Part shown: piece by piece, positions 1 to 64,000 of the stretch
How positions within the stretch are numbered: position 1 is the first letter of the stretch
Layout: every line of letters begins with the position of its first letter
DNA from: Pseudomonadota bacterium
Lineage (GTDB): Bacteria; Pseudomonadota; Alphaproteobacteria; Rhodobacterales; Rhodobacteraceae
Assembly: GCA_039821125.1 (NCBI GenBank)
Contig: JBCBOR010000018.1
Location: 1,160-65,159 of the forward strand
DNA: 64,000 bases
Reading direction: 5' to 3'
Program-made: the position numbers and the translations under genes
The notes under the pieces: generated by a model
Databases searched by the model: none
What the model saw: only the letters and a program-made list of their open reading frames with translations
Told to the model about the DNA's origin: nothing

Positions 1-1869
1 TTCATGTTTGGCATGGATCCGGTGCTGGGTCTCGCTTTGATGATCGGCATGGTCGCGGTCGTGCCGACCTCGGACACGTTCGCGTCCGTTCTGATGGGCA
101 TTCCAGGATCATCCGCCTCACAGGCAACGGTTCTGGATGGTTTCCCCATGGCCAAGAACGGCGAAGCCGCTCGGGCTTTGTCCGCCGCATTCGCCTCGTC
201 GCTGTTCGGCGGATTGGTCGGGGCTTGCTTCCTGACGGTCTTCATCCTTGTCGCCCGTCCGATCGTGCTCGAGTTCCGCACGCCCGAGATGCTGATGATC
301 GCGATCTTCGGCCTTTCCATGGTGGCAATCCTGGCGGGCCGTGTGCCGCTGAAGGGGTTGGCGGCCGCCGGGCTTGGCATGCTGATCGGCACGATCGGTG
401 AAGGCGACAGCGCTGGTGCCCTGCGCATGGCGACCTACGACATGCCGTATCTGGTCGACGGGCTGAAGTTGGTCATTGTCGGTCTCGGCATCTTCGCGAT
501 CCCCGAGATCGTCTCGCTGCTGCGTCAGGACAAGTCGATCTCGAAGACCGCGACGCTGGGCGCAGGCTGGCTGACCGGCGTGCGCGACTGGTTCGCGAAC
601 ATCTGGCTGTCGATGCGCTGCTCGCTGATCGGTGTTGTGGTCGGCGTGATCCCCGGCCTCGGCGGCTCGGTGGTCGACTGGATCGCCTATGGTCACTCGG
701 TCCAGTCCACCAAGGATCGCTCGAAGTTCGGCAAGGGCGAGGTGCGCGGTGTCATCGGCCCCGAATCCTCGAACAATGCGAAAGAGGGCGGCGGGCTGGT
801 CCCGACCCTGCTCTTCGGCATTCCCGGCTCCGGCTCGATGGCGATCTTCATCGGCGCAATCGCGCTCTTGGGCTCAGGCGATATCGAGGTCGGCCCGGCC
901 ATGCTGCGCGACAACCTGGACATCACCTACTCCATCGTCTGGCTGCTGGCGCTGGCGAACGTGGTTGGCACGCTGCTCTGCATCGCGGCCTCGGGCGGGA
1001 TTGCCAAGCTGACAACGATCCGCTTTGCGCTGCTGGCGCCGTTCCTCTTCATGCTGATCTCGTTCGCGGCGTTCCAGTCAGGCCAGAACCTGATGGATCT
1101 GGTTGCGCTTTTCGCGATCGGCCTGATCGGTATCTTGCTGCGCCGGTTTGACTGGTCACGCCCGGCCTTCCTGATCGGCTTTGTCCTCGCGGATCCGGCC
1201 GAGACCTTCGCCAATCAGGCGGTACAGATCGCGACCTTCCGCTTCAAGAAGGGTATGGCCGAGGGGTTGGAGTTTATCTTTTCGCCCATCGTCATCGTGC
1301 TGATCATCATCACCATCATCTCGGTCGTGATCGGTCTGCGGCAGGCCAAGAACATCATGGCCGAGGGCGATGTGAAATCCGGCTCGAAGCGCGCGCCGAT
1401 GATCTTTGCTGGAGCGATCCTGGTCTATGTGCTGGTCGCCTTCACCGATGCCTGGATGATCCCGGCCAGCCAGCACGCCGACCGCGTGTTCCCGATGTTC
1501 GTCGGTGCGGTGACCATCGTCGCCCTGCTTCTGCTGATGATCCAGATGATGCGACGGCCGGAGACGGATTCCATCTTCGCCGACAAGGAAGTCTCCGGCG
1601 ATGATGCCGAGGCTCCACATGGCCTTTGGCAAACGCTCGCCTGGTTCGTCGGATTGCTGGTCCTGACCTCGCTTGTCGGGTTCATCCTGGCGCTGGCGGT
1701 GTTCCTGATTGCGTTCTTCCGGATCCGCGCGGGCGAGAACTGGCCGCGCACACTGCTTCTCTCCGGCGCCGGGATCGCGTTCATGTGCTTGATGGCCTAT
1801 GCGTTGAACCGCGACTTTCCGCCGGGCCTGTTGCAGTCCTTTGTGACGCTGCCCTGGCCGTTGACCTGA
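1..1869 (+). CDS. tctA: TTT-family tricarboxylate transporter large permease (TctA), 5' end cut by the window edge, with a C-terminal TctB-like four-helix extension
   Basis: The frame is open from base 1 (track ORF 4..1869). Polytopic membrane protein with TctA-type stretches GIPGSSASQATVLDGFPMAKNGEA, VIPGLGGSVVDWIAYG and LLFGIPGSGSMAIF. The last ~170 aa add four more hydrophobic helices resembling the small TctB subunit. Confidence 0.85.
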   Translation, partial: FMFGMDPVLGLALMIGMVAVVPTSDTFASVLMGIPGSSASQATVLDGFPMAKNGEAARALSAAFASSLFGGLVGACFLTVFILVARPIVLEFRTPEMLMIAIFGLSMVAILAGRVPLKGLAAAGLGMLIGTIGEGDSAGALRMATYDMPYLVDGLKLVIVGLGIFAIPEIVSLLRQDKSISKTATLGAGWLTGVRDWFANIWLSMRCSLIGVVVGVIPGLGGSVVDWIAYGHSVQSTKDRSKFGKGEVRGVIGPESSNNAKEGGGLVPTLLFGIPGSGSMAIFIGAIALLGSGDIEVGPAMLRDNLDITYSIVWLLALANVVGTLLCIAASGGIAKLTTIRFALLAPFLFMLISFAAFQSGQNLMDLVALFAIGLIGILLRRFDWSRPAFLIGFVLADPAETFANQAVQIATFRFKKGMAEGLEFIFSPIVIVLIIITIISVVIGLRQAKNIMAEGDVKSGSKRAPMIFAGAILVYVLVAFTDAWMIPASQHADRVFPMFVGAVTIVALLLLMIQMMRRPETDSIFADKEVSGDDAEAPHGLWQTLAWFVGLLVLTSLVGFILALAVFLIAFFRIRAGENWPRTLLLSGAGIAFMCLMAYALNRDFPPGLLQSFVTLPWPLT

Positions 1870-1881
1870 GGAGGGTGCGCC

Positions 1882-2955
1882 ATGCCCCAACGCGCCATCC
1901 CGTTCCTGTTCATGCGCGGCGGCACCTCGCGCGGGCCGGTCTTCAACCGCGCCGACCTGCCGGAGGATCTCGATGAGTTGGCCGAGGTGCTAATCGCCGC
2001 TGTCGGCTCGGGCCACCCGCTGAACATCGACGGTATCGGCGGCGGGGCTGCGGTGACAACCAAGGTCGTGATGGTCTCGCCCTCGCAAGATTCGTGGGCC
2101 GAGATCGACTATTTCTTCGCTCAGGTCTCGGTCGAGGACCGGTTGGTGGACTACAAACCCACCTGCGGCAACATGCTGACCACCGTTGGCCCTGCGGCCA
2201 TCGAGATGGGCCTGATCGCCCCCAAGGGCGATGAGACCGAGGTCCGCATCCGCGCGGTCAACACAGGCGCCGAGGTTGCGGCCTTGGTCCAGACCCCGGG
2301 CGGTACGGTCGAATATCAGGGCGATGCCGCCATCGACGGTGTGCCCGGCACCGCCGCGCCGGTCGGACTGAACTTTCGCAAGGTGGCGGGGTCTGCGACG
2401 GGCAAGCTGCTGCCGACCGGCAATCTACGCGACGAGATCGATGGCATAGAAGTCACCTGCATGGACGTCGCGATGCCCGTCGTGATCGCCCGCGCTGATG
2501 CGTTCGGCCTGACCGGATACGAGACCCGAGAGGACCTCGACGCCAATCGTGATTTCTTTGCCCGGATGGAGGCCGTGCGCCTGAAGGCGGCGGAACTTAT
2601 GGGCATGGGCGATGTCGCCAAATCCGTGACGCCCAAGTTCGCGATCCTCGCCCATGCACGGAACGGCGGATCCATTGCCGCGCGCTATTTCATGCCGTGG
2701 CAGACTCACCCTTCTCTGGCCGTCACAGGCGGACAATGCATCGCGACCTGCACGCTGGCGCCGGGCTCGGTCGCCGACGGCCTCTGGCCCGGTACGAACC
2801 AATCCCCCGCCGATCTGGTGATCGAGCATCCCAGCGGCGGGCTTGATGTCATCGTCGATTTCGAGAACGGTACGGATGGTTTCGCCGTCAATTCCGCGGG
2901 CCTCACTCGCACCGCACGCAAACTTGCGGCGGGCGAGGTGTTTGTACCGGCTTGA
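1882..2955 (+). CDS. PrpF-family isomerase (methylaconitate isomerase / 4-oxalomesaconate tautomerase-like)
   Basis: N-terminal IPFLFMRGGTSRGPVF signature of the PrpF fold. 357 aa, starting 12 nt after the tctA stop. Confidence 0.8.
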   Translation: MPQRAIPFLFMRGGTSRGPVFNRADLPEDLDELAEVLIAAVGSGHPLNIDGIGGGAAVTTKVVMVSPSQDSWAEIDYFFAQVSVEDRLVDYKPTCGNMLTTVGPAAIEMGLIAPKGDETEVRIRAVNTGAEVAALVQTPGGTVEYQGDAAIDGVPGTAAPVGLNFRKVAGSATGKLLPTGNLRDEIDGIEVTCMDVAMPVVIARADAFGLTGYETREDLDANRDFFARMEAVRLKAAELMGMGDVAKSVTPKFAILAHARNGGSIAARYFMPWQTHPSLAVTGGQCIATCTLAPGSVADGLWPGTNQSPADLVIEHPSGGLDVIVDFENGTDGFAVNSAGLTRTARKLAAGEVFVPA

Positions 2956-2980
2956 GGCCCGGGCCACCAGGGAGGGGCAC

Positions 2981-3841
2981 GTGGCAGAGACACGCGCAAA
3001 GCTGACCATTCCCGACCTCGCCGCGAAGAAGGCGGCGGGGGAGCGGTTGGTCATGGTCGCGGTGGGCGAGGTGCTGACGGCGACCTGGGCCGAGCGTGCC
3101 GCGGTCGACATCATCGGTGTGGGCGACAGCCTGGGCATGACCCTGCACGGGCATGAGAACACGCTGGCGATGACCGTCGATCAGATGATCATGCACACCC
3201 AAGCCGTGCGGCGGGGCGCGCCGAACACGATGACGCTGGTCTCGATGCCCTATGGTTCCTATGCGACGCCAGACATGGCGGTGACCAACGCTGTGCGCAT
3301 GATGAAAGAGAGCGTCGCCGATGCGCTGAAACTGCAACTCGGTCGCGAGGGCGCACATATCATCAAGGCCGTCGCCGATGCGGGCGTGCCGATCATGAGC
3401 CATGTCGGTCTGCTGCCGCATCGCGTCCACATGCTGGGCGGGTTCAAGATGCAGGGCCGTACTGCCGAGGCCGCGATGGAGATCATCGACAACGCCCGCG
3501 CCATCGAGGAGGCAGGCGCCATCGGCCTCGAGATCGAAGCCATGCCCTACGAGGTCGGCAAGGCGGTGGACGAGGCCGTGTCGATCTTCACGTTCTCGAT
3601 CGGGGCCGGGGCGGCAGGGACCTGCCAGCTCCTGAACGGCTACGATCTGCTTGGCGCGTTCGATACGTTCAAGCCAAAGTTCGCCAAACGCTATGCGGAT
3701 CTCGCGGGCATCGCCACCGAGGCCTTCGCCGCTTACGCCGCCGATGTGCGCGCCGGAACGTTCCCAGATGAGGACCACACCTACGCCATGAAGCCGGAGG
3801 AGGTCGCGCGCCTCGCCGACTTGCTCGCCAAGGGAGGATGA
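2981..3841 (+). CDS. 3-methyl-2-oxobutanoate hydroxymethyltransferase (PanB)-family protein, probably a catabolic paralogue
   Basis: IIGVGDSLGMTLHGHENTLAMTVDQMIMHTQAVRRG matches the PanB VGDSLGM...H..AV.RG block. I moved the start to GTG 2981, preceded by GGAGGGG (2971-2977). The track ATG at 2843 would overlap the upstream gene by 113 nt. Confidence 0.75.
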   Translation: MAETRAKLTIPDLAAKKAAGERLVMVAVGEVLTATWAERAAVDIIGVGDSLGMTLHGHENTLAMTVDQMIMHTQAVRRGAPNTMTLVSMPYGSYATPDMAVTNAVRMMKESVADALKLQLGREGAHIIKAVADAGVPIMSHVGLLPHRVHMLGGFKMQGRTAEAAMEIIDNARAIEEAGAIGLEIEAMPYEVGKAVDEAVSIFTFSIGAGAAGTCQLLNGYDLLGAFDTFKPKFAKRYADLAGIATEAFAAYAADVRAGTFPDEDHTYAMKPEEVARLADLLAKGG

Positions 3842-3842
3842 C

Positions 3843-4934
3843 ATGAACAAGGAAGCCGATATTCCGCGCTCGGGCCAGCGGATCCCGAACGGCATGCTTC
3901 AGGACAACTACCCCCGCAACATGTGGTGGGTGGCGGCGCATGCGCGAGAGGTGACGACGAAGCCTCTGGCGCGCTGGCTGCTGGAGACCCCGGTCGTGCT
4001 TTACCGGCTGGAGGATGGCACGCCCGCCGCTTTGTATGATCGCTGCCCGCACCGCTGGGCGCCGCTGTCAGAAGGCCATGTCGATGGCGACAAGATCGTC
4101 TGTCCGTACCATGGCATGGAGTTCAACACCGGCGGGCTCTGCACCAAGGCGCCGACCCAGCACATGAAGCCCAAGACCGCAACGATCCCGTCCTTTGCGG
4201 TGCGCGAGGCAGGCGCCTTCATATGGATCTGGTTGGGGGATCAGGACGCGATCGACTGCGATCCGCCCGAGGTCGGCTATCAGACAGATCCCGGCTGGTC
4301 GTTCATCGACGGGTATTACGAGGTCTCGGCGAACTGGGTGTTGATCCGCGAGAACGTCATGGATCTGACCCACATCGCGTTCCTCCACAAGAACACGTTC
4401 AAGCAGAACGACTGGATCACGCCGCCCGATCACTACATGGAGGACGGCGTCGTCTGTTATGAGCAGGAGTTCGATCTCGCGCCGTTGTCTCCGCTGTTTT
4501 GTGCGGGGATGGGTCTGCCCGAGGACAAGCCGATCAAACGCACGCAGAAGGGGCGGATGCCCTCGCTGGCGATCTCCTTCAGCGATTGGAACGTGCACGA
4601 TCCGGCGCCGGAGGAAGGTCGCCGGTCCGATTTCATCATGCGTGGCTGTCATATCGTGACGCCCTCGCAGCGTGGGCGCACGCACTACTTCTGGGGCGCG
4701 GCCTTCGATGTGCCGACAATCTCGGACGAGGTGGCCGAGAAAACCAAGGCCAGCATTGTTGCGGCCTTTGACGAGGACAAGCACCTGCTCGAGATCATGC
4801 AGCGTCAGATTGGTGACGATCCGCGCGGCACAGACTATCTGGAAGTTACCCTCGGCGCCGATGGTGCGGGCATCTTCGTGCGCCAGATCCTGAACAAGAA
4901 ACTCGCGGCAGAAGGACGCTCGCTGCAACAGTAG
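3843..4934 (+). CDS. Rieske [2Fe-2S] aromatic-ring oxygenase alpha subunit, VanA-like (O-demethylase/monooxygenase class)
   Basis: Rieske motif CPHRWAPLSEGHV...CPYHGMEF. 363 aa, the size typical of single-component-type oxygenase subunits. The start lies 1 nt after the upstream stop. Confidence 0.85.
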   Translation: MNKEADIPRSGQRIPNGMLQDNYPRNMWWVAAHAREVTTKPLARWLLETPVVLYRLEDGTPAALYDRCPHRWAPLSEGHVDGDKIVCPYHGMEFNTGGLCTKAPTQHMKPKTATIPSFAVREAGAFIWIWLGDQDAIDCDPPEVGYQTDPGWSFIDGYYEVSANWVLIRENVMDLTHIAFLHKNTFKQNDWITPPDHYMEDGVVCYEQEFDLAPLSPLFCAGMGLPEDKPIKRTQKGRMPSLAISFSDWNVHDPAPEEGRRSDFIMRGCHIVTPSQRGRTHYFWGAAFDVPTISDEVAEKTKASIVAAFDEDKHLLEIMQRQIGDDPRGTDYLEVTLGADGAGIFVRQILNKKLAAEGRSLQQ

Positions 4935-5062
4935 ACCTGCCGGACGGTCGCAAAGTTGACTGTTGTTTGTCGCGGCGGCTCTGGTCTGCAGTGCCGCATT
5001 TCGCTCCGCCGTGTGTCTATGCTATCTTGAAATTCGGCGAAAGATTAACCACTTAATAAACT

Positions 5063-5506
5063 ATGCTGATTGCAAGACGCTATCTTATCGGGGCCGTTCT
5101 CTCGTCCCTGGCCATCGGCGGTGCGCTGGCGCTCGACTACATCGGACCTGCGGGCAATCCCGCTCCGCTGGTGGTGCAGTTCACCCGCGGCACTGCCCTG
5201 GCACAAGGCGAGGCCGCGCGGGTTTCGGCCTTTGTCGGGGAGCATGTCGCCGAGCCGTCTTTGCGCTTTCATGTGCTTGGTCATACCGGAGACCGCGGCG
5301 ATGCGGATGCCAACCTGGCGCTCTCGCAGGACCGCGCGCAGGCCGTGGCCGATCTTCTCAAAGAGGCGGGTCTGGATGAGGCACAGCTTCTCTCTGTCCA
5401 AGGCATCGGTTCGGCGAGGCCGCTAGCAGCAGGGCCGGAAGAAAGCGATGGAGCCTTGCAACGCCGGATGGCGCGCGTTGTCGTAACCCCCGTGGTTCGC
5501 AAATGA
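5063..5506 (+). CDS. Small membrane-anchored OmpA/MotB-type peptidoglycan-binding protein
   Basis: N-terminal hydrophobic helix followed by the OmpA-like block LGHTGDRGDADANLALSQDRAQAVADLL...GIGSARP...RRMARVVV. Confidence 0.8.
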   Translation: MLIARRYLIGAVLSSLAIGGALALDYIGPAGNPAPLVVQFTRGTALAQGEAARVSAFVGEHVAEPSLRFHVLGHTGDRGDADANLALSQDRAQAVADLLKEAGLDEAQLLSVQGIGSARPLAAGPEESDGALQRRMARVVVTPVVRK

Positions 5507-6162
5507 GGTCGGCTCGTCTGATCGGTCCGGCCTTGGCCGCGATTGTGGCGAGCGCCCTTGCTGCGGCGTTCTTCGAAGTGGCCCGGATGCCGATCCTGTT
5601 TCCGTGGTCGACCGTCATTCTTCCTGCGCTGCTGACAGGGCTGCTGGCTCTTGGTCTTTCACTCATGTTGCCCCCTGGTCTGTTCTTCACGCGGGCTGAG
5701 CGGATGCGCGTCGATCTCTACACGGCAACAGGGCTGTCGGGGGCAAACTCGGAACGCCTTATCTCGACTGTCCAGCAGGCCGAGGGTTTTGCGCGGCGAT
5801 TGCGAGAGGCTTCCCCCGAAATGCGCGAGGATGCGGCGGGTGTAGCCATCGCTGCGGCGGAAGACCTTGAGGAGCTTGCGGCGCGCGTCACGGCAGAGCC
5901 GGCGACCGTTGGCTCGGCCAGTGCACTGATCACGAGGGCGCGGCTCGTGGTCGAGGCGGTCGAGAACTTCGTTGAATACAAACAGGATACCGGCGCGCGG
6001 GAGACCGAAGTCGATCAGGCCCGTGCACGCATCATGGACAGCCTGGCACAAATGTCCGAGGCGACCGATGCCGTCCATGTCCGGCAGGCTCAGCGCCGAC
6101 TTACCGATCTTGAAGTGGCAACCGATGTTGCCGACGATCTTTTTGGGAGACCCCAGCAATGA
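5503..6162 (+). CDS. Hypothetical inner-membrane protein with two N-terminal TM helices and an all-helical tail (XpaC/TelA-like architecture)
   Basis: ATGA overlap with the upstream gene. Two hydrophobic helices followed by a ~150-aa Ala/Glu/Arg-rich helical region. Collinear with the 50158..50754 protein (for example FVEYKQDTGARETEVDQ...LTDLEVATDV versus YVDLDKRASGENRDRVDA...FMALEVQVEV). Confidence 0.6.
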   Translation: MRSARLIGPALAAIVASALAAAFFEVARMPILFPWSTVILPALLTGLLALGLSLMLPPGLFFTRAERMRVDLYTATGLSGANSERLISTVQQAEGFARRLREASPEMREDAAGVAIAAAEDLEELAARVTAEPATVGSASALITRARLVVEAVENFVEYKQDTGARETEVDQARARIMDSLAQMSEATDAVHVRQAQRRLTDLEVATDVADDLFGRPQQ

Positions 6163-7835
6163 TTGCACGCATGGCTCTTGCTCTTTCGATTTCCTTTGCC
6201 GTGGGCAGTCCCGTCATGGCCCAGGCCCCCGGGGCTCCCATGGCGGAAATCGTGACCGAAGGCGTGCGCGATTGCTCGCCCGCAGACGTGCTTGAAATGC
6301 CACTGATCGCTTGGGGTGCCGATGCGGTCACGATCCACGCCAACGGCGGCGGCCTCGAGCCTAGTGGGGGCGAACTGAGCGATCGGGGCGCCTCGCTGTC
6401 GCTGTCTGTCGTCGACGATTTCGCCCAACAGGTGCGCAGCTATCTGACTTGCGAAAGTCCGTTCCTGCGGGGAACGCTGGGGATGCTCACCGCCGCCGCA
6501 CCGGTGACCGAGGCTGACCCGCGTACAGAGCAGGTGGTGATCTACAAGCACAGCTGGTCTGCGGGCGATGGCATTGTCGGCGGTCCGGACGTAAAATCGG
6601 TGAAGGATCTTGCCGGGCGCAAGATCGCGATCCAGGCCTATGGTCCGCACGTCGATTTCGTAGGCAGGGTGCTGGCGGACAGCGGTGTCTCGATGCGCGA
6701 TGTCGAGATTGTCTGGGCCGGTTCGCTGACCGGCGATGGTGACGATACGCCCGCCGCGATCCTGGCGCGCGGAGAAGCCGATGCCGCCGCAGTAATCCTG
6801 CCAGACGCGCGCCTCTTGACCAATGGCGGCACTGTGGGAACAGGTGCGGAGGGATCGGTCAAGGGCGCCGAGATCATCTTCTCGACCATGGAGGCAACCG
6901 CTGTGATCGGCGACTACATCGCCGTGCGAGCCGATGTCTTCGAGGCCGATGAGGAGCGTGTCCGATCGATCGTCGCGGCTCTGTTCGCAGCAGAGGAGAA
7001 GGTTCGCCGCTTTATGGCGGAGGATGGCTCGCCAGAGCAGCAGAAACTCGCGGCGACCATGGCCGATGTTCTGCTTGGCGGGCTTCCGGCGGAGGAGGGC
7101 GTGTTCCTCTGGCGTGATGCCATCACCGATGGCTGGTCGGGCAACGCGACCCATTTTTCGGACCCGAAGGATCCGCGCCGGTTTGAGATCCTGCTTGAGG
7201 AGGTCTCCGGCGCGTTGATTGGCGCGCGTATGATCGAACGGCCCTACAAGCTGGCTCATGCGGAATGGGACTATACCGCGCTGGCAGAGGGGTTGAGCGA
7301 TGTGTCGGACCGGGCCATCGCGGCATTCGATCCAAAGGCGGCCGCTGCGGCGGTGAACCGTTTGCGCCGCACCGGGCGCCTTGATGCGAATACAAAGATC
7401 GACTTCAAGGTCTATTTCGAGCCTGACACCACCGATTTCCCGGCAGCGCTTTATGCTGAGGATTTTGACGAGATCGTCCGCCTCGCGGCGACCTATGGCG
7501 GGGCGATCATCACGGTCGAAGGGCACGCAGACCCGCTGCACTATCTGCGGCGCGAGAAGGATGGCGCGCCCTCGAAGGAACTGCGGGCGATCCGGACATC
7601 GGCTCGAAATCTCTCGTTCAGCCGGGCACAATCCGTTCTTTCCGCGCTCAGCGACTATGCAGGTGGGCAGGGTATTGCGATCAACACCGACCAGTTCACT
7701 CTGGATGGGGTCGGGATCGATCAGCCGGCGTTCAACCCGCCGAAAACCGCCGAGGAGTGGCGCCAGAACATGCGCGTTGTCTTCCGCATCCTGACCACGC
7801 AGGCCGAGGCTACCACCTTCGCACCGCTGGATTGA
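6159..7835 (+). CDS. Exported periplasmic-binding-protein-fold domain fused to a C-terminal OmpA-type peptidoglycan-binding domain
   Basis: Signal peptide MIARMALALSISFAVGSPVMAQA. ~400 aa with SBP-like alternation. C-terminal ITVEGHADPL...ARNLSFSRAQSVLSAL...GVGIDQPA...NMRVVFRI is OmpA-like. ATGA overlap with the upstream gene. Confidence 0.75.
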   Translation: MIARMALALSISFAVGSPVMAQAPGAPMAEIVTEGVRDCSPADVLEMPLIAWGADAVTIHANGGGLEPSGGELSDRGASLSLSVVDDFAQQVRSYLTCESPFLRGTLGMLTAAAPVTEADPRTEQVVIYKHSWSAGDGIVGGPDVKSVKDLAGRKIAIQAYGPHVDFVGRVLADSGVSMRDVEIVWAGSLTGDGDDTPAAILARGEADAAAVILPDARLLTNGGTVGTGAEGSVKGAEIIFSTMEATAVIGDYIAVRADVFEADEERVRSIVAALFAAEEKVRRFMAEDGSPEQQKLAATMADVLLGGLPAEEGVFLWRDAITDGWSGNATHFSDPKDPRRFEILLEEVSGALIGARMIERPYKLAHAEWDYTALAEGLSDVSDRAIAAFDPKAAAAAVNRLRRTGRLDANTKIDFKVYFEPDTTDFPAALYAEDFDEIVRLAATYGGAIITVEGHADPLHYLRREKDGAPSKELRAIRTSARNLSFSRAQSVLSALSDYAGGQGIAINTDQFTLDGVGIDQPAFNPPKTAEEWRQNMRVVFRILTTQAEATTFAPLD

Positions 7836-7845
7836 GGAGGGGACG

Positions 7846-8607
7846 ATGAAACGCATGCTCGTTCCCGTGCTGACGATTGTGATCATCGCCGCAGCCATTT
7901 ACTGGGATCAAGCGACGTACACACCGCCCGGTGATGACGTCACTGCGATCGACACGGCAACACTCGCGCCGGATTGGGGTGCGATCTCTTCGTGGCCACC
8001 TGTCGATGGAATCGGGGTGGAGCCTGCGAGCGCCGAGGAAAATCCCGATCCTTGGCAACTGACAACGCTGATCCTGCTCGATGACAGTGCATCCATGAAC
8101 ACCCGGATGGAGGCCGCCAAACAGGCGGTGATCGAAGCGGTTGGACAACTCGCCCCCGAGAGCCGGGTCGGCATCGTTGCGCTCAATGCCGGGATTGTAT
8201 TGCCGGTCACGCGCGCCGGTGATGCGGCGCGCAGCCTTCCGGCGCAACTCGCGCCGATTAAACCTTCAGGCGCCACACCGTTGGGCGCGCGGCTGTCCGA
8301 GGCGATGGGCATCCTGGCGGCGGAGGCACGCCAGAGCCGCGGCTTCGGCGTCTACCGCATTCTGGTTACGACTGATGGCGCCGCCAGTGACGGAAACCGG
8401 ATGAACAATGCGGTGGCGGAAATCCTGTCGACCACACCGATCGAACTCGCAACCATCGGGGTCGGTATTGGCGAGGGCCACGCACTCAACGTGCCAGGAT
8501 ACACCAGCTATGTCAGCGTCAGCAGTGTCGATGATCTGGCCAGTGCGCTAACGGCAGCGGCGGCTGAGCAGACCGTGTTCCAACCCATCACGCAGTTCGA
8601 GGAATAG
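7846..8607 (+). CDS. Membrane-anchored von Willebrand factor A (vWA) domain protein
   Basis: N-terminal TM helix. MIDAS elements LLDDSASM, GATPLG and LVTTDGAASDG. Confidence 0.85.
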   Translation: MKRMLVPVLTIVIIAAAIYWDQATYTPPGDDVTAIDTATLAPDWGAISSWPPVDGIGVEPASAEENPDPWQLTTLILLDDSASMNTRMEAAKQAVIEAVGQLAPESRVGIVALNAGIVLPVTRAGDAARSLPAQLAPIKPSGATPLGARLSEAMGILAAEARQSRGFGVYRILVTTDGAASDGNRMNNAVAEILSTTPIELATIGVGIGEGHALNVPGYTSYVSVSSVDDLASALTAAAAEQTVFQPITQFEE

Positions 8608-8611
8608 GCGC

Positions 8612-9214
8612 ATGGGCCGCGAACTGTTGAAGTGGTCGGAGTGGTCACCGGGTCTCGACACTGACGGGATGACCTTGCGCGACGCGATGGCGACCATGCC
8701 GCGCTCGGATCCCGACGATGTGCCGGAAATTGTGCGCAAGTACGAGAACCCGGAGAGCCCGGATCGATTGCCGGGCGCGATTTCCCTCGACCGTCACGAC
8801 TGTCTGCACACCATTCTCGGCCGCGGCCTTCATGTGCAGGACGAGGCCTTCATCATCGGCGTGACCATGGGCTCGGCCAGTGACATCACCTCTGACATCG
8901 TCGAGGAGTTCATCCGCATCTCGACGACAGATTACCCGGAGGCGTGGCGGTTCCAGCCTGAGCACATCGCGTCCTACCGACTTGGGGTCGGGTTTGCCGA
9001 AGACATGCTGGCGAACACGGACCTGCATTTCACGCCGTGGGAGGAGCCGCCGCTGTTCGATACAACGGTCGGTGAGATACGCCGTGACCTCGGATTGGTG
9101 AAGGCAGAGATGCGTGCCTACTTCCGTGCAGAGGAGATCCTCGTCCCCGGCACCCGCGCCACCCGTCGGCTGGACAACAGCGCTCGCCGCCCGGATCAGG
9201 CGATGAAGCCGTAG
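8612..9214 (+). CDS. Hypothetical soluble protein with a Coq4-like HDxxH-x11-E metal-binding motif
   Basis: RHDCLHTILGRGLHVQDEAF has the spacing H-D-x2-H-x3-G-x7-E that I recall for the Coq4 family. Starts 4 nt after the vWA gene stop. Confidence 0.55.
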   Translation: MGRELLKWSEWSPGLDTDGMTLRDAMATMPRSDPDDVPEIVRKYENPESPDRLPGAISLDRHDCLHTILGRGLHVQDEAFIIGVTMGSASDITSDIVEEFIRISTTDYPEAWRFQPEHIASYRLGVGFAEDMLANTDLHFTPWEEPPLFDTTVGEIRRDLGLVKAEMRAYFRAEEILVPGTRATRRLDNSARRPDQAMKP

Positions 9215-9238
9215 GCGGGTCCCGCGGCTCCGTTTGCG

Positions 9239-10021
9239 TCAGCCTACGAAGGCTTTCTCGACCGCGTAGTCACCGGGGGCAGAGTTCGATCCTTCGCTGA
9301 ACCCGCGCGCGTCCAGAAGGGCCTTCATGTCCATGTTGAGACCGATTGAACCACAGATCATCAGACGATCGGTCTCCGGCGACAGCGGCCGGGTGTCGAA
9401 GTGTGCTGTCACACGATCTGCTTCAAACCACTCGGTAATCCTGCCGGTGTGCGGGCTGTCGTCACGTGTGGTTGTGGGCAGATACCGTAACCGCGCTGCG
9501 TGCTCGCCGACCAGCGGATCATCCGGAAGCGCCGCGACAAGCTGCGCGCCATAGGTCAACTCTTCCCGTTTTCTGGACGTGTGACTGAGATAGATTTCAT
9601 CATAGCGCTCGAACGTCTCCGGATCGCGGATGAGCGACGCGAAGGGCGCGATCCCCGTACCTGTCGCGACAAGAAACAGCCGTTTGCCCGGTCGAAGCGC
9701 ATCGTGCACCAGAGTGCCGACAGGTTTCGGCCGCAGGATCACCTGATCGCCGGGCTGTATGTGCTGAAGCCGCGAAGTGAGCGGGCCGTCAGGGACTTTG
9801 ATCGAATAGAACTCGAGTTCGTCATCCCAGGACGGTGAGGCGATCGAGTAGGCCCGCAGCAATGGCCTCCCGTTCTCGCCCATCAAGCCGATCATCACGA
9901 ACTCGCCCGAGCGGAACCTCAGCGACCTCGGCCGCGTCAGCCGGAACGAAAACAGCCGATCGGTATAGTGCGTGACCGAGGAGACTGTTTGTGTGTCGGG
10001 CAGGGTGACGGGCGCGTTCAT
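9239..10021 (-). CDS. fpr: Ferredoxin-NADP+ reductase (bacterial Fpr type)
   Basis: HYTDRLFSFRLTRP..RFRSGEFVMIGL (FAD domain) and LVATGTGIAPFASL (NAD(P) domain). Start set at ATG 10021 (MNAPV), which forms an ATGA overlap with the DUF934 stop. Confidence 0.9.
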   Translation of the reverse strand: MNAPVTLPDTQTVSSVTHYTDRLFSFRLTRPRSLRFRSGEFVMIGLMGENGRPLLRAYSIASPSWDDELEFYSIKVPDGPLTSRLQHIQPGDQVILRPKPVGTLVHDALRPGKRLFLVATGTGIAPFASLIRDPETFERYDEIYLSHTSRKREELTYGAQLVAALPDDPLVGEHAARLRYLPTTTRDDSPHTGRITEWFEADRVTAHFDTRPLSPETDRLMICGSIGLNMDMKALLDARGFSEGSNSAPGDYAVEKAFVG

Positions 10022-10434
10022 GGCCGCACCTCGCCACCGAAGACGCGCGACTGGTAGCCGGCGGCCATCGGAACCGACACCCACTGATGCTCGGGGTTGC
10101 GGGCGGCCTGCTCATCAGTGATCTCGATGTCGGTGAAGCCCGACCGCAGGGCGGCACGGAACTGATCGACCAACACGTGGCCGCGCGCCCGGATGTGCCC
10201 GGTGAAGCCCAGCCCGCGCAACTGCGCCGCTTGCGAGAACCCGCGCCCATCGGCGCTGGACCCGAACGGCACCACGATCAGCTTCAGTGTGTCGAAATGC
10301 GGCAAAGCAGCTTCGGGCGCGGCATCGACCGGCAGCAGGACTCCAGCGCCGCCCTCGTACTCGTCGATGGTCGGCAGGGCTATGTCGGCCCATGCATCCT
10401 TGGCGAAGCCTGTCGGTGTAATGACCTGGCTCAT
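10018..10434 (-). CDS. DUF934-family protein associated with sulfite reductase
   Basis: ~138 aa starting MSQVITPTGF, with FSSADGRGFSQA..LR..GFTG.IRA.G motifs typical of DUF934 next to cysI/cysH. ATGA overlaps at both ends. Confidence 0.75.
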   Translation of the reverse strand: MSQVITPTGFAKDAWADIALPTIDEYEGGAGVLLPVDAAPEAALPHFDTLKLIVVPFGSSADGRGFSQAAQLRGLGFTGHIRARGHVLVDQFRAALRSGFTDIEITDEQAARNPEHQWVSVPMAAGYQSRVFGGEVRP

Positions 10435-11144
10435 CCGGCGATCCTTTCGATTGTTCCGTCTTCTCGGATGTGAATGCCGCACTCGTCGCGTGCCTCGCCG
10501 CGCCAGCGCCCGGCGCGCGCGTCCTCTCCGGTAGCAACCCGCGTCGTGCAGGGCGCGCACCCGATCGAGGGATAGCCCTGTGCGACCAGTGGGTGCCGCG
10601 GCAGATCGTGGGCGTCGAAATAGGCGATGGTGTCGGCGCTGCTCCACCCGGCGAGCGGGCTGATCTTCAGTCGTTCGGCATCATCGGTCTCGAACGCCTG
10701 GATACGGGCGCGGGCACGGGTCTGATAGCGTTTGCGTCCGGTCAGGACTGCATCGAACCCGGCCAGTGCTTTTTCCAGCGGCGCAACCTTGCGCAGCGCA
10801 CAGCACGCCTCGGTGTCGCGTTGGTGCAGTGTCCGGTCGGGGTCAGCGGCCTCGTCCGGACGCAGGATCCGCACATCCCGAAGGCCCAGATGCGCGCTTA
10901 GGTCCCGCTGATACTCCAGCGTCTCCCGAAACAAGAGCGCCGTGTCCAGCATCAGTACAGGCACCGAAGGGTCGGTCACCGACAGCATGTGCAGCAGCAC
11001 CGCCGCATCCGCGCCGAAAGATGACGTCATCGCAATCCGCCCCTCGTAACGATCCAGGGCGACGCCCAGGATCGCTTCAGCCGGAGCTGACCCGAACCGG
11101 GCCTCCAGCCGCCGGGCCGTGATCGACTCAGGCTGCGGCGACAT
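10431..11144 (-). CDS. cysH: Phosphoadenylyl-/adenylyl-sulfate reductase (thioredoxin-dependent; Fe-S type with CC...CxxC)
   Basis: SSFGADAAVLLHM, CC pair (EACCALRKV), CAPCT and C-terminal ECGIH. The start is ATG 11144 or 11156, and either overlaps the cysI 3' end. Confidence 0.9.
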   Translation of the reverse strand: MSPQPESITARRLEARFGSAPAEAILGVALDRYEGRIAMTSSFGADAAVLLHMLSVTDPSVPVLMLDTALLFRETLEYQRDLSAHLGLRDVRILRPDEAADPDRTLHQRDTEACCALRKVAPLEKALAGFDAVLTGRKRYQTRARARIQAFETDDAERLKISPLAGWSSADTIAYFDAHDLPRHPLVAQGYPSIGCAPCTTRVATGEDARAGRWRGEARDECGIHIREDGTIERIAG

Positions 11145-12780
11145 CGAGAGCTCCATAAAGCGCGTCCTTGAACGGTGCAGCACCCAGACGGCGATAGGTC
11201 TCGAGGAATGTCTCATCCCCGTGCATCCGCGTTGCCAGATAGGTATCGATGATCCGCTCGACGGCCGGCACGATCTCGTCATAGGCAAAGCCCGGCCCGG
11301 TACGCTCGCCCAGGGTCGCGGCCTCGGTCCCGTCGCCGCCCAGCGTGATCTGGTAGCTCTCTACCCCCGCCTTATCGAGGCCAAGGATACCGATATGCCC
11401 CACGTGGTGGTGACCACAGGCATTGATGCAGCCGCTGATCTTGATCTTCAGCGGGCCGATGTCGTGCTGGGCGTCGATGTCGGCGAACGTCTCCGAGATC
11501 TGCTGGGCAATCGGGATCGACCGGGCCGTGGCCAGTGCGCAGTAATCCATGCCGGGGCAGGCGATGATGTCCGAGATCAGCCCGGCATTCGCCGTCGCCA
11601 GCCCCGCATCGCGCAGCGCGGCATAGACCGCGGGCAGATCGGCCTGCGGCACATGCGGCAGGATCACGTTCTGCTCGTGGCTGATGCGCAGTTCGTCATA
11701 GCTGTAGCGCTCGGCCAGATCCGCCAGCACCCGCATCTGATCTGACGAGGCATCGCCGGGCGTCGCCCCGATGGCCTTAAGCGAAACCGTCACGATCACG
11801 TGGCCGTCGCGCTTGTGCGGCGCGGTGTTGGTGTCGGCGAACGCGCGCAATGCGGCAGGCAGGACCCGGTCCTTTAAGCGTGTTTTCCTGTACGTGGGTT
11901 CCGCGAAGCTTGCGGTGATCCGCGCGACCACATCCTTGGCCACATCCGGCAGCCGGCGCTGTTGCAGGGCGAAGTTCTCCTCGATCCGCGCCTTCAGCTC
12001 CTCAAGCCCGGTCTCGTGCACCAGGATCTTGATCCGCGCCTTGTATTTGTTGTCGCGCCGGCCCGAGAGATTGTACGTGCGCATGATCGCCTCGAGATAC
12101 GCCAGCAGATCGCGCTTCGGCAGGAACTCACGCACCACCTTGCCGATCATCGGGGTCCGGCCGAGCCCGCCACCGATCACGACCTGATAGCCGACCTCGC
12201 CGTCCTGCTCGCGCACGCGCAGGCCGATGTCGTGGAAACGGATGACCGCGCGGTCTTCCTCAGACGCCGTCACCGCCACCTTGAACTTGCGCGGCAGGTA
12301 GGCGAACTCCGGGTGATCGGTCGACCACTGCCGGATTAGCTCGGCGGTGATGCGCGGGTCCTCGACCTCGCCCGCCGCTGCGCCTGCAAAGTGATCCGCC
12401 GTCACGTTGCGGATGCAGTTGCCCGAGGTCTGGATCGCGTGCATCTCGACATCCGCCAGCGCGTCCAGCATGTCCGGCACATCAGCGAGCTTGGGCCAGT
12501 TGAACTGGATGTTCTGCCGCGTTGTGAAGTGGCCATAGCCTTTGTCCCACCGGTCGGCGATGTAGGCGAGCTGGCGCATCTGTGCCGAGTTCAGCGTGCC
12601 ATAGGGGATGGCGACCCGCAGCATGTAGGCGTGCAGTTGCAAGTACAGCCCGTTCATCAGGCGGATCGGCTTGAACTCGTCCTCGGTCAGCGAGCCATCG
12701 AGACGGCGTGCCACCTGGCCGCGGAACTCTTCAACGCGCGATCGGACAAAGGCTTCGTCGAAATCGCTGTATTTATACAT
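11128..12780 (-). CDS. cysI: Assimilatory sulfite reductase hemoprotein (siroheme/4Fe-4S)
   Basis: 550 aa. Cluster-binding cysteines ACPGMDYCALA and SGCINACGHHHVG. Duplicated nitrite/sulfite reductase ferredoxin-like halves. Confidence 0.92.
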   Translation of the reverse strand: MYKYSDFDEAFVRSRVEEFRGQVARRLDGSLTEDEFKPIRLMNGLYLQLHAYMLRVAIPYGTLNSAQMRQLAYIADRWDKGYGHFTTRQNIQFNWPKLADVPDMLDALADVEMHAIQTSGNCIRNVTADHFAGAAAGEVEDPRITAELIRQWSTDHPEFAYLPRKFKVAVTASEEDRAVIRFHDIGLRVREQDGEVGYQVVIGGGLGRTPMIGKVVREFLPKRDLLAYLEAIMRTYNLSGRRDNKYKARIKILVHETGLEELKARIEENFALQQRRLPDVAKDVVARITASFAEPTYRKTRLKDRVLPAALRAFADTNTAPHKRDGHVIVTVSLKAIGATPGDASSDQMRVLADLAERYSYDELRISHEQNVILPHVPQADLPAVYAALRDAGLATANAGLISDIIACPGMDYCALATARSIPIAQQISETFADIDAQHDIGPLKIKISGCINACGHHHVGHIGILGLDKAGVESYQITLGGDGTEAATLGERTGPGFAYDEIVPAVERIIDTYLATRMHGDETFLETYRRLGAAPFKDALYGALDVAAA

Positions 12781-13072
12781 TTTCTGCCTGTTTTCCGTGG
12801 AAGTAGTTGGAAGGGCCGCGCGTGCGGAACGTCTCGCGGAAATGGGTCGGGGCGGGGACGCCGGTGCTCAGATCCACGTCGATCAGGTGGATGTTCACTG
12901 TCTCGTGCGGATACTGCCTGGCCTCGTGCAGCAGAGCGTCCGCCTCCTCCGCCGTTTCGGCCACGGCGGCCTCGGCCAACTCGCGCGTCCAGCCCGGCCG
13001 GGTGAAGTAGATCACGTCGCCTTCTAGCAGGTGGTTGGTCGTGGCGACCTTCGGGGTAAAGGGTTTGGGCAT
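12773..13072 (-). CDS. DUF2849-family small protein (sulfite-reductase operon associated)
   Basis: ~100 aa sitting between cysG and cysI, as is typical in alphaproteobacteria. ATG 13072 shares its A with the cysG TGA. Its 3' end overlaps the cysI start by 8 nt. Confidence 0.7.
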   Translation of the reverse strand: MPKPFTPKVATTNHLLEGDVIYFTRPGWTRELAEAAVAETAEEADALLHEARQYPHETVNIHLIDVDLSTGVPAPTHFRETFRTRGPSNYFHGKQAENV

Positions 13073-14472
13073 CACGTCGCCTTTCTGAGAACAGGTTGGG
13101 CAGCAATGGTGGTGGGTGCGGCGAGCGCAGCTTCGTGAGGGCTGAGGCCGAGCATCAGGACAGCGGGACCGTCCATGACCTCGAGATGGACAGTCAGGGT
13201 CAGCAGGGTCGAGGCAATGATCCGTTGATCCGGGCGCGAGACATTCTCGACAATCGTCACAGGCGTCTCGGCATCGGCCCCATGCATCAGCAGGCGCCCG
13301 GTCAGGAACTTGGACGCGGCCTTGCCCATGTAGATCGCCGCGACCGCGCCGGGGCGGGCCAGCGCGCGCCAGTCGTGATCGGCAAAGCCCTCGGCCTCGT
13401 GTCCTGTGATGATCCTGAGATCCGAGTTACGCCCACGCCGGGTCATGCTGACGCCCAGCGCTGCCGCCGCCGCTGCCGCGGATGTGATCCCCGGCGTCAC
13501 GGTGAAGTCGATCCCGGCCGCGCCGAGCGCCTCGGTCTCCTCATCCAGCCGCCCGAACACACCGCTGTCGCCGGATTTCAGGCGCACGACCTGATGGGTG
13601 CGGCCATGCTCGACCAGCAGGGCGTTGATATCGGCCTGCTTCCACGAGGGGCCGAAGGGGATCTTGCCAACCTCGATGATCTTGGCCTCGCGCCGGGCGA
13701 GTTCCAGGATTGGCGCGGGAACGAGACGGTCATGGATCACCACGTCGGCCTCGTGTAGCAGCTTGCGGGCCTTCATGGTCAGAAGATCCGGGTCGCCCGG
13801 ACCCGCGCCGACGAAGTGGACATGACCCTCGCGGTCGGCTTCGGTCTGCGTCTCGTTGAAAAGCGCGCGCAGGTCACGGCGCGTTGCCTTCTCGCCTCCA
13901 GCCAGCACGCGGGGCCCGCGCTCGAAGTAGAACCGCGACCAGAAGTCCCGGCGCACCCGGCCCTTGGGAAGGTGGGACGCGATGGGCCGGAAGGCTTGCC
14001 CGATCCTGGTGAGCACGCCAAGAGTCTGAGGCAGCATCGCCTCGATATCCGACTTGATCTTGCGGGCCAGCACGGGCGCCGCGCCCTCGGTCCCGATCGC
14101 GACCGTCACCGGATCGCGGTCCACGATAGCTGGCGTGATGAAATCGCTGGCGTCGAGATTGTCGACCACCAGCGTCTTGACGCTTGCGGCCTGCCCGAGT
14201 GCTGCAATGGCGAGGTCGATCTCAGGTGCATCGTTGGCCGCGTAGAGCAAGATGGCTCCGGGCAGATCCTCGGCGGTAACGGCGCGGTCATGGTGGATCA
14301 GACGACCCTCACGCGCCCATTTCTCGACCTGCGGCTCTGCATCTGTCCCAAATACATGGATCTCCGCCTCGGTCTTCAGCAACAGGCGCAGCTTTGCGAC
14401 CGCGCACTCTCTGGCACCGGACACGACGATGCGCCGTCCCTGGGTGTCGAGGTAGATCGGAAAGTGCCGCAT
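13072..14472 (-). CDS. cysG: Siroheme synthase (precorrin-2 dehydrogenase/ferrochelatase domain plus uroporphyrinogen-III C-methyltransferase domain)
   Basis: C-terminal SUMT motif VHFVGAGPGDPDLLT. N-terminal Rossmann-like module. Start set at ATG 14472 (MRHFPIYL), preceded by AGGAGG. Confidence 0.9.
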   Translation of the reverse strand: MRHFPIYLDTQGRRIVVSGARECAVAKLRLLLKTEAEIHVFGTDAEPQVEKWAREGRLIHHDRAVTAEDLPGAILLYAANDAPEIDLAIAALGQAASVKTLVVDNLDASDFITPAIVDRDPVTVAIGTEGAAPVLARKIKSDIEAMLPQTLGVLTRIGQAFRPIASHLPKGRVRRDFWSRFYFERGPRVLAGGEKATRRDLRALFNETQTEADREGHVHFVGAGPGDPDLLTMKARKLLHEADVVIHDRLVPAPILELARREAKIIEVGKIPFGPSWKQADINALLVEHGRTHQVVRLKSGDSGVFGRLDEETEALGAAGIDFTVTPGITSAAAAAAALGVSMTRRGRNSDLRIITGHEAEGFADHDWRALARPGAVAAIYMGKAASKFLTGRLLMHGADAETPVTIVENVSRPDQRIIASTLLTLTVHLEVMDGPAVLMLGLSPHEAALAAPTTIAAQPVLRKAT

Positions 14473-14622
14473 CGGGGCCTCCTGACGCATTGCCGGATGA
14501 ACGAAATCAATCTGTGAGGGAAGAAATTGACCAATGTCCCGAAATCTACAAGCTTGCCTCTGCGACAGCGGAACAGTATTCCAACGTGGCCCCAGCTAGC
14601 GGAAAGACGGCCAGAGCGCCCC

Positions 14623-15123
14623 ATGACCGACCGAACGCCTGACCTTGACCAAGATGACCGCCGCATCCTGCGTGAGGTCCAGACAGACACCACCCGCTCC
14701 TTGCAGCGCATTGCGGACCGAGTCGGTCTGGCCAAGACCACTGTCTGGAACAGGGTTCAGCGGATGACACAGAACGGCACGATCCTGCGTCAGGCAGCAA
14801 TTCTGGATGCTCGCAAGGTTGGGTTGAACGAGACGTTCTTTGTCTCGATCCGAACCTCACAGCATGACGGCGCGTGGCTCGACAAGTTCAAGGCGGTGAT
14901 CGAGGACATGCCCCAGATCACCGAGGCGCACCGGTTGGCAGGCACGCTCGACTACCTGCTCAAGGTGCAGGTGTCCTCGACCGATGCGTTCGATGACTTC
15001 TACAAGGATCTGGTGTCGCGTATCCCGATCTATGACGTCTCGTCGAGCCTGTCGATGGAGCAGATGAAGCGCTCGCTCGAACTGCCGTTTCTCGATGCAA
15101 ACGAGGATCGCCGGAAGGACTAG
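14623..15123 (+). CDS. Lrp/AsnC-family transcriptional regulator
   Basis: LDQDDRRILREVQTDTTRSLQRIADRVGLAKTTVWNRVQRM HTH region plus a C-terminal RAM-like domain. Divergent from cysG. Start moved to the internal ATG (MTDRTPDL). Confidence 0.85.
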   Translation: MTDRTPDLDQDDRRILREVQTDTTRSLQRIADRVGLAKTTVWNRVQRMTQNGTILRQAAILDARKVGLNETFFVSIRTSQHDGAWLDKFKAVIEDMPQITEAHRLAGTLDYLLKVQVSSTDAFDDFYKDLVSRIPIYDVSSSLSMEQMKRSLELPFLDANEDRRKD

Positions 15124-15144
15124 GGCGCTCCATACGAACCAGAC

Positions 15145-15205
15145 CTGATACATAAGTGCCGGAAATAATCATCATACCGACTTATAGTTGTAGTTTTTGT
15201 ATCAG
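15145..15205. promoter_or_regulatory. AT-rich promoter/operator region of the polyol operon with an 8-bp inverted repeat CTGATACA...TGTATCAG
   Basis: Arms at 15145-15152 and 15198-15205, within the only strongly AT-rich spacer of this part of the window (15124-15295). Confidence 0.3.
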
Positions 15206-15295
15206 ATGCCGGTGCATTCGTACTAGAACCTGCTAGAAAATGACCGCTGGATGAGATATGCGCGGGTCAACCCGCCAGTCATCTGGGAGGAAGCT

Positions 15296-16579
15296 ATGAA
15301 GAAACTGGGCGTCTCGACGCTCGCGCTTTTGGCCGTTGCTGGCCTGGCGACGAGCGCTGCCGCAACCGAGCTGACGATCGCGATCGTAAACAACGGTCAT
15401 ATGATCAACATGCAGAAGGTCGCGGAAGCCTATACCGCGAAAACCGGCGTCAAGCTGAACTGGGTCTCGCTGGAGGAAGGGGTTCTGCGCGAGCAGGTAA
15501 CCTCGGACACGGCAACCGGTGGTGGCCAGTACGATGTGATCAATATCGGTATGCAGGAAGCGCCGATCTGGGGCGCCGCCGGCTGGATCGAGCCGCTGAC
15601 CTTCGGACCGGAATACGACCTTGAGGACATGCTGCCGACGATCCGCAACGGCTTGTCGCATGAGGGTCAGCTCTACGCCGCGCCGTTCTACGGCGAATCC
15701 TCGATGGTCATGTACCGCAAGGACCTGACGGATGCGGCAGGGGTCTCGATCTCTGACAACGACAAATGGGAGAATATCAAGGCCGCAGCCGCCGCAATCC
15801 ACAATCCCGATGCCGGTGTTTATGGTGCCTGCCTGCGCGGAAAGCCGGGTTGGGGCGATAACATGGCTTTCATCACAACGGTTGTGAACTCGTTCGGTGG
15901 TGCTTGGTTCGACAAGGACTTCCGTCCGACGATCGACTCGGATGAGTGGCGCGCTGCCATCAACTTTTATGTCGATCTGCTCGGAAGCTACGGCCCTCCG
16001 GGCTCGGAAGGAAACTCGTTCAACGAAATCCTGGCGCTCTACAACGAGGGCAAGTGCGGCATGTGGATTGACGCCACGATCGCCGCTTCGTTCCTGACGG
16101 TCGACGGGGTTGCCTATGCGCAGTCACCGAATGCCGGGAACCCGGTCGGGGCCAACTGGCTCTGGGCGTGGGCGATGGCGGTGCCTGCTGGCTCGCCGAA
16201 CGCAGACGCTGCGAAGGACTTCATCGAGTGGGCGACGTCGAAGGAGTACATCAAGGCCGTGGCCGAACATCCCGATTTTGGCTGGGGCAAGGTTCCAACG
16301 GGGACTCGTGCCTCGACCTATGCCTATCCGGAGTTCCAGGCAGCAGCTGATTTCGCCGCAGCTGAGATGGCCGCAATCGAGTCCGCCGCTCCGGAAGCGA
16401 CGGATCTGAAGCCCTATGTGGGTGTTCAGTTCGCGGCCATTCCGGAGTTTCCGGAGGTCGGCATCGCGGTTGCTCAGGAGATGGCAGCCGCCCTGTCCGG
16501 CGCGAAATCGGTGGATGAAGCTCTGGCCGCATCGCAAGCGGCGGCGGATGCCATCATGTCCGAGGCAGGGTACTACTGA
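15296..16579 (+). CDS. Polyol (sorbitol/mannitol-type) ABC transporter substrate-binding protein, SmoE-like
   Basis: Signal peptide MKKLGVSTLALLAVAGLATSAAA. TIAIVNNGHMINMQKV...LNWVSLEEGVLREQVTSD resembles the Rhodobacter SmoE family. RBS GGGAGGAAG before ATG 15296. Confidence 0.85.
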   Translation: MKKLGVSTLALLAVAGLATSAAATELTIAIVNNGHMINMQKVAEAYTAKTGVKLNWVSLEEGVLREQVTSDTATGGGQYDVINIGMQEAPIWGAAGWIEPLTFGPEYDLEDMLPTIRNGLSHEGQLYAAPFYGESSMVMYRKDLTDAAGVSISDNDKWENIKAAAAAIHNPDAGVYGACLRGKPGWGDNMAFITTVVNSFGGAWFDKDFRPTIDSDEWRAAINFYVDLLGSYGPPGSEGNSFNEILALYNEGKCGMWIDATIAASFLTVDGVAYAQSPNAGNPVGANWLWAWAMAVPAGSPNADAAKDFIEWATSKEYIKAVAEHPDFGWGKVPTGTRASTYAYPEFQAAADFAAAEMAAIESAAPEATDLKPYVGVQFAAIPEFPEVGIAVAQEMAAALSGAKSVDEALAASQAAADAIMSEAGYY

Positions 16580-16601
16580 CCCCTAAGGCCGCGGACCGGG
16601 G

Positions 16602-16625
16602 AGCCTGACGGACGCCCGTCAGGCT
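16602..16625 (+). other. Intercistronic stem-loop 1 after the polyol SBP gene (10-bp perfect stem, 4-nt loop)
   Basis: agcctgacgg-acgc-ccgtcaggct, 23 nt after the SBP stop codon. Confidence 0.75.
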
Positions 16626-16657
16626 TCGTTGGGCCGCCGATTGTGCGAGAGGGGCTG

Positions 16658-16687
16658 ACGGTGCGCCCATCCATCTTGGCGCACCGT
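16658..16687 (+). other. Intercistronic stem-loop 2 (10-bp perfect stem, 10-nt loop)
   Basis: acggtgcgcc-cattccatctt-type loop-ggcgcaccgt. Shares the CTGACGG core with stem-loop 1. Confidence 0.7.
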
Positions 16688-16730
16688 TCTACTCGCCACA
16701 CAACAGAGCCCCCACCAGGGACGCCAGATC

Positions 16731-17672
16731 ATGTCCAAGAGAACGCTGCCACGTTTGCTGCAAGCCCCAGCGGTGATCCTGCTGCTGGTGTGGATGCTCG
16801 TTCCGCTCTCTATGACGCTATACTTTTCGTTCATTCGGTATGTGCTGAACAATCTGCGCAGGCCGGAATGGACCGAGCCAAGTCTGAGCAACTGGCGCGG
16901 TTTCGGCAATTACGAGTACGTGCTCTACAAAGCCAAGGATTTCTGGCTCGCGGTTTCGAACAGCCTGTTCGTCGTCGGATCGGTGATTGCACTGACAGTC
17001 ATTCTGGGGCTTGCGATTGCTGTGCTCGTCAACCGGTCTTTTCCCGGGCGCGGGATCGTACGGGTGCTTCTGATTTCTCCGTTCTTCGTGATGCCCGCGG
17101 TGAACGCTGTCCTCTGGATCAACATGATTTTGGATCCGGTTCTGGGTCTGCAGGGACTGGCCATCGCAGGTGTCAACGAGACAGTCGCGGGAATGAGGGG
17201 ATTGCCTGTCCTTGGCGCCTTCTTCTCGCTGTGGCCTGAGATCGAGCCGATCTCGTTTCGCGCGACGCAGACGTCTGCCTATGCGGTGATCATCATGGTC
17301 ACCTGGCAGTGGACGCCGTTCGCGGCTCTCATTTTCATGACATCGCTGCAATCCGAGGATCAGCAGCAAAAGGAGGCGGCGATCCTGGACGGCGCCAGCG
17401 CCTGGTCGCAGTTTCGAAATCTAACACTGCCGCACCTGGCGCGGCCGATCGCGATTGTCGTTATGCTTCAGGCGATCTTTCACCTGTCGCTGTATGCCGA
17501 GATCGAGATCGTCAGCCGCGGCAATGGCAACAAGAACCTCCCTTACCTGATCGGCGAGTTCGCTTCGAACAATATCGGTGCTGCCAGTGCGACCGGGATT
17601 TTTGCCGTGATCCTCGCCAACATCGTTGCGATCTTTCTGCTAAGGATGATCGGCAAGAGCCTGATGGATTGA
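16731..17672 (+). CDS. CUT1 sugar/polyol ABC transporter permease (SmoF-like)
   Basis: Six TM segments and an EAA-type loop region. Operon position after the SBP gene. Confidence 0.88.
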   Translation: MSKRTLPRLLQAPAVILLLVWMLVPLSMTLYFSFIRYVLNNLRRPEWTEPSLSNWRGFGNYEYVLYKAKDFWLAVSNSLFVVGSVIALTVILGLAIAVLVNRSFPGRGIVRVLLISPFFVMPAVNAVLWINMILDPVLGLQGLAIAGVNETVAGMRGLPVLGAFFSLWPEIEPISFRATQTSAYAVIIMVTWQWTPFAALIFMTSLQSEDQQQKEAAILDGASAWSQFRNLTLPHLARPIAIVVMLQAIFHLSLYAEIEIVSRGNGNKNLPYLIGEFASNNIGAASATGIFAVILANIVAIFLLRMIGKSLMD

Positions 17673-17676
17673 GAAC

Positions 17677-18513
17677 ATGGCCGCGGTCGCACAAACGTCG
17701 AGACTTGGCAGAATCCTCTGGCCTGTGCTGGCTTGGGTCATCGCGCTGCTCGTGTTCTTTCCGATCTTCTGGATGGTCTTCACAAGCTTCAAGACCGATG
17801 CTGATGCGGTGAAGCCCGAGCATTTGTTCCTGTTCGAGCCAACGCTCGACAACTATCTGAACATGACCGAGAACTACGACTACTGGCGCTTTGCGGCCAA
17901 CTCGGTCATCACGGCAACCTTCGCGACGCTGTTCACGCTGTTTGTCGGGGTCCCCGCCGCCTATGCAATGGCCTTCAATCCCAGTCGGCGCACCAAAGAC
18001 ATTCTGGTCTGGATGCTGTCCACGAAGATGCTGCCTGCTGCTGCGGTGCTGTACCCAATGACGTTCCTGACCAAGCAGGCTCTGAATATCTACGACACGC
18101 ATGTCCTTGTCGTGATCGTGCTGAGCCTTATCAACCTGCCGGTCGTGATCTGGATGCTGTTCACGTACTTCAAGGAGATCCCGAAAGAGATCATCGAAGC
18201 GGGCAAAATGGACGGGGTTTCGATCTGGGGCGAGATCCGCGAGATTGTCCTGCCTCTGGCCTGGGGCGGTCTCGCGTCGACCGCGCTGCTTTGTTTCATA
18301 TTCTGCTGGAACGAGGCGTACTGGACCGTTCGTCTGACGACCACCGAAGCGGCGACGCTGTCAAAACTGATCGAGGGCAATCGCGCACCTGAGGGGTTGT
18401 TCTTCGGACGCCTCTCTGCCGTCTCCACCGCCGCAGTCGGCCCGATCATCGTGCTCGGTTGGTTCTGTCAAAAGCAGCTCGTCCAAGGCCTGACCTTCGG
18501 GGCGGTTAAATGA
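17677..18513 (+). CDS. CUT1 sugar/polyol ABC transporter permease (SmoG-like)
   Basis: Membrane protein with an EAGKMDGVSIWGEIREIVLPL EAA loop. Starts 4 nt after the previous gene. Confidence 0.88.
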   Translation: MAAVAQTSRLGRILWPVLAWVIALLVFFPIFWMVFTSFKTDADAVKPEHLFLFEPTLDNYLNMTENYDYWRFAANSVITATFATLFTLFVGVPAAYAMAFNPSRRTKDILVWMLSTKMLPAAAVLYPMTFLTKQALNIYDTHVLVVIVLSLINLPVVIWMLFTYFKEIPKEIIEAGKMDGVSIWGEIREIVLPLAWGGLASTALLCFIFCWNEAYWTVRLTTTEAATLSKLIEGNRAPEGLFFGRLSAVSTAAVGPIIVLGWFCQKQLVQGLTFGAVK

Positions 18514-18547
18514 GCCTGTTGTTTGGCCCAGCGATCAGGGAACGCCT

Positions 18548-19447
18548 ATGTCGACCCTGACCCCGGAGATCGAGTTTGTTGACCGAGCGGCGGAGACCAT
18601 CCGGTATCTCGAGCACGGCTGGCCGACCAGCCTTTGCCGTTGGCACAGCCACGAGGACTATGAACTGCACTTGATTGTCGGAACCCGCGGCAAGGCATTC
18701 GTGGGCAACTACATCGGCGCATTCGGTCCGGGTGCCTTGTTTCTGATCGGACCCAATCTGCCGCACAACTGGATCACCGATCAGATCGGCGAGGCGAACC
18801 CGGTCCCGCTGCGCGACATGTTGGTCCAGTTCAATCAGGAGAACATCGATCGTCTCAAAACTGCGTTTCCCGAGTTCAGAGAGTTGGATGGTCTGTTGCA
18901 AAAATCCGTCGGCGGGATCGAGTTTGTGGGGTTTGATCCTCAACTTGCTCGACTGCATTTTGAAGCCATCCGCGACTCCTTCGGCGCAGAACGAATTCTC
19001 AGGTTTCTCAATCTCCTGCTGCTTGTGAGCGCGCATCCCGAACAGCGGCGATTGTCTGTCGAGACACATGCTTTCCCGACGGTTGCCCAGCGCAAGTCGG
19101 GGATCGCTGACGTAGTCGATCACATCGCGCTGAACTTCGCCGAGGAACTCTCGCTGGAGCAGGCCGCGTCAATCGCCCACATGAGCCCGACCGCGTTCTC
19201 GCGGAACTTTCAGAAGGTGACAGGCAGCCGCTTTACCGAGTTCGTCACCAAGGTACGGATCGGGCAGGCCTGCTCCATGCTCACGGCGACAGATCAAAAG
19301 ATCGCGACGATTTGCCATGAGGTTGGCTTCCGGAACCTTGCCAATTTCAATCGCCATTTCCTTAAGCTCAAGGATATGACGCCGTCTGCGTATCGTGACC
19401 TAACACGGTCAAAGCTTAGCCCTTCGAATGTGCATCAGTATGGGTGA
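18548..19447 (+). CDS. AraC-family transcriptional regulator (cupin sensor plus HTH)
   Basis: C-terminal AraC HTH (LSLEQAASIAHMSPTAFSRNFQKVTG...IATICHEVGFRNLANFNRHFLK). Embedded inside the polyol operon. Confidence 0.88.
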   Translation: MSTLTPEIEFVDRAAETIRYLEHGWPTSLCRWHSHEDYELHLIVGTRGKAFVGNYIGAFGPGALFLIGPNLPHNWITDQIGEANPVPLRDMLVQFNQENIDRLKTAFPEFRELDGLLQKSVGGIEFVGFDPQLARLHFEAIRDSFGAERILRFLNLLLLVSAHPEQRRLSVETHAFPTVAQRKSGIADVVDHIALNFAEELSLEQAASIAHMSPTAFSRNFQKVTGSRFTEFVTKVRIGQACSMLTATDQKIATICHEVGFRNLANFNRHFLKLKDMTPSAYRDLTRSKLSPSNVHQYG

Positions 19448-20849
19448 CGAGTTGCTTTTCCGGACTGCCTACGACCGCAACGGCTGCCAGATCGGGTGGG
19501 TTCATATCGGCTATGGCGCGTTTCACCGGGCCCATCAGGCCGTCTATCTCGATGACTACATGCAGAAGACCGGCGACCTTGGCTGGGGTGTTGCTGCTGT
19601 CAATCTGCGAGCGTCCGAATCCGATGTGTTTCAGACGGCGCAGACCGAAGAGGGCTATGTTCTGAAGTCCATCGCGCCGTCTGGTGACGAAGCGTATCGC
19701 CTGGTTCGATCGCATCTGATGTTTGTCGACGCGGCGCAGGATCTCGAGACTGCGCTGGCCCTGTTTGCCTGTCCATCCGTGCATGTCGTGTCCATGACGA
19801 TCACGGAAAGCGGCTATGCGTTTACGGATGACTGGCGGCTCGATCTGACCGCCGAAGCTGTTCAAGCCGATCGGGCACTACAGGCTCCCCGGACGATTTA
19901 CGGGTTTCTGGCCGCGGCGTTCGACCGCCGTGCGCGTGGATCTGGCGCGCCGCTAACGGTGCTCTGTTGCGACAACATCCGAAACAACGGACGATTGGTT
20001 GAAGAGGCGGTGCACGACTTCCTGCAGGCGGCGGGGCACACAGAGCTTGCGGGTTGGGTCCGGCAAAATGTGACGTTTCCCTGCTCGATGGTCGACCGGA
20101 TCACACCGCGCAGCAGCGACGCGCTGGTCTCGGAAGTTGCCGACAGGTTCCCGGATCATGCAGTAGCGCCGGTTCATGCCGAGGACTTTTCGCAATGGGT
20201 TCTGCAAGATCGCTTCGCAGGCCCGATGCCGGATCTCGCCAGGGTTGGCGTTCAGGTCGTGCCGAATGTAGAACCGTTCGAGGAAGCGAAGATCCGGATT
20301 CTGAACGGCGGTCACACCGCGCTCGCCTATTTCGCCGCACTGGCCGGTCACAAGACCTTCGATCAGGCGATGCACGACCCGCGGATCCGAACCCATTTCG
20401 ACCGCTGGGAGATGGCGGAAGTTCTGCCCGGCCTCAACGGGATCGTCCCGTTTGACACTGCCGATTACCTCTCGCAGATCGCTTGTCGGTTCGAGAACGC
20501 GGGGATCGCTGACCAGGTCGAGCGAATTTGCACCGACGGTTACGCGAAGATGGCGATCTACATCAGGCCTACCATGTCAGCCTGCCTGGATCAGGGGATC
20601 ACCCCCCGGGCCGGGTATGACTCTATAGCGGCCTGGGTCGTCTACGCGCGTAAGCACAAGGCCGGGAAGGCGCAGATTCCGTATCACGAACCTCTTTGGG
20701 ACAAGTTGAGTCCGCTGATCGAAAAGGGGCGTGAGCACGATCTCGCCGCGGACCGCCACCTTTGGGGCGATCTGCCCGTGCGCCATGACGGCTTCGTTCC
20801 GGGCGTTGTTGCGGCAATTCAGCAAATGGAAGATCAATGGCAGGGGTGA
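19440..20849 (+). CDS. Mannitol-dehydrogenase-family polyol dehydrogenase (D-arabinitol 4-dehydrogenase-like)
   Basis: N-terminal [20 protein letters not shown] long-chain mannitol DH signature. Start ATG 19440 overlaps the AraC gene end by 8 nt. Confidence 0.85.
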
Positions 20850-21868
20850 AGCTTGAAAGCGTTGGCAAGTCCTATGGCACGACGCAGGTGATCGAGAGCA
20901 TCGATCTCGATATCACAGATGGCGAGTTCGTCGTCTTCGTTGGTCCCTCGGGCTGTGGCAAGTCCACGCTTCTGCGAATGATCGCTGGGCTCGAGGAGAT
21001 CTCAAGCGGCACGATCAGCATCGGTGGGCAGGTCGTGAACGAAGTTGCTCCTGCGAAGCGGGGCGTTGCGATGGTCTTCCAGACCTACGCGCTCTACCCG
21101 CACATGACGGTCTACAACAACATGGCGTTCGGCCTGAAACAGGCTCGGCTGCCGAAAGACGACATCGACCGGCGGGTCAAGGCGGCGGCCCAGAGCCTCG
21201 AGATCACCTCGTTTCTCGACCGGACGCCGCGCGCGCTGTCTGGCGGACAACGCCAGCGTGTCGCGATCGGGCGCGCCATCGTCCGCGAGCCTGAAGTGTT
21301 CTTGTTCGACGAGCCGCTGTCGAACCTCGACGCTGCACTACGGGTCCAGACACGGATCGAGATCGCACGCCTGCACGAACGGTTGGGCACGACGATGATC
21401 TATGTGACCCATGATCAGGTCGAGGCAATGACGCTGGCCGACAAGATCGTCGTGCTGAACGGCGGTGATGTCGAACAGGTCGGCTCGCCGGTGGAACTGT
21501 ACGAGACCCCCCGCAACATGTTCGTCGCTCAGTTCATTGGCAGCCCGAAGATGAACTTCTTTGGCCAACAGGACCTCACGGAACGGGGTGCTGAGGTGCT
21601 GACGGCGCCCACGCATGTCGTCGGTATCCGGCCGGAACACTTGCTGCCGGCTGATCCGAGCGACGTGTTGCTGACGGCAACACCTGATCTGATCGAAAAC
21701 CTTGGCGAGTACGCGCTGATTCATTGCAAGACGGACGCAGGCACTGAGTTCATTGCAAAATCCTCGGATCCGTCTCTGTTCAGCAAGGGCGAGATGATTG
21801 GCCTCTCTGCGCCATCCACCCGGTTGTGCTGCTTCAACCCAGAAACCGGGCTCCGGCTTGGGCGTTAG
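20837..21868 (+). CDS. Sugar/polyol ABC transporter ATP-binding protein (MalK/UgpC/SmoK type)
   Basis: Walker [10 protein letters not shown], signature [14 protein letters not shown], Walker [12 protein letters not shown], and a C-terminal TOBE-like domain. Confidence 0.92.
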
Positions 21869-21912
21869 GGCTTTTGGGAAGTACGATTGTTGCCGCGCCG
21901 GAGCGGCGTACC

Positions 21913-23238
21913 TTACCGGATCCAGTGTTCGATCAACGTCCGAAGAGGGACCTTGGCGCGTAACCTGTCAGCCAGCAGGAACATCCCGCCGAACTTGCGT
22001 TGCAGGAACAGGGCGTCCATCGGCACCGGGGGCGGTACGAAATTGTCCCGCGCAAGTTCTGCCCCTGCCCGGTTCAGCTTCTCTGTGAGAGTACGATCAC
22101 TGAAGTCGAAATCCTGTCCGGTGCGTGCCGCAGCAAAGACCGTCTCGATCATCTCCAGAACCGCGTCGCGATGGCGAGGCAAAGTGTCTGGCGCGATAAA
22201 ACCAATCTCGAGCACAACATCCAGCAATTCGGTACGATCCGCGGACAATCCTGCCCGGAACAGGCGGCGGTACTGGTCGCAGATCTGCGGCGGCAACCTG
22301 CGCGTTGCGCCGAAATCCAGCAGGACAATGCTACCGGTCTCGGGATCGAAACGATAGTTTGCGAAGTTCGGATCCGTCTGCATGAGCCCGAACTCAAAGA
22401 GCTCACGAAACAACAGATTAAGCATCCGGTCGGCGATCTGGTTGCGATGCGTCTGGTCCAGATCCGCCGCCTCCTCGATCGGGCGCGAGGGCACATAGGA
22501 CATCGCCAGAACATGCGGTGTCGTGAAATCCTCGTAGAGTTCGGGAAGCGTGAAGCCGTCCTGGCCCGCCAAAAGCTGTCCGAACTCGGCAAGGCAAGCG
22601 CCCTCGCGCTGATAATTGGCCTCATCGTGAAGCTGTCGGCAGGCTTCCTCGAGGTATGGATCTAGATCGAAGCCGCGCGGCACGAGGCCCGAAACCTTGA
22701 TCAGTGCCCCGACATTCGCAACATCGCTGTCAATGCTGCGGGCAACGCCAGGATATTGGACTTTGATGGCCATGTCCCGCCCGTCGCGGGTCTCGGCCCG
22801 ATGCACCTGACCGATCGAGGCCGCAGCGATGGGTGTGACATCGAACGCTTTGAAACGGCGGAGCCAGTCGTTGCCCCACTCGCGGTTCAGCACCGTCTTC
22901 AGCTGTTTCGGTGGCATGTGGTCTGCATCGGCCCGCAACCGGGACATGATCTCGCTCAGCTCCGGCGGCAGTACATCACCGGTGTCCATCGAGATCAGCT
23001 GGCCCAGCTTCATCGCCGCCCCGCGCATGCGCGCGAGTTCATCGGTGATCCTGCGCACATTCCCCGGAGTAAGGAGCAGGTCCTGGAACCCGACCCGGCG
23101 CCCCTGCGCCAGCTCACGCAGTCCGTTCACAGCCATGTTGCCAGCAACACCCGAGGCCATCGACCCAAGGGTGGTCAAACGGGCCATCCGCCCGGATGGG
23201 ATACGCCGGGCTCGAGAACGGGAACTGAAATCGGTCAC
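21913..23238 (-). CDS. ABC1/UbiB(AarF)-family atypical protein kinase
   Basis: FDVTPIAAASIGQVHRA and the ABC1-family kinase core. 441 aa. Confidence 0.85.
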   Translation of the reverse strand: MTDFSSRSRARRIPSGRMARLTTLGSMASGVAGNMAVNGLRELAQGRRVGFQDLLLTPGNVRRITDELARMRGAAMKLGQLISMDTGDVLPPELSEIMSRLRADADHMPPKQLKTVLNREWGNDWLRRFKAFDVTPIAAASIGQVHRAETRDGRDMAIKVQYPGVARSIDSDVANVGALIKVSGLVPRGFDLDPYLEEACRQLHDEANYQREGACLAEFGQLLAGQDGFTLPELYEDFTTPHVLAMSYVPSRPIEEAADLDQTHRNQIADRMLNLLFRELFEFGLMQTDPNFANYRFDPETGSIVLLDFGATRRLPPQICDQYRRLFRAGLSADRTELLDVVLEIGFIAPDTLPRHRDAVLEMIETVFAAARTGQDFDFSDRTLTEKLNRAGAELARDNFVPPPVPMDALFLQRKFGGMFLLADRLRAKVPLRTLIEHWIR

Positions 23239-23353
23239 GATATTTGCGTTTCTTTGCGCGGATTTAAGAGCAGTTGCACGATCCGATCACCCGAAACGAG
23301 GGTCGGTATGGGCTCACTGATTGGATAACGAGATGTAGTGTTTTTTTGGTGTA

Positions 23354-24964
23354 TCAAGCTCGCGCCGCGTTGAAATGCTTTACGCGGGGCGCCGTGTCCG
23401 CAGCCAGGGACTTCGCGATTTCTGACTGTAAAGTTTGATCGGCGTGGCTGACGCGGCTGTGTTGCCGCAGGTGATCGAGCCACGACGCCTCCCACCACGT
23501 CTCGATAAACTCGTTTGGATCTGCAGCATCGCGCATCAGCGACCAACGGTATCCTCCGCCGCGCCGCCTGCTGGTGGAAAGGTGCTGCATGAGAAGCAAG
23601 AATTGCTCGGCTTTGGATGGCTCGACTGTATAGGCAATCTGGATCATCACCGGGCCATCCGGCATGTGGTCGTTTGCAACCACCGGTTCGGGCCAGTGCA
23701 TCGACGGTGTGAGGTCCAGTTTGGCACCTTGTTGCAGATGAGCTTTGCGGACCAAAGGGATGGCGCTGACCGCGCCGATCCCCGCCACCAACAGAGCCAT
23801 GGGGATACCCCAGAGCGATGCCACCTGACCCCATGCAAGGCTGCCCAGTGACATTGCTCCGAAGAACACCGTCAGAAAAACCGATAGTCCGCGCGCTCGC
23901 ACCCAATCTGGCAAGGCCGTCTGCGCGGAGACATTCAGACTGGACAGAACCGCGATCCACGACAGACCCGCCAGCGCCGAGGCAGCGATTGCGATGCCTT
24001 GGCTTGGGACCGTGGCCATCAGAACCATCACCAGCGCGGTCCCGACGGTGCCTGCTGCAACGATTCCGTCGGCGTTCAGCCTTGCCTTGATCCTGGGCAA
24101 CAGCAAGGCCCCGCCCACGGCCCCCGCACCGACGGCGCCCATCAACAGGCCATAAAGGGTTGGGCCACCCGCGAGCACCTGGCGCGCGATCAGCGGCAAC
24201 ATCGCCCAGAACGCACTGGCGAAGACGAAGAATGCCGCGGCACGAACAAGGGTCGCCTTCAGTGCCGGACTGTTCCACGCATAGCGCAGTCCAGCCCGGA
24301 TCGCGCCGCCGACATGTTCGGGGGGCAAGCCGGTCGGCACTTTGGCCTCAGGGCGCCACCACCAGAGCGCGGCGACGATCCCAATCACGCTGAGCGCATT
24401 CACGAGAAACGGCGCGGCCAGTCCGACCGCCACGATCAGCATACCGGCCAGCGCCGGTCCAATCGCTCGGCTGACATTGATGCCCATCGAGTTGAGTGCA
24501 ATGGCTGAGGATAGCTCGGCCCGCGGCACCAGTTTGGGTACGATGGCCTGCCAGGTCGGTGCGATGAATGCCGCCCCGGTGCCGAAGAGGAAGGTGAACA
24601 ACAGCAGCACCCAGGGCGTCAGCAGATCGAGATGCACCAGTGCTGCCATCGCCAGCGCTGCCAGCCCCATCCCGGCATTCACCCAGATTAGCAGACGGCG
24701 CCGGTCGACGATATCCGCAACTGCGCCTGCCAGCAGGGCGAACAGGAAGATCGGCAGAGTTGTTGCCGCCTGAACCGCTGCCACCATGATGGGTGAGGGT
24801 GCCAGTTCGGTCATCAGCCAGCCGGCACCGACATCGTGCATCCAGGTTCCGATGTTCGATGCGACCGTCGCGACCCACAGGATTGCAAAGGCCCGGTGCT
24901 GGAACGGAGCCATCGGGCCCACTGGTGCGGGCGCAGTTTCAACAGATGTTGCAGCGTCTTTCAT
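23354..24964 (-). CDS. MFS transporter (EntS/MFS_3-like, 12 TM) with a ~130-aa C-terminal soluble extension
   Basis: N-terminal FQHRAFAILWVATVASNIGTWMHDVGAGWLM and AGAVADIVDRRRLL. Start set at ATG 24964 (MKDAATS). The C-terminal tail VMIQIAYTVEPSKAEQF...FIETWWEASWLDHLRQH looks like a ferredoxin-like (ABM/Dabb-type) fold, which is a guess. Confidence 0.8.
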   Translation of the reverse strand: MKDAATSVETAPAPVGPMAPFQHRAFAILWVATVASNIGTWMHDVGAGWLMTELAPSPIMVAAVQAATTLPIFLFALLAGAVADIVDRRRLLIWVNAGMGLAALAMAALVHLDLLTPWVLLLFTFLFGTGAAFIAPTWQAIVPKLVPRAELSSAIALNSMGINVSRAIGPALAGMLIVAVGLAAPFLVNALSVIGIVAALWWWRPEAKVPTGLPPEHVGGAIRAGLRYAWNSPALKATLVRAAAFFVFASAFWAMLPLIARQVLAGGPTLYGLLMGAVGAGAVGGALLLPRIKARLNADGIVAAGTVGTALVMVLMATVPSQGIAIAASALAGLSWIAVLSSLNVSAQTALPDWVRARGLSVFLTVFFGAMSLGSLAWGQVASLWGIPMALLVAGIGAVSAIPLVRKAHLQQGAKLDLTPSMHWPEPVVANDHMPDGPVMIQIAYTVEPSKAEQFLLLMQHLSTSRRRGGGYRWSLMRDAADPNEFIETWWEASWLDHLRQHSRVSHADQTLQSEIAKSLAADTAPRVKHFNAARA

Positions 24965-24995
24965 CTGGCTCACTCCGGGATGACGTCGACCTGGA

Positions 24996-25856
24996 TCAGT
25001 TTTCTGAGGGGTGTGTGGTGACGGGTGCGATCCGTGACGCAACAGTGATCGCCATACCTGGGCGCAGGACTGCACCCGGGTTTTTGATTGGCGTGCGCAC
25101 GGTGATTGTGCCGTCGGTGGGATCAACCTCGGCCGAGGTGTGATCAGGCTTTGCGCGATAGGGATACGGTGCGCCTCCGGGCAAGGTCAACGTGATCTCG
25201 ATCCTGTCGAAAAGCGCATCCACAGTGTCTGCTCCGCGGGCAGACATGGTCGCAAGACGCGTCCCATACGGCACTTTGTAGGCGACCATCACGGGATCGA
25301 GCGCCACGATCCTGGCCAACGCCGCCCCGGACTCTGCTTCTAGAAATGCGCCCACGGCGGTAAGCGGAGGACCGACATACCCCGCAATCGGCGCGCGGAT
25401 GGTCGTGCGTTCGAGCGCGAGGAGTGCGATGCGCCGTTCGGCCTCCGCCAGCGCGACCGCGGCCTCGGCGGCAGCCTTGGCAGTTCGGACAGGGCCGACC
25501 ACAGCATCGGGCGAAAAGCCTCGTGCAGCGAGCCGTTCCTGCCTTGCGGCCTCCCGAGTCGCGCCTTCGAGTTCTGCCTGTGCGGCAGCCAGATTTGCGT
25601 CCGCCACGGCCAATGCAAGCTCTTGGTCGGCACGATCAAGCAGGATCATCGGCTGACCCGCGCTGACCTGATCCCCTGAAGTGAACAGGATCTCTGCGAC
25701 CACACCGTCGAGGCGGCTCGAGAGCTCCGCCCTCTGGAGCGCCTCGACCCGGCCTTCAAAGATCAGTGTCTCGCCGACCGGCGCCTCAGCCTGCGCTGTC
25801 CGGGACACTGCTGCGGCACATATCAGGAAGACGGTGACAAGGAGGCGTGGTCTCAT
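24996..25856 (-). CDS. HlyD/RND-adaptor-family periplasmic membrane-fusion protein (short form)
   Basis: Signal/anchor MRPRLLVTVFLICAAAVS. Lipoyl-like segment GRVEALQRAELSSRLDGVV, a coiled-coil Ala/Glu-rich hairpin, then TTIRAPIAGYVG. Start moved to ATG 25856. Confidence 0.8.
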   Translation of the reverse strand: MRPRLLVTVFLICAAAVSRTAQAEAPVGETLIFEGRVEALQRAELSSRLDGVVAEILFTSGDQVSAGQPMILLDRADQELALAVADANLAAAQAELEGATREAARQERLAARGFSPDAVVGPVRTAKAAAEAAVALAEAERRIALLALERTTIRAPIAGYVGPPLTAVGAFLEAESGAALARIVALDPVMVAYKVPYGTRLATMSARGADTVDALFDRIEITLTLPGGAPYPYRAKPDHTSAEVDPTDGTITVRTPIKNPGAVLRPGMAITVASRIAPVTTHPSEN

Positions 25857-26101
25857 CCGTCCCGCTCCTTTGGTTCGCTCGCCGCGGTGGCAAACGCCTT
25901 GCCGTCCAGGCAATGAGAGGCAACGTCCCGCAAGGTCATCTGACTTTTGGCCCAGGACATCAGGCTCTCGCCCGCAAGCATGCCCAACAGGCCAAGCAGC
26001 GCGATGATCGGCGGCGCGGGCGAGCGTGTATTGAGCAGTGCATAGATCCCGCCGACCACCAGACCGATCGCAAGCGAGAGAGCACAAGGTTTCCAGTCCA
26101 A
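25853..26101 (-). CDS. XapX-domain (DUF1427) small membrane protein
   Basis: LSLAIGLVVGGIYALLNTRSPAPPIIALLGLLGMLAGE matches the conserved XapX core. ATGA overlap with the adaptor gene. Confidence 0.7.
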   Translation of the reverse strand: MDWKPCALSLAIGLVVGGIYALLNTRSPAPPIIALLGLLGMLAGESLMSWAKSQMTLRDVASHCLDGKAFATAASEPKERDG

Positions 26102-26112
26102 CGGATCCTCCC

Positions 26113-27834
26113 TCAGGCAGCGGTTGCAGTGTGCTGGTGGGGCATTGCCCCCGGTGCACCAAAAATCGGGATAGGCGACCAGTCCGGCAATTCGGGCAGT
26201 GGCGCGGGGGCGTACGGAGCAAAGGGGCCCTTGGCGTGGACGACCTTGCCGCCCGAGAGCGTCAGGTCTGATGTGATCTCGGTGATCTCATCCTCGGGCA
26301 CCGCGAAGTAATCGCGGTCGAGAACTGCAAGATCGGCAAACTGACCTGGTGTGAGCTGGCCCTTGACGCCTTGCTCTCGGCTGAACCACGCCCCTGCGGC
26401 AGTCCAATGGCGCAGTGCATCGTCGCGATCCAGCCGGTTCGCGGCCGACCAGATCTGATCGCCGCCGCGCCCTTTGCCGGAAACCGCCCAGTGGACCGCG
26501 AGCCAGGGGTTGTAGGAAGACACCCGGGTCGCATCGGTTCCGGCGGCCAGCGGCATGCCCGAAGCCATCATCTTCTTGACCGGCATCACTTCGCGCAGTG
26601 CCGCCTCGCCATAGCGATCCCGGTAAGCCGCGGTCTGAAATGCGATGCGGTTCTGGTAGGAGATCCCGCCGCCAAGACGCGCGACCCGCTCCATCGTGGC
26701 CTCGCTGATCGTCTCGCCATGATCGAAGATCCAGTTCAGCTCCTCCAGCCCCTTGTCGTGCCCGACATCTTCCAGCACGCGGAGCAACCGGTGGGCGCTT
26801 TCCTCATAGGTGCAGTGGAAACGGATCGGCCAGCGGTTTTCGAGCAGGAACGCGAGCACCGGCTTGAGATCGCCTTCCATTCGCTTCGGTAGGTCGGGCC
26901 GGGGGTAGGAGAAGTCCTCGAAATCATAGGCCGAGGCGACCAGCATCTCGCCCGCGCCAATGCATTTGAGATAGTCGTTCCCCTGATCCGGTTTGACGAT
27001 GTCATGCCAGTGTTTGAAATCATCCAGTTCGAACAGGGGCCGCTGTGCGAACAGTTGATAGCCGATGCGCACGGTCTGCTCGCCGCGTCGGTTCAGCTCG
27101 GTGATCACGCCGTAGTCGTCCGGGTAGTTCAGGAACCCGCCCGCGCAGTCCAAGGCCGAGGTCAAACCCAGCCCGTTCAGCGCCCGGAAATAGTGCTTGG
27201 TCGACAGGATCTGCTGTTCGAAGTCCAGCTTCGGCGCCATGTCCAGCAGCGCGTAGAGCGGCTGCGCATTGGGTCGTGCCAGCGCCAGGCCGGTCGGGTT
27301 GCCCTGATGGTCACGCTCCAGACGACCGGAGACAAAGGGCTCGTAGAAATGCTTGTCGATCCCCAGCGCGCGCAGCGCCGCCTTGTTCAGCCAGCACCGG
27401 TCATAGAGGTGCAGCACATAGACCGGCACATCAGGGGCAACGGCGTTGATTTCGTCAATCGTTGGCAGGCGCTTTTCGGCAAACTGATCCACTGACCAGC
27501 CGCCAACCACCCGGATCCACTGGCCCGCAGGGGTGCGCTGCGCTTGAGCCTTCAACATCGCCAAACCGTCGGCCAGCGAAGGCACGTGATCCCAGCGCAG
27601 TTCCATGGCGAAATTGTTGCCCTGCCGGATGATGTGGGTGTGGCTGTCGATCAGGCCGGGGATCACCCGGGCGCCGCCAAGATCGACGGTCTTGGCCGAT
27701 CCGGCCTCCGACATCAGATCAGCGGTACGACCGATCGCGCTGATCACACCATCGGTGATCGCAACCGCTTCAACCTCGGGCTGGTCCTGATCGAAGGTTG
27801 TGATCTTGCCGTTGTAGAGAATTTTGTCTGGCAT
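26113..27834 (-). CDS. Amidohydrolase-3-family metal-dependent hydrolase (cytoplasmic paralogue)
   Basis: VIPGLIDSHTHII metal-binding HxH and C-terminal GTDATRVSSYNPW. No signal peptide. Confidence 0.85.
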   Translation of the reverse strand: MPDKILYNGKITTFDQDQPEVEAVAITDGVISAIGRTADLMSEAGSAKTVDLGGARVIPGLIDSHTHIIRQGNNFAMELRWDHVPSLADGLAMLKAQAQRTPAGQWIRVVGGWSVDQFAEKRLPTIDEINAVAPDVPVYVLHLYDRCWLNKAALRALGIDKHFYEPFVSGRLERDHQGNPTGLALARPNAQPLYALLDMAPKLDFEQQILSTKHYFRALNGLGLTSALDCAGGFLNYPDDYGVITELNRRGEQTVRIGYQLFAQRPLFELDDFKHWHDIVKPDQGNDYLKCIGAGEMLVASAYDFEDFSYPRPDLPKRMEGDLKPVLAFLLENRWPIRFHCTYEESAHRLLRVLEDVGHDKGLEELNWIFDHGETISEATMERVARLGGGISYQNRIAFQTAAYRDRYGEAALREVMPVKKMMASGMPLAAGTDATRVSSYNPWLAVHWAVSGKGRGGDQIWSAANRLDRDDALRHWTAAGAWFSREQGVKGQLTPGQFADLAVLDRDYFAVPEDEITEITSDLTLSGGKVVHAKGPFAPYAPAPLPELPDWSPIPIFGAPGAMPHQHTATAA

Positions 27835-27893
27835 CGGATGATCCTCTCTGTCGGGGAGAGGCGATCGAGCGCCCCTCTTTTCAGGTCAGCGGC

Positions 27894-29684
27894 TCAGATA
27901 TCGCGCCCTTGCAGGATGACCGGTGACCAGTTCGGGCTAACCGGCGGAACATGACTGAGGTCCTTGATTGCGAAGGATCCGGCACCGGAGACCACCTTTC
28001 CGCCCACAACGGTGAGGTCGGATTTCAGCTTGGCGATTTCGGCATCGGTAACAGCGAAGTAATCCCGGTCGAGCACCGCGAAGTCGGCCAATTGTCCCGG
28101 GGTGATCGCGCCCTTGGTGCCTGCATCGCCGGTGAACCAGGCCGAGCCGGTGGTCCAGAGGCGCAGCGCCTCCTCCCGGCTCAGCAGGTTCTTGTCGTGG
28201 TACATCCGCATCCCGCCGCGCGAGAGGCCGGTGGCCATCCACTGGATCGAGAACCACGGGTTGAACGAGGTCACCCGCGTCGCATCGGTCCCGCCGCCGA
28301 CCGGCACGCCGAGATCCATGATCGCGCGGAAGTTCGGTGTCTGGCGCAGGGCATCTGCGCCGTAGTTCGCGACGAAATCCTCGGCCTGGAATTGCAGCCG
28401 GTTCTGAAGTGCGATCCCGCCGCCCAGCTTGGCGATCCGCTCGAGGTTCTGTGGCGTGAAGGTCTCGACATGGTCGACGAACCAGCCGGGCACGAGGCCC
28501 GCACCCTTGGCGACCTCCTCATAGACCGGCAGCAGGCGATCGCCCGTCTCGTTATAGGTGATGTGCTGGCGGAAGGGCCATCCGCCCTCACCGAGCACGG
28601 TCATGACTTTGGTCTGATACTCCTCGGCATCCCGGTCGATATCGGGGCGGGCGTCAGCGAAGATCTCGTAATCATAGGACGCCCAGCCCAGGTTCTCGCC
28701 CGCGCCGACGAACTTCAGGATATCGTCGCCTTGGCCCGCACGGATCTCGGCGGTCCATTTCTGGTAATCCGCCAGTTCCTGGCCTTTGTGTTGCGGGAAC
28801 GAGTGATAGCCGATACGGGTGGTCAGCATGTCGCGCCCGTGCAGCCAGCGGATAACCTTGTAGGGGTCGGCATCCGGGAACTCCATCCCGCCGCCGCCCG
28901 CATCCGAAACAGAAGTGATGCCCAGCCCGTTCAGCACGTCAAAGTATTGCAGCGATGAGTTGATCTGGTCCTGGATCGACAGCTTTGGTGCGGCGTCCAG
29001 GGTCTTGTACATCACCAGTCCAGAGGGGGCGGCCAGGACCCGGCCGGTGGCGTTGCCGCCTGCGTCTTTCTCAATGATGCCGCCGGGATAGGTTGGATGG
29101 CCGGGCTGATCGTAACCGAGATACTCGACTGCCTTGGTGTTGAGCAGCGTCAGTTTATAGAGGTGATGGATAAGCACCGGGTGGTTCGGCGCAACCGCGT
29201 CGAGTTCCGCCACTGTCGGCAGCCTTTTTTCCTTGAACTGGAACTCGGAGAACCCGCCCGCGACACGGATGAACTGGCCCGCCGGGGTGCGGTCGGCCTG
29301 AACGCGCAACAGGTGCAGCGCTTCTTCAAGACTGTCCACACCGTCCCAACGGACTTCGAGATTGTAATTCACCGCCCCGCGGATCGCATGGGTATGGCTG
29401 TCGTTGAGGCCGGGGATCACGCGCTGACCCATCGCGTCGATCACTTGCGTGAATGGCCCGATCAGGCCCTGCATCTCGGCATCGGAACCCACGGCGACAA
29501 ACCGGCCATCGCGCGCGGCAAGCGCCGAGGCCTCGGGCCGCGCCGGGTCCATAGTGGTGATCCGTCCATTCAAGAGCACCAGATCCGCCGAACCGGACTG
29601 AGCAAAGGCTGCCCCGCCAGCGTTGGCGGCAATCAGGGCGGTTGATCCGGCGAGAACCTGCCGGCGGTCGAGCAGCGTGGGCAT
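27894..29684 (-). CDS. Amidohydrolase-3-family metal-dependent hydrolase with a Tat signal (periplasmic paralogue)
   Basis: Start at ATG 29684 gives MPTLLDRRQVLAGSTALIAANAGGAAFAQ (twin-arginine motif). VIPGLNDSHTHAI and GTDATRVTSFNPW. Long identical runs shared with the 26113..27834 product. Confidence 0.85.
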   Translation of the reverse strand: MPTLLDRRQVLAGSTALIAANAGGAAFAQSGSADLVLLNGRITTMDPARPEASALAARDGRFVAVGSDAEMQGLIGPFTQVIDAMGQRVIPGLNDSHTHAIRGAVNYNLEVRWDGVDSLEEALHLLRVQADRTPAGQFIRVAGGFSEFQFKEKRLPTVAELDAVAPNHPVLIHHLYKLTLLNTKAVEYLGYDQPGHPTYPGGIIEKDAGGNATGRVLAAPSGLVMYKTLDAAPKLSIQDQINSSLQYFDVLNGLGITSVSDAGGGGMEFPDADPYKVIRWLHGRDMLTTRIGYHSFPQHKGQELADYQKWTAEIRAGQGDDILKFVGAGENLGWASYDYEIFADARPDIDRDAEEYQTKVMTVLGEGGWPFRQHITYNETGDRLLPVYEEVAKGAGLVPGWFVDHVETFTPQNLERIAKLGGGIALQNRLQFQAEDFVANYGADALRQTPNFRAIMDLGVPVGGGTDATRVTSFNPWFSIQWMATGLSRGGMRMYHDKNLLSREEALRLWTTGSAWFTGDAGTKGAITPGQLADFAVLDRDYFAVTDAEIAKLKSDLTVVGGKVVSGAGSFAIKDLSHVPPVSPNWSPVILQGRDI

Positions 29685-29781
29685 AGCAGAACTCCATTCA
29701 TCAGGCCGCACGGCACCATCCGCACGGCGGAAGGCCGCGCGCCGGGACAGGCGGGTCTTGGTTCGGTTGGTCGTTTCGGTA

Positions 29782-29802
29782 GGGTGGGAGTGGCCCCCAC
29801 CC
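29782..29802 (-). other. Related GGGTGGG-N7-CCCACCC stem-loop downstream of the isochorismatase gene
   Basis: cggtaGGGTGGGagtggccCCCACCCcac. Shares the GTAGGGTGGG left arm with the 38765 element. No U-tract. Confidence 0.5.
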
Positions 29803-29814
29803 CACGGTTGTCGC

Positions 29815-30513
29815 TTACTCAGCGGCGATGGCCGGCGCTGCGACCGGGTCAATGCGTGGCCCATGCTCGACACGCTCGGGCGCTTTGTGGACCATGGTGT
29901 AGGCGTAATCGACGCCCATGCCGTAGGCACCGGAATGCTCTTTCACCAGGTCCATGACCGCGTCATAGCTGTCGCGCCTGGCCCAATCGCGCTGCCACTC
30001 CAGCAGCACCTGTTGCCATGTCACCGGCACGACCCCGGCCTGCACCATACGGTCCATCGAGTATTTGTGCGCGTCCATTGACGTGCCGCCCGAGGCATCT
30101 GCGACCATGTAGATCTCGTAGCCACCTTCCAGCATCGCGCTGAGCGCGAAGGTGGTGTTGCAGACCTCGGTCCAGAGGCCCGAAACGATGACCTTCTTGC
30201 GGTCATTCTCGGCCAGGGCATCGCGTACTTTCTGATCATCCCACGAGTTCATCGAGGTCCGCTCAAGGATCGGGTGCTCGGGAAACACGCCCAGCAATTC
30301 GGGATAGGTGTGGCCCGAGAACGCCTCGGTCTCGACCGTCGTGATCGTGGTCGGGATGCCGAAGATCTTCGCGGCCTTGGCCAGCGCGACCGTATTGTTC
30401 TTCAGGGTTTGGCGATCGATCGAAGCGACACCGAATGCCATTTGCGGCTGGTGGTCGATAAAGATCAGCTGGCTGTTCTCGGGCGTCAGGACTTCAAGTT
30501 TCTCGATGCTCAT
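29815..30513 (-). CDS. Isochorismatase-family cysteine hydrolase (YcaC-like)
   Basis: LIFIDHQPQM and VSGLWTEVCNTF (catalytic Cys context). 232 aa. Confidence 0.8.
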   Translation of the reverse strand: MSIEKLEVLTPENSQLIFIDHQPQMAFGVASIDRQTLKNNTVALAKAAKIFGIPTTITTVETEAFSGHTYPELLGVFPEHPILERTSMNSWDDQKVRDALAENDRKKVIVSGLWTEVCNTTFALSAMLEGGYEIYMVADASGGTSMDAHKYSMDRMVQAGVVPVTWQQVLLEWQRDWARRDSYDAVMDLVKEHSGAYGMGVDYAYTMVHKAPERVEHGPRIDPVAAPAIAAE

Positions 30514-30741
30514 CTCAGGGCTCCTTCACGATATGGCGCGGCCAGCCCGGCCGCTGGGATCCGAGTGCCGGGGGCGACCAACACAGCAGAGAGGTGGGAA
30601 GCCCGGACACTGCGCTCTTCCAGATTTCAGACTTTCTTTTCTGGATTTCTGCGATTCAGGGATGACGCCGCCTGAAGTTGCCCCATCCCATTTGAGAGCT
30701 ACTTCCATCATGTGGAAGCTGAGGCTGCCGGGGAGGGCGGC

Positions 30742-31614
30742 ATGTTCGCATTCGCCGACTACATGCAGATCCCGCGCTATCGATCGGCCATGAAATGGCA
30801 AGCAAACGCTGGATCTGCACGCATCGGGGTCAGGCACAGCGTGTTCGAACCCGGGCGTATCGAGGTGCCGCCGGCGAACTACTCTGCCCTTGTTCTCTAC
30901 CGCAAGCCGGCTGTGATCAGTCAGGAAGTCGGTGGCGAACAGCGACCGGCGCGCAAGTTTGTTGAGGGCGATCTTGTGCTGCGACCGCGTGGCCTTGGCT
31001 ACTCTGCCAACTATGATGATCCGGTCGAGGTGACCGTGTTCGGCCTTGACGACCAATTGGTTCAAAGCGCAACGACCGAGTTCAGCGCCGATGTCGGCCG
31101 GGCCTTTGAGCGGTTCGAAGCCAGGGCCTTTCGTGCACCGTTGATCGAGGGGCTGGCGACCCGCCTCGCCGAAAGTGCGACGGATGAGGCCCAACGGCTC
31201 TACAGCGACACCCTGATCCAGACGATCATTCATGAACTTTGGCGGATAACCAATGGTGCTTTGCACCCGTCCGAGACCTCGCCGAAGGCTTTGCCGCCGA
31301 CGCTTGTCAGTCGCATTGACGATCTGATCGCCAGCGTTCCAGGCAGCCAGATCACGTTGGAACAGCTGGCAGGTACGGTTGGAATGTCCGTGACTGCGTT
31401 TTCTGCTGCGATCAAGGCAACGACGGGGATGACGCCCTATCAGTACGTTCTGTCCCAAAGGCTGAAGGCCGCGCGCGACATGGTCGAGACGACGCCGCTT
31501 TCGCTGGCCGAGGTCGCCTATCGCTGTGGGTTCTCCTCGCAGAGCCACATGACGGATGTGTTCCGTGCAAAACTGGGCACCACACCGGGTCGCCTGCGGT
31601 CGGGTCGGGTCTGA
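30742..31614 (+). CDS. AraC-family transcriptional regulator
   Basis: C-terminal HTH LEQLAGTVGMSVTAFSAAIKATTGMTPYQYVL...VAYRCGFSSQSHMTDVFR. Start chosen at ATG 30742, preceded by GGGGAGGG. Divergent from the isochorismatase gene. Confidence 0.8.
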   Translation: MFAFADYMQIPRYRSAMKWQANAGSARIGVRHSVFEPGRIEVPPANYSALVLYRKPAVISQEVGGEQRPARKFVEGDLVLRPRGLGYSANYDDPVEVTVFGLDDQLVQSATTEFSADVGRAFERFEARAFRAPLIEGLATRLAESATDEAQRLYSDTLIQTIIHELWRITNGALHPSETSPKALPPTLVSRIDDLIASVPGSQITLEQLAGTVGMSVTAFSAAIKATTGMTPYQYVLSQRLKAARDMVETTPLSLAEVAYRCGFSSQSHMTDVFRAKLGTTPGRLRSGRV

Positions 31615-31676
31615 GCGGGTCATTGAACGTCCCTGCTGAGGGTTGAATGGCGGCGCGGACGCCGCCATCCGAAGCC

Positions 31677-32390
31677 TCAGATCGCCATATCGAAGAGTAG
31701 GAACTCGGCCTCTTTGCCGGCCTCAATCCGGACCTCTGGCTCGTTCACCAATGCGACCCCGTCGCCTGCCGTGAGTGTCTCGCCATTTGTCGCGATCTCG
31801 CCTCGGACCAACTGGATCCAGACCCCGCGGCCTGCCGCGATCTGATGGGTCAGGCTGTCGCCACCCGACAGAACCGACCCGTAGAGGTCGATGTTCTGAT
31901 GGATCGTGATCGAGCCGTCGCGGCCATCCCGTGAGCCGAGAAGCCGCAGGCTGCCTGCCCGTTCGGTCAGCGGGATTGTCTTCTGCTCATAGCTTGGCGC
32001 CAATCCATTGCTCTGGGGTATCACCCAGATCTGCAAGAAGTGCACAGGCTCAGTCTTGGAGGTGTTGTATTCGGAATGGCGCACCCCTGTGCCTGCGGTC
32101 ATGCGCTGGACATCGCCCGGCCGGATGATCGCGCTCTCGCCCATTGAGTCTTTGTGCTCGAGCGCACCGTCCAGAACGATCGACAGGATTTCGATGTCAG
32201 CATGAGGGTGCGTCCCGAACCCTGCGCCCGGCGCGACCTTGTCTTCGTTGATCACGCGCAATGGCCCGAAGCCCATGTGATCCGGGTCGAGATACTGGCC
32301 AAACGAGAATGTGTGCCGCGACTCGAGCCAGCAAAAATTGGCTTTGCCGCGTGCATCCGAAGGTCTGATGATCTGCATCGTGATCTCCAT
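31677..32390 (-). CDS. Pirin-family protein (bicupin)
   Basis: SRHTFSFGQY...GFGTHPHADIEILSIVLDGALEHKDSMG. The start is ATG 32390 or 32378. Confidence 0.88.
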   Translation of the reverse strand: MEITMQIIRPSDARGKANFCWLESRHTFSFGQYLDPDHMGFGPLRVINEDKVAPGAGFGTHPHADIEILSIVLDGALEHKDSMGESAIIRPGDVQRMTAGTGVRHSEYNTSKTEPVHFLQIWVIPQSNGLAPSYEQKTIPLTERAGSLRLLGSRDGRDGSITIHQNIDLYGSVLSGGDSLTHQIAAGRGVWIQLVRGEIATNGETLTAGDGVALVNEPEVRIEAGKEAEFLLFDMAI

Positions 32391-32486
32391 CGCTGAAGTT
32401 TTCCTGCGGGAGATCTGGCCTGCGCCATAACGGGAGACAATTGCCGAAAAAATTGACAGACTGTCCCTGAATTCGGACAAGTGAAT

Positions 32487-33371
32487 ATGAACAGGTTTTC
32501 GGAGCTCAATGCGTTAACCGCTGTGGTCGAGGCGGGCGGTTTCTCCGCTGCGGCGCGTGTCACCGGGCAATCCCGTTCGGCTCTCAACCGGCTCGTGATC
32601 AATTTGGAAGAACGGCTCGGCATTCAGTTGCTGAATCGGACAACGCGGTCGGTTTCGTTGACGAGCAGCGGGCGGGTGCTCTACGAGCGCGCCCGTCAGG
32701 TTCTGGATGATCTGGATGAGATCGAGAGCGCCGTGAGTTCGGCCCGATCGGAGCCTGTCGGCAAGCTCAGGATCAACGCGCCGCCCTCCTTCGGCGATCT
32801 CGATGTCTCGCGATTGGTCACAGCGTTTCTTCAGCAGCACCCGCGCGTCGAGATCGAACTGACCTTCGAGAACCGTCTGGTCGATCCCATCGCCGAGGGC
32901 TACGATCTGGTAATCCGCATTGCCGAACCGGACGAGACGACGACACTCGTCGATCATCGCATTCTGGTTCTCGACTACGTGATCTGTGCAGCACCGGAGT
33001 ATCTGGACCGGCTGGGCACACCCCAAACAGCGTCCGATCTGGCAGCGCATGCCACCTTGGCCCAACGGCACGGCGCGGCCTCAACGGTCTGGACGATGCA
33101 GGGGCCCGGAGGCCCGGTTTCGGTTCGGCTGTCACCGGTACTTATATCGAACAGTCTGGAGCCGCTTCTCACCGCCGCCTGCGCCGGCTTGGGTATTGCG
33201 ACCTTGCCAGCCTACGCGGTCCAATCCGATCTGTCATCCGGGCGCTTGCGCCAGATCCTCGCCGATCATGTACTGCCGCCACGCATGCTGCAGGTGATCT
33301 ATCCCCCGGCTCGGCACCTGTCGGCGAAGGTTCAGGTCTTCACGGAATTCGTTCGCAACTGGTGCACCTGA
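32487..33371 (+). CDS. LysR-family transcriptional regulator
   Basis: N-terminal wHTH FSELNALTAVVEAGGFSAAARVTGQSRSALNRLVINLEERLG. Divergent from the pirin gene, which is the classic LysR arrangement. Confidence 0.9.
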   Translation: MNRFSELNALTAVVEAGGFSAAARVTGQSRSALNRLVINLEERLGIQLLNRTTRSVSLTSSGRVLYERARQVLDDLDEIESAVSSARSEPVGKLRINAPPSFGDLDVSRLVTAFLQQHPRVEIELTFENRLVDPIAEGYDLVIRIAEPDETTTLVDHRILVLDYVICAAPEYLDRLGTPQTASDLAAHATLAQRHGAASTVWTMQGPGGPVSVRLSPVLISNSLEPLLTAACAGLGIATLPAYAVQSDLSSGRLRQILADHVLPPRMLQVIYPPARHLSAKVQVFTEFVRNWCT

Positions 33372-33508
33372 CCTGCTGTGTCACTGATGCACCGTTCACT
33401 TTCAGGTCCTTTCGCTGAATGGCGTCGACACCTCGATGCTCAGGACGCCTCTGGCAAACGGATCGCGCAACGGATCAGAAGTCGCGCTCCGGCAGCAGAT
33501 CCCGTGGC

Positions 33509-34402
33509 TCAAGACAAAATGATCTCGAGGCCGATGACCAGCGTCACAAGGAAGGCAAGATACGCCAACAGGCGGCTATGATCTTCTCCGTCGATGACGA
33601 CCTTGCGCAATAGCGTGCTCAGAACGTCCAGCAACGAGACCGTCACCAGTATGATCAGCAGGATCGCAGCGCCCGAAGCGTATTCGAAGCCACGCAGTGC
33701 CTCGGACAGCGACATGCCGATCCCGCCCGCACCGACAATTCCAAGCACGGTGGCGGATCGGACATTCGATTCGAACCGGTAGAGCACAAGCGAGATCCAG
33801 AGCGGAAGAACCTGCGGAAGGACGGCGTAGACGATTTCCTGCAAGCGGCTTGCGCCGGTGGCCTTGATGCCCTCGACAGGGCGAGGGTCGATCGCTTCAA
33901 CCGCTTCTGAGAACAGTTTCGCGAGCACGCCTGTGGTGTGAATGGCCAGCGCCAGCACCCCGGCGAGCGGGCCGAGACCGACAGCGGCCACGAAGATCAG
34001 GGCAAAGACCAGTTCGTTGATGGCTCGGAACGCGTCCATCAGGCGGCGCACGGGAAAGACCACCCAGGCCGGAGCGATGTTTGTCGACGACAGCAACCCA
34101 AACGGCACGCCCAGCACGACAGAAAGAACCGTTCCCCAGACTGCCATCTGAACCGATTCCAGCATCAGATCGAGATAGCTGCGCCAGTACCGGAAATTTG
34201 GCTCGAGGAAGTCTTTTACCATCAAGGCGATGTTGTCGCCCTGGAACAGCAGCTCCCAAGTCCGGTGCATGCCCGAGGGCACAAAGCTCCAGATCAGCAA
34301 GACAAGGAACGTTCCCCACAACAGCAGATCGAAGGTCTTTTCCTTCGCCGTGCGGCCCGGGACTTCGATATCGTCAAGAGTTCGCACAGTGGTGTCGGTC
34401 AT
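33509..34402 (-). CDS. phnE: Phosphonate ABC transporter permease
   Basis: PhnE-type membrane protein ([35 protein letters not shown]). Last gene of phnCDE. Confidence 0.88.
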
Positions 34403-34411
34403 GGCGTCGGT

Positions 34412-34449
34412 CCAGAAAAAGAAAAGACCCCCCGCAGTGGCGGAGGGTC
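34412..34449 (-). terminator. Intrinsic-terminator-like hairpin plus U-tract between phnD and phnE
   Basis: The minus strand reads GACCCUCCGC-CACU-GCGGGGGGUC followed by UUUUCUUUUUCUGG. It lies in the 63-nt phnD-phnE spacer. Confidence 0.6.
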
Positions 34450-34465
34450 GTTGAGGTACGAAGGC

Positions 34466-35476
34466 TTACTTGCGCGGGCGCGCAGCGGCAGCGGCGCGGA
34501 TCTCTTCGATCTTTGCGTCGATTTCCGCGATTTTTGCAGTCTTCTCTTCAGCCGAGTAAGTCTCGTCGCCTTCGATCGACATCCGCATGCGGATCTGGTC
34601 CATCTCGTAGAACGGCCAGAGCTGAGCGTTCGAGGACGGGATGAACGGGCCCATGGCAATGATCGCCAGGTTCTCGCGGGCCTGCTTGACTTCCTCGTCG
34701 GTGCCGAGACGGCCATAGGTCATGAAGAAGTGCATGATCTTGGCTTTCAGGGCTTCGTCCAGTTCCGGACGCCAGGCCATCGGGTCCGACGCGATCAGCG
34801 GCGAGCGCCAGATTTCCTTGATGTTCGCGAACATCTCGGGCTTGGCCTTTTTCAGACGGTGATAGAGGCCGCCCGACGAGGCAACAGCCGCGTCAACACG
34901 CTTGGTCGCGACCGAGATCAGGTTGGTCTCGTGGTTGGCGTTACGCACGGTCTTGAAGCAATCGCGCGGGTTGATGCCGTTCTGGGCGAAGACGAAGGTC
35001 GAGGGGACCAGGAAGCCCGAGGTCGAGTTCGGATCACCGATGCCGAAATCGATCTTCTTGCCGCACGAAATTACGTCCTCGTAGGTCAGGTCGCTGTCCT
35101 TATGCGTGACCATCACCGACCAGTAGCCTTGGTCGCCGTTCGCCTCGGTGGTCTGGGCGAAGATCTCGGCGCCAGCGCGGTCGACAGCGACCATGCCCGA
35201 TTTGTTGCCGTACCAGACGACGTCGACCTTGTCGAAGCGCATGCCCTCGATCACACCGGCATAGTCGGCGGCGAAGAACGGCTCGACGGGCATGCCGAGA
35301 CCCTTGGACAGATCTTCCAGGAACGGTCCCCATTTCTCGCGTTGAGCGGTGGAGTTCTCGGTGGCCAGGATGCCAAAAAACAATGTGTCTGGGTTGGTGC
35401 GTTCGTCAGCCACAACGGGGGCGGTCAGTCCGAACATCACCGCGGTGGCGACTGCCAGGCGGGTCACGAGTTTCAT
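34466..35476 (-). CDS. phnD: Phosphonate/phosphite ABC transporter substrate-binding protein with a C-terminal charged helical tail
   Basis: Signal peptide, then LFFGILATENSTAQREKWGPFLEDL...DVVWYGNKSG (PhnD family). The last ~40 aa are Glu/Lys/Ala-rich. Confidence 0.88.
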   Translation of the reverse strand: MKLVTRLAVATAVMFGLTAPVVADERTNPDTLFFGILATENSTAQREKWGPFLEDLSKGLGMPVEPFFAADYAGVIEGMRFDKVDVVWYGNKSGMVAVDRAGAEIFAQTTEANGDQGYWSVMVTHKDSDLTYEDVISCGKKIDFGIGDPNSTSGFLVPSTFVFAQNGINPRDCFKTVRNANHETNLISVATKRVDAAVASSGGLYHRLKKAKPEMFANIKEIWRSPLIASDPMAWRPELDEALKAKIMHFFMTYGRLGTDEEVKQARENLAIIAMGPFIPSSNAQLWPFYEMDQIRMRMSIEGDETYSAEEKTAKIAEIDAKIEEIRAAAAARPRK

Positions 35477-35503
35477 GGATCTCTCCTCTGTCAGGGTGGT
35501 GTT

Positions 35504-36328
35504 TCAGGCGGGAACAGCGACGCGGGCCGGTTCGAAATCGTCCGCATCCGGCAGCACCAGTTCTTCGCTGGCCTCACCGTAAATCTCGCGCAGGAAGGCG
35601 GTTGTCAGATCGCGGCTCGGGCCGTCAAAGACGACCTGTCCGTCACGCATCGCAATGGTTCGGGGACAGTAGCGGCGTGCATACTCGACCTGATGCAGTG
35701 AGACGAGCACCGTGATGCCGTCTTGCGCGTTGATCTCGGACAGGATGCTCATGACGCGCTTGGCCGAGGCCGGATCGAGAGAGGCAATCGGCTCGTCGGC
35801 CAGAATGATCTTCGCACCCTGCACCAGCGTTCGCGCAATCGCGGCCCGTTGCTGCTGTCCGCCCGACAGGGTCGCGGCGCGCTGGCGGGCGCGAGCTTCG
35901 ATCCCGACCCGGTGAAGCGCCTGCATCGCCAGCTGTTTTTCGGAATGGGTGAACATGCCAAGCGTCGCGCGCAGCCGCGGGGCACGGCCCAGCAACCCGG
36001 CGAGCACGTTTGTCAGAACCGAAAGACGTGGGACTAGGTTGAACTGTTGAAAGATCACGCCGATCTCTGTCCGGGTCCGCGTGATGTCTTTGGCAACCCG
36101 GCCCTTCGTCTGGATCGTGCGCCCGAGCACGCTGATCTCGCCGCCCGGTACGCCCTTATCTGCGCTGAGCAAACCCGAGATGTGACGGATAAGCGTGGAC
36201 TTGCCGGAACCGGATGCCCCGATCAGCGCCACCATCTCACCTTGCTGGATGTCGAGGGACACCTGATCCAGCGCGACGGTGCCACCCGCAAAGGACTTTG
36301 TCACCGTGCTGACGGATACTGTAGTCAT
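35504..36328 (-). CDS. phnC: Phosphonate ABC transporter ATP-binding protein
   Basis: Walker A GASGSGKSTL, LSGGQQQRAAIAR and ILADEPIASLD. Start set at ATG 36328 (MTTVSVS). Confidence 0.9.
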   Translation of the reverse strand: MTTVSVSTVTKSFAGGTVALDQVSLDIQQGEMVALIGASGSGKSTLIRHISGLLSADKGVPGGEISVLGRTIQTKGRVAKDITRTRTEIGVIFQQFNLVPRLSVLTNVLAGLLGRAPRLRATLGMFTHSEKQLAMQALHRVGIEARARQRAATLSGGQQQRAAIARTLVQGAKIILADEPIASLDPASAKRVMSILSEINAQDGITVLVSLHQVEYARRYCPRTIAMRDGQVVFDGPSRDLTTAFLREIYGEASEELVLPDADDFEPARVAVPA

Positions 36329-36512
36329 GTGTTCTCCCTGCGCATTGCGAGGGACACTGGCTGGAAACAGAAACAACGCTGTGAACCTGATGCTTCGGTT
36401 CTGCGACAGTTGTGTGCAGAATCTGTCACACAATCTTAGCGTGCAGAGCTGACCTTGCGCACCACGCTCGCGAAACCGCGCGGCAGGGCAGACGGCAAGG
36501 CCGCAAGGGCAG

Positions 36513-37337
36513 CTATCGAGCCATGGTCTCTTTCGTCCAGGCGCTGTAGTCCGGTGTCCCCTCCACCCGGATCTCGCCGGTGTAGCCATACTCAACCATA
36601 TGCACTGTGACGCTGGCGCCTGAGGTGAGGATCACCGCATAGGCTTCGGGCAGATCCGAAGCACTCAGCATGGTGGCTTCCGGAAAGTTTGCCCAACCCG
36701 CGTGGTTGGTGCCGCGCGGCGCACTGACAGGAACGCCGTGGAGCGAGCCGTTGAGCGGCATATGACAGTGCCCGAAGAAGATATGCCGGATCTTGCCGCG
36801 ATGCCGTGCCACCACACCACCGAACCGGTCGGCGTCGAGCAGCATGATCTGATCCATGGGGCCCAGATGCGTCGGCACCGGATTGTGATGCAGGAAGAGC
36901 CAGAAGGGGCCATCTCCCTCCGACAGTCTGGCATCCAGCCACGCCGCACGCGTCTCGCAAAAGTGCCCGGCATGGGTCTCTGGCCCCCAGGTATCCAGCA
37001 GTATCGCAGTGCCTTCCGACAGGGCGACGGTCTTTTGAACGAAACCGTTCTGATCGGTCAGATCGGGAAACACATCGACAAAGGTTGGACGGTCATCATG
37101 ATTGCCAATGCACAGATGCACCGGGATATCGACGTCGTTCAACTTGGCCTTCAATCGCATGTAATCGTCGCGCTCGCCCCAATCGGACAAGTCGCCCGTG
37201 ATGATGATCGCCTCGGTGTCCGGGTGGTTCGTCAGCGCATGGCTCAGCGCGCGATCGAAGTTGGCGTTCGGATCGCGACCGCCGATCGTCTGCCCCGGTG
37301 TTGTCAGATGGATGTCCGTCAGTTGGATCAGCTTCAT
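36513..37337 (-). CDS. Metallophosphoesterase (class III phosphodiesterase; GpdQ/CpdA-like)
   Basis: Motifs QLTDIHL, ITGDLSDWG, GNHD and FGHCH. Start at ATG 37337 (MKLIQLTD). Confidence 0.85.
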   Translation of the reverse strand: MKLIQLTDIHLTTPGQTIGGRDPNANFDRALSHALTNHPDTEAIIITGDLSDWGERDDYMRLKAKLNDVDIPVHLCIGNHDDRPTFVDVFPDLTDQNGFVQKTVALSEGTAILLDTWGPETHAGHFCETRAAWLDARLSEGDGPFWLFLHHNPVPTHLGPMDQIMLLDADRFGGVVARHRGKIRHIFFGHCHMPLNGSLHGVPVSAPRGTNHAGWANFPEATMLSASDLPEAYAVILTSGASVTVHMVEYGYTGEIRVEGTPDYSAWTKETMAR

Positions 37338-37397
37338 CGCGCCCTCGCACAGGTCATGCAGGGCGCGGCGCACCGCACCCTGCTGGTTCAGCGTTGA

Positions 37398-38663
37398 TCA
37401 GCTGTCAGGGAGCAGGTCGCTGACCTCTTCGGACAGCTCTTCCTGCAGTTCTTTCATGTCGTCGTACTCGCCCGTGACGATGCCCTCGATCCCGTCATAG
37501 ATGACCTGGGTGATCGCGAGGCCATTGTCGCCCGGATAGGCCTGCCAGTCGCGCAGCAGCGGAAGCTGGCGGACAGCCGTCTCCTTGTTCGGGTTCTCGG
37601 TATAGAAATCCGCGAGGATGATCTCGTTGGCGGCCTTGTTCGGCGGCATGTAGCCGGTGGTGCGCGCCACGTCTGCGGCCCCCTCACCCGAGGTGATGAA
37701 CTTCAGCCACTTCCAAGCTGCTTCCAGCTCTTTGGGATCTTCCGAGGTCGACACCAGCATGGCCGAGTTGCCGCCCGCCGGCAGACCAAGCGGTCCCGAT
37801 GACGCGAGGCCCGGGAACTCGTTGGTCATCAGCGTGAACTCACCCTGGGACCGCTCGACCGCGCCAAGCGCCGAGGTCGACCAGAACATCATGGCGATCT
37901 CACCGGCCGAGAACGAGGCGAGCGCGCCCTTCCATTCCAGGTTCTGCATATCGCAGCCGCGGAAGATGCCCTTCATTGTGTCCAGTGCGGTCAACGCTTC
38001 CGGGCTGTCGATGGTCACTTTGCTCGAGGCATCGACAATCGCGCTGTCCTGGCTCCAGAGCAGGGCTTGCAGGAACCAGTTGCCGGTGATGTTCCAGCCC
38101 CAGAAGATCGGGTTCTTCACACCGGCTTCCCGCAGCTTCCCGCAGGTCTCTACAACCTCTTCCCATGTTTTGGGCAGTTGGTCCTGGCTGGTGATGCCGG
38201 CCTTGGCCATCAGGTCCATGTTGTAGTACCCGACAGGCAGCGAGACCGAGAACGGCAGGCCGTGCACTTCCTCGTTGAAGGTGCCCAGATCCAGCATCGC
38301 CTTGTGATAGCCGTCTTTCGCAAAGTCGGCTTCCTTGGCAATGAACGGTTCGAGCGACTTGGCGATGCCCTTTTCGACCAGCGGCTGCTGGCGGTTCAGA
38401 CCCTGCATCGTGACATCGGGCAGGGTGCCCGCGACGGACTCGCGCAGGATCGTGTTGGTGCCATCCTCATAGCTTTCGTAGGCGGCCCGCATCTTGATCT
38501 CGATGCCCGGGTTTTCGGCGTAGAACTTGGGCAGGATCTTCTCGTAGGTCACGTCAAAAAGGTGACTGTAGGGATAGGCGAACTCGACGACGATCTTGTC
38601 CTCGGCGGCTGCCTGTCCGGTCAGCGCTGCCAGCACTGCGGCAGTGGCCAACATGCGTTTCAT
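37398..38663 (-). CDS. CUT1-family ABC transporter substrate-binding protein (UgpB-like)
   Basis: Signal peptide MKRMLATAAVLAALTGQAAA. 421-aa SBP. Sits next to the phosphodiesterase and the permease genes. Confidence 0.85.
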   Translation of the reverse strand: MKRMLATAAVLAALTGQAAAEDKIVVEFAYPYSHLFDVTYEKILPKFYAENPGIEIKMRAAYESYEDGTNTILRESVAGTLPDVTMQGLNRQQPLVEKGIAKSLEPFIAKEADFAKDGYHKAMLDLGTFNEEVHGLPFSVSLPVGYYNMDLMAKAGITSQDQLPKTWEEVVETCGKLREAGVKNPIFWGWNITGNWFLQALLWSQDSAIVDASSKVTIDSPEALTALDTMKGIFRGCDMQNLEWKGALASFSAGEIAMMFWSTSALGAVERSQGEFTLMTNEFPGLASSGPLGLPAGGNSAMLVSTSEDPKELEAAWKWLKFITSGEGAADVARTTGYMPPNKAANEIILADFYTENPNKETAVRQLPLLRDWQAYPGDNGLAITQVIYDGIEGIVTGEYDDMKELQEELSEEVSDLLPDS

Positions 38664-38764
38664 GGGATACTCCTCTTCCCTGTCAGAAGGCGGTCAGGGG
38701 TGGACGCCAATCCTGAGCCCCTGCTCGCCAGTTGTGTCCCGCTTCATCTGCGGGCGCTCTGTCA

Positions 38765-38791
38765 GTAGGGTGGGGTTGAACCCCACCCTAC
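38765..38791 (-). repeat. 11-bp perfect palindromic stem-loop GTAGGGTGGGG-TTGAA-CCCCACCCTAC overlapping the permease stop codon
   Basis: Read directly. The TAG stop of the 38788..39861 gene (38790-38788) lies inside the right arm. Confidence 0.8.
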
Positions 38792-39861
38792 TTCATTCCA
38801 GTCAGTGTAATCCCCTCGATGAAGCGGCGCTGGGCCAGCAGGAACGCGACGATCAGCGGGGTCACGATCACGGTGGCCGTTGCCATCATCGGGCCGAAGA
38901 ACGAGCCGTCCGCATCGCCCTTGAACTCGCGCAGGCCCAGCGGCGGGGTGAAGAGATCACGCGTTCCCGTCACCACGATGCGCGGCCAGAAATAGTCGTT
39001 CCAGTGCGCCACGACCGAAAAGATCGCAAAGGCCAGCAGCGCCGGGATCGCCGTTGGCAGCATGACCTTCCAGATGATCCCGAACTCGGTCATCCCGTCC
39101 ATGCGGGCGGCATCGATCAGGTCATCGGGCACCGTCATGAAGAACTGGCGCATCAGAAAGATCCCGAAGACCGAGATCGTCCACGGGATGATCAACGCCG
39201 CGTAACTGTTCGTCAGGCCAAGATGAGAGAGGCCGAGATAGAGCGGCAGGGCAATCGCGTGGACCGGAATAAGCAGGCAAAACAACACCATAGAGAAGAC
39301 AAAGTCCCGCCCGCGCCAGCGCAGCTTGGCCAGCGCATAGGCGCAGGGCAGCGCGACGATCACCTGGATCAGAAAGATCGAGGCGGTCACGATCACACCG
39401 TTCAGAAGGTAGCGCAGCAGCGGTGCTTCCTGGAACGCCATGGAGTAGTTGAAAACAACCGGAAGGCTGGAACAGTCGGCCTCGATCCGCTCCATCATGG
39501 CGGTCTTGATCTCGCGGTCGGTCTTGCCCGGAAAGTCCGGGCGTGCGGCCTCGATGGTGGTGCGATCCGGCTCGGCGCGCTTGGCACAGCGCTCGTTCAC
39601 CATCAATTCCTGAGCGCCGAAAAAGCCGCCGACATTGCGCTCGATCTCGTGTGGGGCCTTCAGCGAATAGCTGAGCATCACGTAGAACGGCAGCAGAACG
39701 ATCAGTGCGCCGACGATCAGAACGGCGTGCTTGATTGCCTCCCCGGTTGACCACCCCAGCCGGGATGCCGGGCGTATGGCAGCCGTATGGCTTGCGTCTG
39801 GCACGGGTATGGCAGGCGTATGGCTCACGTCTGGCACCTGTATGGACAGAATGTCGGCCAT
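38788..39861 (-). CDS. CUT1 ABC transporter permease (UgpE-like) with an unusual repeat-encoded N-terminus
   Basis: EAA loop DAARMDGMTEFGIIWKVMLP. The only ATG upstream of TM1 is at 39861, which puts the 11-nt repeat array (39774-39850) inside the first 30 codons. The true start is uncertain. Confidence 0.8.
   Translation of the reverse strand: MADILSIQVPDVSHTPAIPVPDASHTAAIRPASRLGWSTGEAIKHAVLIVGALIVLLPFYVMLSYSLKAPHEIERNVGGFFGAQELMVNERCAKRAEPDRTTIEAARPDFPGKTDREIKTAMMERIEADCSSLPVVFNYSMAFQEAPLLRYLLNGVIVTASIFLIQVIVALPCAYALAKLRWRGRDFVFSMVLFCLLIPVHAIALPLYLGLSHLGLTNSYAALIIPWTISVFGIFLMRQFFMTVPDDLIDAARMDGMTEFGIIWKVMLPTAIPALLAFAIFSVVAHWNDYFWPRIVVTGTRDLFTPPLGLREFKGDADGSFFGPMMATATVIVTPLIVAFLLAQRRFIEGITLTGMK
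39774..39850 (-). repeat. Seven tandem 11-nt units (plus strand GT[A/C]TGGC plus 4 variable nt) with a 33-nt super-period
   Basis: Read directly: gtatggcagcc gtatggcttgc gtctggcacgg gtatggcaggc gtatggctcac gtctggcacct gtatggacaga. On the coding strand each unit is nnnnGCCA[T/G]AC. Confidence 0.9.
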
Positions 39862-39946
39862 TTCGCCGCGACCACGCGCTTTGCAAAGCGCGTGGTGAAA
39901 GGCGCGTCGACGCGCCTTCTGCCGCGCTTGGGGCTGGCGTTGCAGG

Positions 39947-40867
39947 TCATGAATAGTGCACCCGCCGCTCGACCAGCCACCGCTGGATCAGGGTGAGGCC
40001 CAGCACAAAGATCAGGAAGATCATCGTGATCGCCGAGCCCAGCCCGATCAGGTTCTGCTGGATGCCCTTTTCGAAGATCGCGAACATCATCACGTAGACG
40101 GATTTCGACGGCCCACCGCCTTGCGGGTAGAACGCCTCGACCGTGTCGAAGACCTGAAAGGACCGGATGCAGGTGATGGTCACAACGAAGACGGTCGTCG
40201 GCCCCAGCATCGGCCACGTGACCAGACGGAAACGCTCCCACCCTGACTTGGCGCCGTCCATCTCGGCCGCGTGGTAAAGCTCACGCGGGATCGATGTCAG
40301 CCCCGCCAGATAGAGCACCATGTTGAAGCCGAACCCCTGCCAGACGCCGATAAAGCTGACAGTCCAGATCGCGTAGTCCCTGTCGCCAAGCCACAGCGGG
40401 AACGTCCGCTCGCAGCCCTGCCGGAAGAAGGCAAACCACTCCAGCCAGGTGCCGCAGCCCCGGGCCAGCGTCTGGTTGATCAGCCCGACCGACGGGTGCA
40501 GCGTGAATTCCCAGACGATCGCCATCGCCAGCAGCGCGGCCATGACCGGCAGAAAGTAGATCGTCTTGTAGACATCGCCGAACCGGCTGACCGAGTTGAT
40601 CAACAGCGCGGCCCCCAGCCCTAACCCGACAGCAAGCGGGACGACGACCAGCACATAGGTCAACGTCGCGGTGAACATCTTCTGGAATGAGGACCGGCTG
40701 ACGATGCGGTCATAATTCTTCCACGCAACCCAATTGAAGCTGTCATTTCCGAGCGAATAGTCGGTGAACGAGAGCGTCGCCGCCACGATGATCGGCAGGA
40801 TCAAAATGGCGATCATCAAGAAGATGGCAGGGGCCACGAACAGGATATGGGCGCGAGAGCGGGGCAT
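39947..40867 (-). CDS. CUT1 ABC transporter permease (UgpA-like)
   Basis: Six TM segments and an EAA loop HAAEMDGAKSGWERFRLVTWPML. The start abuts the stop of the ATPase gene. Confidence 0.88.
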   Translation of the reverse strand: MPRSRAHILFVAPAIFLMIAILILPIIVAATLSFTDYSLGNDSFNWVAWKNYDRIVSRSSFQKMFTATLTYVLVVVPLAVGLGLGAALLINSVSRFGDVYKTIYFLPVMAALLAMAIVWEFTLHPSVGLINQTLARGCGTWLEWFAFFRQGCERTFPLWLGDRDYAIWTVSFIGVWQGFGFNMVLYLAGLTSIPRELYHAAEMDGAKSGWERFRLVTWPMLGPTTVFVVTITCIRSFQVFDTVEAFYPQGGGPSKSVYVMMFAIFEKGIQQNLIGLGSAITMIFLIFVLGLTLIQRWLVERRVHYS

Positions 40868-42019
40868 TTAGGCGACGACGGCCTGACGTGTCTCGACCGG
40901 CTCTTGCAGGTGCAGCCGCGCACCGTCCGCTCCGAACGCCATGGCCCGCCCGGGCAGCGGGATCGCATGCACGGTGTCACCGGTCCTGAGCGTTGACGCG
41001 GCGAGCGGGTCGGCGCGCACGACCATACGCTGGGATCCGATATCGACATGCAGGAAGAGATCCGAGCCGAGGTTCTCCCGGTGGACGACATTGCCCGAGA
41101 TGGTGCCCTCGCCGAACTCGGGCACCAGTTGCAGGTGCTCTGGCCGCAAGCCCACCGTGATCCGCCCTGCATGGGCGGGATCGACCCGGCGAGTCAGCGT
41201 CGCGCCGCTGACATGGATCGTGCCGTCGCTCGCGGCCTCGGCCTCCAGCGCGTTGATCTTGGGCGAGCCGATGAACTGTGCCACCTGCAGATCCTTGGGA
41301 TCGTCGTAGACTTTGGCCGGGGGCGCCAGTTGCAGGATCTCGCCGCCCATCATGACCGCCATGCGGTCGGACATGGTCAGCGCCTCGGCCTGATCGTGGG
41401 TCACGTAGATGAAGGTCACACCGAGGTCGCGGTGCAACTCGGCCAATTCGGCCCGCATGTGAACCCGCAGGGCGGCATCCAGGTTGGACAGCGGCTCGTC
41501 CATCAGGAAGGCGACGGGTTTGCGGACCATGGCGCGGCCAAGAGCGGCCCGCTGTCGCTGGCCACCTGAAAGCTGCCCCGGCTTGCGGTCGAGCAGGGGG
41601 CCGATCTGCAGCACATCCGCGGTTTCCTTGATGTGCCGGGCAATCTCTGCGTGCTTGGCGCCGGCGATCATCCGGCCAATCAGCGGAAACCGCTCGAAGA
41701 ACCCAAGCTCGCGCAGGCGCAGGGGCACCGCCATGTTCTGGGCCACGGTCAGGTGCGGATAGAGCGCGTAGGACTGGAACACCATCGCCAGATTGCGCTC
41801 GGCGGCGCGAACGCCGTTGACCGGTCGGTCCTCGATGTGCACGTCTCCGCCGCCCTGGTGTTCAAGCCCTGCAATGATGCGCAGCAGGGTGGACTTGCCG
41901 CAGCCGGACGGCCCGACGAGCGTCAGGAACTCGCCATCGCGAATATCGAGGTCTATGCCCTTCAGAACGGAGACGTCGCCGAAGGACTTGGTGATTTTGT
42001 TCAGGCGTATTCCGGCCAT
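40868..42019 (-). CDS. CUT1 ABC transporter ATP-binding protein (UgpC/MalK-like)
   Basis: Walker [25 protein letters not shown] and [11 protein letters not shown]. First gene of the operon. Confidence 0.92.
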   Translation of the reverse strand: MAGIRLNKITKSFGDVSVLKGIDLDIRDGEFLTLVGPSGCGKSTLLRIIAGLEHQGGGDVHIEDRPVNGVRAAERNLAMVFQSYALYPHLTVAQNMAVPLRLRELGFFERFPLIGRMIAGAKHAEIARHIKETADVLQIGPLLDRKPGQLSGGQRQRAALGRAMVRKPVAFLMDEPLSNLDAALRVHMRAELAELHRDLGVTFIYVTHDQAEALTMSDRMAVMMGGEILQLAPPAKVYDDPKDLQVAQFIGSPKINALEAEAASDGTIHVSGATLTRRVDPAHAGRITVGLRPEHLQLVPEFGEGTISGNVVHRENLGSDLFLHVDIGSQRMVVRADPLAASTLRTGDTVHAIPLPGRAMAFGADGARLHLQEPVETRQAVVA

Positions 42020-42067
42020 GCCTGTTGCACTCGCAAGAATCTGATCTCATGTGCGTAGCAAGTTTCC

Positions 42068-42085
42068 GCGACCGTTCAGTGACAT
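42068..42085 (-). promoter_or_regulatory. Candidate Pho box upstream of the UgpC-like operon
   Basis: The minus strand reads ATGTCAC-TGAA-CGGTCGC (7+4+7), compared with the CTGTCAT-N4-CTGTCAT consensus. It lies 49-66 nt upstream of ATG 42019. Only a partial match. Confidence 0.2.
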
Positions 42086-42225
42086 GTGGGCGGACGCCGC
42101 CGGTGGATCGAGCGCGGTCGGTCGAGCAGCCTGCCGGGGACGTGGCTGTTCGCCCTCGGTTTCCCGGTCTCAAAGGTCAAAAAAAAATCAATCCGGGGAG
42201 CCTTGCGTCGACAAAGACGGGAAGA

Positions 42226-43140
42226 TCAATCCGCGTGCGCCAGCGCGATCGCGATTTCGGATGCCAAGGCTGCGTTGTTCTTGATCAAGGCGACGTTTGC
42301 CTCAAGCGAAAGGCCATCCGTCAGATCAAGAACCTGATCGAGCAGGTACGGTGTTACGGCCTTGCCGGTAATCCCGCGATCATCTGCTGTCCTCAGTGCT
42401 GTCTCGATATGCGGTCCGAGGACGTCCGAGGAGATTTCATCCTGCGCCGGTATCGGGTTCCCGACGAGTTGGCCGCCAGCAAGCGTCATGGCCGCGCGCA
42501 ACCGGTGCGACCGAGCGATCTTGTCGGCGCTGTCGACGCTGATCGGAACAGGGATGCCGCTGCTTCTTGACCAGAAGGCCGGGAACATCGTCGTCCTGTA
42601 GCCGATCACCGGCACGCCGAGCGTCTCCAGCACTTCCAGCGTTTTGGGGATGTCCAGGATTGCCTTCGCTCCGGAGGCAACGACGGTGACGGGCGTCCGG
42701 GCGAGTTCCTGCAGGTCGGCGGATATGTCGAAGGATGTCTCTGCACCGCGGTGCACGCCGCCGATGCCGCCCGTTGCAAAGACCTCGATCCCAGCCAGAT
42801 GCGCGGCGATCATCGTGGCGGCAACCGTGGTTGATCCCGTTGCTCCGTCCACAAGCGCAGCCGCCATGTCGGCGCGCGAGAGTTTGCGCACATTGGAGGC
42901 CGTGGAGAGCATCTGAAGGTCTTTGTGATCGAGACCGACCCGAAGGGTGCCGTCGATCACCGCAATCGTGGCCGGGGTTGCGCCCCGGTCCCGCACGACG
43001 GCCTCGACGGCCAGAGCGGTCTCGAGATTCTGCGGGCTCGGCAATCCATGTGTGATGATCGTCGACTCGAGCGCCACGACCGGATCGTTGCGCCGGAGGG
43101 CGTCTGCGACAGTCTGGGACAGGATAAGGGGTGGTTTCAT
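42226..43140 (-). CDS. psuG: Pseudouridine-5'-phosphate glycosidase (YeiN/PsuG)
   Basis: Near-collinear with the E. coli YeiN sequence as I remember it: PVVALESTIITHG, FATGGIGGVHRGAETSFDISADLQELA and GNPIP. Start at ATG 43140, in an ATGA overlap with psuK. Confidence 0.92.
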   Translation of the reverse strand: MKPPLILSQTVADALRRNDPVVALESTIITHGLPSPQNLETALAVEAVVRDRGATPATIAVIDGTLRVGLDHKDLQMLSTASNVRKLSRADMAAALVDGATGSTTVAATMIAAHLAGIEVFATGGIGGVHRGAETSFDISADLQELARTPVTVVASGAKAILDIPKTLEVLETLGVPVIGYRTTMFPAFWSRSSGIPVPISVDSADKIARSHRLRAAMTLAGGQLVGNPIPAQDEISSDVLGPHIETALRTADDRGITGKAVTPYLLDQVLDLTDGLSLEANVALIKNNAALASEIAIALAHAD

Positions 43141-44021
43141 GCGGCCTCGCCGTTCTGCATATGCGCCGCTGCAGCGCTCAACGCAAATCTCAAGCTGTCG
43201 CCCGGCGCGTCTTGGCGGTCCTGTGATGCCAGGAAGGCTGACATGAGCGCATCGCCCGCACCGGTGATCGAAGCCGCCCCTGGCGTTTGCGGCGGGTTGG
43301 CCGTGACGACCTCGTCCGGTGTTGCCAACGCTGCCGGCCGCGGTCCATCGGTCACCAGGGCTGTCGCTGTGCACCTCGCCTGCAATGCTCGCGCGGCGTC
43401 GATACTGGTGTTGAAGGATCGCTCCAAAAGAACGCAGGCCTCCGCAAGGTTCACAACCAGCGTGGGAGCAACGTCACCGGACAGCAAAACACCGAGCCGG
43501 TGTGCCTTGGCCGGGCTGACCGGGTTCGCAATGATCCTCGCGCCCGCCTTTGCGCCATGGTGCGCGATCTTCTGCAAGGCTGTGGCTGCAAGGTTGGCCT
43601 CCAGCACAACAGTCGACACCGACGCAAGCGCCGATATCGCCTGCTCGACCACCGTATCGGCGCTGTTGTCGAGAAGCGCTGTGTCGGCGATCGCGGCAAA
43701 CAGGGCCTTTCGGTCATCTTCGATCGCGATGTAGTGACCGGTCGCAGCCCCCTCGATCCTGGCCATATAGGTGGACGCCACACCTGAATTTTCGAGGTGA
43801 TTGATCAGCGCGCTCCCCTCCGCATCATCGCCGACGGCTGAACAGAGACTGACGCGAATGCCGTGACGCGCCAGCCCGAGTGCCAGGTTCAGCGCCACAC
43901 CGCCGGGGCGACGCTCGACCCGGCCCGTCACATCATCACCCATGGCGAGCTTTGTGCTGGTCCTGCCGATGATGTCCCAATGCGCGGCGCCCACGCAGAG
44001 CATGAAGGATGGGTTCTGCAT
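43137..44021 (-). CDS. psuK: PfkB-family carbohydrate kinase (pseudouridine kinase-like)
   Basis: GGVALNLALGLARHG and C-terminal TGAGDALMSAF (PfkB anion-hole motif). ATG 44021 shares one base with the P450 stop (TGATG). Confidence 0.8.
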   Translation of the reverse strand: MQNPSFMLCVGAAHWDIIGRTSTKLAMGDDVTGRVERRPGGVALNLALGLARHGIRVSLCSAVGDDAEGSALINHLENSGVASTYMARIEGAATGHYIAIEDDRKALFAAIADTALLDNSADTVVEQAISALASVSTVVLEANLAATALQKIAHHGAKAGARIIANPVSPAKAHRLGVLLSGDVAPTLVVNLAEACVLLERSFNTSIDAARALQARCTATALVTDGPRPAALATPDEVVTANPPQTPGAASITGAGDALMSAFLASQDRQDAPGDSLRFALSAAAAHMQNGEAA

Positions 44022-45235
44022 CAATGGGCCGCCTGTGCGCGTGGTCTTTCGGCAAGGTGCAACGCGGTCAGACCGCGAAAGTGATAGGCATTGCGGTATG
44101 GACCTGGCTGAACGCGAAACTCTGACCCCAGCACATCAAACAAGGTGCTGAGCGCGATCTGCATCTCGATCCTTGCGAGCGGTGCGCCGACGCAAAAGTG
44201 CACGCCGCCGCCCAGCGATACGTGTCGGGGACGAACCCGCGCTGGATCGAAAATCTCAGGCAAGCGGTTCGCGCGTTCATCGTGATTGGCCGAGCCAATG
44301 AGCAGGCCCACCTGCGCGCCTTTCTTCAGGGCAACACCGTTCCAGTCGAGATCGTTCAGCACATAGCGCGTGAACATGTGAAGGGGCGGGTCGAACCGCA
44401 GCAGTTCTTCGACGACATTCCCCGAGATCTCATCACGCAGAGGCACGTCATGGCCGAGCAAGGTCCGGATCGAATTGCCGAGTGCATGCACAGTCGCTTC
44501 ATGCCCCGCGTTCAACAACAGGATCGCGGTGGCCACGACCTCATCGACGGACAGCCGGTCGCCAGCTTCTTCCGTCGCGATGAGAACGCTCAGAAGATCC
44601 TCGGCAGGATCTTGCCTGCGGCGCCGGATCAGATCGCGTATATAGGTCGAGAACGCCTGCGTCGCGGCTGAGGCACTGTCCTCGATCTCGCGGTCCCGCC
44701 GGGCCTGATACAGTGCGACCATTCGATGGGACCAGTCCAGAAGTTGAGGGGCCATGTCGAGCGGGACACCAAGCAGTTCTGCGATGATCGTGATGGGAAT
44801 GGGCGTGCAGTAGCGCTCGATTAGATCATCGCCCTCTTTCAGCCCTTGCGCCAGCTCAAACGCCAGCGTTTGAATGCGCGGGCGCAGGCCCTCGATGCTG
44901 GCCGATACGAAGGCCCGATTGATCAGGGATCGAAGACGGGTGTGTTTGGGCGGCTCTTTTTCGAGCAGCGAGTGCGCCTCGAACGCATAAAACGCCTCGA
45001 GATGCTCGGGTATCGGATCCCATCCCAGTTCCTCGCGCGTCGCGAGGTGCAGAATCTCACGACCGAACCGGCGATCGCGAAAAATCGCGTTCACGTCCTC
45101 GAACCGGGGGAAAACCCACATGTCGTACTCGTCCCACCAGAACACCTCGTGTTGCCGGAAGGATCGATAGACCGGGTAGGGGTTCTGCACGAACGTCGGA
45201 CAGGTCGGTGACTGGCAGATGGTGGGACGGGACAT
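44021..45235 (-). CDS. Cytochrome P450
   Basis: Heme-binding loop SLGGGVHFCVGAPLAR, ExxR (EELLRF) and I-helix LLNAGHEAT. Confidence 0.92.
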   Translation of the reverse strand: MSRPTICQSPTCPTFVQNPYPVYRSFRQHEVFWWDEYDMWVFPRFEDVNAIFRDRRFGREILHLATREELGWDPIPEHLEAFYAFEAHSLLEKEPPKHTRLRSLINRAFVSASIEGLRPRIQTLAFELAQGLKEGDDLIERYCTPIPITIIAELLGVPLDMAPQLLDWSHRMVALYQARRDREIEDSASAATQAFSTYIRDLIRRRRQDPAEDLLSVLIATEEAGDRLSVDEVVATAILLLNAGHEATVHALGNSIRTLLGHDVPLRDEISGNVVEELLRFDPPLHMFTRYVLNDLDWNGVALKKGAQVGLLIGSANHDERANRLPEIFDPARVRPRHVSLGGGVHFCVGAPLARIEMQIALSTLFDVLGSEFRVQPGPYRNAYHFRGLTALHLAERPRAQAAH

Positions 45236-45320
45236 CCCACAAGTGTCGCCTGACCGTTCAGCCGGCGCAACGGATCATTGAAGATCGGTGCGCATCACCG
45301 CTTCCGGACCCCTGCGGCGC

Positions 45321-46508
45321 TTAAGACAAGGCGACCGGCACGGACAGTGGACCCCGAAAGGCCCAGCCGCCGAACGCGACGTCATCGACCAGCCGCAGGT
45401 TCGGGAAGCGCTGAAACAGCTTTGGAAGTGCGACATCCGCGATGAGCGTCTTCGATGCAGCGGCACCGGCGCAGAAGTGCGGCCCGGCGCCGAACGGGAT
45501 CGCCTGACGATTGTCGCGCGAGATGTCAAACAGCTCCGGATCGTCAAAGACTCGCGGGTCGCGGTTGGCGGCGCCGAACATCAGGAACACGCGCTGGCCT
45601 GGTTCAAAGGCGTACTCCAGCACGGTCTCGGCACGCGCGATCTCGCGTGGCGACATTCCGATCGGGGAGACCCAGCGGGCATATTCTTCGAACGCGTCGG
45701 CATAGCTCGCCTGTCCCGCTGCGAGCTTTTCGAATTGGCCCGGGTGCGCAAGCAGCGCCCACGCCGTTCCCGCAATCGCGTCACGTGGTTCGTTCTGTCC
45801 CCCCGAGATCGTCAGTTTCACATTCGCCCGGGTCGAGGCCATTTTCAGACCCGCCGCGAGTTGCACCGATAACAATGACGTGTCCGGCTCTGCCTTGAGC
45901 GCCGGCACCATGCGATCAATGTGCTCGTCGATATAGGCGGTCGCGGCATGGCACCGTTCCTCGACCTCAGGATCGCCAATGTAGTTCGCACAGCCGTCCA
46001 GCATGTGCTGGCTGACGCGATCCATCTCATGGGTCGGCATCTCGGTGAGGCCCGTGATCACCTTCAGCGCCTCGCCACAGACCGGCATGGCGTAGTCGCG
46101 CACCAGATCGCAGGTGGCGGCGGTTTCAAGCCCATCCAGTATCCGATCCGCGGCGTCATGAAACTTCTGTGCCCAAACCTGCCGAACCGTTCTGGGGCTC
46201 AGCGCGGGAAAGGCGATCTTGCGCTCGACCAGATGATCGTCACCATCCTTGCGCATCATGTTCTCGCCCATCAGAATCGTCATCAGACCGTCCGGCTGCC
46301 GGGACGAGAACACGTCGATGCGTTTCTCCTGCTCGAAGATATCATTGCGCCGCGTGATCAGGACGGCGTTCAATTCCGGCACCTCAACCGCAGGCGCCAT
46401 GGCCTGAATGCGTTTCAGATCCGGATACGGATCCTGCCAGAACGCTTTGGGATCAATGGAATATGTTGGAGGCAACGTCCTTCCTCCCCCCGCGACGAGA
46501 TCATGCAT
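45321..46508 (-). CDS. Cytochrome P450 (second, divergent copy)
   Basis: Heme-binding loop PFGAGPHFCAGAAASK. 395 aa. Confidence 0.9.
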   Translation of the reverse strand: MHDLVAGGGRTLPPTYSIDPKAFWQDPYPDLKRIQAMAPAVEVPELNAVLITRRNDIFEQEKRIDVFSSRQPDGLMTILMGENMMRKDGDDHLVERKIAFPALSPRTVRQVWAQKFHDAADRILDGLETAATCDLVRDYAMPVCGEALKVITGLTEMPTHEMDRVSQHMLDGCANYIGDPEVEERCHAATAYIDEHIDRMVPALKAEPDTSLLSVQLAAGLKMASTRANVKLTISGGQNEPRDAIAGTAWALLAHPGQFEKLAAGQASYADAFEEYARWVSPIGMSPREIARAETVLEYAFEPGQRVFLMFGAANRDPRVFDDPELFDISRDNRQAIPFGAGPHFCAGAAASKTLIADVALPKLFQRFPNLRLVDDVAFGGWAFRGPLSVPVALS

Positions 46509-46513
46509 TCACG

Positions 46514-47179
46514 CTAGGACGTGCCGTCCTGAACTTTTTCGAGGTATTCTTCCTCGGAGAGTGTCCCACCTTCCTGCTCGGCCCGCCCCTGATCGTCCGG
46601 GTGCAGGAACGGTTGCAGCGGTTCGATCCGTTTCCAGGCCGGGAAGGGCTGGTTGCCCTCCGCATCCGGGACGTAGGGAGACGTCTCGACGCGCGTGTGT
46701 TTGTGAATATAGCGCGCGCAGTTCTGGAACACGACCGTCACCGCGACATCCACGACCATGTTGCAGCCGGGGAAGTCAGCCATCAGGGCAGGGTCCTTGC
46801 ACAGTTTGGCTTTGCCTTGCACCCGGATGCGCCACGGGGTGACCATGTCCATGAACAGCATCCCGACATTGGCGGCGTCGCTGATGTTCCCCATCGACAA
46901 CCACATGCCATTGCCGTCGTAGTTCGGAAAGATCAGGCGGTTTGGCCCAAGCACTTTGACGAACCCGACATCGCCGCCCTTGTACGAGACTGTCGGCATC
47001 CCCTCGCCATCCACCGTGGACAGGAAAAAGTAATCCCGGCTGGTGATGTAATCCGTGTGGATCTCCTCAAGCTCGTCCCGGACAATCGCGTGCACGACCA
47101 CCTCTGAAAGCTTGTCATGTTGCGCGTCGCTCTGCAGAGCCCGCTGCGCCTTGGTGTAGAACTCGTCCGGTGTCGGCAT
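46514..47179 (-). CDS. Pyridoxamine-5'-phosphate-oxidase-like FMN-binding split-barrel protein
   Basis: FFLSTVDGEGMPTVSYKGG..GFVKV and RIRVQGKA, typical of the PNPOx-like family. Its stop lies 5 nt upstream of the P450 start. Confidence 0.7.
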   Translation of the reverse strand: MPTPDEFYTKAQRALQSDAQHDKLSEVVVHAIVRDELEEIHTDYITSRDYFFLSTVDGEGMPTVSYKGGDVGFVKVLGPNRLIFPNYDGNGMWLSMGNISDAANVGMLFMDMVTPWRIRVQGKAKLCKDPALMADFPGCNMVVDVAVTVVFQNCARYIHKHTRVETSPYVPDAEGNQPFPAWKRIEPLQPFLHPDDQGRAEQEGGTLSEEEYLEKVQDGTS

Positions 47180-47206
47180 CTTGCCCTCTGTCAGGTTGGG
47201 TCCCGA

Positions 47207-48229
47207 TCAACTCGCATCGGCCTCTTCTGCGGCTGGTGCCGGTGCGCTGAGATTTGGAGCGTCCTCGAACTCCATCACCCTCGGCTGCGGTTTCTTGTTG
47301 ATCAGCAGACGGGTCACGTCGGGCCGCGAATAGTGCCCAGACGGGTCCGCCGCCGCCTTTGCCACGGAAATCATCGGCAGATTGATCTCGGCAATGATCA
47401 GACCCTCCTGGTCCTCTGGCAGGTGTTCGGCCATCGGCTGGCCGTCGGGTCCGAAGATCATCGAAAAGCCGCCGCCGGGCTTGCCGGTTGCCGGGTTCAG
47501 CAGATGCGCTTTGTCCTCGGTGTCGCAGAGCTTGTCGAACATGTCCTGCCCGGTGATGGCAGTCGATGCCAGCACATAGCACTGCCCCTCGAGCGCGTAG
47601 ACCTGGCTGGCCGCGAGGTTTGCTTCGGGTCCCAAAGCGTAGGCCATGCCGCGATAGAGCGTGAACGAGGGCCACGACGCGCAATGGACCTGCTCGCCCA
47701 TCGCGTACATCGCGTATTTCGAAAGAGGCTGAAGATGCTCCCAGCAGCACAGCGCGCCCACACGGCCGCATTCGGTCTCAACCACGTTGAAATGCGAACC
47801 ATCGCCCTCGCCAAACAGCGTTCGCTCCACATGGGTGGGCTTCAGCTTCCGGCGATGGAACCCGACGCCGCCATCGGAGCCGATCAGGACCTGCGCCATG
47901 TAGATCGAGCCGCCGTCGATCTCCGAGTAGCCCATCATGACGTTGATGTCGTTGGCCTTGGCCGCGGCGCGTAGCCGGTCCATCTCCGGTCCGTCCCGGC
48001 GCATGCAGCTTGCGTGATAGCCCGGGACGAATTGCAACCCCCAGGCGGGCGCAGCGAGCCACAAGAACCACGGATAGCCGGGGATCCAAGTCTCCGGGAA
48101 CGCAATCAGTTTCACATCCTGTTTTGCAGCGTCCTCGATCAGTGAAATCGCTTTGTCGACGCAACCCTGAAGATCCATGAACACGGGCGCGGCCTGCACA
48201 GCCGCTGCCTTGAAAGTCTGTAACGTCAT
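47207..48229 (-). CDS. Nitrilase (carbon-nitrogen hydrolase branch 1)
   Basis: Catalytic triad contexts [12 protein letters not shown] (Glu), HRRKLKPT (Lys) and GALCCWEH (Cys). Start at ATG 48229, preceded by GGAGAA. Confidence 0.9.
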
Positions 48230-48547
48230 TGGCTTTCTCCCTGCGAGAGCAGATGCGTTGAACACCGCCGAGCGTGTGGGCCCAGCGTGACAGTGTCAAC
48301 TCAACACAGGGGATCCGGGGCATTTGACGGGGATCGGTGTGCGAAAGTGTCCGCCGAGTTTGGATACGATTGTCTCCGGCGCACAGTCATGGAACCGCTC
48401 ACACAGGCCAATGAACCATCGCGTGCGAACCGCGTGCCGATATTGCCTTTAATCCGCCGCATCGAGACGCTTTGACGTAGCGCGAGCGGACGGGTGTGTG
48501 GCAGGATCGGCAGCCAGCAAGACCGTCGCAGAACAGGGGTTGAGCAG

Positions 48548-50158
48548 TTGAAGACGTTCCTTTTCGGCCTCGCCATCGTCGGCGCGCTTGTTGTCGGCGC
48601 GATCGCGATCCTTGGGAGCCAGGGCATCGGCGCGCGCACGCATCTCTCAATCGTCTCAGGCTCGGAGAACAAGGCTCTGGAACCGATTGTTCGGGATTGG
48701 GCAGACGCGAACAACATCGATGTCGCCATGACATATCTCGGGTCGGTCGATATCAGCCGGGAACTCGGGCTTGGCACCGAGACAGTCTACGATGCGGTCT
48801 GGCCCGCGCACTCGCTTTGGATCGAACTGGGCGATACGCAGAAGGTCGCCAAGCACCGCGAGTCGATCCTGCGGTCTCCCGTCGTACTGGGCCTGCGCAA
48901 ATCGATAGCCGAACGTCTCGGATGGGTCGGGCGCAACGATGTGACGCTGGAGGAGATCCAGTCGGCTGCAAAGGCCGGGGAGTTCCGCCTCTCAATGACC
49001 TCCGCCACCCAGTCCAATTCCGGGGCGTCGGCATTCTTCGGGTTTCTCTACGCGCTTGCAGGCGAGCCGGACGTGCTGACCTCGGCCCATCTCGGCGATG
49101 CCGCTGTGCGGGCCTCGGTTTCCGAACTGCTTGGCCTTGTCGACCGGTCCTCCGGATCCTCGGGTTGGCTCAAGGACTCGGTGGTCGAGAACCCTGTCGC
49201 CTTCGATGCGATGATGAACTACGAGGCACTGATCATCGAGGGCAATCAGGACCTCGTCCGCGTCGGGCAGGAACCGCTCTACGTGATCTACCCCGCCTCG
49301 GGCATGGCGGTGGCGGACAGCCCGCTCGCATATGTGTCCAAGGGCGATGTGGCGAAGGAGGAGGCGTTCCTGGCCCTTCAGACGCATCTGCTGTCCGATC
49401 CGGTCCAGCAGCAGCTGTTGGCGCTTGGTCGGCGGGCCGGGCTGATCGGCCTGGCAGGCGGGGGCTCGCGCGATGTCTGGAACCCCGACTGGGGCATCGA
49501 TCTCGACCGTCAGATCGCACCGATCCCGACCCCGGCCAGCGAGGTGATCCGCGAGGCGCTGACGCTCTACCAGACCGATCTGCGCAAGCCGTCACTGACC
49601 GTCTGGGTCCTGGACGTGTCCGGATCGATGGAGGGCGAGCCGCTCGACCAGCTCAAACAGGCCATGCGCCTGCTGCTCGACCCGGAAAGCGCTACACTGA
49701 ACCTGTTGCAACCCTCGTCACGCGACGTGACCATCGTGATCCCGTTCAACGGCAGGGTCGAGGACATCTGGAAGCTGGAGGGCAACGATCCCGCCAGACT
49801 GGCTGACCTCGACCGCAAGGTGCAGCGGTTGCAGGCGGGTGGCGGCACCGATCTTTACTATGCGCTGGGACAGGCGCTGGAGCAGCTGGAGGTCTACGCC
49901 AAGGCCGGCACGCTCTTTGATCACCTGCCCGCAATCATTGCGATGACCGATGGCGCATCGGACGAGGGCAACAAGGCGGCTCTGAGTTCGTACATCGAAA
50001 CCCTCAGCTTTGGACGCGACATCCCGATCCACTCGATCGCCTTCGGAAAAGCGGATGAAAAACAGCTGAAGGACCTGAGCGAGGCTTCGATCGGGCGACT
50101 TTTCAAGGCCAAAGACAATCTTGCAGGCGCGCTGCGCAAGGCCAAAGGCTACAACTGA
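48548..50158 (+). CDS. Membrane-anchored periplasmic-binding-protein-fold domain fused to a C-terminal vWA domain
   Basis: Track ORF is 48494..50158. I favour the TTG at 48548 (MKTFLFGLAIVGALVVG), preceded by AGGGG. The N-terminal half is SBP-like (LSMTSATQSNSGASAFFGF). The C-terminal half has MIDAS VLDVSGSM, GGGTDLY and AMTDGASDEG. Confidence 0.8.
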   Translation: MKTFLFGLAIVGALVVGAIAILGSQGIGARTHLSIVSGSENKALEPIVRDWADANNIDVAMTYLGSVDISRELGLGTETVYDAVWPAHSLWIELGDTQKVAKHRESILRSPVVLGLRKSIAERLGWVGRNDVTLEEIQSAAKAGEFRLSMTSATQSNSGASAFFGFLYALAGEPDVLTSAHLGDAAVRASVSELLGLVDRSSGSSGWLKDSVVENPVAFDAMMNYEALIIEGNQDLVRVGQEPLYVIYPASGMAVADSPLAYVSKGDVAKEEAFLALQTHLLSDPVQQQLLALGRRAGLIGLAGGGSRDVWNPDWGIDLDRQIAPIPTPASEVIREALTLYQTDLRKPSLTVWVLDVSGSMEGEPLDQLKQAMRLLLDPESATLNLLQPSSRDVTIVIPFNGRVEDIWKLEGNDPARLADLDRKVQRLQAGGGTDLYYALGQALEQLEVYAKAGTLFDHLPAIIAMTDGASDEGNKAALSSYIETLSFGRDIPIHSIAFGKADEKQLKDLSEASIGRLFKAKDNLAGALRKAKGYN

Positions 50159-50754
50159 TGCACCTGCCTGACGGTCAGCGCCAGATCGTGGCCGGGCTCG
50201 GCGCATCTGTGGCGTTTCTGTCGATATTCTTCGGGCTTGGGCTGGTCTGGTGGGCCGCGCTGATCGCAGGGTTCGCGGTTTATCTCGCGATCCTGCTGAT
50301 CGTCGAGCGCAAGACGCCTGAGACCGAGGAGATGGTTGCCGATGGGATCTCGCGGGCCGAATTGACGGGGGCGATCAACGCGATCACGGCCGCATCTTCA
50401 AAGATGCGCCAGTTGGCGACCGCGGCACGGGGCGACGATCGCGGCGAATTCCAGAAGATGGCGAAGCTGTTCGAGGCGATCCGCGCCCATCACATCAAGG
50501 ACCCGCGTGACTATCATCACACCCGCACCTTCATTCGCCACGATCTGCCTCGCATCGTCGACACGGCCGAGCGCTATGTCGATCTCGACAAAAGGGCGTC
50601 GGGCGAGAACCGTGACCGTGTGGATGCCCTGGGAGAACAGATACGCAGTTTCACCCCCGTGTTGGAGAAGATCGACCAGGCCTGCCTCGAGAACGATTTC
50701 ATGGCCCTGGAAGTTCAGGTCGAGGTGCTGGGCGAGCAACTGGGCAAACGGTGA
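50158..50754 (+). CDS. Two-TM helical protein, XpaC-like (5-bromo-4-chloroindolyl phosphate hydrolysis protein family architecture)
   Basis: TGATG overlap with the upstream gene. Two N-terminal TM helices followed by a ~140-aa helical domain. The family label rests on remembered architecture and is not verified. Confidence 0.65.
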   Translation: MHLPDGQRQIVAGLGASVAFLSIFFGLGLVWWAALIAGFAVYLAILLIVERKTPETEEMVADGISRAELTGAINAITAASSKMRQLATAARGDDRGEFQKMAKLFEAIRAHHIKDPRDYHHTRTFIRHDLPRIVDTAERYVDLDKRASGENRDRVDALGEQIRSFTPVLEKIDQACLENDFMALEVQVEVLGEQLGKR

Positions 50755-50787
50755 GCACGCAGCCTACGGAATGCTGAGGAGACCATC

Positions 50788-51879
50788 ATGAAGAAATCCG
50801 TCATCGGCCTTCTGATCCTGGGCGTCGTGGCCGCAGCTGCGGTGGCCGGCAGCATGGTCGACTGGTCTGGTCTGCAGCGGGCGGTGCCTGTCTCCCGCGA
50901 TCCGATCAATCTCTCGATTTTCTACGGCGGAGAGAAGCGTGCCCTGCTCGGCAACCCGAGGATCCAGGAGATCATCAAGGGCCGCTACAAGATCACGCTG
51001 GATGCGGTCAAGGCGGGCTCGGTCGAGATGGCGACGACCCTGGATACTACCGGCAAGGCGTGCATCTGGCCCTCGAACATGGTGGCTGTCGAACTGGCCC
51101 GCCAGTCGGGAAAACCGGTCAAGGGCGATGAGACAATCTTCAACTCGCCCATTGTGTTCTACGCCTGGGCCGATGTCGCCGACGCCTTGGCCACCAGGGA
51201 CGTGGTGCGGGAGGGGACGAACGGTCAGTTGACCGCAGATGTCTCGAAGATCGGTGCCCTGATCCGCGACGGCACGCGCTGGAAGGAGGATCTTGGTCTT
51301 AACGTCTACGGTCCCTTCAAGGTGTTCTCGACGCATCCGGCGAAGTCGAACTCGGGCAACATCTGGTCCGGCCTGCTGGCAACGGTGCTGAACGGCGGAA
51401 CCACACCGACCGAGGATGACCTGCCGGGCCTGTTGCCGAAGATCGAGGCCTATTTCGATGCGATGGGGCACATGGAGGCGTCCTCGGGCGATATCTTCGA
51501 GAATTTCCTGAAACAGGGCATGGGCGCCCGTCCGATCATCGTGGGCTATGAGAACCAGTTGATCGAGTTCCTGATCGAGAACGCGCAATACGCAGATCTG
51601 ATCCGCGACAAGATCCGGGTGATCTATCCCGAGCCGACGATCTTTGCCTCGCATCCCCTGATCTCGCTGACCGATGGATGCAAGCGGCTGGCCGAAGCCC
51701 TGCAGGATCCTGACGTACAGGAAATCGCATGGTCCCAGCACGGGTTCCGCACGGGCCTGCTGGGTGTTGAAAACGATCCCGCCGCGATCACCGTGGCGAC
51801 GCTTCCCGATCGCGTCGATCTGGTCATCCCAATGCCATCGGCGGCTGTGGTCGATGCGGTGATCGACACCGTGCGCTAA
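50788..51879 (+). CDS. Membrane-anchored/exported binding-protein-fold protein, paralogue of the N-terminal half of the 48548..50158 product
   Basis: Anchor MKKSVIGLLILGVVAAAAVAG. FSTHPAKSNSGNIWSGLLATVLNGG parallels LSMTSATQSNSGASAFFGFLYALAG in the upstream fusion protein. Confidence 0.7.
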   Translation: MKKSVIGLLILGVVAAAAVAGSMVDWSGLQRAVPVSRDPINLSIFYGGEKRALLGNPRIQEIIKGRYKITLDAVKAGSVEMATTLDTTGKACIWPSNMVAVELARQSGKPVKGDETIFNSPIVFYAWADVADALATRDVVREGTNGQLTADVSKIGALIRDGTRWKEDLGLNVYGPFKVFSTHPAKSNSGNIWSGLLATVLNGGTTPTEDDLPGLLPKIEAYFDAMGHMEASSGDIFENFLKQGMGARPIIVGYENQLIEFLIENAQYADLIRDKIRVIYPEPTIFASHPLISLTDGCKRLAEALQDPDVQEIAWSQHGFRTGLLGVENDPAAITVATLPDRVDLVIPMPSAAVVDAVIDTVR

Positions 51880-52037
51880 AACGTGCCGGATGATCTGTGT
51901 CGGGGCCTTTGAGAAGGACTTCGTATCCAACTCACGCGCATTTCAGAAGTGATCCGGTGCGCTTGTTCTGCGGCTCGCAAGTGTGCAGATTGAGGGCGTT
52001 TTTGCTCAGCCACGATCTGCCAGCATGTTGATTTATC

Positions 52038-52114
52038 TGGTCGGAGTGGCAGGATTTGAACCTGCGGCCCCTGCCTCCCGAAGACAGTGCTCTACCAAGC
52101 TGAGCTACACTCCG
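52038..52114 (-). tRNA. tRNA-Pro (anticodon CGG)
   Basis: The reverse complement folds as a 77-nt cloverleaf: acceptor CGGAGTG/CACTCCG, D arm GCTC-AGCTTGGTA-GAGC, anticodon arm CTGTC-TTCGGGA-GGCAG, T arm GCAGG-TTCAAAT-CCTGC, and an encoded CCA. Confidence 0.92.
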
Positions 52115-52211
52115 CCGACAAGACGCGTCGTATACTGCCGCCGGTCAGAATCCGCAAGGCAGATTTCCGGGCTTGATGGCGCGGCGCGGGCTGACTATGG
52201 TCCGCCGCGAT

Positions 52212-52287
52212 TGGGACGTAGCTCAATTGGTAGAGCACCGGTTTTTGGTACCGTAGGTTGGAGGTTCGAGTCCTCCCGTCCCAGCCA
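52212..52287 (+). tRNA. tRNA-Gln (anticodon UUG)
   Basis: Acceptor TGGGACG/CGTCCCA (U1-A72), D arm GCTC-AATTGGTA-GAGC, anticodon loop TTTTGGT, T arm GGAGG-TTCGAGT-CCTCC, and an encoded CCA. Confidence 0.88.
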
Positions 52288-52311
52288 AGCGCAAGACACC
52301 GCCAGCGACGA

Positions 52312-53253
52312 TCAAAATACCGCGTGGTCACCGCGATCCGGGGCCGTTTCGCCTGCGGCGAGCCGAGCGTAGAAGGCGGGCAGGGTGTCCTGACCATGCT
52401 CGGGCGTCGCCCTGGCATCGTAGCGACCCGTAGCTGGATCGAGCACCAGCATGGATTCCGTCGCATAGTACCGCCCGATGCGGGCCAGGTCGGCCTTTGC
52501 GCGCAGCGCGGGCGAGAGATAGCCGACCACGGACAGGATGCCAATGATCGCGGACAAGAGTGCGACGGGCACATGGCGATACCGCGGCGCGACCCCCAAC
52601 GCTTTTGCCAAGGCTGCGCCCTGCTCTTGCGGGGTAAGGGCAGGGCCTGGGCCGCCGATTGGCAGAACCCGGTTCCAGCGGGCCGGTTGCTCGAGGCAGC
52701 CCGCGATGTAATCTGCCAGATCGCCGTCCGAGATCGGTTTGCACGCCGTCAGACGTCCATCGCCGAACACCAGGAAGGATTTGCCCGCGCGAACCCGCTC
52801 GACCTGGCCTGACAAGGATTTGAAGAAGGCCGTCGGCCGCACGATTGAGTACCGCAGGCCAGAGGCGATCAGCGCGTCCTCGAAGGCGAGTTTGGCCCGT
52901 TGGAAGGCGAGCAATGGTTTCTGCACACAGATCGCCGAGAGCAGAACGATGTGCCCGACCGCCGCCGCTTTGGCTGCCGCGAGGATTTGCAGATGAGCAT
53001 CGTGGTCGATGGCCCAGGCGTCATCCGGCGCACCGGTACGGGAGGCGAGACAGGAGATGACGGCACCGTACGCGGCATCGCGAAAGACTGCATCGAGATC
53101 GGCGGTCTCGGTGACATCGCCTTGACGCACAGACGCGCCGGGGATCTGCGCCGGTCGGCGAGTGAAGCAGGTGGTCACGTGCCCCCGTGCCACCAACTCC
53201 GCAACCACGGCCCGGCCTATTGTGCCCGTCCCACCGAAGACGAGGACGCGCAT
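52312..53253 (-). CDS. NAD(P)H-binding NmrA/atypical-SDR-family protein
   Basis: N-terminal MRVLVFGGTGTIGRAVV Rossmann motif. 313 aa. Confidence 0.8.
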   Translation of the reverse strand: MRVLVFGGTGTIGRAVVAELVARGHVTTCFTRRPAQIPGASVRQGDVTETADLDAVFRDAAYGAVISCLASRTGAPDDAWAIDHDAHLQILAAAKAAAVGHIVLLSAICVQKPLLAFQRAKLAFEDALIASGLRYSIVRPTAFFKSLSGQVERVRAGKSFLVFGDGRLTACKPISDGDLADYIAGCLEQPARWNRVLPIGGPGPALTPQEQGAALAKALGVAPRYRHVPVALLSAIIGILSVVGYLSPALRAKADLARIGRYYATESMLVLDPATGRYDARATPEHGQDTLPAFYARLAAGETAPDRGDHAVF

Positions 53254-53274
53254 GCTTGGGCGGCGCGGTGAAAA

Positions 53275-54432
53275 TCAGGCCGCGAGGCGCGCGATCAGAC
53301 GGTCCATGAAGGCGTCACCGGCGTCAAGCTGGCTGATCTCGATGAACTCGTCCGGCTGGTGCGCCTGTTCGATGCTGCCCGGCCCGCAGATGCACGCGGA
53401 ATAGCCTGCGTCCTGGAAGATCCCGGCCTCGGTCCCGTAGGAGACCACATGTTCCGCGTTGTCGCCGGTCAACTGGCGGCAGAGCGCTTCGGCTTCGGTG
53501 GCCTGTTCGGGGCGGCAGCCCGGCACATCGCCCCGGACTTCGACCGTGATGCCGGTGTCAGGGTGGATCTTCTGCATCTCGGCCACGACCTCATCGACAT
53601 GGGCCCGGTACTTGGCGATCCAGTCCGTCGAGCGCTCGCCCGGGATGACGCGGACATCGGTTGAGAAGCTGCAATCCTTGGCCACGATGTTGCGGGCCGT
53701 GCCGCCGTTGATCATGCCCACATGCAGTGTCGTATAGGGCGGTACGAACAGGCTGTTCGGATCAGCGGCGGCCTTGTTGGCGGCCATCTGGTCCTCGAGC
53801 CACCCGATGAGGCGCGCGGCGGTCATCACGGCGGAGACCCCGGTATGCACGATCGAGGAGTGCACCTCGTAGCCATGCACATGGGTCTGCAACATCAGCC
53901 CGCCCTTGTGGCCGGTGACAACCTGCATCTCGCTCGGCTCGCCCACGATCATGGCGCTGGCCTTGGGCATTGTCTCCGCGATCTCCGGCGCAAGGCGATA
54001 GGCCCCGTCCATGCCGGTTTCCTCGTCATAGGTCAGCGCCAGCTGGATCGGGCGTTTCAGGCCGGCCTCCAGCGCCTTTGGCACGGCGCAGAGGGCCAAT
54101 GCACCGAACCCCTTCATGTCGCAGGACCCGCGGCCATAGAGCCGGCCGTCCTTCTCGGTCAGCGTCCAGGGATCGGTGGTCCAGTTCTGCCCGTCCACCG
54201 GCACGACATCCGTGTGTCCGTTCAGAACGACGCCGCCTTCGACCTCGGGCCCGACGAGGGCGTAGAGGTTACACTTCGTGCCGCAGGCCGAGTAGACCCG
54301 GTTGCTCTGGACCCCGTGGCCGTTGAGGTAGTCCTCGACGAAATCCATCAGCGGCAGGTTGGTCTCCCGCGAGACCGTGGGGAACGCAACCAGGCGTTCC
54401 AGCATTTCGCGCGGTGTGTAGGTATCTGGCAT
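53275..54432 (-). CDS. M20-family peptidase, acetylornithine deacetylase (ArgE)-like
   Basis: LERLVAFPTVSRETNLPLMDFVEDYL, LNGHTDVVP and GRGSCDMKG. Confidence 0.8.
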   Translation of the reverse strand: MPDTYTPREMLERLVAFPTVSRETNLPLMDFVEDYLNGHGVQSNRVYSACGTKCNLYALVGPEVEGGVVLNGHTDVVPVDGQNWTTDPWTLTEKDGRLYGRGSCDMKGFGALALCAVPKALEAGLKRPIQLALTYDEETGMDGAYRLAPEIAETMPKASAMIVGEPSEMQVVTGHKGGLMLQTHVHGYEVHSSIVHTGVSAVMTAARLIGWLEDQMAANKAAADPNSLFVPPYTTLHVGMINGGTARNIVAKDCSFSTDVRVIPGERSTDWIAKYRAHVDEVVAEMQKIHPDTGITVEVRGDVPGCRPEQATEAEALCRQLTGDNAEHVVSYGTEAGIFQDAGYSACICGPGSIEQAHQPDEFIEISQLDAGDAFMDRLIARLAA

Positions 54433-54631
54433 CGGGACCTCGGGGCTAGGGTTCGATGTCGAACATCTAACGCGACATGCCTGCGGTCAAGGCGGCTGTC
54501 GGCCCCACCCGTGCGCTATCCGACCAGAACGCAGCCCACCCGCCCGCCCCTGCGCTCTGCTCGGACAGCGCACGGGTGGGGCTGGACCTTGCACGCAGGA
54601 TCGGCTCTCATCGGGCAAACGGGGGACACGT

Positions 54632-55801
54632 ATGGACTATCGCGCACCGAAGAACTGGACGTATCCGGTCCCCATCGCCTATGGGCCGGGGCGTCTGGCC
54701 GAGATTGCCGTGCTCTGTCACCGGGCGGGAATGACACGCCCGCTGATTGTGACGGACCGGGGGAGTGCCGCTCTGCCGTTTATCGCTGCGCTGTGCGAGC
54801 GGCTGGCCGATGCGGGGCTGGTCTCCGGGATCTACAGCGGCATCTCGCCAAACCCGCGGGATGACGAGATCGCGGCGGGATGCGAGGCCTTCGGCGGCAA
54901 CGGCCATGACGGGATCATCGCCATCGGCGGGGGCAGCGGTATGGACGGGGCCAAGGCCATCGGCCTGACCGTCAAAAGCGGTGTGCCGCTTTGGGAGTTC
55001 GACTACGAGCGCCCGGCGCTCGATGTCTCTGCCGAGGTTTTCCCGCCACTGATCACCATCCCGACGACCGCGGGCACGGGCGCCGAGACCGAGAGCACGG
55101 CGATGATCACCGACACGGGCCAAGGTATGAAATTCTGTGTCTGGCATCCAGCCTACAAGCCCGCCAGCACGCTGCTGGACCCCGACCTGACGGTAGGCCT
55201 GCCGCCGGATCTGACCGCGTGGACCGGCTGTGATGCGCTGGTCCATGCGATCGAGGCGTATTGCGTGCCCGGCTTCCACCCCCTGTGCGACGGGGCGGCG
55301 CTGGAGGGGATGCGGCTGATCTGGCGCTGGCTTGAGGTGGCGGTCGACGCGCCCGGCAATCTCGATGCCCGCGGCGGGATGCTGGTGGGATCGTGTCTTG
55401 CGGGGATTGCGTTTCTCAAGGGCCTCGGGATGGTCCACGCGATCTCGCACATGATCGGGGCCGAGTACGACACTCAGCACGGTCTGACCAATGCGGTGCT
55501 GTTGCCTGCGGTGCTGAGGTTCAATGCCCCGGCCATCGCGGACCGGATCGAACCGATGGCGCAGGCCATGGGCCTCCGCGACACGGGGTTCGATGCGGTC
55601 TATGCCGAGATTTGCGGAAGGCTCGACCGCTTGCAGATCCCGCGCGGGTTGGCCGGGATCGGCGTGACCGCGACCGATGCGGATATCGCCCGTCTCGCCG
55701 CCAAAGCGCTCCGGGACAGTGCCGCGGGCACCAACCCGAGGCAGGCGACCGAGGCGGAGGTGCGGGCGCTCCTGAGCGCGGCGATGACCGACGCGCGTTG
55801 A
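54632..55801 (+). CDS. Iron-containing (group III) alcohol dehydrogenase
   Basis: AIGGGSGMDGAK dinucleotide motif and metal-binding histidines (HAIEAY, HAISHMIGAEYDTQHG). Confidence 0.88.
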   Translation: MDYRAPKNWTYPVPIAYGPGRLAEIAVLCHRAGMTRPLIVTDRGSAALPFIAALCERLADAGLVSGIYSGISPNPRDDEIAAGCEAFGGNGHDGIIAIGGGSGMDGAKAIGLTVKSGVPLWEFDYERPALDVSAEVFPPLITIPTTAGTGAETESTAMITDTGQGMKFCVWHPAYKPASTLLDPDLTVGLPPDLTAWTGCDALVHAIEAYCVPGFHPLCDGAALEGMRLIWRWLEVAVDAPGNLDARGGMLVGSCLAGIAFLKGLGMVHAISHMIGAEYDTQHGLTNAVLLPAVLRFNAPAIADRIEPMAQAMGLRDTGFDAVYAEICGRLDRLQIPRGLAGIGVTATDADIARLAAKALRDSAAGTNPRQATEAEVRALLSAAMTDAR

Positions 55802-55930
55802 TCCGAGGCCACGCGGCGGAAATCCGGTATTTCGCACGCGCAGCATTTTTATCCCCGCAAGCGAACGCGAACGGTTGATCTTTCGTAAAACGCGTCTAAC
55901 GATGCGTCGGACTTTTTGATGTGGGGACGA

Positions 55931-56938
55931 ATGTCGCTGGATTCCATTGGATCAGACCCGGTGCTTGCGGTCGAGGACCTGCGCACGGTTTTCCATACGG
56001 GCGAGGGCACGGTCCACGCGGTCAACGGCGTCAGCTTTTCGGTCCGCGAAGGTGAGCTTCTGGGGGTCGTGGGCGAGTCCGGCTCGGGCAAGTCCGTGAC
56101 CATGATGTCGCTGATGAAGCTGTTGCCGATGCCGCCAGGCGAGATCGTCTCGGGCTCGGTCCGGTTCGATGGGCGCGATCTGACCAAGATCCCCGACAAG
56201 GAACTGCGCGACATTCGCGGCGGCCAGATCGGCTTCGTGTTCCAGGACCCGATGACGTCGCTGAACCCTGTGTTCAATGTCGGCTTTCAGATCATGGAGC
56301 CGCTGCGCATCCATCTCGGCCTGTCGAAACGCGAGGCGCGCGACCGGGCGGTCGAACTGCTGGAACTGGTCGGTATCCCCGACGCGCGCAAGCGCCTCAG
56401 CGATTATCCGCACCAGTTTTCGGGCGGGATGCGCCAGCGGGTGATGATCGCGATTGCGCTGGCCTGCGATCCCAAGGTGCTTATCGCGGACGAGCCGACC
56501 ACCGCGCTCGACGTGACGATCCAGGCGCAGATCCTCGAGCTGATCAAGAAGCTGCGCCAGGAACTGGGCATGGCGATCATCTGGATCACCCACGATCTGG
56601 GGGTGGTCGCGGGCATCGCCGACCGGGTGCTTGTGATGTATGGCGGGCAGATCGTCGAGCACGCGCCGGTGAGCGAGCTCTATGCCAATCCGCAGCATCC
56701 CTACACCCGTGCGCTGCTCGAGACGCTGCCAAGCATGGACGAAGACCGGACCGAGCGGCTCGCCTCGATCTCGGGCCAGCCGCCCAGCCTCACGAAACCG
56801 CTGACCTCGTGCCCGTTTGCGCCGCGCTGTGCCCATGCGATGGCCGGATGCCTTGTCGAGAACCCCGCTCTGGTCTCCGTTGGCGAGAACCACGATGTCG
56901 CCTGTCTGTGGGATCCGGCGACCGGAGGCGTGCGATGA
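55931..56938 (+). CDS. Peptide/nickel-family ABC transporter ATP-binding protein (DppD/OppD-like)
   Basis: Walker [24 protein letters not shown] and [11 protein letters not shown]. Start at the internal ATG (MSLDSIG). Confidence 0.9.
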
Positions 56939-57909
56939 CCGAGACGTTGCTGAAGGTCGAGAACCTGACGAAGCACTTCCCGATCTACTCCGGGATCTTT
57001 CGCCGCCAGAGCGGCACGGTCAAGGCGGTCGACGGCATCAGCTTCGAGATCCAACGCGGCGAGACCCTGGGTCTGGTTGGCGAATCAGGCTGTGGCAAAT
57101 CCACCGCCGGGCGGACAATCCTGCGGCTTTATGATGCCACGGCAGGGCGGATCCTGTTCGATGGACAGGACATCGCCGCGCTGAGCGGGGACGAGTTGCG
57201 CAATGCTCGCCCGCGCATGCAGATGATCTTTCAGGACCCGCAGGCATGCCTCAATCCGCGCATGACCGTCGGGTCAATCATTGCCGAGCCGTTGACGGAG
57301 CATGGCAACCTCAGAGCCGCAGACCGACAGACGAAGGTGCGCGAGTTGCTCGACGCCGTCGGGCTGAACCCGAACTTCGCCAACCGCTATCCGCACGAGT
57401 TCTCGGGCGGGCAGCGCCAGCGCATCGGGATCGCCCGTGCGCTTGCGCTCGAGCCCGACTTCATCGTCTGCGATGAACCGATTGCAGCCCTCGATGTCTC
57501 GATCCAGGCCCAGGTTGTGAACCTGTTGGAAGATCTGCAGGAAAAGCTTGGGCTGACCTATCTCTTTATCTCCCATGACCTCAGTATGGTCCGGCATATC
57601 TGCGACCGGGTCGCAGTGATGTATCTCGGTCGCGTGATGGAATTGGCGCCGCGTGAGTTGCTCTACAACACGCCAAAACACCCCTACACCCAGGCCCTGC
57701 TGAGCGCGGTCCCGATCCCGAAACCCGAGATCGAGGCAAGCCGCCAGCGCATCATCCTGACCGGCGATGTGCCAAGCCCGGCGAACCCGCCATCGGGCTG
57801 CGTTTTCCGCACGCGCTGTTCCAAAGCGACGGAGATTTGCGCCAGCGCAGTGCCTGAACCACGGGATCTTGGTGGCGGGCAGATCACCGCCTGCCACCAT
57901 GCCGAATAG
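56935..57909 (+). CDS. Peptide/nickel-family ABC transporter ATP-binding protein (DppF/OppF-like)
   Basis: Walker [24 protein letters not shown] and [15 protein letters not shown] overlap with the upstream ATPase gene. Confidence 0.9.
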
Positions 57910-58015
57910 AAGGGAAGGGGACGAGACGACCGAGACCGCCTGTGCGAAAGATGTTTACAAAATGACCGCGCGGGCAAATCGTTGACAAAGAGCTCAAATT
58001 ATCAGGGAGACTGAC

Positions 58016-59716
58016 ATGAAAAAGCTCACAACCATTCTGGCATCGACCGCCGCGGCGGCGCTGCTGGTCTCGCCGGCGATGGCCGAGCGGGGCGAAGACG
58101 GCCAGCTCAACATCCTTTACTGGCAGGCGCCGTCGACGCAGAACCCGTATTTGTCGGGCGGCACGAAGGACATCGAGTCCTCGTCGCTGGTGCTCGAGCC
58201 GCTGGCCAACTACGACCCTGAAGGCAACATGCTGCCGACGCTGGCCGCCGAGATCCCGACGCTGGGCAATGGCGGGATTTCCGAGGATCTGACCTCGATC
58301 ACGTGGAAGCTCAAGCAGGGTGTGACCTGGTCGGACGGCACGCCGTTCACCGCGGCAGACGTGGTGTTCTCGGGCGAGTACTGCCTGCACCCCGAAGGCG
58401 GCTGCAACGCGGCCTCGAAATTCAACGATGTCGAGAAGATCGAAGCGCTGGATGACCACACGGTCAAGATCACCTTCGGTGTCGCCAAGCCCTTCCCTTA
58501 TGGCCCGTTCGTGGGCGGCGACAGTCCGATCATCCAGAAGGCCCAGTTCCAGGACTGCATGGGCGCCAAGGCCCCTGAGTGTACCGACGCGAACTTTGGC
58601 CCGATCGGGACCGGCCCCTTCAAGGTCACCGAGTTCAAGGCCAATGACGTCGTGCTCTACCACATGAACGAGAGCTATCGCGAAGAGGGCAAGCCGAAAT
58701 TCTCGAACATCCTGTTCAAGGGTGGCGGCGATGCAGCGTCGGCAGCCCGTTCGGTGCTCGAGACCGGCGAGTTCGATTACGCCTGGAACCTGCAGGTCGA
58801 GCCCGAGATCCTGACCCAGATGGAAGCCAAGGGCAAAGGCAAGATCATCGCGGCCTTCGGCCCATCGGTTGAGCGCATCATGGTGAACTTCACCAACCCC
58901 GACCCGGCGCTGGGTGACGAGCGCGGCACGGTCAAGCACCCGCACCCGTTCCTGAAGGACACGGCTGTGACCAAGGCGATGAGCATGGCGATTGACCGGC
59001 AGATCCTCGTCGACGCGGGCTATGGCGCGGCCGGCAAGGTCACCTGCAACGTCCTTCCGGCACCGCCCGCCTACAACTCGACCGCCAATGACTGGTGCAA
59101 GACACCGGATCCCGAAGGCGCGAAAAAGCTGCTGGACGAGGCGGGCTGGGTCCCGGGCTCGGACGGCGTCCGCGAGAAGGACGGGGTTCGTCTCTCGGTG
59201 CTCTACCAGACGTCCACCAATGGGGTGCGCCAGGCAACCCAGGCGTTCATCAAACAGATGTGGGCCGAGATCGGAATCGAGACCGAACTGAAGAACATCT
59301 CCGCTTCGGTCTTCTTCGGCGGCGACCAGTCGAGCCCCGATACGTTCCAGAAGTTCTTCTCGGACGTCGAGATGTACACCAACAACTTCCCGGGCACCGA
59401 TCCGGAGGCGTACATGGGGTCGTGGACCTGCAAAGAGATCCCCTCACCCGAGAACCAGTGGGTCGCCAACAACATGCCGCGCTACTGCACCGAAGAGTAT
59501 GACGCGCTGGTCGCCAAGTACGGCGTCACCGCCGAGCCGGCCGAGCGTCAGAAAATCGCCAAGCAGCTGAACGACATGCTGATCCAGGCAGGCGCCATCA
59601 TCCCGCTGATCCACCGGGGCCGCGTGGCTGCACACTCGCTGACCCTGGGCGGTGTCAACATGACCGCGTGGGACAGCGAGATCCACAACGCCGAAGACTG
59701 GTACCGCATCAAGTAA
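58016..59716 (+). CDS. Family-5 (peptide/opine/nickel) ABC transporter substrate-binding protein
   Basis: Signal peptide MKKLTTILASTAAAALLVSPAMA. 566-aa SBP_bac_5-like protein. Confidence 0.88.
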   Translation: MKKLTTILASTAAAALLVSPAMAERGEDGQLNILYWQAPSTQNPYLSGGTKDIESSSLVLEPLANYDPEGNMLPTLAAEIPTLGNGGISEDLTSITWKLKQGVTWSDGTPFTAADVVFSGEYCLHPEGGCNAASKFNDVEKIEALDDHTVKITFGVAKPFPYGPFVGGDSPIIQKAQFQDCMGAKAPECTDANFGPIGTGPFKVTEFKANDVVLYHMNESYREEGKPKFSNILFKGGGDAASAARSVLETGEFDYAWNLQVEPEILTQMEAKGKGKIIAAFGPSVERIMVNFTNPDPALGDERGTVKHPHPFLKDTAVTKAMSMAIDRQILVDAGYGAAGKVTCNVLPAPPAYNSTANDWCKTPDPEGAKKLLDEAGWVPGSDGVREKDGVRLSVLYQTSTNGVRQATQAFIKQMWAEIGIETELKNISASVFFGGDQSSPDTFQKFFSDVEMYTNNFPGTDPEAYMGSWTCKEIPSPENQWVANNMPRYCTEEYDALVAKYGVTAEPAERQKIAKQLNDMLIQAGAIIPLIHRGRVAAHSLTLGGVNMTAWDSEIHNAEDWYRIK

Positions 59717-59740
59717 GCGGCACCGTCCCAAACGCCAACC

Positions 59741-59768
59741 GGCACGGCCCCAACGGCGGGGCCGTGCC
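59741..59768 (+). other. Stem-loop after the peptide SBP gene (11-bp perfect stem)
   Basis: ggcacggcccc-aacggc-ggggccgtgcc, 25 nt after the SBP stop. No U-tract. Confidence 0.7.
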
Positions 59769-59813
59769 CTCCCCAGCAAGCGCTGGCTCGCTGGCTGACC
59801 CGGAGGACACTCC

Positions 59814-60095
59814 TTGCTCGGCTACATAGTCAAAAGACTGCTCTTCGCCGTCCCGGTTCTGATCGGTGTGTCGTTCGTGAACCACACGATCCTGTGCCAC
59901 GCGCCCGGTGATCCGACCGCACAGTTGCCGCTGTCGATACCGGCGGAGGATCGCGCGAGGATCATCGATGACCTTGGTCTGAACCAGCCCTGCCATATCC
60001 GTTATCTGAACTGGGCGCGGCACATGTTCATCAACGAGCCGGCCTGTCTGGCGGAACAATGGGCCCTGCAGCCCATGTCATCGCGGGAAAGCTGA
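59814..60095 (+). pseudogene. Relic of a duplicated DppB-type permease N-terminus (TM1 plus first periplasmic loop only)
   Basis: The 93-aa product (MLGYIVKRLLFAVPVLIGVSFVNHTILCHAPGDPTAQLPLSIPAEDRARII...) is collinear with the first ~95 aa of the next gene (MLRYTIRRLLFMIPTLLVISFIIFAILDFAPGDPTAQLPLTIPAEVREQI...) and then stops. Its TGA directly abuts the ATG at 60096. Confidence 0.6.
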
Positions 60096-61109
60096 ATGCT
60101 CCGCTACACCATTCGTCGCCTGCTGTTCATGATCCCCACATTGCTGGTGATCTCGTTCATCATCTTCGCCATTCTGGATTTTGCTCCGGGCGATCCGACG
60201 GCGCAGCTCCCGCTGACCATCCCCGCCGAGGTGCGCGAGCAGATCCGCGAGGCGCTTGGTCTGGGCGAGCCGCTCTACGTGCGCTACGGCCTCTGGCTGC
60301 AACAGTTCTTCTGGAACGAGCCGCTGAACCTGATCGAGCAGTGGACCGGCGCCACGATCGGCGACTCGGAGAATCGGGTTCGCATAATCTCGTGGTCAAC
60401 ACGCTCGCCCGTCGTTGATCTGATCGTCGAGCGGATGCCGCAGACGCTCTGGGTCGTCGGCACCGCCTATCTCGTCGCCATCCTGATTGCGATCCCGATC
60501 GGCGTGATCTCAGCCTACAAACAGTACTCGTGGTTTGACAACACCGGGACATTCGTCTCGATGATCGGCTTCTCGATCCCGCCGTTCTTCTCGGGCCTCG
60601 TGCTGATCGTGATCTTCTCGGTCTCGCTGGGCTGGTTCCCGTCGATCTACGACACCACGCACCGGGTCACCGGCTGGGACAGCTTTGTCGTGCAGGTCAA
60701 CCAGATGTTCCTGCCGGTCATGGTGCTGGCCCTGCAGATCACGGCGCAGCTGTCGCGCTTCATGCGCTCGTCCATGCTCGACAATCTCAACCTCGACTAT
60801 GTCCGCACGGCGCGGGCCAAGGGCGTGAAGGAGCGCACGGTGGTCCTGCTGCACGTGCTCAGGAACTCGATGATCCCGGTGGTGACCGTCATCGCGCTCG
60901 GCGTGCCGCAGATCTTCGGCGGCGCCATCATCACCGAGCAGATCTTCAAGGTGAACGGTCTTGGCGCGCTGCTGATCGGCGGCATCGAGGCGGCGGACAT
61001 TCCGCTGGTCCAGACCCTGACCTTCATCTTCGCCGTGCTGATCGTTCTGTTCAACCTGATCGCCGATATCCTCTACGGCATTCTTGACCCGAGGATCCGC
61101 TATGACTGA
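60096..61109 (+). CDS. Peptide-family ABC transporter permease (DppB/OppB-like)
   Basis: 337 aa with six TM segments. YVRTARAKGVKERTVVLLHVLRNSMIPVVT EAA-region motif. Confidence 0.9.
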   Translation: MLRYTIRRLLFMIPTLLVISFIIFAILDFAPGDPTAQLPLTIPAEVREQIREALGLGEPLYVRYGLWLQQFFWNEPLNLIEQWTGATIGDSENRVRIISWSTRSPVVDLIVERMPQTLWVVGTAYLVAILIAIPIGVISAYKQYSWFDNTGTFVSMIGFSIPPFFSGLVLIVIFSVSLGWFPSIYDTTHRVTGWDSFVVQVNQMFLPVMVLALQITAQLSRFMRSSMLDNLNLDYVRTARAKGVKERTVVLLHVLRNSMIPVVTVIALGVPQIFGGAIITEQIFKVNGLGALLIGGIEAADIPLVQTLTFIFAVLIVLFNLIADILYGILDPRIRYD

Positions 61110-61117
61110 GGTCCGAC

Positions 61118-62044
61118 ATGGCTGAGCAAACAGCAGATCCCGGCCAGGGCGCCATGGAGCCGATCAAGGCGCACCGCTCGCTCTGGGCCGATGTCTGGTT
61201 GCAATACCGCAATCACACCGGGGCGCTTGTCGGTACAGCCGTCTTCGGCTTCATCGTGCTCGCGGTCCTGATCGGGCCGTTCATTCACACGATCGATCCC
61301 GGGTATCTGGATTTCCGGGCGCGCAACCTGAACCCGACCTGGGAGCATCCGATGGGCACCGACAATGTCGGGCGCGACATGCTGGCCCAGGTGCTGGCGG
61401 GCGGACGTGTCAGCCTCGCGGTCGGTGTGACAGCGATGCTGCTCTCGCTGCTCTTCGGTGCCGTGATCGGTGTTCTGGCCGGATATTTCAAAAGCCTCGA
61501 CGGCCCGTTGATGCGGCTGACGGATCTCTTTCTGGCGCTGCCGCTTCTGCCGCTGCTGCTGGTCATCATCATGCTGTTCCGCGATACGCTCCGGAATGCG
61601 TTCGGGCCCGAGAGCGGGATCTTCCTGCTGATCGTCTTCGTGATCGGCCTGACCTCGTGGATGCAGACCGCCCGGATCGTGCGCGGTGATGTGCTGGCGA
61701 TCAAGGAGCGCGAGTTCGTGCTGGCCGCCAAATCCATCGGCACGCGTGAGGGGCGGATCATCACCCGCCATATCTTTCCCAATGTGCTCAGCCCGATCAT
61801 GGTCTCGGCGACGCTGGGCTTGGCGAACGCGATCATCACCGAGTCAGCGCTCTCGTTCCTCGGCCTCGGCTTCCCGTCGGATTTCCCGACCTGGGGGCGG
61901 CTGTTGTTCGACGGCAAGGACTTCCTGACCCTGACGCCCGACCGGGTGATCTGGCCCGGCCTCGCGATCTCGCTGACGGTGCTGTCGGTCAACTACATGG
62001 GCGATGGCCTGCGCGACGCGCTCGACCCACGCCTCAGAACCTGA
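61118..62044 (+). CDS. Peptide-family ABC transporter permease (DppC/OppC-like)
   Basis: HPMGTDNVGRDMLAQVL N-terminal motif and EFVLAAKSIGTREGRIITRHIFPNVLSPIMV EAA region. Confidence 0.9.
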   Translation: MAEQTADPGQGAMEPIKAHRSLWADVWLQYRNHTGALVGTAVFGFIVLAVLIGPFIHTIDPGYLDFRARNLNPTWEHPMGTDNVGRDMLAQVLAGGRVSLAVGVTAMLLSLLFGAVIGVLAGYFKSLDGPLMRLTDLFLALPLLPLLLVIIMLFRDTLRNAFGPESGIFLLIVFVIGLTSWMQTARIVRGDVLAIKEREFVLAAKSIGTREGRIITRHIFPNVLSPIMVSATLGLANAIITESALSFLGLGFPSDFPTWGRLLFDGKDFLTLTPDRVIWPGLAISLTVLSVNYMGDGLRDALDPRLRT

Positions 62045-62058
62045 CGGGCAAGAAGGTC

Positions 62059-62313
62059 GTGAGAGCTTTCAGCGTCGGTTGCATGCTCGTGGCCGCGCTG
62101 TTCTCCATGCAGGCATCGCGACCGGCGCAGGCGACATCAGACGACCTGCCGCTTTGCGAGACATCGACGGGCAGCCCCGGGCGGGTCTTCGTCAGATCCT
62201 GGTCCGGCATCGCTGCGCCGGAGAACGTAGATCGCGTCGAGACATCGCGGGACAGCGTGAGGGTGGTTCTCGGAGCCAACACGCCGATTGGCCCATTACT
62301 GAACGCCAAATAG
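62059..62313 (+). CDS. Small secreted hypothetical protein, or the N-terminal part of an interrupted ~300-aa secreted protein
   Basis: Signal peptide MRAFSVGCMLVAALFSMQASRPAQA. Ends at TAG 62311-62313, in the same frame as the next ORF. Confidence 0.5.
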   Translation: MRAFSVGCMLVAALFSMQASRPAQATSDDLPLCETSTGSPGRVFVRSWSGIAAPENVDRVETSRDSVRVVLGANTPIGPLLNAK

Positions 62314-62328
62314 ACTGGCCCCGCGGCC

Positions 62329-62964
62329 TTGACCTTCTACGAAGGCGAGATCGTGCGGCTCACCTGCAAGATCAATGTCATCACGTTCGATCCCGCGCGC
62401 CATGACCTGAGTGATCTTGGCGACGAAGGTTGCGATGTGCTTCCAGGACCAAGTCGTCCGCTGTTGTCAGGAACGACGACCGCCGTGGAGTTTTCGAGGC
62501 CGTATCTCGAGATCGGTGCCGGCGATGAGTCGATTGTTGGCGTCACGCCGATTAACAGTTATGCGGCCTATTTCACTGGCGTCAAACCGGGTGCGACGAA
62601 TATCGCGGTAGCTTTCAGAGGAGACTACGAAGCCACTGGATCGAAGCGGGCACCGTTCCGGTTGTGTCCTGTCATGGTCGAGGACGCCGACGCGTTTTTT
62701 GAAGAGAACCCGATCGATGATGATGAGCTATGTATCGGGGCAAGTCGAACGTCTGCACGCCTCCGCCTGGGCGAGGACTTGCTCCTTGAAACCGCAGTTG
62801 ACGACTTTGAGTTTAGATGGATTTGGCACCCCTCCAAGATTCTGAAGATGAAGAGGATTGATAGCGAAATCACAAAGGTCACTGCACTGGCAAAAGGCAC
62901 GACCAATGTTCATTATCACGCGCCGGACGACGGTGTGATCGAATGCTGGGTCATCGTCGAGTAG
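62329..62964 (+). CDS. Hypothetical protein with two beta-rich repeats (Big_2 / pilus-N-like by eye); TTG start, or a continuation of the upstream ORF
   Basis: Same reading frame as 62059..62313, only 5 codons after its TAG. No ATG start and no signal peptide of its own. GC content looks lower than in the neighbouring genes. Confidence 0.5.
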   Translation: MTFYEGEIVRLTCKINVITFDPARHDLSDLGDEGCDVLPGPSRPLLSGTTTAVEFSRPYLEIGAGDESIVGVTPINSYAAYFTGVKPGATNIAVAFRGDYEATGSKRAPFRLCPVMVEDADAFFEENPIDDDELCIGASRTSARLRLGEDLLLETAVDDFEFRWIWHPSKILKMKRIDSEITKVTALAKGTTNVHYHAPDDGVIECWVIVE

Positions 62965-63061
62965 CCGGGCGCTTACCCGTCCCCTTCATCTTGCTAAAAA
63001 TACCTTTGATACCAACAGGCAACGCCAGAAATCGGTCAGTCAACGCCGCTCTCAGCCGTCA

Positions 63062-63142
63062 CCGGTCCTGCCCCGCGGGTGGGTGGGCTCTTGGTCCACT
63101 GACCACAAGCGAAACCTTGACAGGGGAGCGGGGCAGGACCGG
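63062..63142. repeat. 15-bp perfect inverted repeat (CCGGTCCTGCCCCGC / GCGGGGCAGGACCGG) enclosing 51 nt
   Basis: Read directly, between convergent gene ends 62964 and 63151. The loop holds a small GGTC-cact-GACC hairpin and a GGGTGGGTGGG run. Confidence 0.8.
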
Positions 63143-63150
63143 CGCAACAC

Positions 63151-64000
63151 TCAAGATGCCGGCAGCGCCGTCTCGACCAGCCGGGCCCAGTAGGACGCCC
63201 CCATCGGAATGATCTCGTCGTTGAAATCATACTCCGGGTGGTGGCAGATCGGCCCGTCGCCCTGGCCGATCATAATGAACGCCCCGGGCCGCGCCTCGAG
63301 CATGTAGGAGAAATCCTCGGCTCCCAGCACCGGCGGCATGTTCGCATCGACATTGCCCGCACCTGCGATTTCCTCGGCCACACCCACGGCAAACGCGGTC
63401 TGCTGCTCGTGGTTGACCGTCACGGGATAGCCGCGCTCATACGCCAGATCGATCTCGGCGCCGAAGACACCGCCCATGTTCGCGCAGATCTCGCGGATGC
63501 GCCGCTCGGCCATATCCCGCACCTTGGGCGCCAGCGAGCGCACGGTCCCTGCCATGGTCACCACGCCGGGAATGATGTTGGTCGCATCGCTGCCCTGGAT
63601 CATCGTGGTCGAGATGACCAGCGACTCGACCGGGTCGGTGTTGCGAGAGACGATGGATTGGAAGGCCATCACAAGCTGCGCCGCGATGATCATTGGATCG
63701 ACGCAGTCTTGCGGGTGCGCGGCGTGTCCGCCGATCCCCTTGATGCGCATCTCGAACTCGTCCGCCGCCGCCATGATCCCGCCGGGCCTGATCGAGAAAG
63801 AGCCGACCGGCGCGTTCGGCATGTTGTGCATGCCGTACACCTCGTCGATCCCGAACCGCTCCATCATGCCGTCCTTGACCATGGCCTCGCCGCCCGCTCC
63901 GCCTTCCTCGGCGGGCTGGAAGATCACCACGGCGGTGCCGTCGAAGTTCCGCGTCTCGGCCAGATACTTCGCCGCGCCCAGCAGCATCGCCGTGTGCCCG
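63151..64000 (-). CDS. M20D-family amidohydrolase (hippurate hydrolase / N-acyl-amino-acid amidohydrolase-like), 5' end beyond the window
   Basis: The frame stays open to the window edge and reads ...GHTAMLLGAAKYLAE, followed by VVIFQPAEEGGAGG and GIGGHAAHP. Confidence 0.85.
   Translation of the reverse strand, partial: GHTAMLLGAAKYLAETRNFDGTAVVIFQPAEEGGAGGEAMVKDGMMERFGIDEVYGMHNMPNAPVGSFSIRPGGIMAAADEFEMRIKGIGGHAAHPQDCVDPMIIAAQLVMAFQSIVSRNTDPVESLVISTTMIQGSDATNIIPGVVTMAGTVRSLAPKVRDMAERRIREICANMGGVFGAEIDLAYERGYPVTVNHEQQTAFAVGVAEEIAGAGNVDANMPPVLGAEDFSYMLEARPGAFIMIGQGDGPICHHPEYDFNDEIIPMGASYWARLVETALPAS

Follow-up and report, generated by a model that had tools for sequence, protein, structure and literature searches.

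The XpaC proteins are among the closest described counterparts of the genes considered here. Promotion of the hydrolysis of 5-bromo-4-chloro-3-indolyl phosphate, or an envelope-stress phenotype, is among the marks of XpaC, and its operon partner in Bacillus, Listeria, and Enterococcus is TelA (YaaN), the one partner for which genetic evidence exists. The core sigma-W regulon of B. subtilis includes xpaC-yaaN(telA) (PMC3498285), and LiaR and CesR have been described as inducing xpaC (PMC10269926). [quoted passage not shown] The two proteins recur in the envelope-stress regulons of Gram-positive bacteria, and in daptomycin and nisin tolerance. For the Pfam family PF10112, to which XpaC corresponds, the literature search yielded no more than a mention of the accession.

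Three other described groups share domains with the genes analyzed here. One is known through an NCBI product name, “substrate-binding and VWA domain-containing protein”, under which no publication was found. Another is formed by the membrane sensory complexes centered on TelA and TerB, which Anantharaman, Iyer and Aravind reportedly predicted (Mol Biosyst 2012). These complexes reportedly combine TelA or TerB with lipid-interaction domains, including Coq4, as well as with PBP-II and OmpA, and the vWA protein TerY is also said to be linked to this sensory theme. The third group comprises the operons of FtsZl1 (Tubulin_2), vWA, and OmpA proteins, for which a role in membrane remodeling has been proposed (Makarova and Koonin 2010, PMC2875224).

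The window (the whole 64-kb stretch of DNA that was analyzed) probably contains two paralogous versions of a single envelope module, each organized around an inner-membrane hairpin of the XpaC family (PF10112). This module would span the envelope, sense a ligand or a metal, and signal through the XpaC-like hairpin, a reading that is given a probability of roughly 0.6. The two versions, referred to here as cassette A (locus 1) and cassette B (locus 2), are listed in Table 1. Cassette A runs from an OmpA-like protein through the XpaC-like protein, a fusion of an SsuA-like and an OmpA-like domain, and a vWA protein to a 200-aa, possibly Coq4-like protein, and cassette B from an SBP_bac_11–vWA fusion through the XpaC-like protein to a stand-alone paralog of the binding domain of that fusion. 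Hydropathy and charge suggest that the hairpin protein probably has its helical bundle in the cytoplasm, and that its partners lie in the periplasm. The periplasmic parts are likely to consist of a vWA domain with an intact MIDAS and one or two binding-protein domains that lack an ABC transporter partner, to which cassette A is likely to add two OmpA-like peptidoglycan anchors and the cytoplasmic, possibly Coq4-like protein.

Table 1. Genes of the two cassettes, with their positions in the window.
Gene	Predicted product	Position	Strand	Length	Features
A1	Small OmpA-like (peptidoglycan-binding) protein	5063..5506	+	147 aa	N-terminal signal or anchor
A2	Divergent XpaC-like protein	5503..6162	+	219 aa	TM hairpin and cytoplasmic helical bundle
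A3	Secreted SsuA/NMT1-like binding domain with C-terminal OmpA-like domain	6159..7835	+	558 aa	
A4	Membrane-anchored periplasmic vWA protein	7846..8607	+	253 aa	MIDAS intact
A5	Conserved, possibly Coq4-like protein	8612..9214	+	200 aa	No signal peptide; HDxxH-x11-E
B1	Membrane-anchored SBP_bac_11–vWA fusion	48548..50158	+	536 aa (by gene caller)	ORF opens at 48494
B2	XpaC-family protein	50158..50754	+	198 aa	TM hairpin and cytoplasmic helical bundle
B3	Membrane-anchored or secreted stand-alone binding-domain paralog	50788..51879	+	363 aa	

The relationship between the two hairpin (2TM) proteins was examined by structure prediction and by sequence and profile comparison. The preliminary description had proposed the two open reading frames, both of which were confirmed, and had attributed the same architecture to their products, which was borne out by hydropathy and AlphaFold2. 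Both proteins have two N-terminal TM helices followed by approximately four long helices; in the locus-1 model (pLDDT 73), the helices occupy residues 3–27, 35–55, 81–106, 109–131, 133–161, and 167–214, and the locus-2 model reached a pLDDT of 83. The pairwise BLASTP comparison was not significant (E = 26), and profiles were therefore needed. The hhalign comparison of the two families gave 91.3% (E 9.5e-7) with shallow profiles, and a probability of 97.6% (E 3.8e-12) over 166 collinear columns with deep ones. The soluble domains alone still aligned at 96.0% (P 4.6e-9, 140 columns), with a score of 57.9 versus a maximum of 16.3 in the reversed and column-shuffled controls. When the HMM of the locus-1 family was run over all the ORFs of the window, its sole other match was the locus-2 protein (E 1.5e-7), and the three peptide pairs that had been judged collinear by eye were paired in the same way in the hhalign output. 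On these profiles, the two 2TM proteins are true remote homologs.

Their family can also be named. The locus-2 protein matches PF10112 (XpaC; Halogen_Hydrol) with 52.5 bits, above the cut-off of 29.8 (E 8.2e-14), over positions 5–191 of the 191 of the profile, and is, by this match, a regular member of the family. The locus-1 protein has no direct Pfam match, even at E<=10, but PF10112 is matched directly by 8 of 41 members of its family, the best at 1.2e-19. This family is small, with 46 representatives among 1.84 billion proteins, and its profile places the locus-1 protein as a rare, divergent branch of XpaC, a remote homolog lying outside the current Pfam model. Both 2TM proteins also have the length of about 200 aa, the N-terminal membrane hairpin, and the helical C-terminal domain that are typical of XpaC. 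Searches of the PDB with the sequence profiles of both families returned nothing meaningful, and Foldseek comparisons of the two AlphaFold2 models with the PDB recovered only generic or designed helical bundles, none of them at E<=0.001, so that the cytoplasmic domain offers no functional clue. The idea that XpaC might be a membrane-anchored paralog of TelA was dropped, given that the XpaC-like C-terminal domain aligned with TelA at less than 1% in hhalign.

In cassette A, the small OmpA-like protein matches the Pfam family OmpA (PF00691) with 43.4 bits and an E-value of 4.5e-11 (cut-off 27.2), and has a hydrophobic segment at residues 6–27. The stop codon of its gene overlaps the start of the 2TM gene (ATGA), and all A-type loci whose sequence extends to this point have the gene immediately upstream of the 2TM gene. 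This stand-alone gene was absent from the preliminary description. The 558-aa fusion matches NMT1 in Pfam (5.8e-5) and SsuA_fam in NCBIfam (2.1e-10), and its profile recovers from the PDB the structures 3e4r (2.2e-6), which was deposited as “Nitrate transport protein” and is presumably an SsuA, and 3uif (0.0055), which is named SsuA. The C-terminus of the fusion reaches 21.4 bits against PF00691 (E 3.3e-4), below the cut-off of 27.2, which its ortholog at locus L033 approaches more closely (26.6 bits, E 7.6e-6). This C-terminal region also aligns with the neighboring OmpA-like protein in hhalign (P 0.009), and its sequence shows the GHxD, NLSxxRA, and NxRV motifs. The 253-aa vWA protein exceeds the Pfam thresholds for VWA_2 (3.2e-9) and VWA (3e-8), and bears an N-terminal hydrophobic segment at residues 1–23; the DxSxS, T, and D of its MIDAS are invariant in six orthologs.

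The fifth gene of cassette A, which is conserved and was also absent from the preliminary description, encodes a protein with no match in Pfam or among the PDB sequences. It was found in every A-type locus extending that far, at 62–82% identity, and four of its residues (H62, D63, H66, and E78) are invariant in eight members of the family. They form the metal-binding motif HDxxH-x11-E, which is taken here to be the defining mark of Coq4, and which is also present in the 3msq and 6e12 fragments, from Coq4-family structures. A homolog with 38% identity has a sole Pfam match, to Coq4 (PF05019), at an E-value of 0.052 and 13.3 bits, below the cut-off of 22.9, and this model had no match among the six cassette-encoded members of the family that were scanned. 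The hhalign comparison of the family with the 3msq and 6e12 fragments gave a score of 25.3 (P 0.003), versus a shuffle maximum of 17.7, with both motif blocks, HDxxH-x11-E and (F/W)D..V.EIR..LG, collinear with the fragments. The motif, one sub-threshold Pfam match, and a weak hhalign score suggest that the protein is possibly Coq4-like.

The first gene of cassette B encodes a fusion that matches SBP_bac_11 (5.6e-9) and, above the thresholds, VWA (4.4e-10) and VWA_3 (2.8e-10) in Pfam, with an N-terminal hydrophobic segment and a conserved MIDAS motif; its binding domain has no close solved relative. The start of the XpaC-family gene overlaps the stop of this gene (TGATG). The product of the third gene has no Pfam match, and was recognized by BLASTP as a paralog of the binding domain of the fusion (5e-6, 25% identity over 331 aa). 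This gene does not appear in the preliminary description either. The MIDAS is intact in both of the vWA proteins of the window, and its D-x-S-x-S and Asp are invariant in the orthologs, including distant ones, with the variation in the orthologs examined being restricted to the flanking positions. Scans for promoters and terminators gave results at chance level, and were uninformative.

Both cassettes recur well beyond this genome. The A-type cassette was found in 11 distinct contexts with unrelated flanks, in which the identity of the 2TM protein falls to 24%; the search with the shallow alignment of the locus-1 family had recovered five A-type loci. The fusion of the binding-protein and OmpA-like domains is present in every A-type locus recovered, and no other gene of the cassette is as well conserved (55–86% identity). 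Among the B-type loci, the SBP–vWA gene lies directly upstream of the XpaC-like gene in all nine, and the stand-alone binding-domain paralog is present in each of the eight that have sequence at that point, at 57–86% identity. The same three components are also found, in a permuted order, in Variovorax, Sphaerotilus, Nonomuraea, and Deinococcus, and the 2TM proteins of these relatives align with the XpaC-like profile at 94.3% (E 1e-7). The relatives thus span the Betaproteobacteria, Deinococcus, and the Actinomycetota, and the conservation of the gene set was counted across four phyla. TelA is present in the Variovorax, Sphaerotilus, and Nonomuraea relatives (in the distant B-type loci L019, L021, and L022), but not in that of Deinococcus. 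No TelA was detected by tblastn, using three TelA queries, in the window or at the alpha- and gammaproteobacterial loci L001–L018.

The comparison with the described systems can now be made more closely. The two cassettes resemble the XpaC system in their hairpin proteins and through the relatives of cassette B that share an operon with TelA. They differ from it in that the window lacks TelA, and in that the partners in the window are periplasmic vWA, binding-protein, and OmpA-like domains of a Gram-negative envelope; the locus-1 branch falls outside the Pfam model, and it is only in the Firmicutes that a daptomycin phenotype and a regulation by sigma-W, LiaR, or CesR have been described. The locus-2 fusion, with its SBP_bac_11 and vWA domains and about 535 aa, is typical of the proteins carrying the NCBI product name, and its constant pairing with an XpaC-like protein and a binding-domain paralog is documented here at nine loci and four distant ones. 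Cassette A shares PBP-II, OmpA-like, vWA, and possibly Coq4-like domains with the TelA/TerB complexes, as these are reported, but TelA was not detected in the window, and nothing in it pointed to TerB. Like the FtsZl1 operons, the cassettes combine membrane-associated vWA proteins with an intact MIDAS and, in cassette A, OmpA-family proteins (PMC2875224), but neither has a tubulin-like gene, a GTPase, or a kinase. At one B-type locus (L005), a fusion of a binding protein with OmpA adjoins Tubulin_2, 4 kb from the cassette, but this fusion is not similar to that of the window (no BLASTP match). Unlike the binding proteins of ABC transporters, those of the cassettes are encoded without permease or ATPase genes, which were found neither within nor next to the cassettes of the window, nor in the conserved cassettes elsewhere.

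The preliminary description had treated the two loci as independent fusions of the same parts, and thus as a Rosetta-stone link between them. The fusion states it gave were correct, with the binding domain joined to an OmpA-like domain next to a separate vWA protein at locus 1, and to vWA itself at locus 2, and both architectures recur in other genomes (the SBP–vWA fusion is related to at least 3024 clusters). The link falls neither on the lack of a relationship between the 2TM proteins nor on architectures confined to one genome, since the 2TM homology is significant and the cassettes recur elsewhere. The shared parts hold insofar as the 2TM proteins are homologous, and a binding protein and a vWA protein with an intact MIDAS are present in each coupled cassette. 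The binding domain is nevertheless not the same at the two loci, being NMT1/SsuA-like at one and SBP_bac_11 at the other, with no significant BLASTP match and only 1.4% in hhalign, and the vWA domains share a generic similarity (E = 0.011), so that the 2TM proteins are the only components specifically related between the loci. A Rosetta-stone link in the strict sense fails, since the binding-protein domains come from two different families. Going by these family assignments, the shared vocabulary is that both domains match periplasmic binding-protein families, a convergent use of one domain type. Gene neighborhood nonetheless argues strongly for a functional link among the 2TM, vWA, and binding-protein parts, which is well founded on that ground. 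To call the pair an undescribed system was an overstatement, given that the 2TM protein is XpaC, the fusions related to that of locus 2 include some that already bear an NCBI name, and relatives adjoin TelA; the cassettes are an uncharacterized, but already partly recognized kind of envelope system.

In the envelope-spanning sensor proposed here, the binding-protein domains would serve as ligand sensors rather than as components of transport. The state of the ligand would be read by, or presented to, the MIDAS site of the vWA domain, and the resulting change would be relayed through the XpaC-like hairpin into its cytoplasmic bundle. The bundle would then act on the homeostasis of the membrane or envelope, by way of TelA in the relatives that carry it and, in cassette A, perhaps by means of the Coq4-like protein. 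Different ligands are probable for A and B because their binding-protein families are unrelated, and these ligands may be sulfonate-like in A and oxyanion-like in B, a guess from the family names only.

A structural role is the least improbable of the alternatives, although it is itself unlikely. The OmpA-like, vWA, and binding folds would then bridge the inner membrane to the peptidoglycan, with the XpaC-like hairpin as a membrane foot, and would lend the envelope stability or reshape it, a role of the kind already suggested for the FtsZl1/vWA/OmpA operons (Makarova and Koonin 2010, PMC2875224). The two OmpA-like domains of cassette A and the nature of vWA domains as classic modules of protein–protein adhesion are consistent with such a tether, as are the xpaC mutant phenotype, which concerns the phospholipid architecture (PMC6811118), and locus L005, where Tubulin_2 (FtsZl1) and a PBP_like_2–OmpA fusion lie 4 kb upstream. 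However, the OmpA-like domain is wholly absent from cassette B, no tubulin-like gene adjoins the cassettes in the window or at the other loci examined, and the strong conservation of the binding-protein folds (55–86%) suggests that a ligand pocket has been kept. Stress resistance or anti-phage defense of the Ter/TelA type is a less probable reading still. The XpaC-like and vWA proteins would here act in roles analogous to those of TelA- and TerY-type components, protecting the cell from toxic anions, membrane-active toxins, or phages, a reading with which the part played by the Listeria TelA in tolerating nisin and tellurite (PMC12791056) is consistent. TelA does share the operon in relatives of cassette B, the Variovorax copy lies on a plasmid, near flotillin and Wadjet genes, and TerC is found 3 kb away in one A-type locus. 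The flanks are ordinary metabolic genes, however, rather than defense islands, no TelA was detected in the window, and there was no indication of ter genes around the cassettes. The XpaC-like protein of cassette B had no plasmid match in tblastn, and the PADLOC search of the eight cassette proteins, which assigned no cassette to an anti-phage system, returned only weak MotB/ZorB-type matches of the OmpA domain, and none for the other seven.

Mere adjacency has the least to recommend it, and is highly improbable. The binding proteins would then be orphan receptors of distant transporters, and the likeness of the loci would reflect periplasmic domain types that are common anyway. The vWA, OmpA, and binding-protein domains are indeed all very common, and the binding domains of the two loci come from different families with no specific similarity. 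Against this, many genomes keep both the gene content and the gene order between unrelated flanks (the B type does so in four phyla). Overlaps of start and stop codons couple the translation of the genes, at least 3024 clusters carry the binding domain in covalent fusion with vWA, and the homology of the 2TM proteins has been demonstrated. The conservation data have already largely refuted this explanation. A bolder form of the sensor reading is doubtful, although less so than any of these alternatives. Cassette A would in this case be a distinct and rare five-component machine extending across the envelope, in which the XpaC-like hairpin couples the sensing of a periplasmic ligand to a Coq4-like protein in the cytoplasm, with metal and an isoprenoid or lipid bound by the latter. 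If so, cassette A would link envelope sensing to the chemistry of membrane lipids or quinones, and a large class of vWA/binding-protein sensors, found in Gram-positive as well as Gram-negative bacteria, would have XpaC-family proteins as its conserved transmembrane core.

Should the sensor model prove correct, these cassettes would represent a widespread class of sensors of the envelope, distinct from both two-component systems and transporters. The association of the XpaC fold with periplasmic vWA and binding-protein partners, seen in Gram-negative bacteria and over four phyla, provides concrete candidate partners and ligands, and the family now reaches past what Pfam detects, taking in a rare branch that has a five-gene cassette of its own. 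Cultured marine Rhodobacterales commonly carry the B-type cassette, which makes genetic work feasible, and the SBP–vWA fusion is common in this order, for example in Mameliella, Ruegeria, Actibacterium, and Rhodovulum.

The 2TM proteins encoded in the two cassettes had been described as having the same architecture and aligning collinearly by eye, and this relationship is upheld by profile comparison. A BLASTP search of the locus-1 against the locus-2 protein is not significant (E=26), and word-indexed searches recovered nine close relatives of the former and 41 of the latter, nearly all of these 41 carrying PF10112, the Pfam XpaC family. Shallow profiles of the two families aligned by hhalign at 91.3% (E 9.5e-7), with a score of 48 against 10-21 in the reversed and column-shuffled controls. 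An exhaustive HMM search of 1.84 billion proteins yielded 46 representatives of the locus-1 family, and the deeper locus-1 profile aligned collinearly with that of the locus-2 family across 166 columns (97.6%, E 3.8e-12), with the three peptide pairs originally matched by eye falling opposite one another. The soluble domains still match when the transmembrane hairpins are cut off (96.0%, P 4.6e-9, 140 columns; score 57.9, control maximum 16.3), so the signal is no artefact of the membrane helices. The locus-2 protein is also the sole other match of the locus-1 family HMM among all the ORFs of the window (E 1.5e-7), and a metagenomic protein, P0095, is matched by plain BLASTP to both 2TM proteins (1e-5 and 3e-5). 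The AlphaFold2 models agree on the plan, with two transmembrane helices followed by approximately four long helices (mean pLDDT 73 and 83).

Genes of cassette A (locus 1) and cassette B (locus 2)
Feature	Coordinates	Strand	Locus	Domain calls
OmpA-like protein, 147 aa	5063-5506	+	1	Pfam/NCBIfam
2TM protein, 219 aa	5503-6162	+	1	
NMT1/SsuA-like binding domain with OmpA-like C-terminus, 558 aa	6159-7835	+	1	Pfam/NCBIfam
vWA protein with N-terminal membrane anchor, 253 aa	7846-8607	+	1	Pfam/NCBIfam
200-aa protein without signal sequence	8612-9214	+	1	
SBP_bac_11-vWA fusion	48548-50158 (ORF opens 48494)	+	2	Pfam/NCBIfam
Second 2TM protein, 198 aa	50158-50754	+	2	
363-aa protein with N-terminal hydrophobic segment	50788-51879	+	2	

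The locus-2 2TM protein is a regular member of PF10112 (52.5 bits, cut-off 29.8), covering the whole profile. The locus-1 protein does not match the Pfam PF10112 model, which is matched directly by eight of the 41 aligned members of its family (best E 1.2e-19); judged by sequence, it belongs to a divergent branch beyond the reach of this model. The xpaC-yaaN(telA) operon of B. subtilis belongs to the core of the sigma-W regulon (PMC3498285), and xpaC is responsive to LiaR and CesR in E. faecium and L. lactis (PMC10269926). According to a conference abstract, E. faecium deleted for xpaC shows an 8-fold lower daptomycin MIC and a redistribution of phospholipid microdomains, though only with telA intact (PMC6811118). 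The same xpaC-telA pair is found in Listeria, where telA affects nisin and tellurite tolerance (PMC12791056).

The genes of cassette A are tightly packed, with ATGA overlaps at 5503 and 6159 and gaps of 4-10 nt elsewhere, and cassette B contains a TGATG overlap at 50155-50160. The five genes of cassette A retain their order in loci whose 2TM proteins range from 69% down to 24% identity to the one in the window, in MAGs that include ones labelled Paracoccaceae, Pseudomonadota, and Chromatiales, with unrelated flanks. The cassette is rare, being found in five of 185,579 species genomes by a search with close-relative patterns. Its best conserved products are the SBP-OmpA-like protein (SBP, periplasmic binding-protein domain; 55-86% identity) and the 200-aa protein (62-82%), well ahead of the vWA (38-68%), small OmpA-like (36-67%), and 2TM proteins (24-69%). 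At one A-type locus (L013), a TerC gene lies 3 kb upstream, on the opposite strand.

All nine B-type loci share the order SBP-vWA, XpaC-like protein, 363-aa protein (the last in the eight with sequence at that position), and the 363-aa protein is paralogous to the fusion protein's binding domain (E 5e-6). The 2TM protein is again the fastest-evolving part, and across both cassettes (loci L001-L017 and L026-L031) the XpaC-like protein (24-72% identity) evolves far faster than the binding-protein components (55-86%). B-type homologues of approximately 29% identity occur on replicons of Variovorax, Sphaerotilus, Nonomuraea, and Deinococcus, in the related arrangement of SBP paralogue, TelA (absent in Deinococcus), SBP-vWA, and a 2TM protein of approximately 210 aa. 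The 2TM proteins of these four loci have no Pfam match, and jointly align with the XpaC-like profile at 94.3% (E 1e-7, 184 columns). By these alignments, the combination of an XpaC-like protein, SBP-vWA, and an SBP paralogue extends over four phyla, and three of the four distant loci examined also carry TelA, XpaC's known partner.

In the Variovorax plasmid (L019), the TelA/SBP-vWA/XpaC-like cassette has a flotillin-domain gene on one side and a Wadjet (JetA) system on the other. At another locus (L005:1-2142), a Tubulin_2 (FtsZl1) gene followed by a PBP_like_2-OmpA fusion gene lies 4 kb upstream of a B-type cassette, which represents a further binding-protein-OmpA fusion in a different system (cf. 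Makarova and Koonin 2010). PhoX-family phosphatase genes adjoin B-type cassettes at two distant loci, one alphaproteobacterial metagenomic and the other from Sphaerotilus (L005:7813-9597 and L021:1563-3485), and none lies next to cassette B in the window. As XpaC was named after a phosphate-ester (BCIP) hydrolysis phenotype, these neighbours make a link to phosphate or oxyanions conceivable.

The MIDAS site is intact in both vWA families, in all the orthologues checked. The small OmpA-like protein falls clearly within PF00691, while the OmpA-like C-terminus of the 558-aa protein scores 21.4 bits in the window, below the threshold, and 26.6 bits (E 7.6e-6) in an orthologue. The locus-1 binding domain is SsuA-like (TIGR01728, 2.1e-10), and matches the structures 3e4r (2.2e-6; deposited as 'Nitrate transport protein') and 3uif, an SsuA structure (0.0055). 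Comparison with the SBP_bac_11 domain of locus 2 revealed no specific relationship, and the specific relationship between the loci is limited to the 2TM proteins.

The 200-aa protein is highly conserved (8612-9214; L023:5980-6588), with an invariant HDxxH-x11-E motif, which we take to be the Coq4 metal site. The same motif occurs in fragments of the structures 3msq and 6e12, which are of the Coq4 family, and both the HDxxH...E block and the C-terminal (F/W)D..V.EIR..LG block are collinear with these fragments, against which the family scores 25.3 in hhalign (P 0.003; shuffle maximum 17.7). The cassette-encoded members scanned with HMMER showed no relationship to Coq4, and one homologue had Coq4 as its sole Pfam match (E=0.052). 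On balance, a Coq4-like identity is slightly favored. Relatives in a Streptomycetaceae plasmid, Acaryochloris, and Nostoc are all annotated as hypothetical; the plasmid homologue adjoins a UbiB/AarF-family kinase gene.

Homology, domain content, conserved MIDAS sites, translational coupling, and conserved neighborhoods are established at the level of the sequence, and this conservation of the neighborhood largely rules out a chance adjacency of the genes. Hydropathy and charge would place the helical bundle of the XpaC-like protein in the cytoplasm, together with the 200-aa protein, and the remainder in the periplasm. The binding-protein domains may act as ligand sensors, given that they lack a transporter partner (the flanks of either cassette in the window contain no ABC permease or ATPase genes) and, in cassette B, are covalently joined to vWA. 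Their different families suggest that the ligands of A and B differ. The vWA MIDAS site and the membrane anchors would couple the state of the sensor to the XpaC-like hairpin, whose cytoplasmic bundle would act, in turn, on membrane or envelope homeostasis, by way of TelA where it occurs and, in cassette A, perhaps by way of the Coq4-like protein. Cassette A would additionally be pinned to the peptidoglycan by its two OmpA-like domains. These same OmpA domains, together with the FtsZl1/vWA/OmpA precedent (PMC2875224) and the L005 locus, lend themselves to the main rival explanation, a structural tether or a role in envelope remodeling. A Ter/TelA-type resistance or defense role is possible, but found no direct support in the window, where TelA is absent from the flanks of both cassettes.

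That the 2TM, vWA, and binding-protein parts work together may soundly be inferred from the gene neighborhood, and the fusion architectures recur in other genomes: for the SBP-vWA fusion, clustering at 90% identity gives at least 3024 clusters, of which many come from cultured Rhodobacterales. The preliminary description had gone further, proposing a Rosetta-stone link, which fails in the strict sense, as the two fusion states involve binding domains of different families. Nor is the system wholly undescribed, given that it is built around the XpaC family, a product name already exists for the fusion (some clusters are entered at NCBI as 'substrate-binding and VWA domain-containing protein'), and annotated genomes display the link to TelA. 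In a 2012 study, Anantharaman, Iyer and Aravind reportedly predicted sensory complexes at the membrane in which TelA/TerB is combined with PBP-II, OmpA, Coq4, and vWA components. What appears to be new is the recognition of a rare divergent XpaC-like branch with a cassette of five genes, the constancy of the three-gene cassette B, and the co-occurrence of the two cassettes 42 kb apart in a single genome.

Ordinary metabolic functions are encoded in the flanks, namely a TctA/TctB transporter, PrpF, ketopantoate hydroxymethyltransferase, a Rieske oxygenase, a nitrilase, a P450, and an NmrA-like reductase. The ORF at 4-1869 contains TctA (residues 2-390) and TctB (470-601) domains, and looks like a TctA-TctB fusion; since its TctA match begins at position 34 of the profile, the start of the gene probably lies ahead of the window. 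Directly 3' of cassette A (9239-11288, minus strand) are a ferredoxin-NADP-reductase-like gene and a PAPS-reductase-domain gene of sulfur assimilation, which are mildly suggestive given the SsuA-like binding domain, but probably coincidental, since the flanks differ at other A-type loci. Just 3' of cassette B are the divergent tRNA-Pro(cgg) (52038-52114, minus strand) and tRNA-Gln(ttg) (52212-52287, plus strand) genes, and the long 'ORF' at 51983-52372, which reads across both, is spurious.

What the first reader, a model, noticed from the sequence alone, without database searches (positions are those of the whole stretch)
39774..39861. Seven tandem 11-nt units (7 conserved plus 4 variable positions) at the 5' end of a permease gene in the phosphate-scavenging block
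On the plus strand the units read gtatggcagcc / gtatggcttgc / gtctggcacgg / gtatggcaggc / gtatggctcac / gtctggcacct / gtatggacaga, and they run straight into the ATG at 39861. If translated they encode VPD(V/A)SHT(P/A)AI repeats ahead of TM1.

An 11-nt sub-period is not a multiple of 3. A conserved 7-mer with a free 4-mer looks like DNA-level selection rather than protein-level selection. It is the geometry of helically phased OmpR/PhoB-type response-regulator sites.

On the coding strand, units read CTGCCAT-ACCC, GTGCCAG-ACGC, AAGCCAT-ACGG and CTGCCAT-ACGC, which are one mismatch from the Pho-box half-site CTGTCAT in two units. The neighbourhood (UgpBAEC-like importer, phosphodiesterase, phnCDE) is typical Pho-regulon content.

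There are alternative readings. One is a slippage-prone repeat in which gain or loss of an 11-nt unit shifts the frame. Another is a disordered repeat N-terminus with no regulatory role.
Basis: partly seen in the sequence, partly recalled or inferred. Interest (0 to 1): 0.62.

Follow-up and report, generated by a model that had tools for sequence, protein, structure and literature searches.

The report
Mobile repeat copy, not a phosphate switch
The seven 11-base units are one copy of a short repeat element found about 41 times in this marine bacterium's genome; it sits in the junction between two transporter genes and is probably translated through, so it is not a phosphate-sensing control site.

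Summary
The array is real. Seven GCCAKAC+4N units at exact 11-nt spacing lie at window 39774-39850 on the coding (minus) strand, far above chance.

It is not locus-specific. It is the core of a roughly 105-135-nt dispersed element with 41 full copies in this genome. The element occurs only in some species of this Paracoccaceae genus.

- Orthologues show that the ancestral junction between the two permease genes was an ATGA stop/start overlap with no array.
- The family has no conserved RNA fold, no bias relative to gene strand or GC skew, and is nearly free of stop codons in all six frames.
- One copy lies in frame inside valyl-tRNA synthetase.
- Copies at operon junctions are crossed by a short ORF chained to both neighbours by overlapping stop and start codons. 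This pattern is kept across species.
- Here the old ATG (39950) opens a 41-codon ORF ending in GTGA (39828-39825). Permease 2 probably re-initiates there. A relative, G056, has the same design.

Pho-box similarity is weak: the best adjacent pair has 4 of 14 mismatches. Unit number is the same in contigs from three independent studies.

Verdict: a selfish repeat that works like MIRU or RPE elements, with a novel phased direct-repeat architecture. How it moves is unknown.

The parts
39947..40867 (-). Permease 1 (UgpA-like, BPD_transp_1). Its TGA stop (39949-39947) overlaps the ancestral permease-2 ATG (39950-39948) as ATGA.
   Evidence: The ATGA overlap is conserved in 10 or more same-genus orthologues.
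39825..39950 (-). Bridging ORF of 41 codons (MTCNASPKRGRRRVDAPFTTRFAKRVVAAKWPTFCPYRCQT*). It starts at the ancestral coupled ATG and ends at TGA 39827-39825 inside the array.
   Evidence: The analogous 17-codon ORF in G056 is shown.
39871..39916 (.). Locus-specific spacer with two strong hairpins: a perfect 26-bp palindrome at 39871-39896 and the 16-bp palindrome GGCGCGTCGACGCGCC at 39901-39916. It is unique in the genome.
   Evidence: (z = -3.5).
39746..39857 (-). One copy of the dispersed element. It reads CCGACATTCTG, then 7 units, then GCCC-GGCATCC-CGGC...GGTCAAC (a degenerate GTTAAC). The nhmmer hit is C18:40907-41024, which is window 39748-39865.
39774..39850 (-). The array itself. On the coding strand the units are TCCATAC, GCCAGAC, GCCATAC, GCCATAC, GCCAGAC, GCCATAC, GCCATAC at 11-nt spacing. 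It is the only all-'c' unit pattern (no GCGGKAC unit) in the genome.
39825..39828 (-). GTGA. GTG is codon 12 of the long ORF and overlaps the bridging ORF's TGA. AGGT lies 7 nt upstream. This is the proposed re-initiation start of permease 2.
   Evidence: The same GTGA occurs in G056 at L004:3019-3022. It is one of only 6 forward-frame stops among the 41 copies.
39859..39861 (-). ATG of the longest ORF, abutting the element's 5' edge (ATGG|CCGAC). This is the alternative start. It has no clear Shine-Dalgarno sequence and lies 9 nt after the large hairpin.
38788..39861 (-). Permease 2 (UgpE/MalG-like). TM1 begins near residue 43. There is no in-frame ATG, GTG or TTG between the array and TM1.

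Best explanation
The array is the core of one copy of a small non-coding dispersed repeat element of about 105 nt, or about 135 nt with outer TTAAC-bearing arms. The genome holds 41 full copies.

Each copy has a fixed build: CGAC(A/T)TTCTG, then seven heptamers (GCCATAC, with GCCAGAC and GCGGKAC variants) at exact 11-bp phasing, then a GG..TCCCrGCCC tail.

This copy sits in what was an ATGA stop/start overlap between the two permease genes of a Ugp-like ABC importer operon.

The family is almost free of stop codons in all six frames, so ribosomes that enter it read through. At operon junctions a short ORF bridges the element and is chained to both neighbours by overlapping stop and start codons. 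That preserves translational coupling.

At this locus the ancestral ATG (39950) now opens a 41-codon ORF. It ends in GTGA (39828-39825) within the array. Permease 2 most likely re-initiates at that GTG, or alternatively starts at ATG 39861. Under either start, and also under the third in-frame candidate GTG 39804, at least three units of the array encode the disordered cytoplasmic N-tail of the permease.

Shown: family membership, the ancestral empty site, the ORF geometry, its conservation across species, and the in-frame valS copy.

Inferred: that coupling through the bridging ORF is what is selected; that the phased heptamers are binding sites for the unknown protein that mobilises or maintains the element; and that the copy is selfish or neutral rather than regulatory.
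For: Family:
- 40 phased arrays were found by direct scan.
- Alignment shows conserved ends and unrelated flanks.
- An nhmmer profile finds 41 copies of 86-124 nt (40 of them 106 nt or longer), all with E at or below 6e-18.
- The element is present in 6 of 25 same-genus genomes and 0 of 16 outside the genus.

Ancestral state:
- G006, G013, G046, G069, G074, G024, G047, G003, G004 and G064 all have the permease1/permease2 stop-start overlap (ATGA, in G004 and G064 TGATG) and no array.

Read-through design:
- 24 of 41 copies have no stop in any of six frames. Random genomic 100-mers reach this in 2% of cases and shuffles give 0.03 of 41.

In-frame coding copy:
- C2:88051-88173 lies inside a 1058-aa valS ORF. 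It has the same strand and frame as in the permease (...VQVPDASHTGAIHEPDTGHTPAIRPPS...).
- Most relatives have a 15-17-aa loop at that position.

Bridging ORFs:
- Window: ATGA, then 41 codons, then GTGA.
- G056, same site: ATGA, then 17 codons, then GTGA. TAG lies immediately before the GTG, so this is the only possible start.
- C5 copy (phnK/phnL-like genes): GTGA, then 46 codons, then ATGA.
- C8 copy: TGATG, then 41 codons, then a stop 3 nt after the downstream ATG.
- C10 copy: ATGA, then 47 codons, then TGATG.
- At the phnK/L junction the ORF ending in ATGA is kept in G000, G006 and G053 even though array lengths differ. The site is empty in G005, G048 and G019.
- The C8 and C10 sites are likewise variably occupied across species.

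Precedents:
- MIRUs insert at start codons with a coupled internal ORF (PMC12548453).
- RPEs insert in frame into genes (PMC10969869).
Against: - No terminal inverted repeats, no consistent target-site duplication and no partner transposase were found. TTAA(C) flanks at fixed distance occur in only 6-9 of the 41 copies. Mobility is therefore inferred only from patchy presence and absence.
- Several sites (valS, phnK/L, the C8 locus) carry arrays across species, which points to long vertical persistence. That leaves room for a host function.
- Strong heptamer conservation with exact phasing could reflect selection for a host DNA-binding protein rather than for a transposase.
- Which start codon permease 2 uses is untested. 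The GTGA could be chance, or inherited rather than convergent in G000 and G056.
- The element is present here and in G056 (87% permease identity) but absent in closer permease relatives (91-92%). No simple history explains this.
Confidence: 0.8

Rival explanations
1. The array is a PhoB/OmpR-type operator: phased Pho-box half-sites that drive or modulate a phosphate-dependent internal promoter for permease 2, the binding protein and the phosphodiesterase.
For: - The 11-bp direct-repeat geometry is that of Pho boxes.
- CTGCCAT is one mismatch from CTGTCAT in two units.
Against: - The two near-matching units are not adjacent. The best adjacent pair has 4 of 14 mismatches and the spacers are GC-rich.
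- Genome-wide, only 1 of the 25 windows within 2 mismatches of a full Pho box lies in an element copy.
- The pstS upstream region carries TCGTCAT-AAAA-type boxes with A-rich spacers instead.
- The same array sits at 41 unrelated loci, including inside valS.
- Orthologous operons lack it.
- No sigma-70-like promoter lies in 39600-40100.
Confidence: 0.04
2. The dispersed arrays are domesticated docking sites for a host DNA-binding protein. Candidates are a nucleoid-associated, replication- or segregation-related factor, or a response regulator with many targets. On this view the permease copy is one site of a genome-wide system.
For: - Heptamers are conserved while spacers vary, and the 11-bp phasing puts all sites on one helical face.
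- Arrays persist at orthologous sites across species and stay internally homogeneous even when the unit variant differs. Examples are GCAATAC in G056 and GTGCATR in G013.
- A sister family with TACGGAA units has the same layout in G001, G008 and G059.
- Earlier AI note e1-4146963 reports phased GTGTAC arrays across Rhodobacterales. This is a lead, not evidence.
Against: - Orientation does not track GC skew (16:23, p = 0.34) and flips within a single contig.
- There is no bias relative to gene direction: 12 sense against 8 antisense.
- Most same-genus genomes have none.
- Copies decay, as at the G056 permease site and in G013.
- This rival is compatible with the best explanation if the binding protein is the mobilising enzyme.
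Confidence: 0.13
3. The array is a contingency locus. Gain or loss of 11-nt units by slippage shifts the permease frame and switches the importer on and off.
For: - The unit length is not a multiple of 3.
- Arrays at orthologous sites differ in unit number between species.
Against: - The array is identical in unit number, with no gaps, in contigs from three independent studies. X1 has 0 differences over 39500-40158. X2 has 1 difference over 39714-39955. X5 has 1 difference over 39737-39847.
- Units are only about 70-85% alike, with variable spacers, which makes a poor slippage substrate.
- 20 of the 40 scanned arrays have exactly 7 units.
- Contigs can hide rare variants.
Confidence: 0.02
4. 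The repeats are a protein-level feature: an 11-residue repeat N-terminal tail selected for a function in the permease.
For: - The 33-nt super-period gives VPD(V/A)SHT(P/A)AI twice.
- A similar peptide occurs in the valS loop.
Against: - The same DNA is mostly intergenic and occurs in both orientations.
- The heptamer is read in all three frames within one repeat.
- Orthologous permeases have unrelated 15-35-aa tails.
- The G056 tail is decayed.
Confidence: 0.02

Closest known systems
Mycobacterial interspersed repetitive units (MIRUs)
   Same: - Both are small dispersed repeats, each at about 40 loci per genome. The MIRU locus count is from my own knowledge of the literature.
- Both sit between genes of operons, at start codons.
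- Both carry an internal ORF whose ends overlap the neighbours' stop and start codons, so translational coupling survives (PMC12548453).
- The same geometry is seen here at four G000 junctions and is conserved across species.
   Different: - There is no sequence relationship, and the phylum differs.
- MIRUs are 46-101-bp units that vary in tandem copy number (VNTR). This element is a single module built from seven 11-nt sub-units. No copy-number variation was seen at this locus.
- It also occurs between convergent genes and inside a coding loop.
Rickettsia palindromic elements (RPEs)
   Same: - Both are short selfish repeats in an alphaproteobacterium.
- Both insert in frame into protein-coding genes and are translated as extra peptide segments in tolerant surface loops (PMC10969869). 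Here the sites are the valS loop and the permease N-tail.
   Different: - RPEs are palindromic and hairpin-forming, about 150 bp long.
- This element is a direct-repeat array with no conserved fold. Its alifold consensus is empty and the mean z-score is about 0.
- Most copies here are intergenic.
Pho box (PhoB operator, CTGTCAT-N4-CTGTCAT)
   Same: Both have 7-bp direct repeats at 11-bp spacing. The unit CTGCCAT differs from the consensus at one base in 2 of 7 units.
   Different: - The sequence match is poor for any adjacent pair, and the spacers are GC-rich.
- The array is not at a promoter.
- It is dispersed at 41 unrelated loci and absent from orthologous operons.
Dispersed short tandem-repeat elements (cyanobacterial STRR heptamer arrays, Beggiatoaceae TAACTGA repeats, pneumococcal BOX)
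   Same: Both are intergenic, lineage-specific dispersed modules built from short direct repeats, of unknown function (PMC4679880 and PMC4692102, listed).
   Different: - Those are contiguous 7-nt tandem repeats, or 45-nt boxB modules, often of variable number.
- Here the heptamers are separated by 4 variable bases at a helical 11-bp period, in a fixed 7-unit module with conserved non-repeat ends.

Membership tests
Pho box / PhoB operator | Two or more adjacent 7-bp half-sites close to CTGTCAT, with a 4-bp A/T-rich spacer | tested here: not met
   The best adjacent pair has 4 of 14 mismatches. The spacers are ACGC, ACCC or ACGG.
Pho box / PhoB operator | Placed at the -35 region of a promoter of a Pho-regulon transcription unit | tested here: not met
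   The array lies inside an operon, downstream of a coupled start. No promoter-like site was found. Orthologues lack the array.
Pho box / PhoB operator | Bound by PhoB~P, with phosphate-dependent transcription | not testable with these tools
   Only one RNA run was found, holding 4% of the sampled words.
MIRU-like intercistronic repeat | Dispersed copies located between co-directional genes of operons | tested here: met
   12 tandem-sense copies. Four lie right at stop/start junctions: C5, C8, C10 and the window copy.
MIRU-like intercistronic repeat | An internal ORF whose start and stop overlap the neighbours' stop and start codons | tested here: met
   GTGA/ATGA, TGATG and ATGA/TGATG overlaps. 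The window has ATGA then GTGA. G056 is shown. G006 and G053 are shown.
MIRU-like intercistronic repeat | Tandem copy-number variation of the 46-101-bp unit, homology to mycobacterial MIRUs | tested here: not met
   The element is a single module per locus with no variation across three studies. It has no sequence relation to MIRUs. This is a functional analogy only.
RPE-like in-frame intragenic repeat | Inserted in frame in protein-coding genes without breaking them | tested here: met
   The valS ORF of 1058 aa is intact with a 37-aa loop. The same holds in G019, G053 and G006.
RPE-like in-frame intragenic repeat | Palindromic, stable hairpin | tested here: not met
   RNAalifold gives no consensus structure. 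Mean z-scores are -0.02 and -0.5.
MITE | Terminal inverted repeats and a constant target-site duplication | tested here: inconclusive
   No TIR was seen. TTAA lies at fixed distance on both sides in 6 of 41 copies and on one side in 8-9. The genome-wide TTAA frequency is 0.29 per kb. Junction copies show only short, variable duplications.
MITE | A related autonomous IS with the same ends | tested here: not met
   nhmmer finds only the 41 copies plus one fragment in a 98.6%-complete draft assembly. IS copies may be missing from a MAG.
REP/BIME | An imperfect GC-rich palindrome of 20-40 nt | tested here: not met
   The element has direct-repeat architecture. A separate REP-like family, GGGTGCGTC...GACGCACCCTAC, exists in the genome.
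Phase-variable simple-sequence contingency locus | Within-population heterogeneity in unit number | tested here: not met
   Contigs from three independent studies show the same unit number. This is contig-level evidence only.

The most novel reading that the evidence does not exclude
The array belongs to an undescribed superfamily of helically phased (11-bp) direct-repeat elements in Rhodobacterales.

- The unit word differs by lineage: GCCATAC, GCAATAC, GTGCATR, GTTACGGAAG, and possibly the GTGTAC arrays noted elsewhere in this scan.
- The elements are built to be translationally invisible. They are stop-free in six frames, are bridged by coupled ORFs at operon junctions, and read in frame in protein loops.
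- The seven phased words would be the assembly platform for a still-unknown multimeric DNA-binding protein, a mobilising enzyme or a chromosome-organising factor. That protein would co-evolve with the unit word and keep arrays homogeneous at sites that persist across species.
Probability: 0.35. Interest if true: 0.7.

Novelty: new variant of a known kind. Interest (0 to 1): 0.55.

Why it matters
For annotation:
- The start of this permease is a product of a repeat insertion, and so are probably other gene starts next to these elements.
- Pho-regulon predictions based on 11-bp direct repeats would give false positives at 41 loci in this genome.

For biology:
- This is a clean, cross-species example outside Mycobacterium of a selfish repeat that survives at operon junctions by preserving translational coupling with a bridging ORF.
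- It is an example outside Rickettsia of a repeat living in frame inside an essential gene (valS).
- The fixed module of seven heptamers on one helical face implies a specific multimeric binding protein that has not been identified.
- Finding that protein would explain how a direct-repeat element without inverted ends spreads. It would also explain why arrays at the same sites carry different unit words in different species.

Tried and rejected
- Rfam at permissive threshold on 39600-40050: only chance-level hits.
- RNA or DNA structure of the family: no consensus fold and z about 0. A structured RNA, REP or hairpin-MITE reading is rejected.
- Replication-oriented arrays (lead from note e1-4146963): orientation against local GC skew is 16:23, p = 0.34, with mixed orientation within contigs. 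Not supported here. GC skew is weak in this genome (median |skew| 0.017).
- Pho box. A first regex-based scan was rechecked by exact counting.
- Promoter and terminator scan of 39600-40100: nothing found.
- The 85-nt hairpin spacer as part of another repeat family: it is unique in the genome.
- TSD or TIR search: TTAA(C) at fixed distance occurs only in a minority of copies. Junction comparisons gave short, inconsistent duplications. The insertion mechanism is unresolved.
- Phage origin: the viral-contig scan for three phased GCCATAC units found 11 contigs. All are perfect 11-mer iteron-like tandem repeats in unrelated phages, not this element.
- RNA-seq for a transcription start site: only one metatranscriptome, holding 4% of the words. 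It was not used.
- Literature: five full-text searches found no description of such arrays in Rhodobacterales. Most subscription-journal papers are missing from the library.
- A 706-aa ORF spanning the C7:38184 copy is a read-through artefact of the stop-free element, not a gene.
- A strictly genome-specific unit word (full concerted evolution) is not claimed. G013 carries both GCCATAC-type and GTGCATR-type arrays.
Full report
**1. Observation**

- Tandem Repeats Finder reports period 11. Its best score is for period 33 (2.2 copies, 87% matches).
- The repeat finder shows exact 11-nt spacing.
- On the coding (minus) strand the units are TCCATAC, GCCAGAC, GCCATAC, GCCATAC, GCCAGAC, GCCATAC and GCCATAC, each followed by 4 variable bases.
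- The two-unit pattern occurs 6 times in the window, all here, against 0.10 expected.

The array lies in codons 6-30 of the longest ORF of permease 2 (38788-39861, minus strand; BPD_transp_1). The operon order is ATPase, permease 1, permease 2, binding protein, metallophosphoesterase. The best NCBIfam hits are UgpC, UgpA, UgpE and UgpB, but all fall below equivalog cut-offs.

**2. The array is one copy of a dispersed element**

I scanned the whole assembly (5.23 Mb, 246 contigs, 63% GC; the window is C18:1160-65159).
- The scan found 40 loci with at least 3 phased units. Twenty of them have exactly seven units.
- Oriented copies aligned with 90-nt flanks show a defined module. It reads CGAC(A/T)TTCTG, then TCCATAC, then six more units, then GG..TCCCrGCCC. 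The flanks beyond are unrelated.
- An nhmmer profile finds 41 copies of 86-124 nt (40 of them 106 nt or longer; E at or below 6e-18) plus one fragment. The window copy is C18:40907-41024.
- Units 1, 2, 6 and 7 are nearly invariant. Units 3-5 alternate between GCCATAC and GCGGKAC.
- Information content is 1.1-1.8 bits at the seven unit positions and 0.2-0.8 bits in the spacer.
- A subset of copies has TTAA(C) at a fixed distance outside both ends (6 of 41) or one end (8-9 of 41). The genome-wide TTAA frequency is 0.29 per kb. No inverted termini are evident.
- A 101-nt consensus matches 6 of 25 genomes of the same GTDB genus and 0 of 16 outside it. The remaining three are sparse, with 11, 2 and 5 matches.
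- Record titles of the closest loci place the organism among uncultured marine Paracoccaceae, near MAGs labelled Pikeienuella or Limibaculum.

**3. What the family is not**

- No Rfam family matches.
- There is no conserved secondary structure on either strand. The RNAalifold consensus is empty and mean z-scores are -0.02 and -0.5. It is therefore not a REP, an RPE or a hairpin-type MITE.
- Crude GC3-based gene calls put most copies between genes: 12 tandem-sense, 8 tandem-antisense, 7 convergent and 2 divergent. There is no preference for gene strand, and divergent promoter regions are avoided.
- An earlier AI note from another genome (e1-4146963) described phased GTGTAC arrays in Rhodobacterales oriented with replication. 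Here orientation against local GC skew is 16:23 (p = 0.34) and flips within single contigs. That property is not reproduced.

**4. Pho-box test**

In Pho register the half-sites are GTGCCAG, GAGCCAT, CTGCCAT, GTGCCAG, AAGCCAT and CTGCCAT.
- Only two are one mismatch from CTGTCAT, and they are never adjacent. The best adjacent pair has 4 of 14 mismatches, with GC-rich spacers.
- Of the 25 windows in the genome within 2 mismatches of a full Pho box, only one lies in an element copy.
- The pst-phoU-phoB locus was located on C59. The region upstream of pstS carries TCGTCAT-AAAA-type words with A-rich spacers.
- No sigma-70-like promoter or terminator-like site lies in 39600-40100.

Together with the dispersal over 41 unrelated loci, this rejects the PhoB-operator reading as far as sequence analysis can.

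**5. Ancestral state of the locus**

Same-genus orthologues of permease 2 were collected.
- In G006, G013, G046, G069, G074, G024, G047, G003, G004 and G064, the permease 1 stop overlaps the permease 2 start (ATGA, in G004 and G064 TGATG). A variable 15-35-aa tail precedes the conserved (S/T)xxEAxKH-TM1.
- The window still has CACTATTCATGACC, but about 85 nt of locus-specific sequence and the element now follow it.
- The 85-nt stretch folds into two strong hairpins (z = -3.5) and is unique in the genome.
- The junction is an insertion hot spot. G048 and G005 carry an unrelated insert of about 225 nt, and G066 a G-rich insert of about 200 nt. G052 carries a different 11-nt tandem (GCATCCCCTNN, four copies).
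- G056 (L004) carries a decayed array at the same position as in the window.

**6. Translation through the element**

The family consensus has no stop codon in any frame.
- 24 of 41 copies are open in all six frames over the 100-nt core, and 35 of 41 in all three forward frames.
- Random genomic 100-mers are open in all six frames in 2% of cases and in three forward frames in 15%. Shuffles give 0.03 of 41 for six frames.
- The copies share descent, so these are not independent trials. Even so, the variable spacers also stay stop-free.

The window copy is one of only six with a forward-frame stop. That stop is the TGA of an unusual GTGA spacer.
- The ancestral ATG (39950-39948) opens a 41-codon ORF ending at TGA 39827-39825.
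- This TGA overlaps GTG 39828-39826, which is codon 12 of the permease frame. AGGT lies 7 nt upstream.
- G056 has the same design. ATGA is followed by a 17-codon ORF and then GTGA at L004:3019-3022. TAG lies immediately upstream in the permease frame, so that GTG is the only possible start.
- From the GTGA onward, both species have five units plus the GGxATCCCGGCT tail.

Other G000 copies at operon junctions behave the same way.
- C5:86639 (phnK/phnL-like ATPases): GTGA, then 46 codons, then ATGA.
- C8:25915: TGATG, then 41 codons, then a stop 3 nt after the downstream ATG.
- C10:79772: ATGA, then 47 codons, then TGATG.

I probed orthologous sites with a composite flank query and fetched them.
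- The phnK/L junction is empty in G005 and G048 (TGAcgATG) and in G019. It is occupied in G000, G006 (3 units) and G053.
- In each occupied case an ORF runs through the element and ends in ATGA on phnL. The ORF lengths differ by amounts that are multiples of 3 but not of 11. That pattern is what selection for the bridging frame would produce.
- The C8 and C10 sites are likewise occupied in some species and empty in others.

This is the logic described for mycobacterial MIRUs (PMC12548453).

There is no in-frame ATG, GTG or TTG between the array and TM1. At least part of the array is therefore translated as the permease N-tail, whichever start is used. The choice between GTG 39828 (coupled re-initiation) and ATG 39861 (no clear SD, 9 nt after an 11-bp-stem hairpin) is inferred, not shown.

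**7. A copy inside an essential gene**

C2:88051-88173 lies in frame in valS, between KLWNAARFAE and VNRWIIGET. It has the same orientation and reading frame as in the permease.
- Most genus members have a 15-17-aa loop there.
- G000, G019, G053 and G006 carry GCCATAC arrays of 7, about 6, about 5 and 3 units, giving loops of 37, 34, 33 and 26 aa. All four also have TTAAC...GTTAA flanks.
- On a ValRS tree these four fall in one 10-member clade (SH-aLRT 93) together with array-less members. This fits one gain followed by losses, or several gains.
- G001, G008 and G059 carry a different in-frame 11-nt array (GTTACGGAAG units) in the same loop. That unit type is itself dispersed at about 8, 3 and 3 loci in those genomes, against 0-1 for controls. 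It has the same overall layout: CTGT, then units ending in TAC, then a ...CCCC tail.
- In-frame residence in genes is the hallmark of Rickettsia palindromic elements (PMC10969869), although those are palindromic.

**8. Population data**

- A contig from the probable source sample (X1) covers 39500-40158 with no difference.
- A contig from a different study (X2) covers 39714-39955 with one substitution and no gap.
- Contigs from a third study (X5) cover 39737-39847 and 39818-39902, each with one substitution.
- There is no sign of unit-number variation, within the limits of contig-level data.

**9. Conclusion**

The PhoB-operator interpretation is not supported.

The array is a copy of a lineage-restricted, stop-free dispersed element built of direct repeats. 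It occupies a formerly overlapping gene junction and is translated through, probably with coupling preserved by a bridging ORF.

It works like MIRUs at operon junctions and like RPEs in frame in genes, but it is a member of neither family. Its fixed module of seven heptamers at a helical period has no described counterpart that I could find.

Three things remain open: how it moves, what binds the heptamers, and why arrays at the same sites carry different unit words in different species.

Noticed in passing
window 39799-39814 (+ strand) and 39832-39847: Read on the plus strand, successive units form TGGCAC-N5-TGGCA (TGGCACGGGTATGGCA). This is one base from the sigma-54 -24/-12 consensus TGGCAC-N5-TTGCA, with the correct GG-N10-GC spacing. 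Any 11-nt TGGC array produces this by construction. It would point antisense into permease 1.
   Followed up: no
L092 (G048) and L094 (G005), permease1/permease2 junction: An unrelated insert of about 225 nt sits at the same ATGA junction. It is flanked by a duplicated TCATGA(C/T)CG, which looks like a target-site duplication of a different small element.
   Followed up: no
L098 (G052), start of permease 2: A different 11-nt tandem repeat (GCATCCCCTAA, GCATCCCCTTA, GCATCCCCTTT, GCATCTCCCGT) is translated from an SD-preceded GTG as the N-tail MTKASPKHPLSIPFASPVNLSVSEAIKH. Its unit resembles the terminal GGCATCC unit of the window's element.
   Followed up: partly
genome C2:30926, C36:9658 and C38:18846 flanks; window 38765-38791: A separate REP-like palindrome family (GGGTGCGTCCGTGACGCACCCTAC and variants) lies directly next to several element copies. 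It is probably the family flagged in note e1-4323590 at the end of permease 2.
   Followed up: no
L118 (G073) valS loop: A third unit type (GCACCCCGAAA, CCACCCCGAAA, GCACCCGCTT, GCACCCC) occurs in the same valS loop. In my translation the frame appears broken there. This could be an assembly error or a real frameshift.
   Followed up: no
L170 (G013:C1:4045518-4046931): At the site orthologous to G000 C10:79772, G013 has an extra ORF of about 200 codons with a lipoprotein-like N-terminus, plus one of its only two GCCATAC-type element copies. The element lies directly upstream of the His-rich CobW-like gene.
   Followed up: partly
genome C15:42546 (- strand): This is the only perfect CTGTCAT-N4-CTGTCAT in the genome (CTGTCATCGCACTGTCAT). 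No long ORF follows within 400 nt on that strand, so its target gene was not identified.
   Followed up: partly
genome C5:86639 flanks: The two ATPase genes flanking this copy look like phnK and phnL of a C-P lyase operon, with ...DDPQHGYTQLLVNSVLRV* followed by MISIENVAKTFRLHQQGG. C-P lyase genes therefore seem to exist elsewhere in the genome, although the window's phnCDE lacks them.
   Followed up: no
L144-L154 (IMG/VR contigs): Unrelated phage contigs of 34-66% GC carry perfect 3-5-copy tandem 11-mers containing GCCATAC, for example TGAAGCCATAC in five copies. They look like iterons. I take the shared word to be coincidental.
   Followed up: partly

What the first reader, a model, noticed from the sequence alone, without database searches (positions are those of the whole stretch)
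42226..48229. Six-gene operon coupling nitrilase, an FMN split-barrel protein and two P450s directly to psuK-psuG (pseudouridine C-glycosidase)
The minus-strand genes run in the order nitrilase, PNPOx-like FMN protein, P450, P450, PfkB kinase, PsuG. The junctions are a 27-nt gap, a 5-nt gap, an 85-nt gap, a one-base TGATG overlap and an ATGA overlap.

PsuG here is a close YeiN-type enzyme (ESTIITHG, GGIGGVHRGAETSFDISADLQELA). As I know them, canonical psuKG pairs sit with nucleoside transporters, not with oxygenases.

YeiN-type enzymes are reversible, and homologues act as C-glycoside synthases in natural-product pathways (AlnA in alnumycin, SdmA in showdomycin). The operon could therefore make or degrade a modified C-nucleoside-like or nitrile-bearing metabolite rather than simply salvage pseudouridine. 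No ferredoxin or reductase partner for the P450s is encoded here. The FMN protein is the only redox candidate.
Basis: partly seen in the sequence, partly recalled or inferred. Interest (0 to 1): 0.66.

Follow-up and report, generated by a model that had tools for sequence, protein, structure and literature searches.

The report
P450 gene fused to pseudouridine-breakdown operon
The six genes are really two unrelated gene modules that happen to sit side by side, but one of the two cytochrome P450 genes travels with the pseudouridine kinase and glycosidase genes in a group of uncultured marine bacteria, an arrangement I found no report of that hints at an oxidative step in breaking down pseudouridine-type nucleosides.

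Summary
Six co-directional minus-strand genes lie at 42226-48229 with exactly the stated junctions and motifs.

The run is a juxtaposition of two separately conserved units, and the seam is the 85-nt gap.

- **Unit 1, nitrilase plus PNPOx-like FMN protein.** This pair recurs in roseobacter-type genomes with an AraC regulator and a Liv-type ABC transporter, without any P450. P450-A is attached to it only here and in one metagenome contig.
- **Unit 2, P450-B, psuK, psuG.** This triad recurs in six other loci, each in a different neighbourhood. Order and orientation are the same and the junctions are overlapping or short. None of these loci carries the nitrilase, the FMN protein or P450-A.

The three triad genes show congruent divergence. 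PsuG and PsuK keep the catalytic and pseudouridine-binding residues, and a kinase rather than a phosphatase is present. That points to catabolism, not C-nucleoside biosynthesis.

P450-B belongs to a widespread alphaproteobacterial orphan P450 family that is normally unlinked to psuKG. I infer that it performs an oxidative step, most plausibly dealkylation of a modified pseudouridine, that feeds PsuK and PsuG. Its substrate is untested. I found no paper linking a P450 to psuKG.

The parts
47207..48229 (-). Nitrilase, first gene of unit 1. The Glu, Lys and Cys catalytic motifs FPETW, RRKLKPT and CCWEH are readable in the translation.
   Evidence: PF00795, 184 bits. TIGR04048 scores 233 bits, below its 502 cut-off. 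It is 82% identical to the nitrilase of L092. Nitrilase-PNPOx pairs recur in L174 and L175.
46514..47179 (-). PNPOx-like FMN split-barrel protein. It is the conserved partner of the nitrilase, not a P450 reductase.
   Evidence: PF01243, 42 bits. Homologues 80-86% identical occur in Yoonia, Epibacterium, Cognatishimia and related MAGs. In the two checked (L174, L175) the gene lies directly after a nitrilase with no P450 nearby.
45321..46508 (-). P450-A, an orphan marine P450. It is attached to the nitrilase-FMN pair only here and in L092.
   Evidence: PF00067. Best solved structure is 6g71, 261 bits and 38% identity, followed by the aromatic O-demethylase P450 GcoA. 79 of 80 metagenome loci with homologues lack the nitrilase and FMN genes. 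L092 reads AraC, then NIT-FMN-P450A.
45236..45320 (.). 85-nt intergenic seam between the two independently conserved units. It is the widest gap in the run.
   Evidence: Sequence read. No significant RNA structure (z = -0.24). No promoter or terminator consensus. No motif is shared with the regions upstream of the other triads.
44021..45235 (-). P450-B, first gene of the conserved triad. The haem-thiolate motif is LGGGVHFCVGAPLA, the I-helix reads AGHEAT and the ExxR motif is ELLR.
   Evidence: PF00067, 82 bits. Orthologues 61-80% identical sit directly upstream of PfkB-PsuG in L001, L003, L005, L089, L090 and L091. Best solved structure is CYP107P2 (8yhn), 289 bits and 38% identity. The triad P450s form one clade.
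43137..44021 (-). PsuK-like PfkB nucleoside kinase. Its start overlaps the P450-B stop codon (TGATG).
   Evidence: PF00294, 119 bits. Best solved structure is E. coli PsuK (7vkp), 60 bits. The pseudouridine-contacting residues D16, G41, V42, N45, Y97, N143, S167 and D256 of EcPsuK are invariant in the triad kinases (residue roles from PMC9247573).
42226..43140 (-). PsuG, a YeiN-type pseudouridine-5'-phosphate glycosidase. Its start overlaps the psuK stop codon (ATGA).
   Evidence: PF04227, 407 bits. E. coli YeiN (4gij) scores 306 bits against 187 for AlnA. The equivalents of E31, K93, D149 and K166 are conserved in the printed alignment.
42020..42225 (.). 206-nt spacer after psuG. It contains a run of nine T without a hairpin and marks the likely end of the unit.
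   Evidence: Sequence read. Fold z-score is +0.57. The downstream CUT1-type ABC transporter and metallophosphoesterase (36513-42019) are not conserved next to the other triads.
9239..15123 (.). Cluster of Lrp, CysG, DUF2849, sulfite reductase, PAPS reductase and FNR. In Rhodobacterales the equivalent cluster lies close to the P450-B-family gene, but no P450 is here.
   Evidence: Pfam scans. The window proteins are 47-71% identical to neighbour clusters c3, c8, c1, c13 and c2 of the P450-B-family loci. tblastn finds no further P450-B-like sequence in the window.

Best explanation
The six-gene run is two independently conserved units that have come to lie head to tail.

**Unit 1 (46514-48229, plus P450-A at 45321-46508)** is a nitrile-hydrolysing pair: a nitrilase and a PNPOx-like FMN protein. 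Roseobacter-type genomes carry the same pair under an AraC regulator. Here and in one metagenome contig an orphan P450 has been added to it.

**Unit 2 (42226-45235)** is a three-gene catabolic operon, P450-B then psuK then psuG.
- *Shown by homology:* PsuK phosphorylates pseudouridine and PsuG cleaves the C-C glycosidic bond of pseudouridine 5'-phosphate to give uracil and ribose 5-phosphate.
- *Inferred from linkage:* P450-B is translationally coupled to psuK, co-inherited with psuKG and held under comparable purifying selection, so it belongs to the same pathway.
- *Speculative chemistry:* P450-B oxidatively dealkylates or otherwise unmasks a modified pseudouridine (for example m1-, m3- or 2'-O-methyl-pseudouridine) that PsuK handles poorly. 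This would release pseudouridine, using housekeeping ferredoxin and reductase encoded elsewhere in the genome.

**Sub-confidences**
- Two-module architecture: about 0.85.
- psuKG as pseudouridine catabolism: about 0.85.
- P450-B being in the same pathway: about 0.6.
- The dealkylase chemistry specifically: about 0.25.
For: **The triad is conserved in unrelated neighbourhoods.** P450-B identity to the window (tblastn) comes.

| Locus | P450-B identity to window | P450-psuK junction | psuK-psuG junction |
|---|---|---|---|
| L001 | 66% | 1-nt overlap | 4-nt overlap |
| L003 | 73% | 18-nt gap | 1-nt overlap |
| L005 | 61% | 4-nt overlap | 4-nt overlap |
| L089 | 80% | 1-nt overlap | 4-nt overlap |
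| L090 | 72% | 55-nt gap | 4-nt overlap |
| L091 | 73% | 4-nt overlap | 11-nt gap |

- The flanks are entirely different in every locus.
- At least ten further contigs appear to carry both a clade P450-B and a clade PsuG. This is judged from identical longest-contig lengths, so it is an inference.

**The three genes have evolved as a unit.**
- Pairwise identity matrices of the three genes across the seven triads are congruent (Mantel r = 0.78, p = 0.005).
- P450-B is conserved at 59-79% and PsuG at 67-76%, against 38-54% for PsuK.
- The Cys ligand, the ExxR motif and the I-helix of P450-B are invariant.
- The triad P450s form a single clade.

**A second association exists.** Chthonobacter (L007) and Oharaeibacter (L010) carry a P450 of the same family convergent on psuG-psuK, 8 nt apart by the gene calls in L007. 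They sit in a different part of the tree.

**The P450 appears to have moved to psuKG in this lineage.** The cluster that lies close to this P450 family in Rhodobacterales is present in the window without a P450.

**The kinase and glycosidase look canonical.** The PsuG and PsuK residue checks are. E. coli PsuK retains only about 6.8% activity on N1-methyl-pseudouridine (PMC9247573), which gives a rationale for a dealkylating step upstream.

**Unit 1 is independent.**
- L174 and L175 read AraC, then nitrilase-PNPOx, then a Liv-type ABC transporter, next to homogentisate-pathway genes and with no P450.
- L092 reads AraC, then NIT-FMN-P450A, with no psuKG.
Against: - The co-directional triad stems from a single evolutionary event, since its P450s form one clade. 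Conservation could therefore partly reflect promoter dependence rather than shared function.
- 76 of the other P450-B-family loci from GTDB genomes have no psuKG within 8 kb. In S. meliloti the family member is a lone gene about 600 kb from psuG.
- Only eight mostly conservative positions distinguish the triad clade from the wider family, so there is no clear sign of a new substrate specificity.
- No ferredoxin is encoded in the window.
- No promoter, terminator or shared upstream motif fixes the transcription units.
- No direct evidence bears on the P450 substrate. The dealkylase idea rests on general P450 chemistry and on one kinetic figure for E. coli PsuK.
Confidence: 0.6

Rival explanations
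1. First reader's reading. All six genes form one operon that makes or degrades a nitrile-bearing or modified C-nucleoside-like metabolite. PsuG would act as a C-glycoside synthase and the FMN protein would serve the P450s.
For: The six genes are co-directional with gaps of 85 nt or less. No terminator-like structure or promoter consensus separates them. YeiN-type enzymes are reversible (established knowledge).
Against: - The six-gene arrangement was not found anywhere else. None of six triad loci has the nitrilase, FMN protein or P450-A, and none of three nitrilase-FMN loci or 80 P450-A loci has psuKG.
- The FMN protein pairs with the nitrilase in genomes without a P450.
- PsuG is nearer to YeiN than to AlnA.
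- The partner gene is a kinase that keeps the pseudouridine-binding residues. There is no phosphatase and no scaffold-forming enzyme in the window.
Confidence: 0.06
2. Hitch-hiker reading. P450-B was inserted once upstream of psuKG in an ancestor. It stays there because psuKG now depends on its promoter and on translational coupling. Its substrate has nothing to do with pseudouridine.
For: - The triad P450s form one clade, so this is one event.
- The wider family is normally unlinked to psuKG.
- Few clade-specific substitutions exist.
- The family sits in varied, lineage-specific neighbourhoods.
Against: - A second, separate adjacency to psuGK occurs in Chthonobacter and Oharaeibacter. I estimate the chance expectation for immediate adjacency at roughly 0.04 over about 80 loci.
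- P450-B is as well conserved as PsuG across the triads, and all its catalytic motifs are intact.
- Start and stop codons overlap in four of seven triads.
Confidence: 0.28
3. Downstream-pull reading. P450-B oxidises the product uracil (for example to barbiturate or 5-hydroxyuracil). This would draw the thermodynamically unfavourable PsuG cleavage forward.
For: The PsuG equilibrium favours synthesis (established knowledge of YeiN), so product removal would help. The linkage evidence is the same as for the main explanation.
Against: No barbiturase, ureidomalonase or other oxidative pyrimidine-pathway gene lies beside any triad. Uracil is normally salvaged. I know of no uracil-hydroxylating P450.
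Confidence: 0.06

Closest known systems
E. coli pseudouridine catabolic genes psuK (yeiC) and psuG (yeiN) with the transporter psuT, and the plant PUKI/PUMY pair
   Same: A PfkB kinase and a PF04227 glycosidase are adjacent and overlapping. The PsuG catalytic residues and the PsuK pseudouridine-binding residues are conserved.
   Different: There is no dedicated nucleoside transporter. A cytochrome P450 is translationally coupled upstream. The kinase is distant from YeiC (24% identity, and 70 bits against the 540-bit equivalog cut-off).
Bare psuK-psuG bicistron of Rhodobacterales-type genomes (L172 from Aliiroseovarius sediminis; L173 from a MAG)
   Same: PsuG is 66% identical to the window's. 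Gene order is the same, with the same 4-nt overlap between kinase and glycosidase.
   Different: These loci have no P450 upstream and lie among housekeeping genes (rpsB and tsf).
C-glycoside synthases of natural-product pathways (AlnA with the phosphatase AlnB in alnumycin, SdmA in showdomycin, MinB in minimycin)
   Same: The PF04227 fold is shared. AlnA is detectable at 187 bits.
   Different: The window protein is far closer to YeiN (306 bits). It is partnered by a kinase, not a phosphatase. No PKS, NRPS or other scaffold gene is nearby.
CYP107-type bacterial P450s (CYP107P2, structure 8yhn)
   Same: This is the best structural relative. The I-helix AGHEAT, with Ala at the usual Thr position, is shared with CYP107P2. 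From memory, P450eryF has the same Ala and uses a substrate hydroxyl in oxygen activation. That is a lead, not something tested here.
   Different: Identity is only 38%, below the 40% convention for a CYP family. The CYP107P2 substrate is itself unknown; it binds terpenoids (PMC11214959). The triad clade has Leu in place of the motif Phe seven residues before the Cys ligand.
Roseobacter-type cluster of AraC, nitrilase, PNPOx and a Liv-type ABC transporter (uncharacterised; L174, L175)
   Same: The nitrilase is directly followed by a 221-aa PNPOx-like protein that is 82-86% identical to the window's.
   Different: The window has no AraC regulator or ABC transporter at this unit. P450-A follows instead, as in L092.

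Membership tests
Pseudouridine-5'-phosphate glycosidase (PsuG/YeiN, PF04227) | Full-length match to PF04227 | tested here: met
   407 bits over residues 11-298.
Pseudouridine-5'-phosphate glycosidase (PsuG/YeiN, PF04227) | Catalytic and metal-binding residues of YeiN (E31, K93, D149, K166; roles recalled from the YeiN structural work) | tested here: met
   E25, the K of NVRK, the D of ISAD and the K of SGAK align with them in the 4gij alignment.
Pseudouridine-5'-phosphate glycosidase (PsuG/YeiN, PF04227) | Closer to the hydrolytic YeiN type than to the natural-product C-glycosynthases | tested here: met
   306 bits to E. coli YeiN against 187 bits to AlnA. A continuous identity series runs down to the Rhodobacterales PsuGs at 66%.
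Pseudouridine-5'-phosphate glycosidase (PsuG/YeiN, PF04227) | Enzymatic cleavage of pseudouridine 5'-phosphate | not testable with these tools
   Needs an enzyme assay.
Pseudouridine kinase (PsuK/YeiC) | PfkB fold with the TGAGD catalytic motif | tested here: met
   PF00294, 119 bits. TGAGD is invariant.
Pseudouridine kinase (PsuK/YeiC) | Residues that contact pseudouridine in EcPsuK (PMC9247573) | tested here: met
   D16, G41, V42, N45, Y97, N143, S167 and D256 are invariant in the triad kinases. The changes are N14 to H, S30 to D and M114 to T.
Pseudouridine kinase (PsuK/YeiC) | NCBIfam equivalog PRK09850 above its cut-off | tested here: not met
   70 bits against a cut-off of 540. The ribokinase model scores 80 bits. 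I therefore call it PsuK-like, supported by the residues above and by the overlap with psuG.
Cytochrome P450 (PF00067), for P450-B | Haem-thiolate Cys motif, ExxR motif and I-helix | tested here: met
   LGGGVHFCVGAPLA, ELLR at residue 277 and AGHEAT at residue 243. These are invariant across 20 family members.
CYP107 family | At least 40% identity to a named member | tested here: not met
   38% identity to CYP107P2 over 387 aligned residues. This is borderline.
C-nucleoside biosynthetic gene cluster | A C-glycosynthase together with a phosphatase and a scaffold-forming enzyme (PKS, NRPS or similar) | tested here: not met
   The Pfam matches of the 58 scanned ORFs of the window include no such genes. 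A kinase is present instead.
Six-gene operon as a conserved functional unit | Recurrence of the arrangement in other genomes | tested here: not met
   It was found in none of six triad loci, none of three nitrilase-FMN loci and none of 80 P450-A loci.
Three-gene unit P450-B, psuK, psuG | Recurrence with the same order and orientation in different neighbourhoods | tested here: met
   Found in six of six examined orthologue loci, with congruent divergence of the three genes.
Nitrilase (CN_hydrolase branch 1) | Glu-Lys-Cys triad and a family model match | tested here: met
   PF00795, 184 bits. The motifs FPETW, RRKLKPT and CCWEH are visible in the translation. The Nit6803 equivalog is not met (233 bits against 502).

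The most novel reading that the evidence does not exclude
P450-B, and possibly its whole alphaproteobacterial family, is a nucleoside-directed oxidase. It would remove N- or O-alkyl groups from modified pseudouridines (m1-, m3-, 2'-O-methyl- or acp3-pseudouridine) so that PsuK and PsuG can cleave them. That would be the first catabolic route for alkylated C-nucleosides and the first P450 assigned to turnover of modified RNA nucleosides. It would also bear on the environmental fate of N1-methyl-pseudouridine from mRNA therapeutics.
Probability: 0.2. Interest if true: 0.8.

Novelty: new variant of a known kind. Interest (0 to 1): 0.5.

Why it matters
[quoted passage not shown] The only known catabolic route is PsuK followed by PsuG, and nothing is known about how alkylated pseudouridines are degraded. 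A P450 that is co-inherited and translationally coupled with psuKG in a lineage of uncultured marine bacteria gives a concrete, cheaply testable candidate for a missing oxidative step.

The work also corrects an attractive but unsupported reading, a six-gene nitrile and C-nucleoside pathway. In passing it shows that the nitrilase-PNPOx pair is a conserved but uncharacterised unit of roseobacter-type bacteria.

Tried and rejected
1. **Shared regulatory signal.** I aligned the regions upstream of all seven triads and found no convincing motif. Consensus scans for promoters and terminators, and folding of the two spacers, gave nothing above shuffled controls. Rfam found only two tRNAs in the window.
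2. **Function from the neighbours of the wider P450-B family.** Clustering the neighbours in 81 loci gave only lineage-specific synteny: an Lrp and sulfite-reductase cluster in Rhodobacterales, and MFS or sarcosine-oxidase-like genes in some Hyphomicrobiales. There was no nucleoside theme.
3. **Function from the neighbours of P450-A.** 80 metagenome loci gave varied, housekeeping-like contexts with no dominant partner.
4. **Clade-specific substitutions in P450-B.** Only eight positions differ, mostly conservatively, so this gives no evidence for a new specificity.
5. **Substrate-site differences between P450-linked and unlinked PsuK.** The core residues are identical and the variable ones show no clear pattern.
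6. **Literature.** Searches for any link between P450 and psuKG or pseudouridine, for methyl-pseudouridine demethylation, and for the nitrilase-PNPOx pair found nothing relevant.
7. **Plasmid collection.** It returned only rhizobial replicons in which the P450 and psuG are unlinked.
8. **Not run.** I did not run structure prediction or fold search, because the nearest folds would be generic P450s and the tool gives no pocket-level output.

Full report
**Observation**

They are a nitrilase (47207-48229), a PNPOx-like FMN protein (46514-47179), P450-A (45321-46508), P450-B (44021-45235), a PfkB kinase (43137-44021) and PsuG (42226-43140).

The junctions are a 27-nt gap, a 5-nt gap, an 85-nt gap, TGATG and ATGA, as read from the sequence. 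The quoted PsuG motifs are present. The two P450s are only 27% identical to each other.

I scanned 58 gene-sized ORFs of the 64-kb window against Pfam and found no ferredoxin. An FNR-type reductase lies at 9239-10084, inside a sulfate-assimilation cluster.

**What the kinase and glycosidase are**

- PsuG scores 407 bits on PF04227. It scores 306 bits against E. coli YeiN and 187 bits against the C-glycoside synthase AlnA. The equivalents of YeiN residues E31, K93, D149 and K166 are conserved.
- The best solved relative of the kinase is E. coli PsuK, though only at 60 bits. It fails the NCBIfam YeiC equivalog cut-off.
- Even so, eight of the eleven residues listed in PMC9247573 as contacting pseudouridine in EcPsuK (D16, G41, V42, N45, Y97, N143, S167, D256) are invariant between EcPsuK and the kinases of all triads.
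- A kinase paired with a glycosidase is the catabolic pairing. The natural-product systems pair the PF04227 enzyme with a phosphatase.

**Synteny of P450-B**

Homologues of P450-B fall into a close group (61-82% identity, mostly MAGs labelled only as Pseudomonadota) and a large wider family (57% or less) in Hyphomicrobiales and Rhodobacterales.

I examined six loci from the close group: L001, L003, L005, L089, L090 and L091. All show P450, PfkB and PsuG in the same order and orientation. The junctions run from 4-nt overlaps to a 55-nt gap, and every neighbourhood is different. None contains the nitrilase, the FMN protein or P450-A.

Matching longest-contig lengths in the two homologue tables suggest at least ten further contigs that carry both genes. 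This is an inference.

The pairwise identity matrices of the three genes over the seven triads are congruent (Mantel r = 0.78, p = 0.005). P450-B (59-79%) is about as conserved as PsuG (67-76%), and PsuK is much less so (38-54%). The triad P450s form one clade.

**The wider P450-B family**

- Of 80 GTDB loci, only the triad representative (L009, the same contig as L003) and Oharaeibacter (L010) have psuKG within 8 kb.
- Oharaeibacter and Chthonobacter (L007) have the P450 convergent on psuG-psuK, 8 nt apart by the gene calls in L007. They sit elsewhere in the tree, so this looks like a second association. My rough estimate of the chance expectation for such immediate adjacency is about 0.04 over these loci.
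- In S. meliloti the family member is a lone gene near clpPX-lon, about 600 kb from psuG.
- In Rhodobacterales the family gene lies close to an Lrp, CysG, sulfite-reductase and FNR cluster. The homologous cluster is in the window at 9.2-15.1 kb, at 47-71% identity, but has no P450 beside it. This suggests that in this lineage the gene sits at psuKG instead.
- Relatives with about 66% identical PsuG (L172, L173) have a bare psuK-psuG pair with no P450 and no transporter.

**The other three genes**

- The FMN protein has homologues at 80-86% identity in Yoonia, Epibacterium, Cognatishimia and related MAGs.
- In L174 and L175 the FMN gene directly follows a nitrilase under a divergent AraC regulator. 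A Liv-type ABC transporter follows, homogentisate-pathway genes lie nearby, and there is no P450. Yoonia has two such pairs in tandem.
- P450-A homologues (55-71% identity) are common in marine metagenomes, with 170 confirmed relatives. 79 of the 80 retrieved loci lack the nitrilase and FMN genes and sit in varied contexts.
- Only L092 repeats the arrangement, reading AraC, then NIT-FMN-P450A, followed by a convergent cytochrome c and no psuKG.
- The FMN protein is therefore the nitrilase's partner and not a P450 redox partner. The 85-nt gap is the seam between two units.

**Transcription**

I found no sigma-70-like promoter, no convincing intrinsic terminator, no stable structure in either spacer, no Rfam element and no motif shared among the triad upstream regions. 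Read-through of all six genes in this strain cannot be excluded, but it has no comparative support.

**Mechanism**

- *Shown by homology:* pseudouridine is converted by PsuK to pseudouridine 5'-phosphate, which PsuG cleaves to uracil and ribose 5-phosphate.
- *Inferred from linkage:* P450-B belongs to this pathway.
- *Speculative:* P450-B oxidatively dealkylates modified pseudouridines. PsuK handles these poorly; EcPsuK keeps about 6.8% activity on m1-pseudouridine (PMC9247573).

P450-B has an intact Cys ligand, ExxR motif and I-helix. The I-helix reads AGHEAT, with Ala at the usual Thr position, as in its nearest structural relative CYP107P2 (38% identity). From memory, P450eryF shares this feature and uses a substrate hydroxyl for oxygen activation, which would suit a ribosyl substrate. 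I did not test this.

Only eight mostly conservative positions separate the triad clade from the wider family. One is Phe to Leu seven residues before the Cys ligand.

**Rivals**

- The hitch-hiker reading, in which the P450 is retained only because psuKG depends on its promoter, remains substantial (about 0.28).
- The uracil-oxidation reading is minor (about 0.06).
- The six-gene pathway reading is also minor (about 0.06).

**Novelty**

Searches of the paper library found no report that links a P450 with psuK, psuG or pseudouridine catabolism. I rate the triad a new variant of a known kind and the six-gene operon claim as not supported. Overall interest is moderate (0.5). The linkage is real and testable, but it rests on one main lineage, and the substrate is unknown.

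Noticed in passing
L174:5807-13291 and L175:2263-13286; window 46514-48229: The nitrilase-PNPOx pair is a conserved, apparently uncharacterised unit in roseobacter-type genomes. It comes with a divergent AraC regulator and a Liv-type ABC transporter, and lies next to homogentisate-pathway genes (HgmA, FAA hydrolase, GST). Yoonia sp. SS1-5 has two such pairs in tandem. This suggests arylacetonitrile catabolism.
   Followed up: partly
window 9239-15123: A cluster of Lrp, CysG, DUF2849, sulfite reductase, PAPS reductase and FNR. It is homologous to the cluster that lies close to the P450-B-family gene in 13-18 Rhodobacterales loci. No P450 sits here in the window, which implies that the family member was relocated to psuKG.
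   Followed up: partly
window 44021-45235, residue 341 of P450-B: In the triad clade the motif Phe seven residues before the haem Cys is Leu (LGGGVHFC). It is Phe in 99% of the wider family. Seven other clade-specific substitutions accompany it (C41V, I129A, F132L, A143C, L313I, P370G, P378G). Their meaning is unknown.
   Followed up: partly
window 45321-46508 and L092-L171: The P450-A family is abundant in marine metagenomes (170 confirmed relatives). It has no conserved neighbour. Its I-helix reads GGQNEPRD, without the usual Thr, like its nearest structure 6g71. Its next-nearest structures include the aromatic O-demethylase P450 GcoA.
   Followed up: partly
L090:6050-9895: In one triad locus a LysR regulator and an NMT1-type ABC transporter (SBP, ATPase, permease) lie directly upstream and co-directional with P450-psuK-psuG, 105 nt away. 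This could be an uptake system for the pathway's substrate.
   Followed up: no
window 48494-51879 and 6159-9214: Two clusters containing vWA domains. The first has an SBP_bac_11-VWA fusion (554 aa), a PF10112 protein (the '5-bromo-4-chloroindolyl phosphate hydrolysis' family) and an unannotated 363-aa protein. The second has an unannotated 558-aa protein, a 253-aa VWA protein and an unannotated 200-aa protein.
   Followed up: no
window 33509-42019: A region that looks like phosphorus scavenging lies downstream of psuG. It has a CUT1-type ABC transporter (a UgpC-like ATPase, two permeases and an SBP), a metallophosphoesterase, and phosphonate-type ABC genes (ATPase, Phosphonate-bd SBP, permease). 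It is not conserved next to the other triads.
   Followed up: partly
window 52038-52114 (-) and 52212-52287 (+): Two divergently oriented tRNA genes, tRNA-Pro(CGG) and tRNA-Gln(TTG), lie about 100 nt apart.
   Followed up: yes
window 59814-61109: A 93-aa ORF that matches only the N-terminal module of an oligopeptide permease sits immediately before a complete permease gene that has its own N-terminal module. It may be a partial duplication or a gene remnant.
   Followed up: no
L001 vs L002, downstream of the GST gene (about 13.9 kb onward in L001): Two contigs from the same sample share the triad region but diverge downstream. One carries a recombinase, a reverse transcriptase and restriction-modification genes, so this is a strain-variable island next to the triad.
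   Followed up: no
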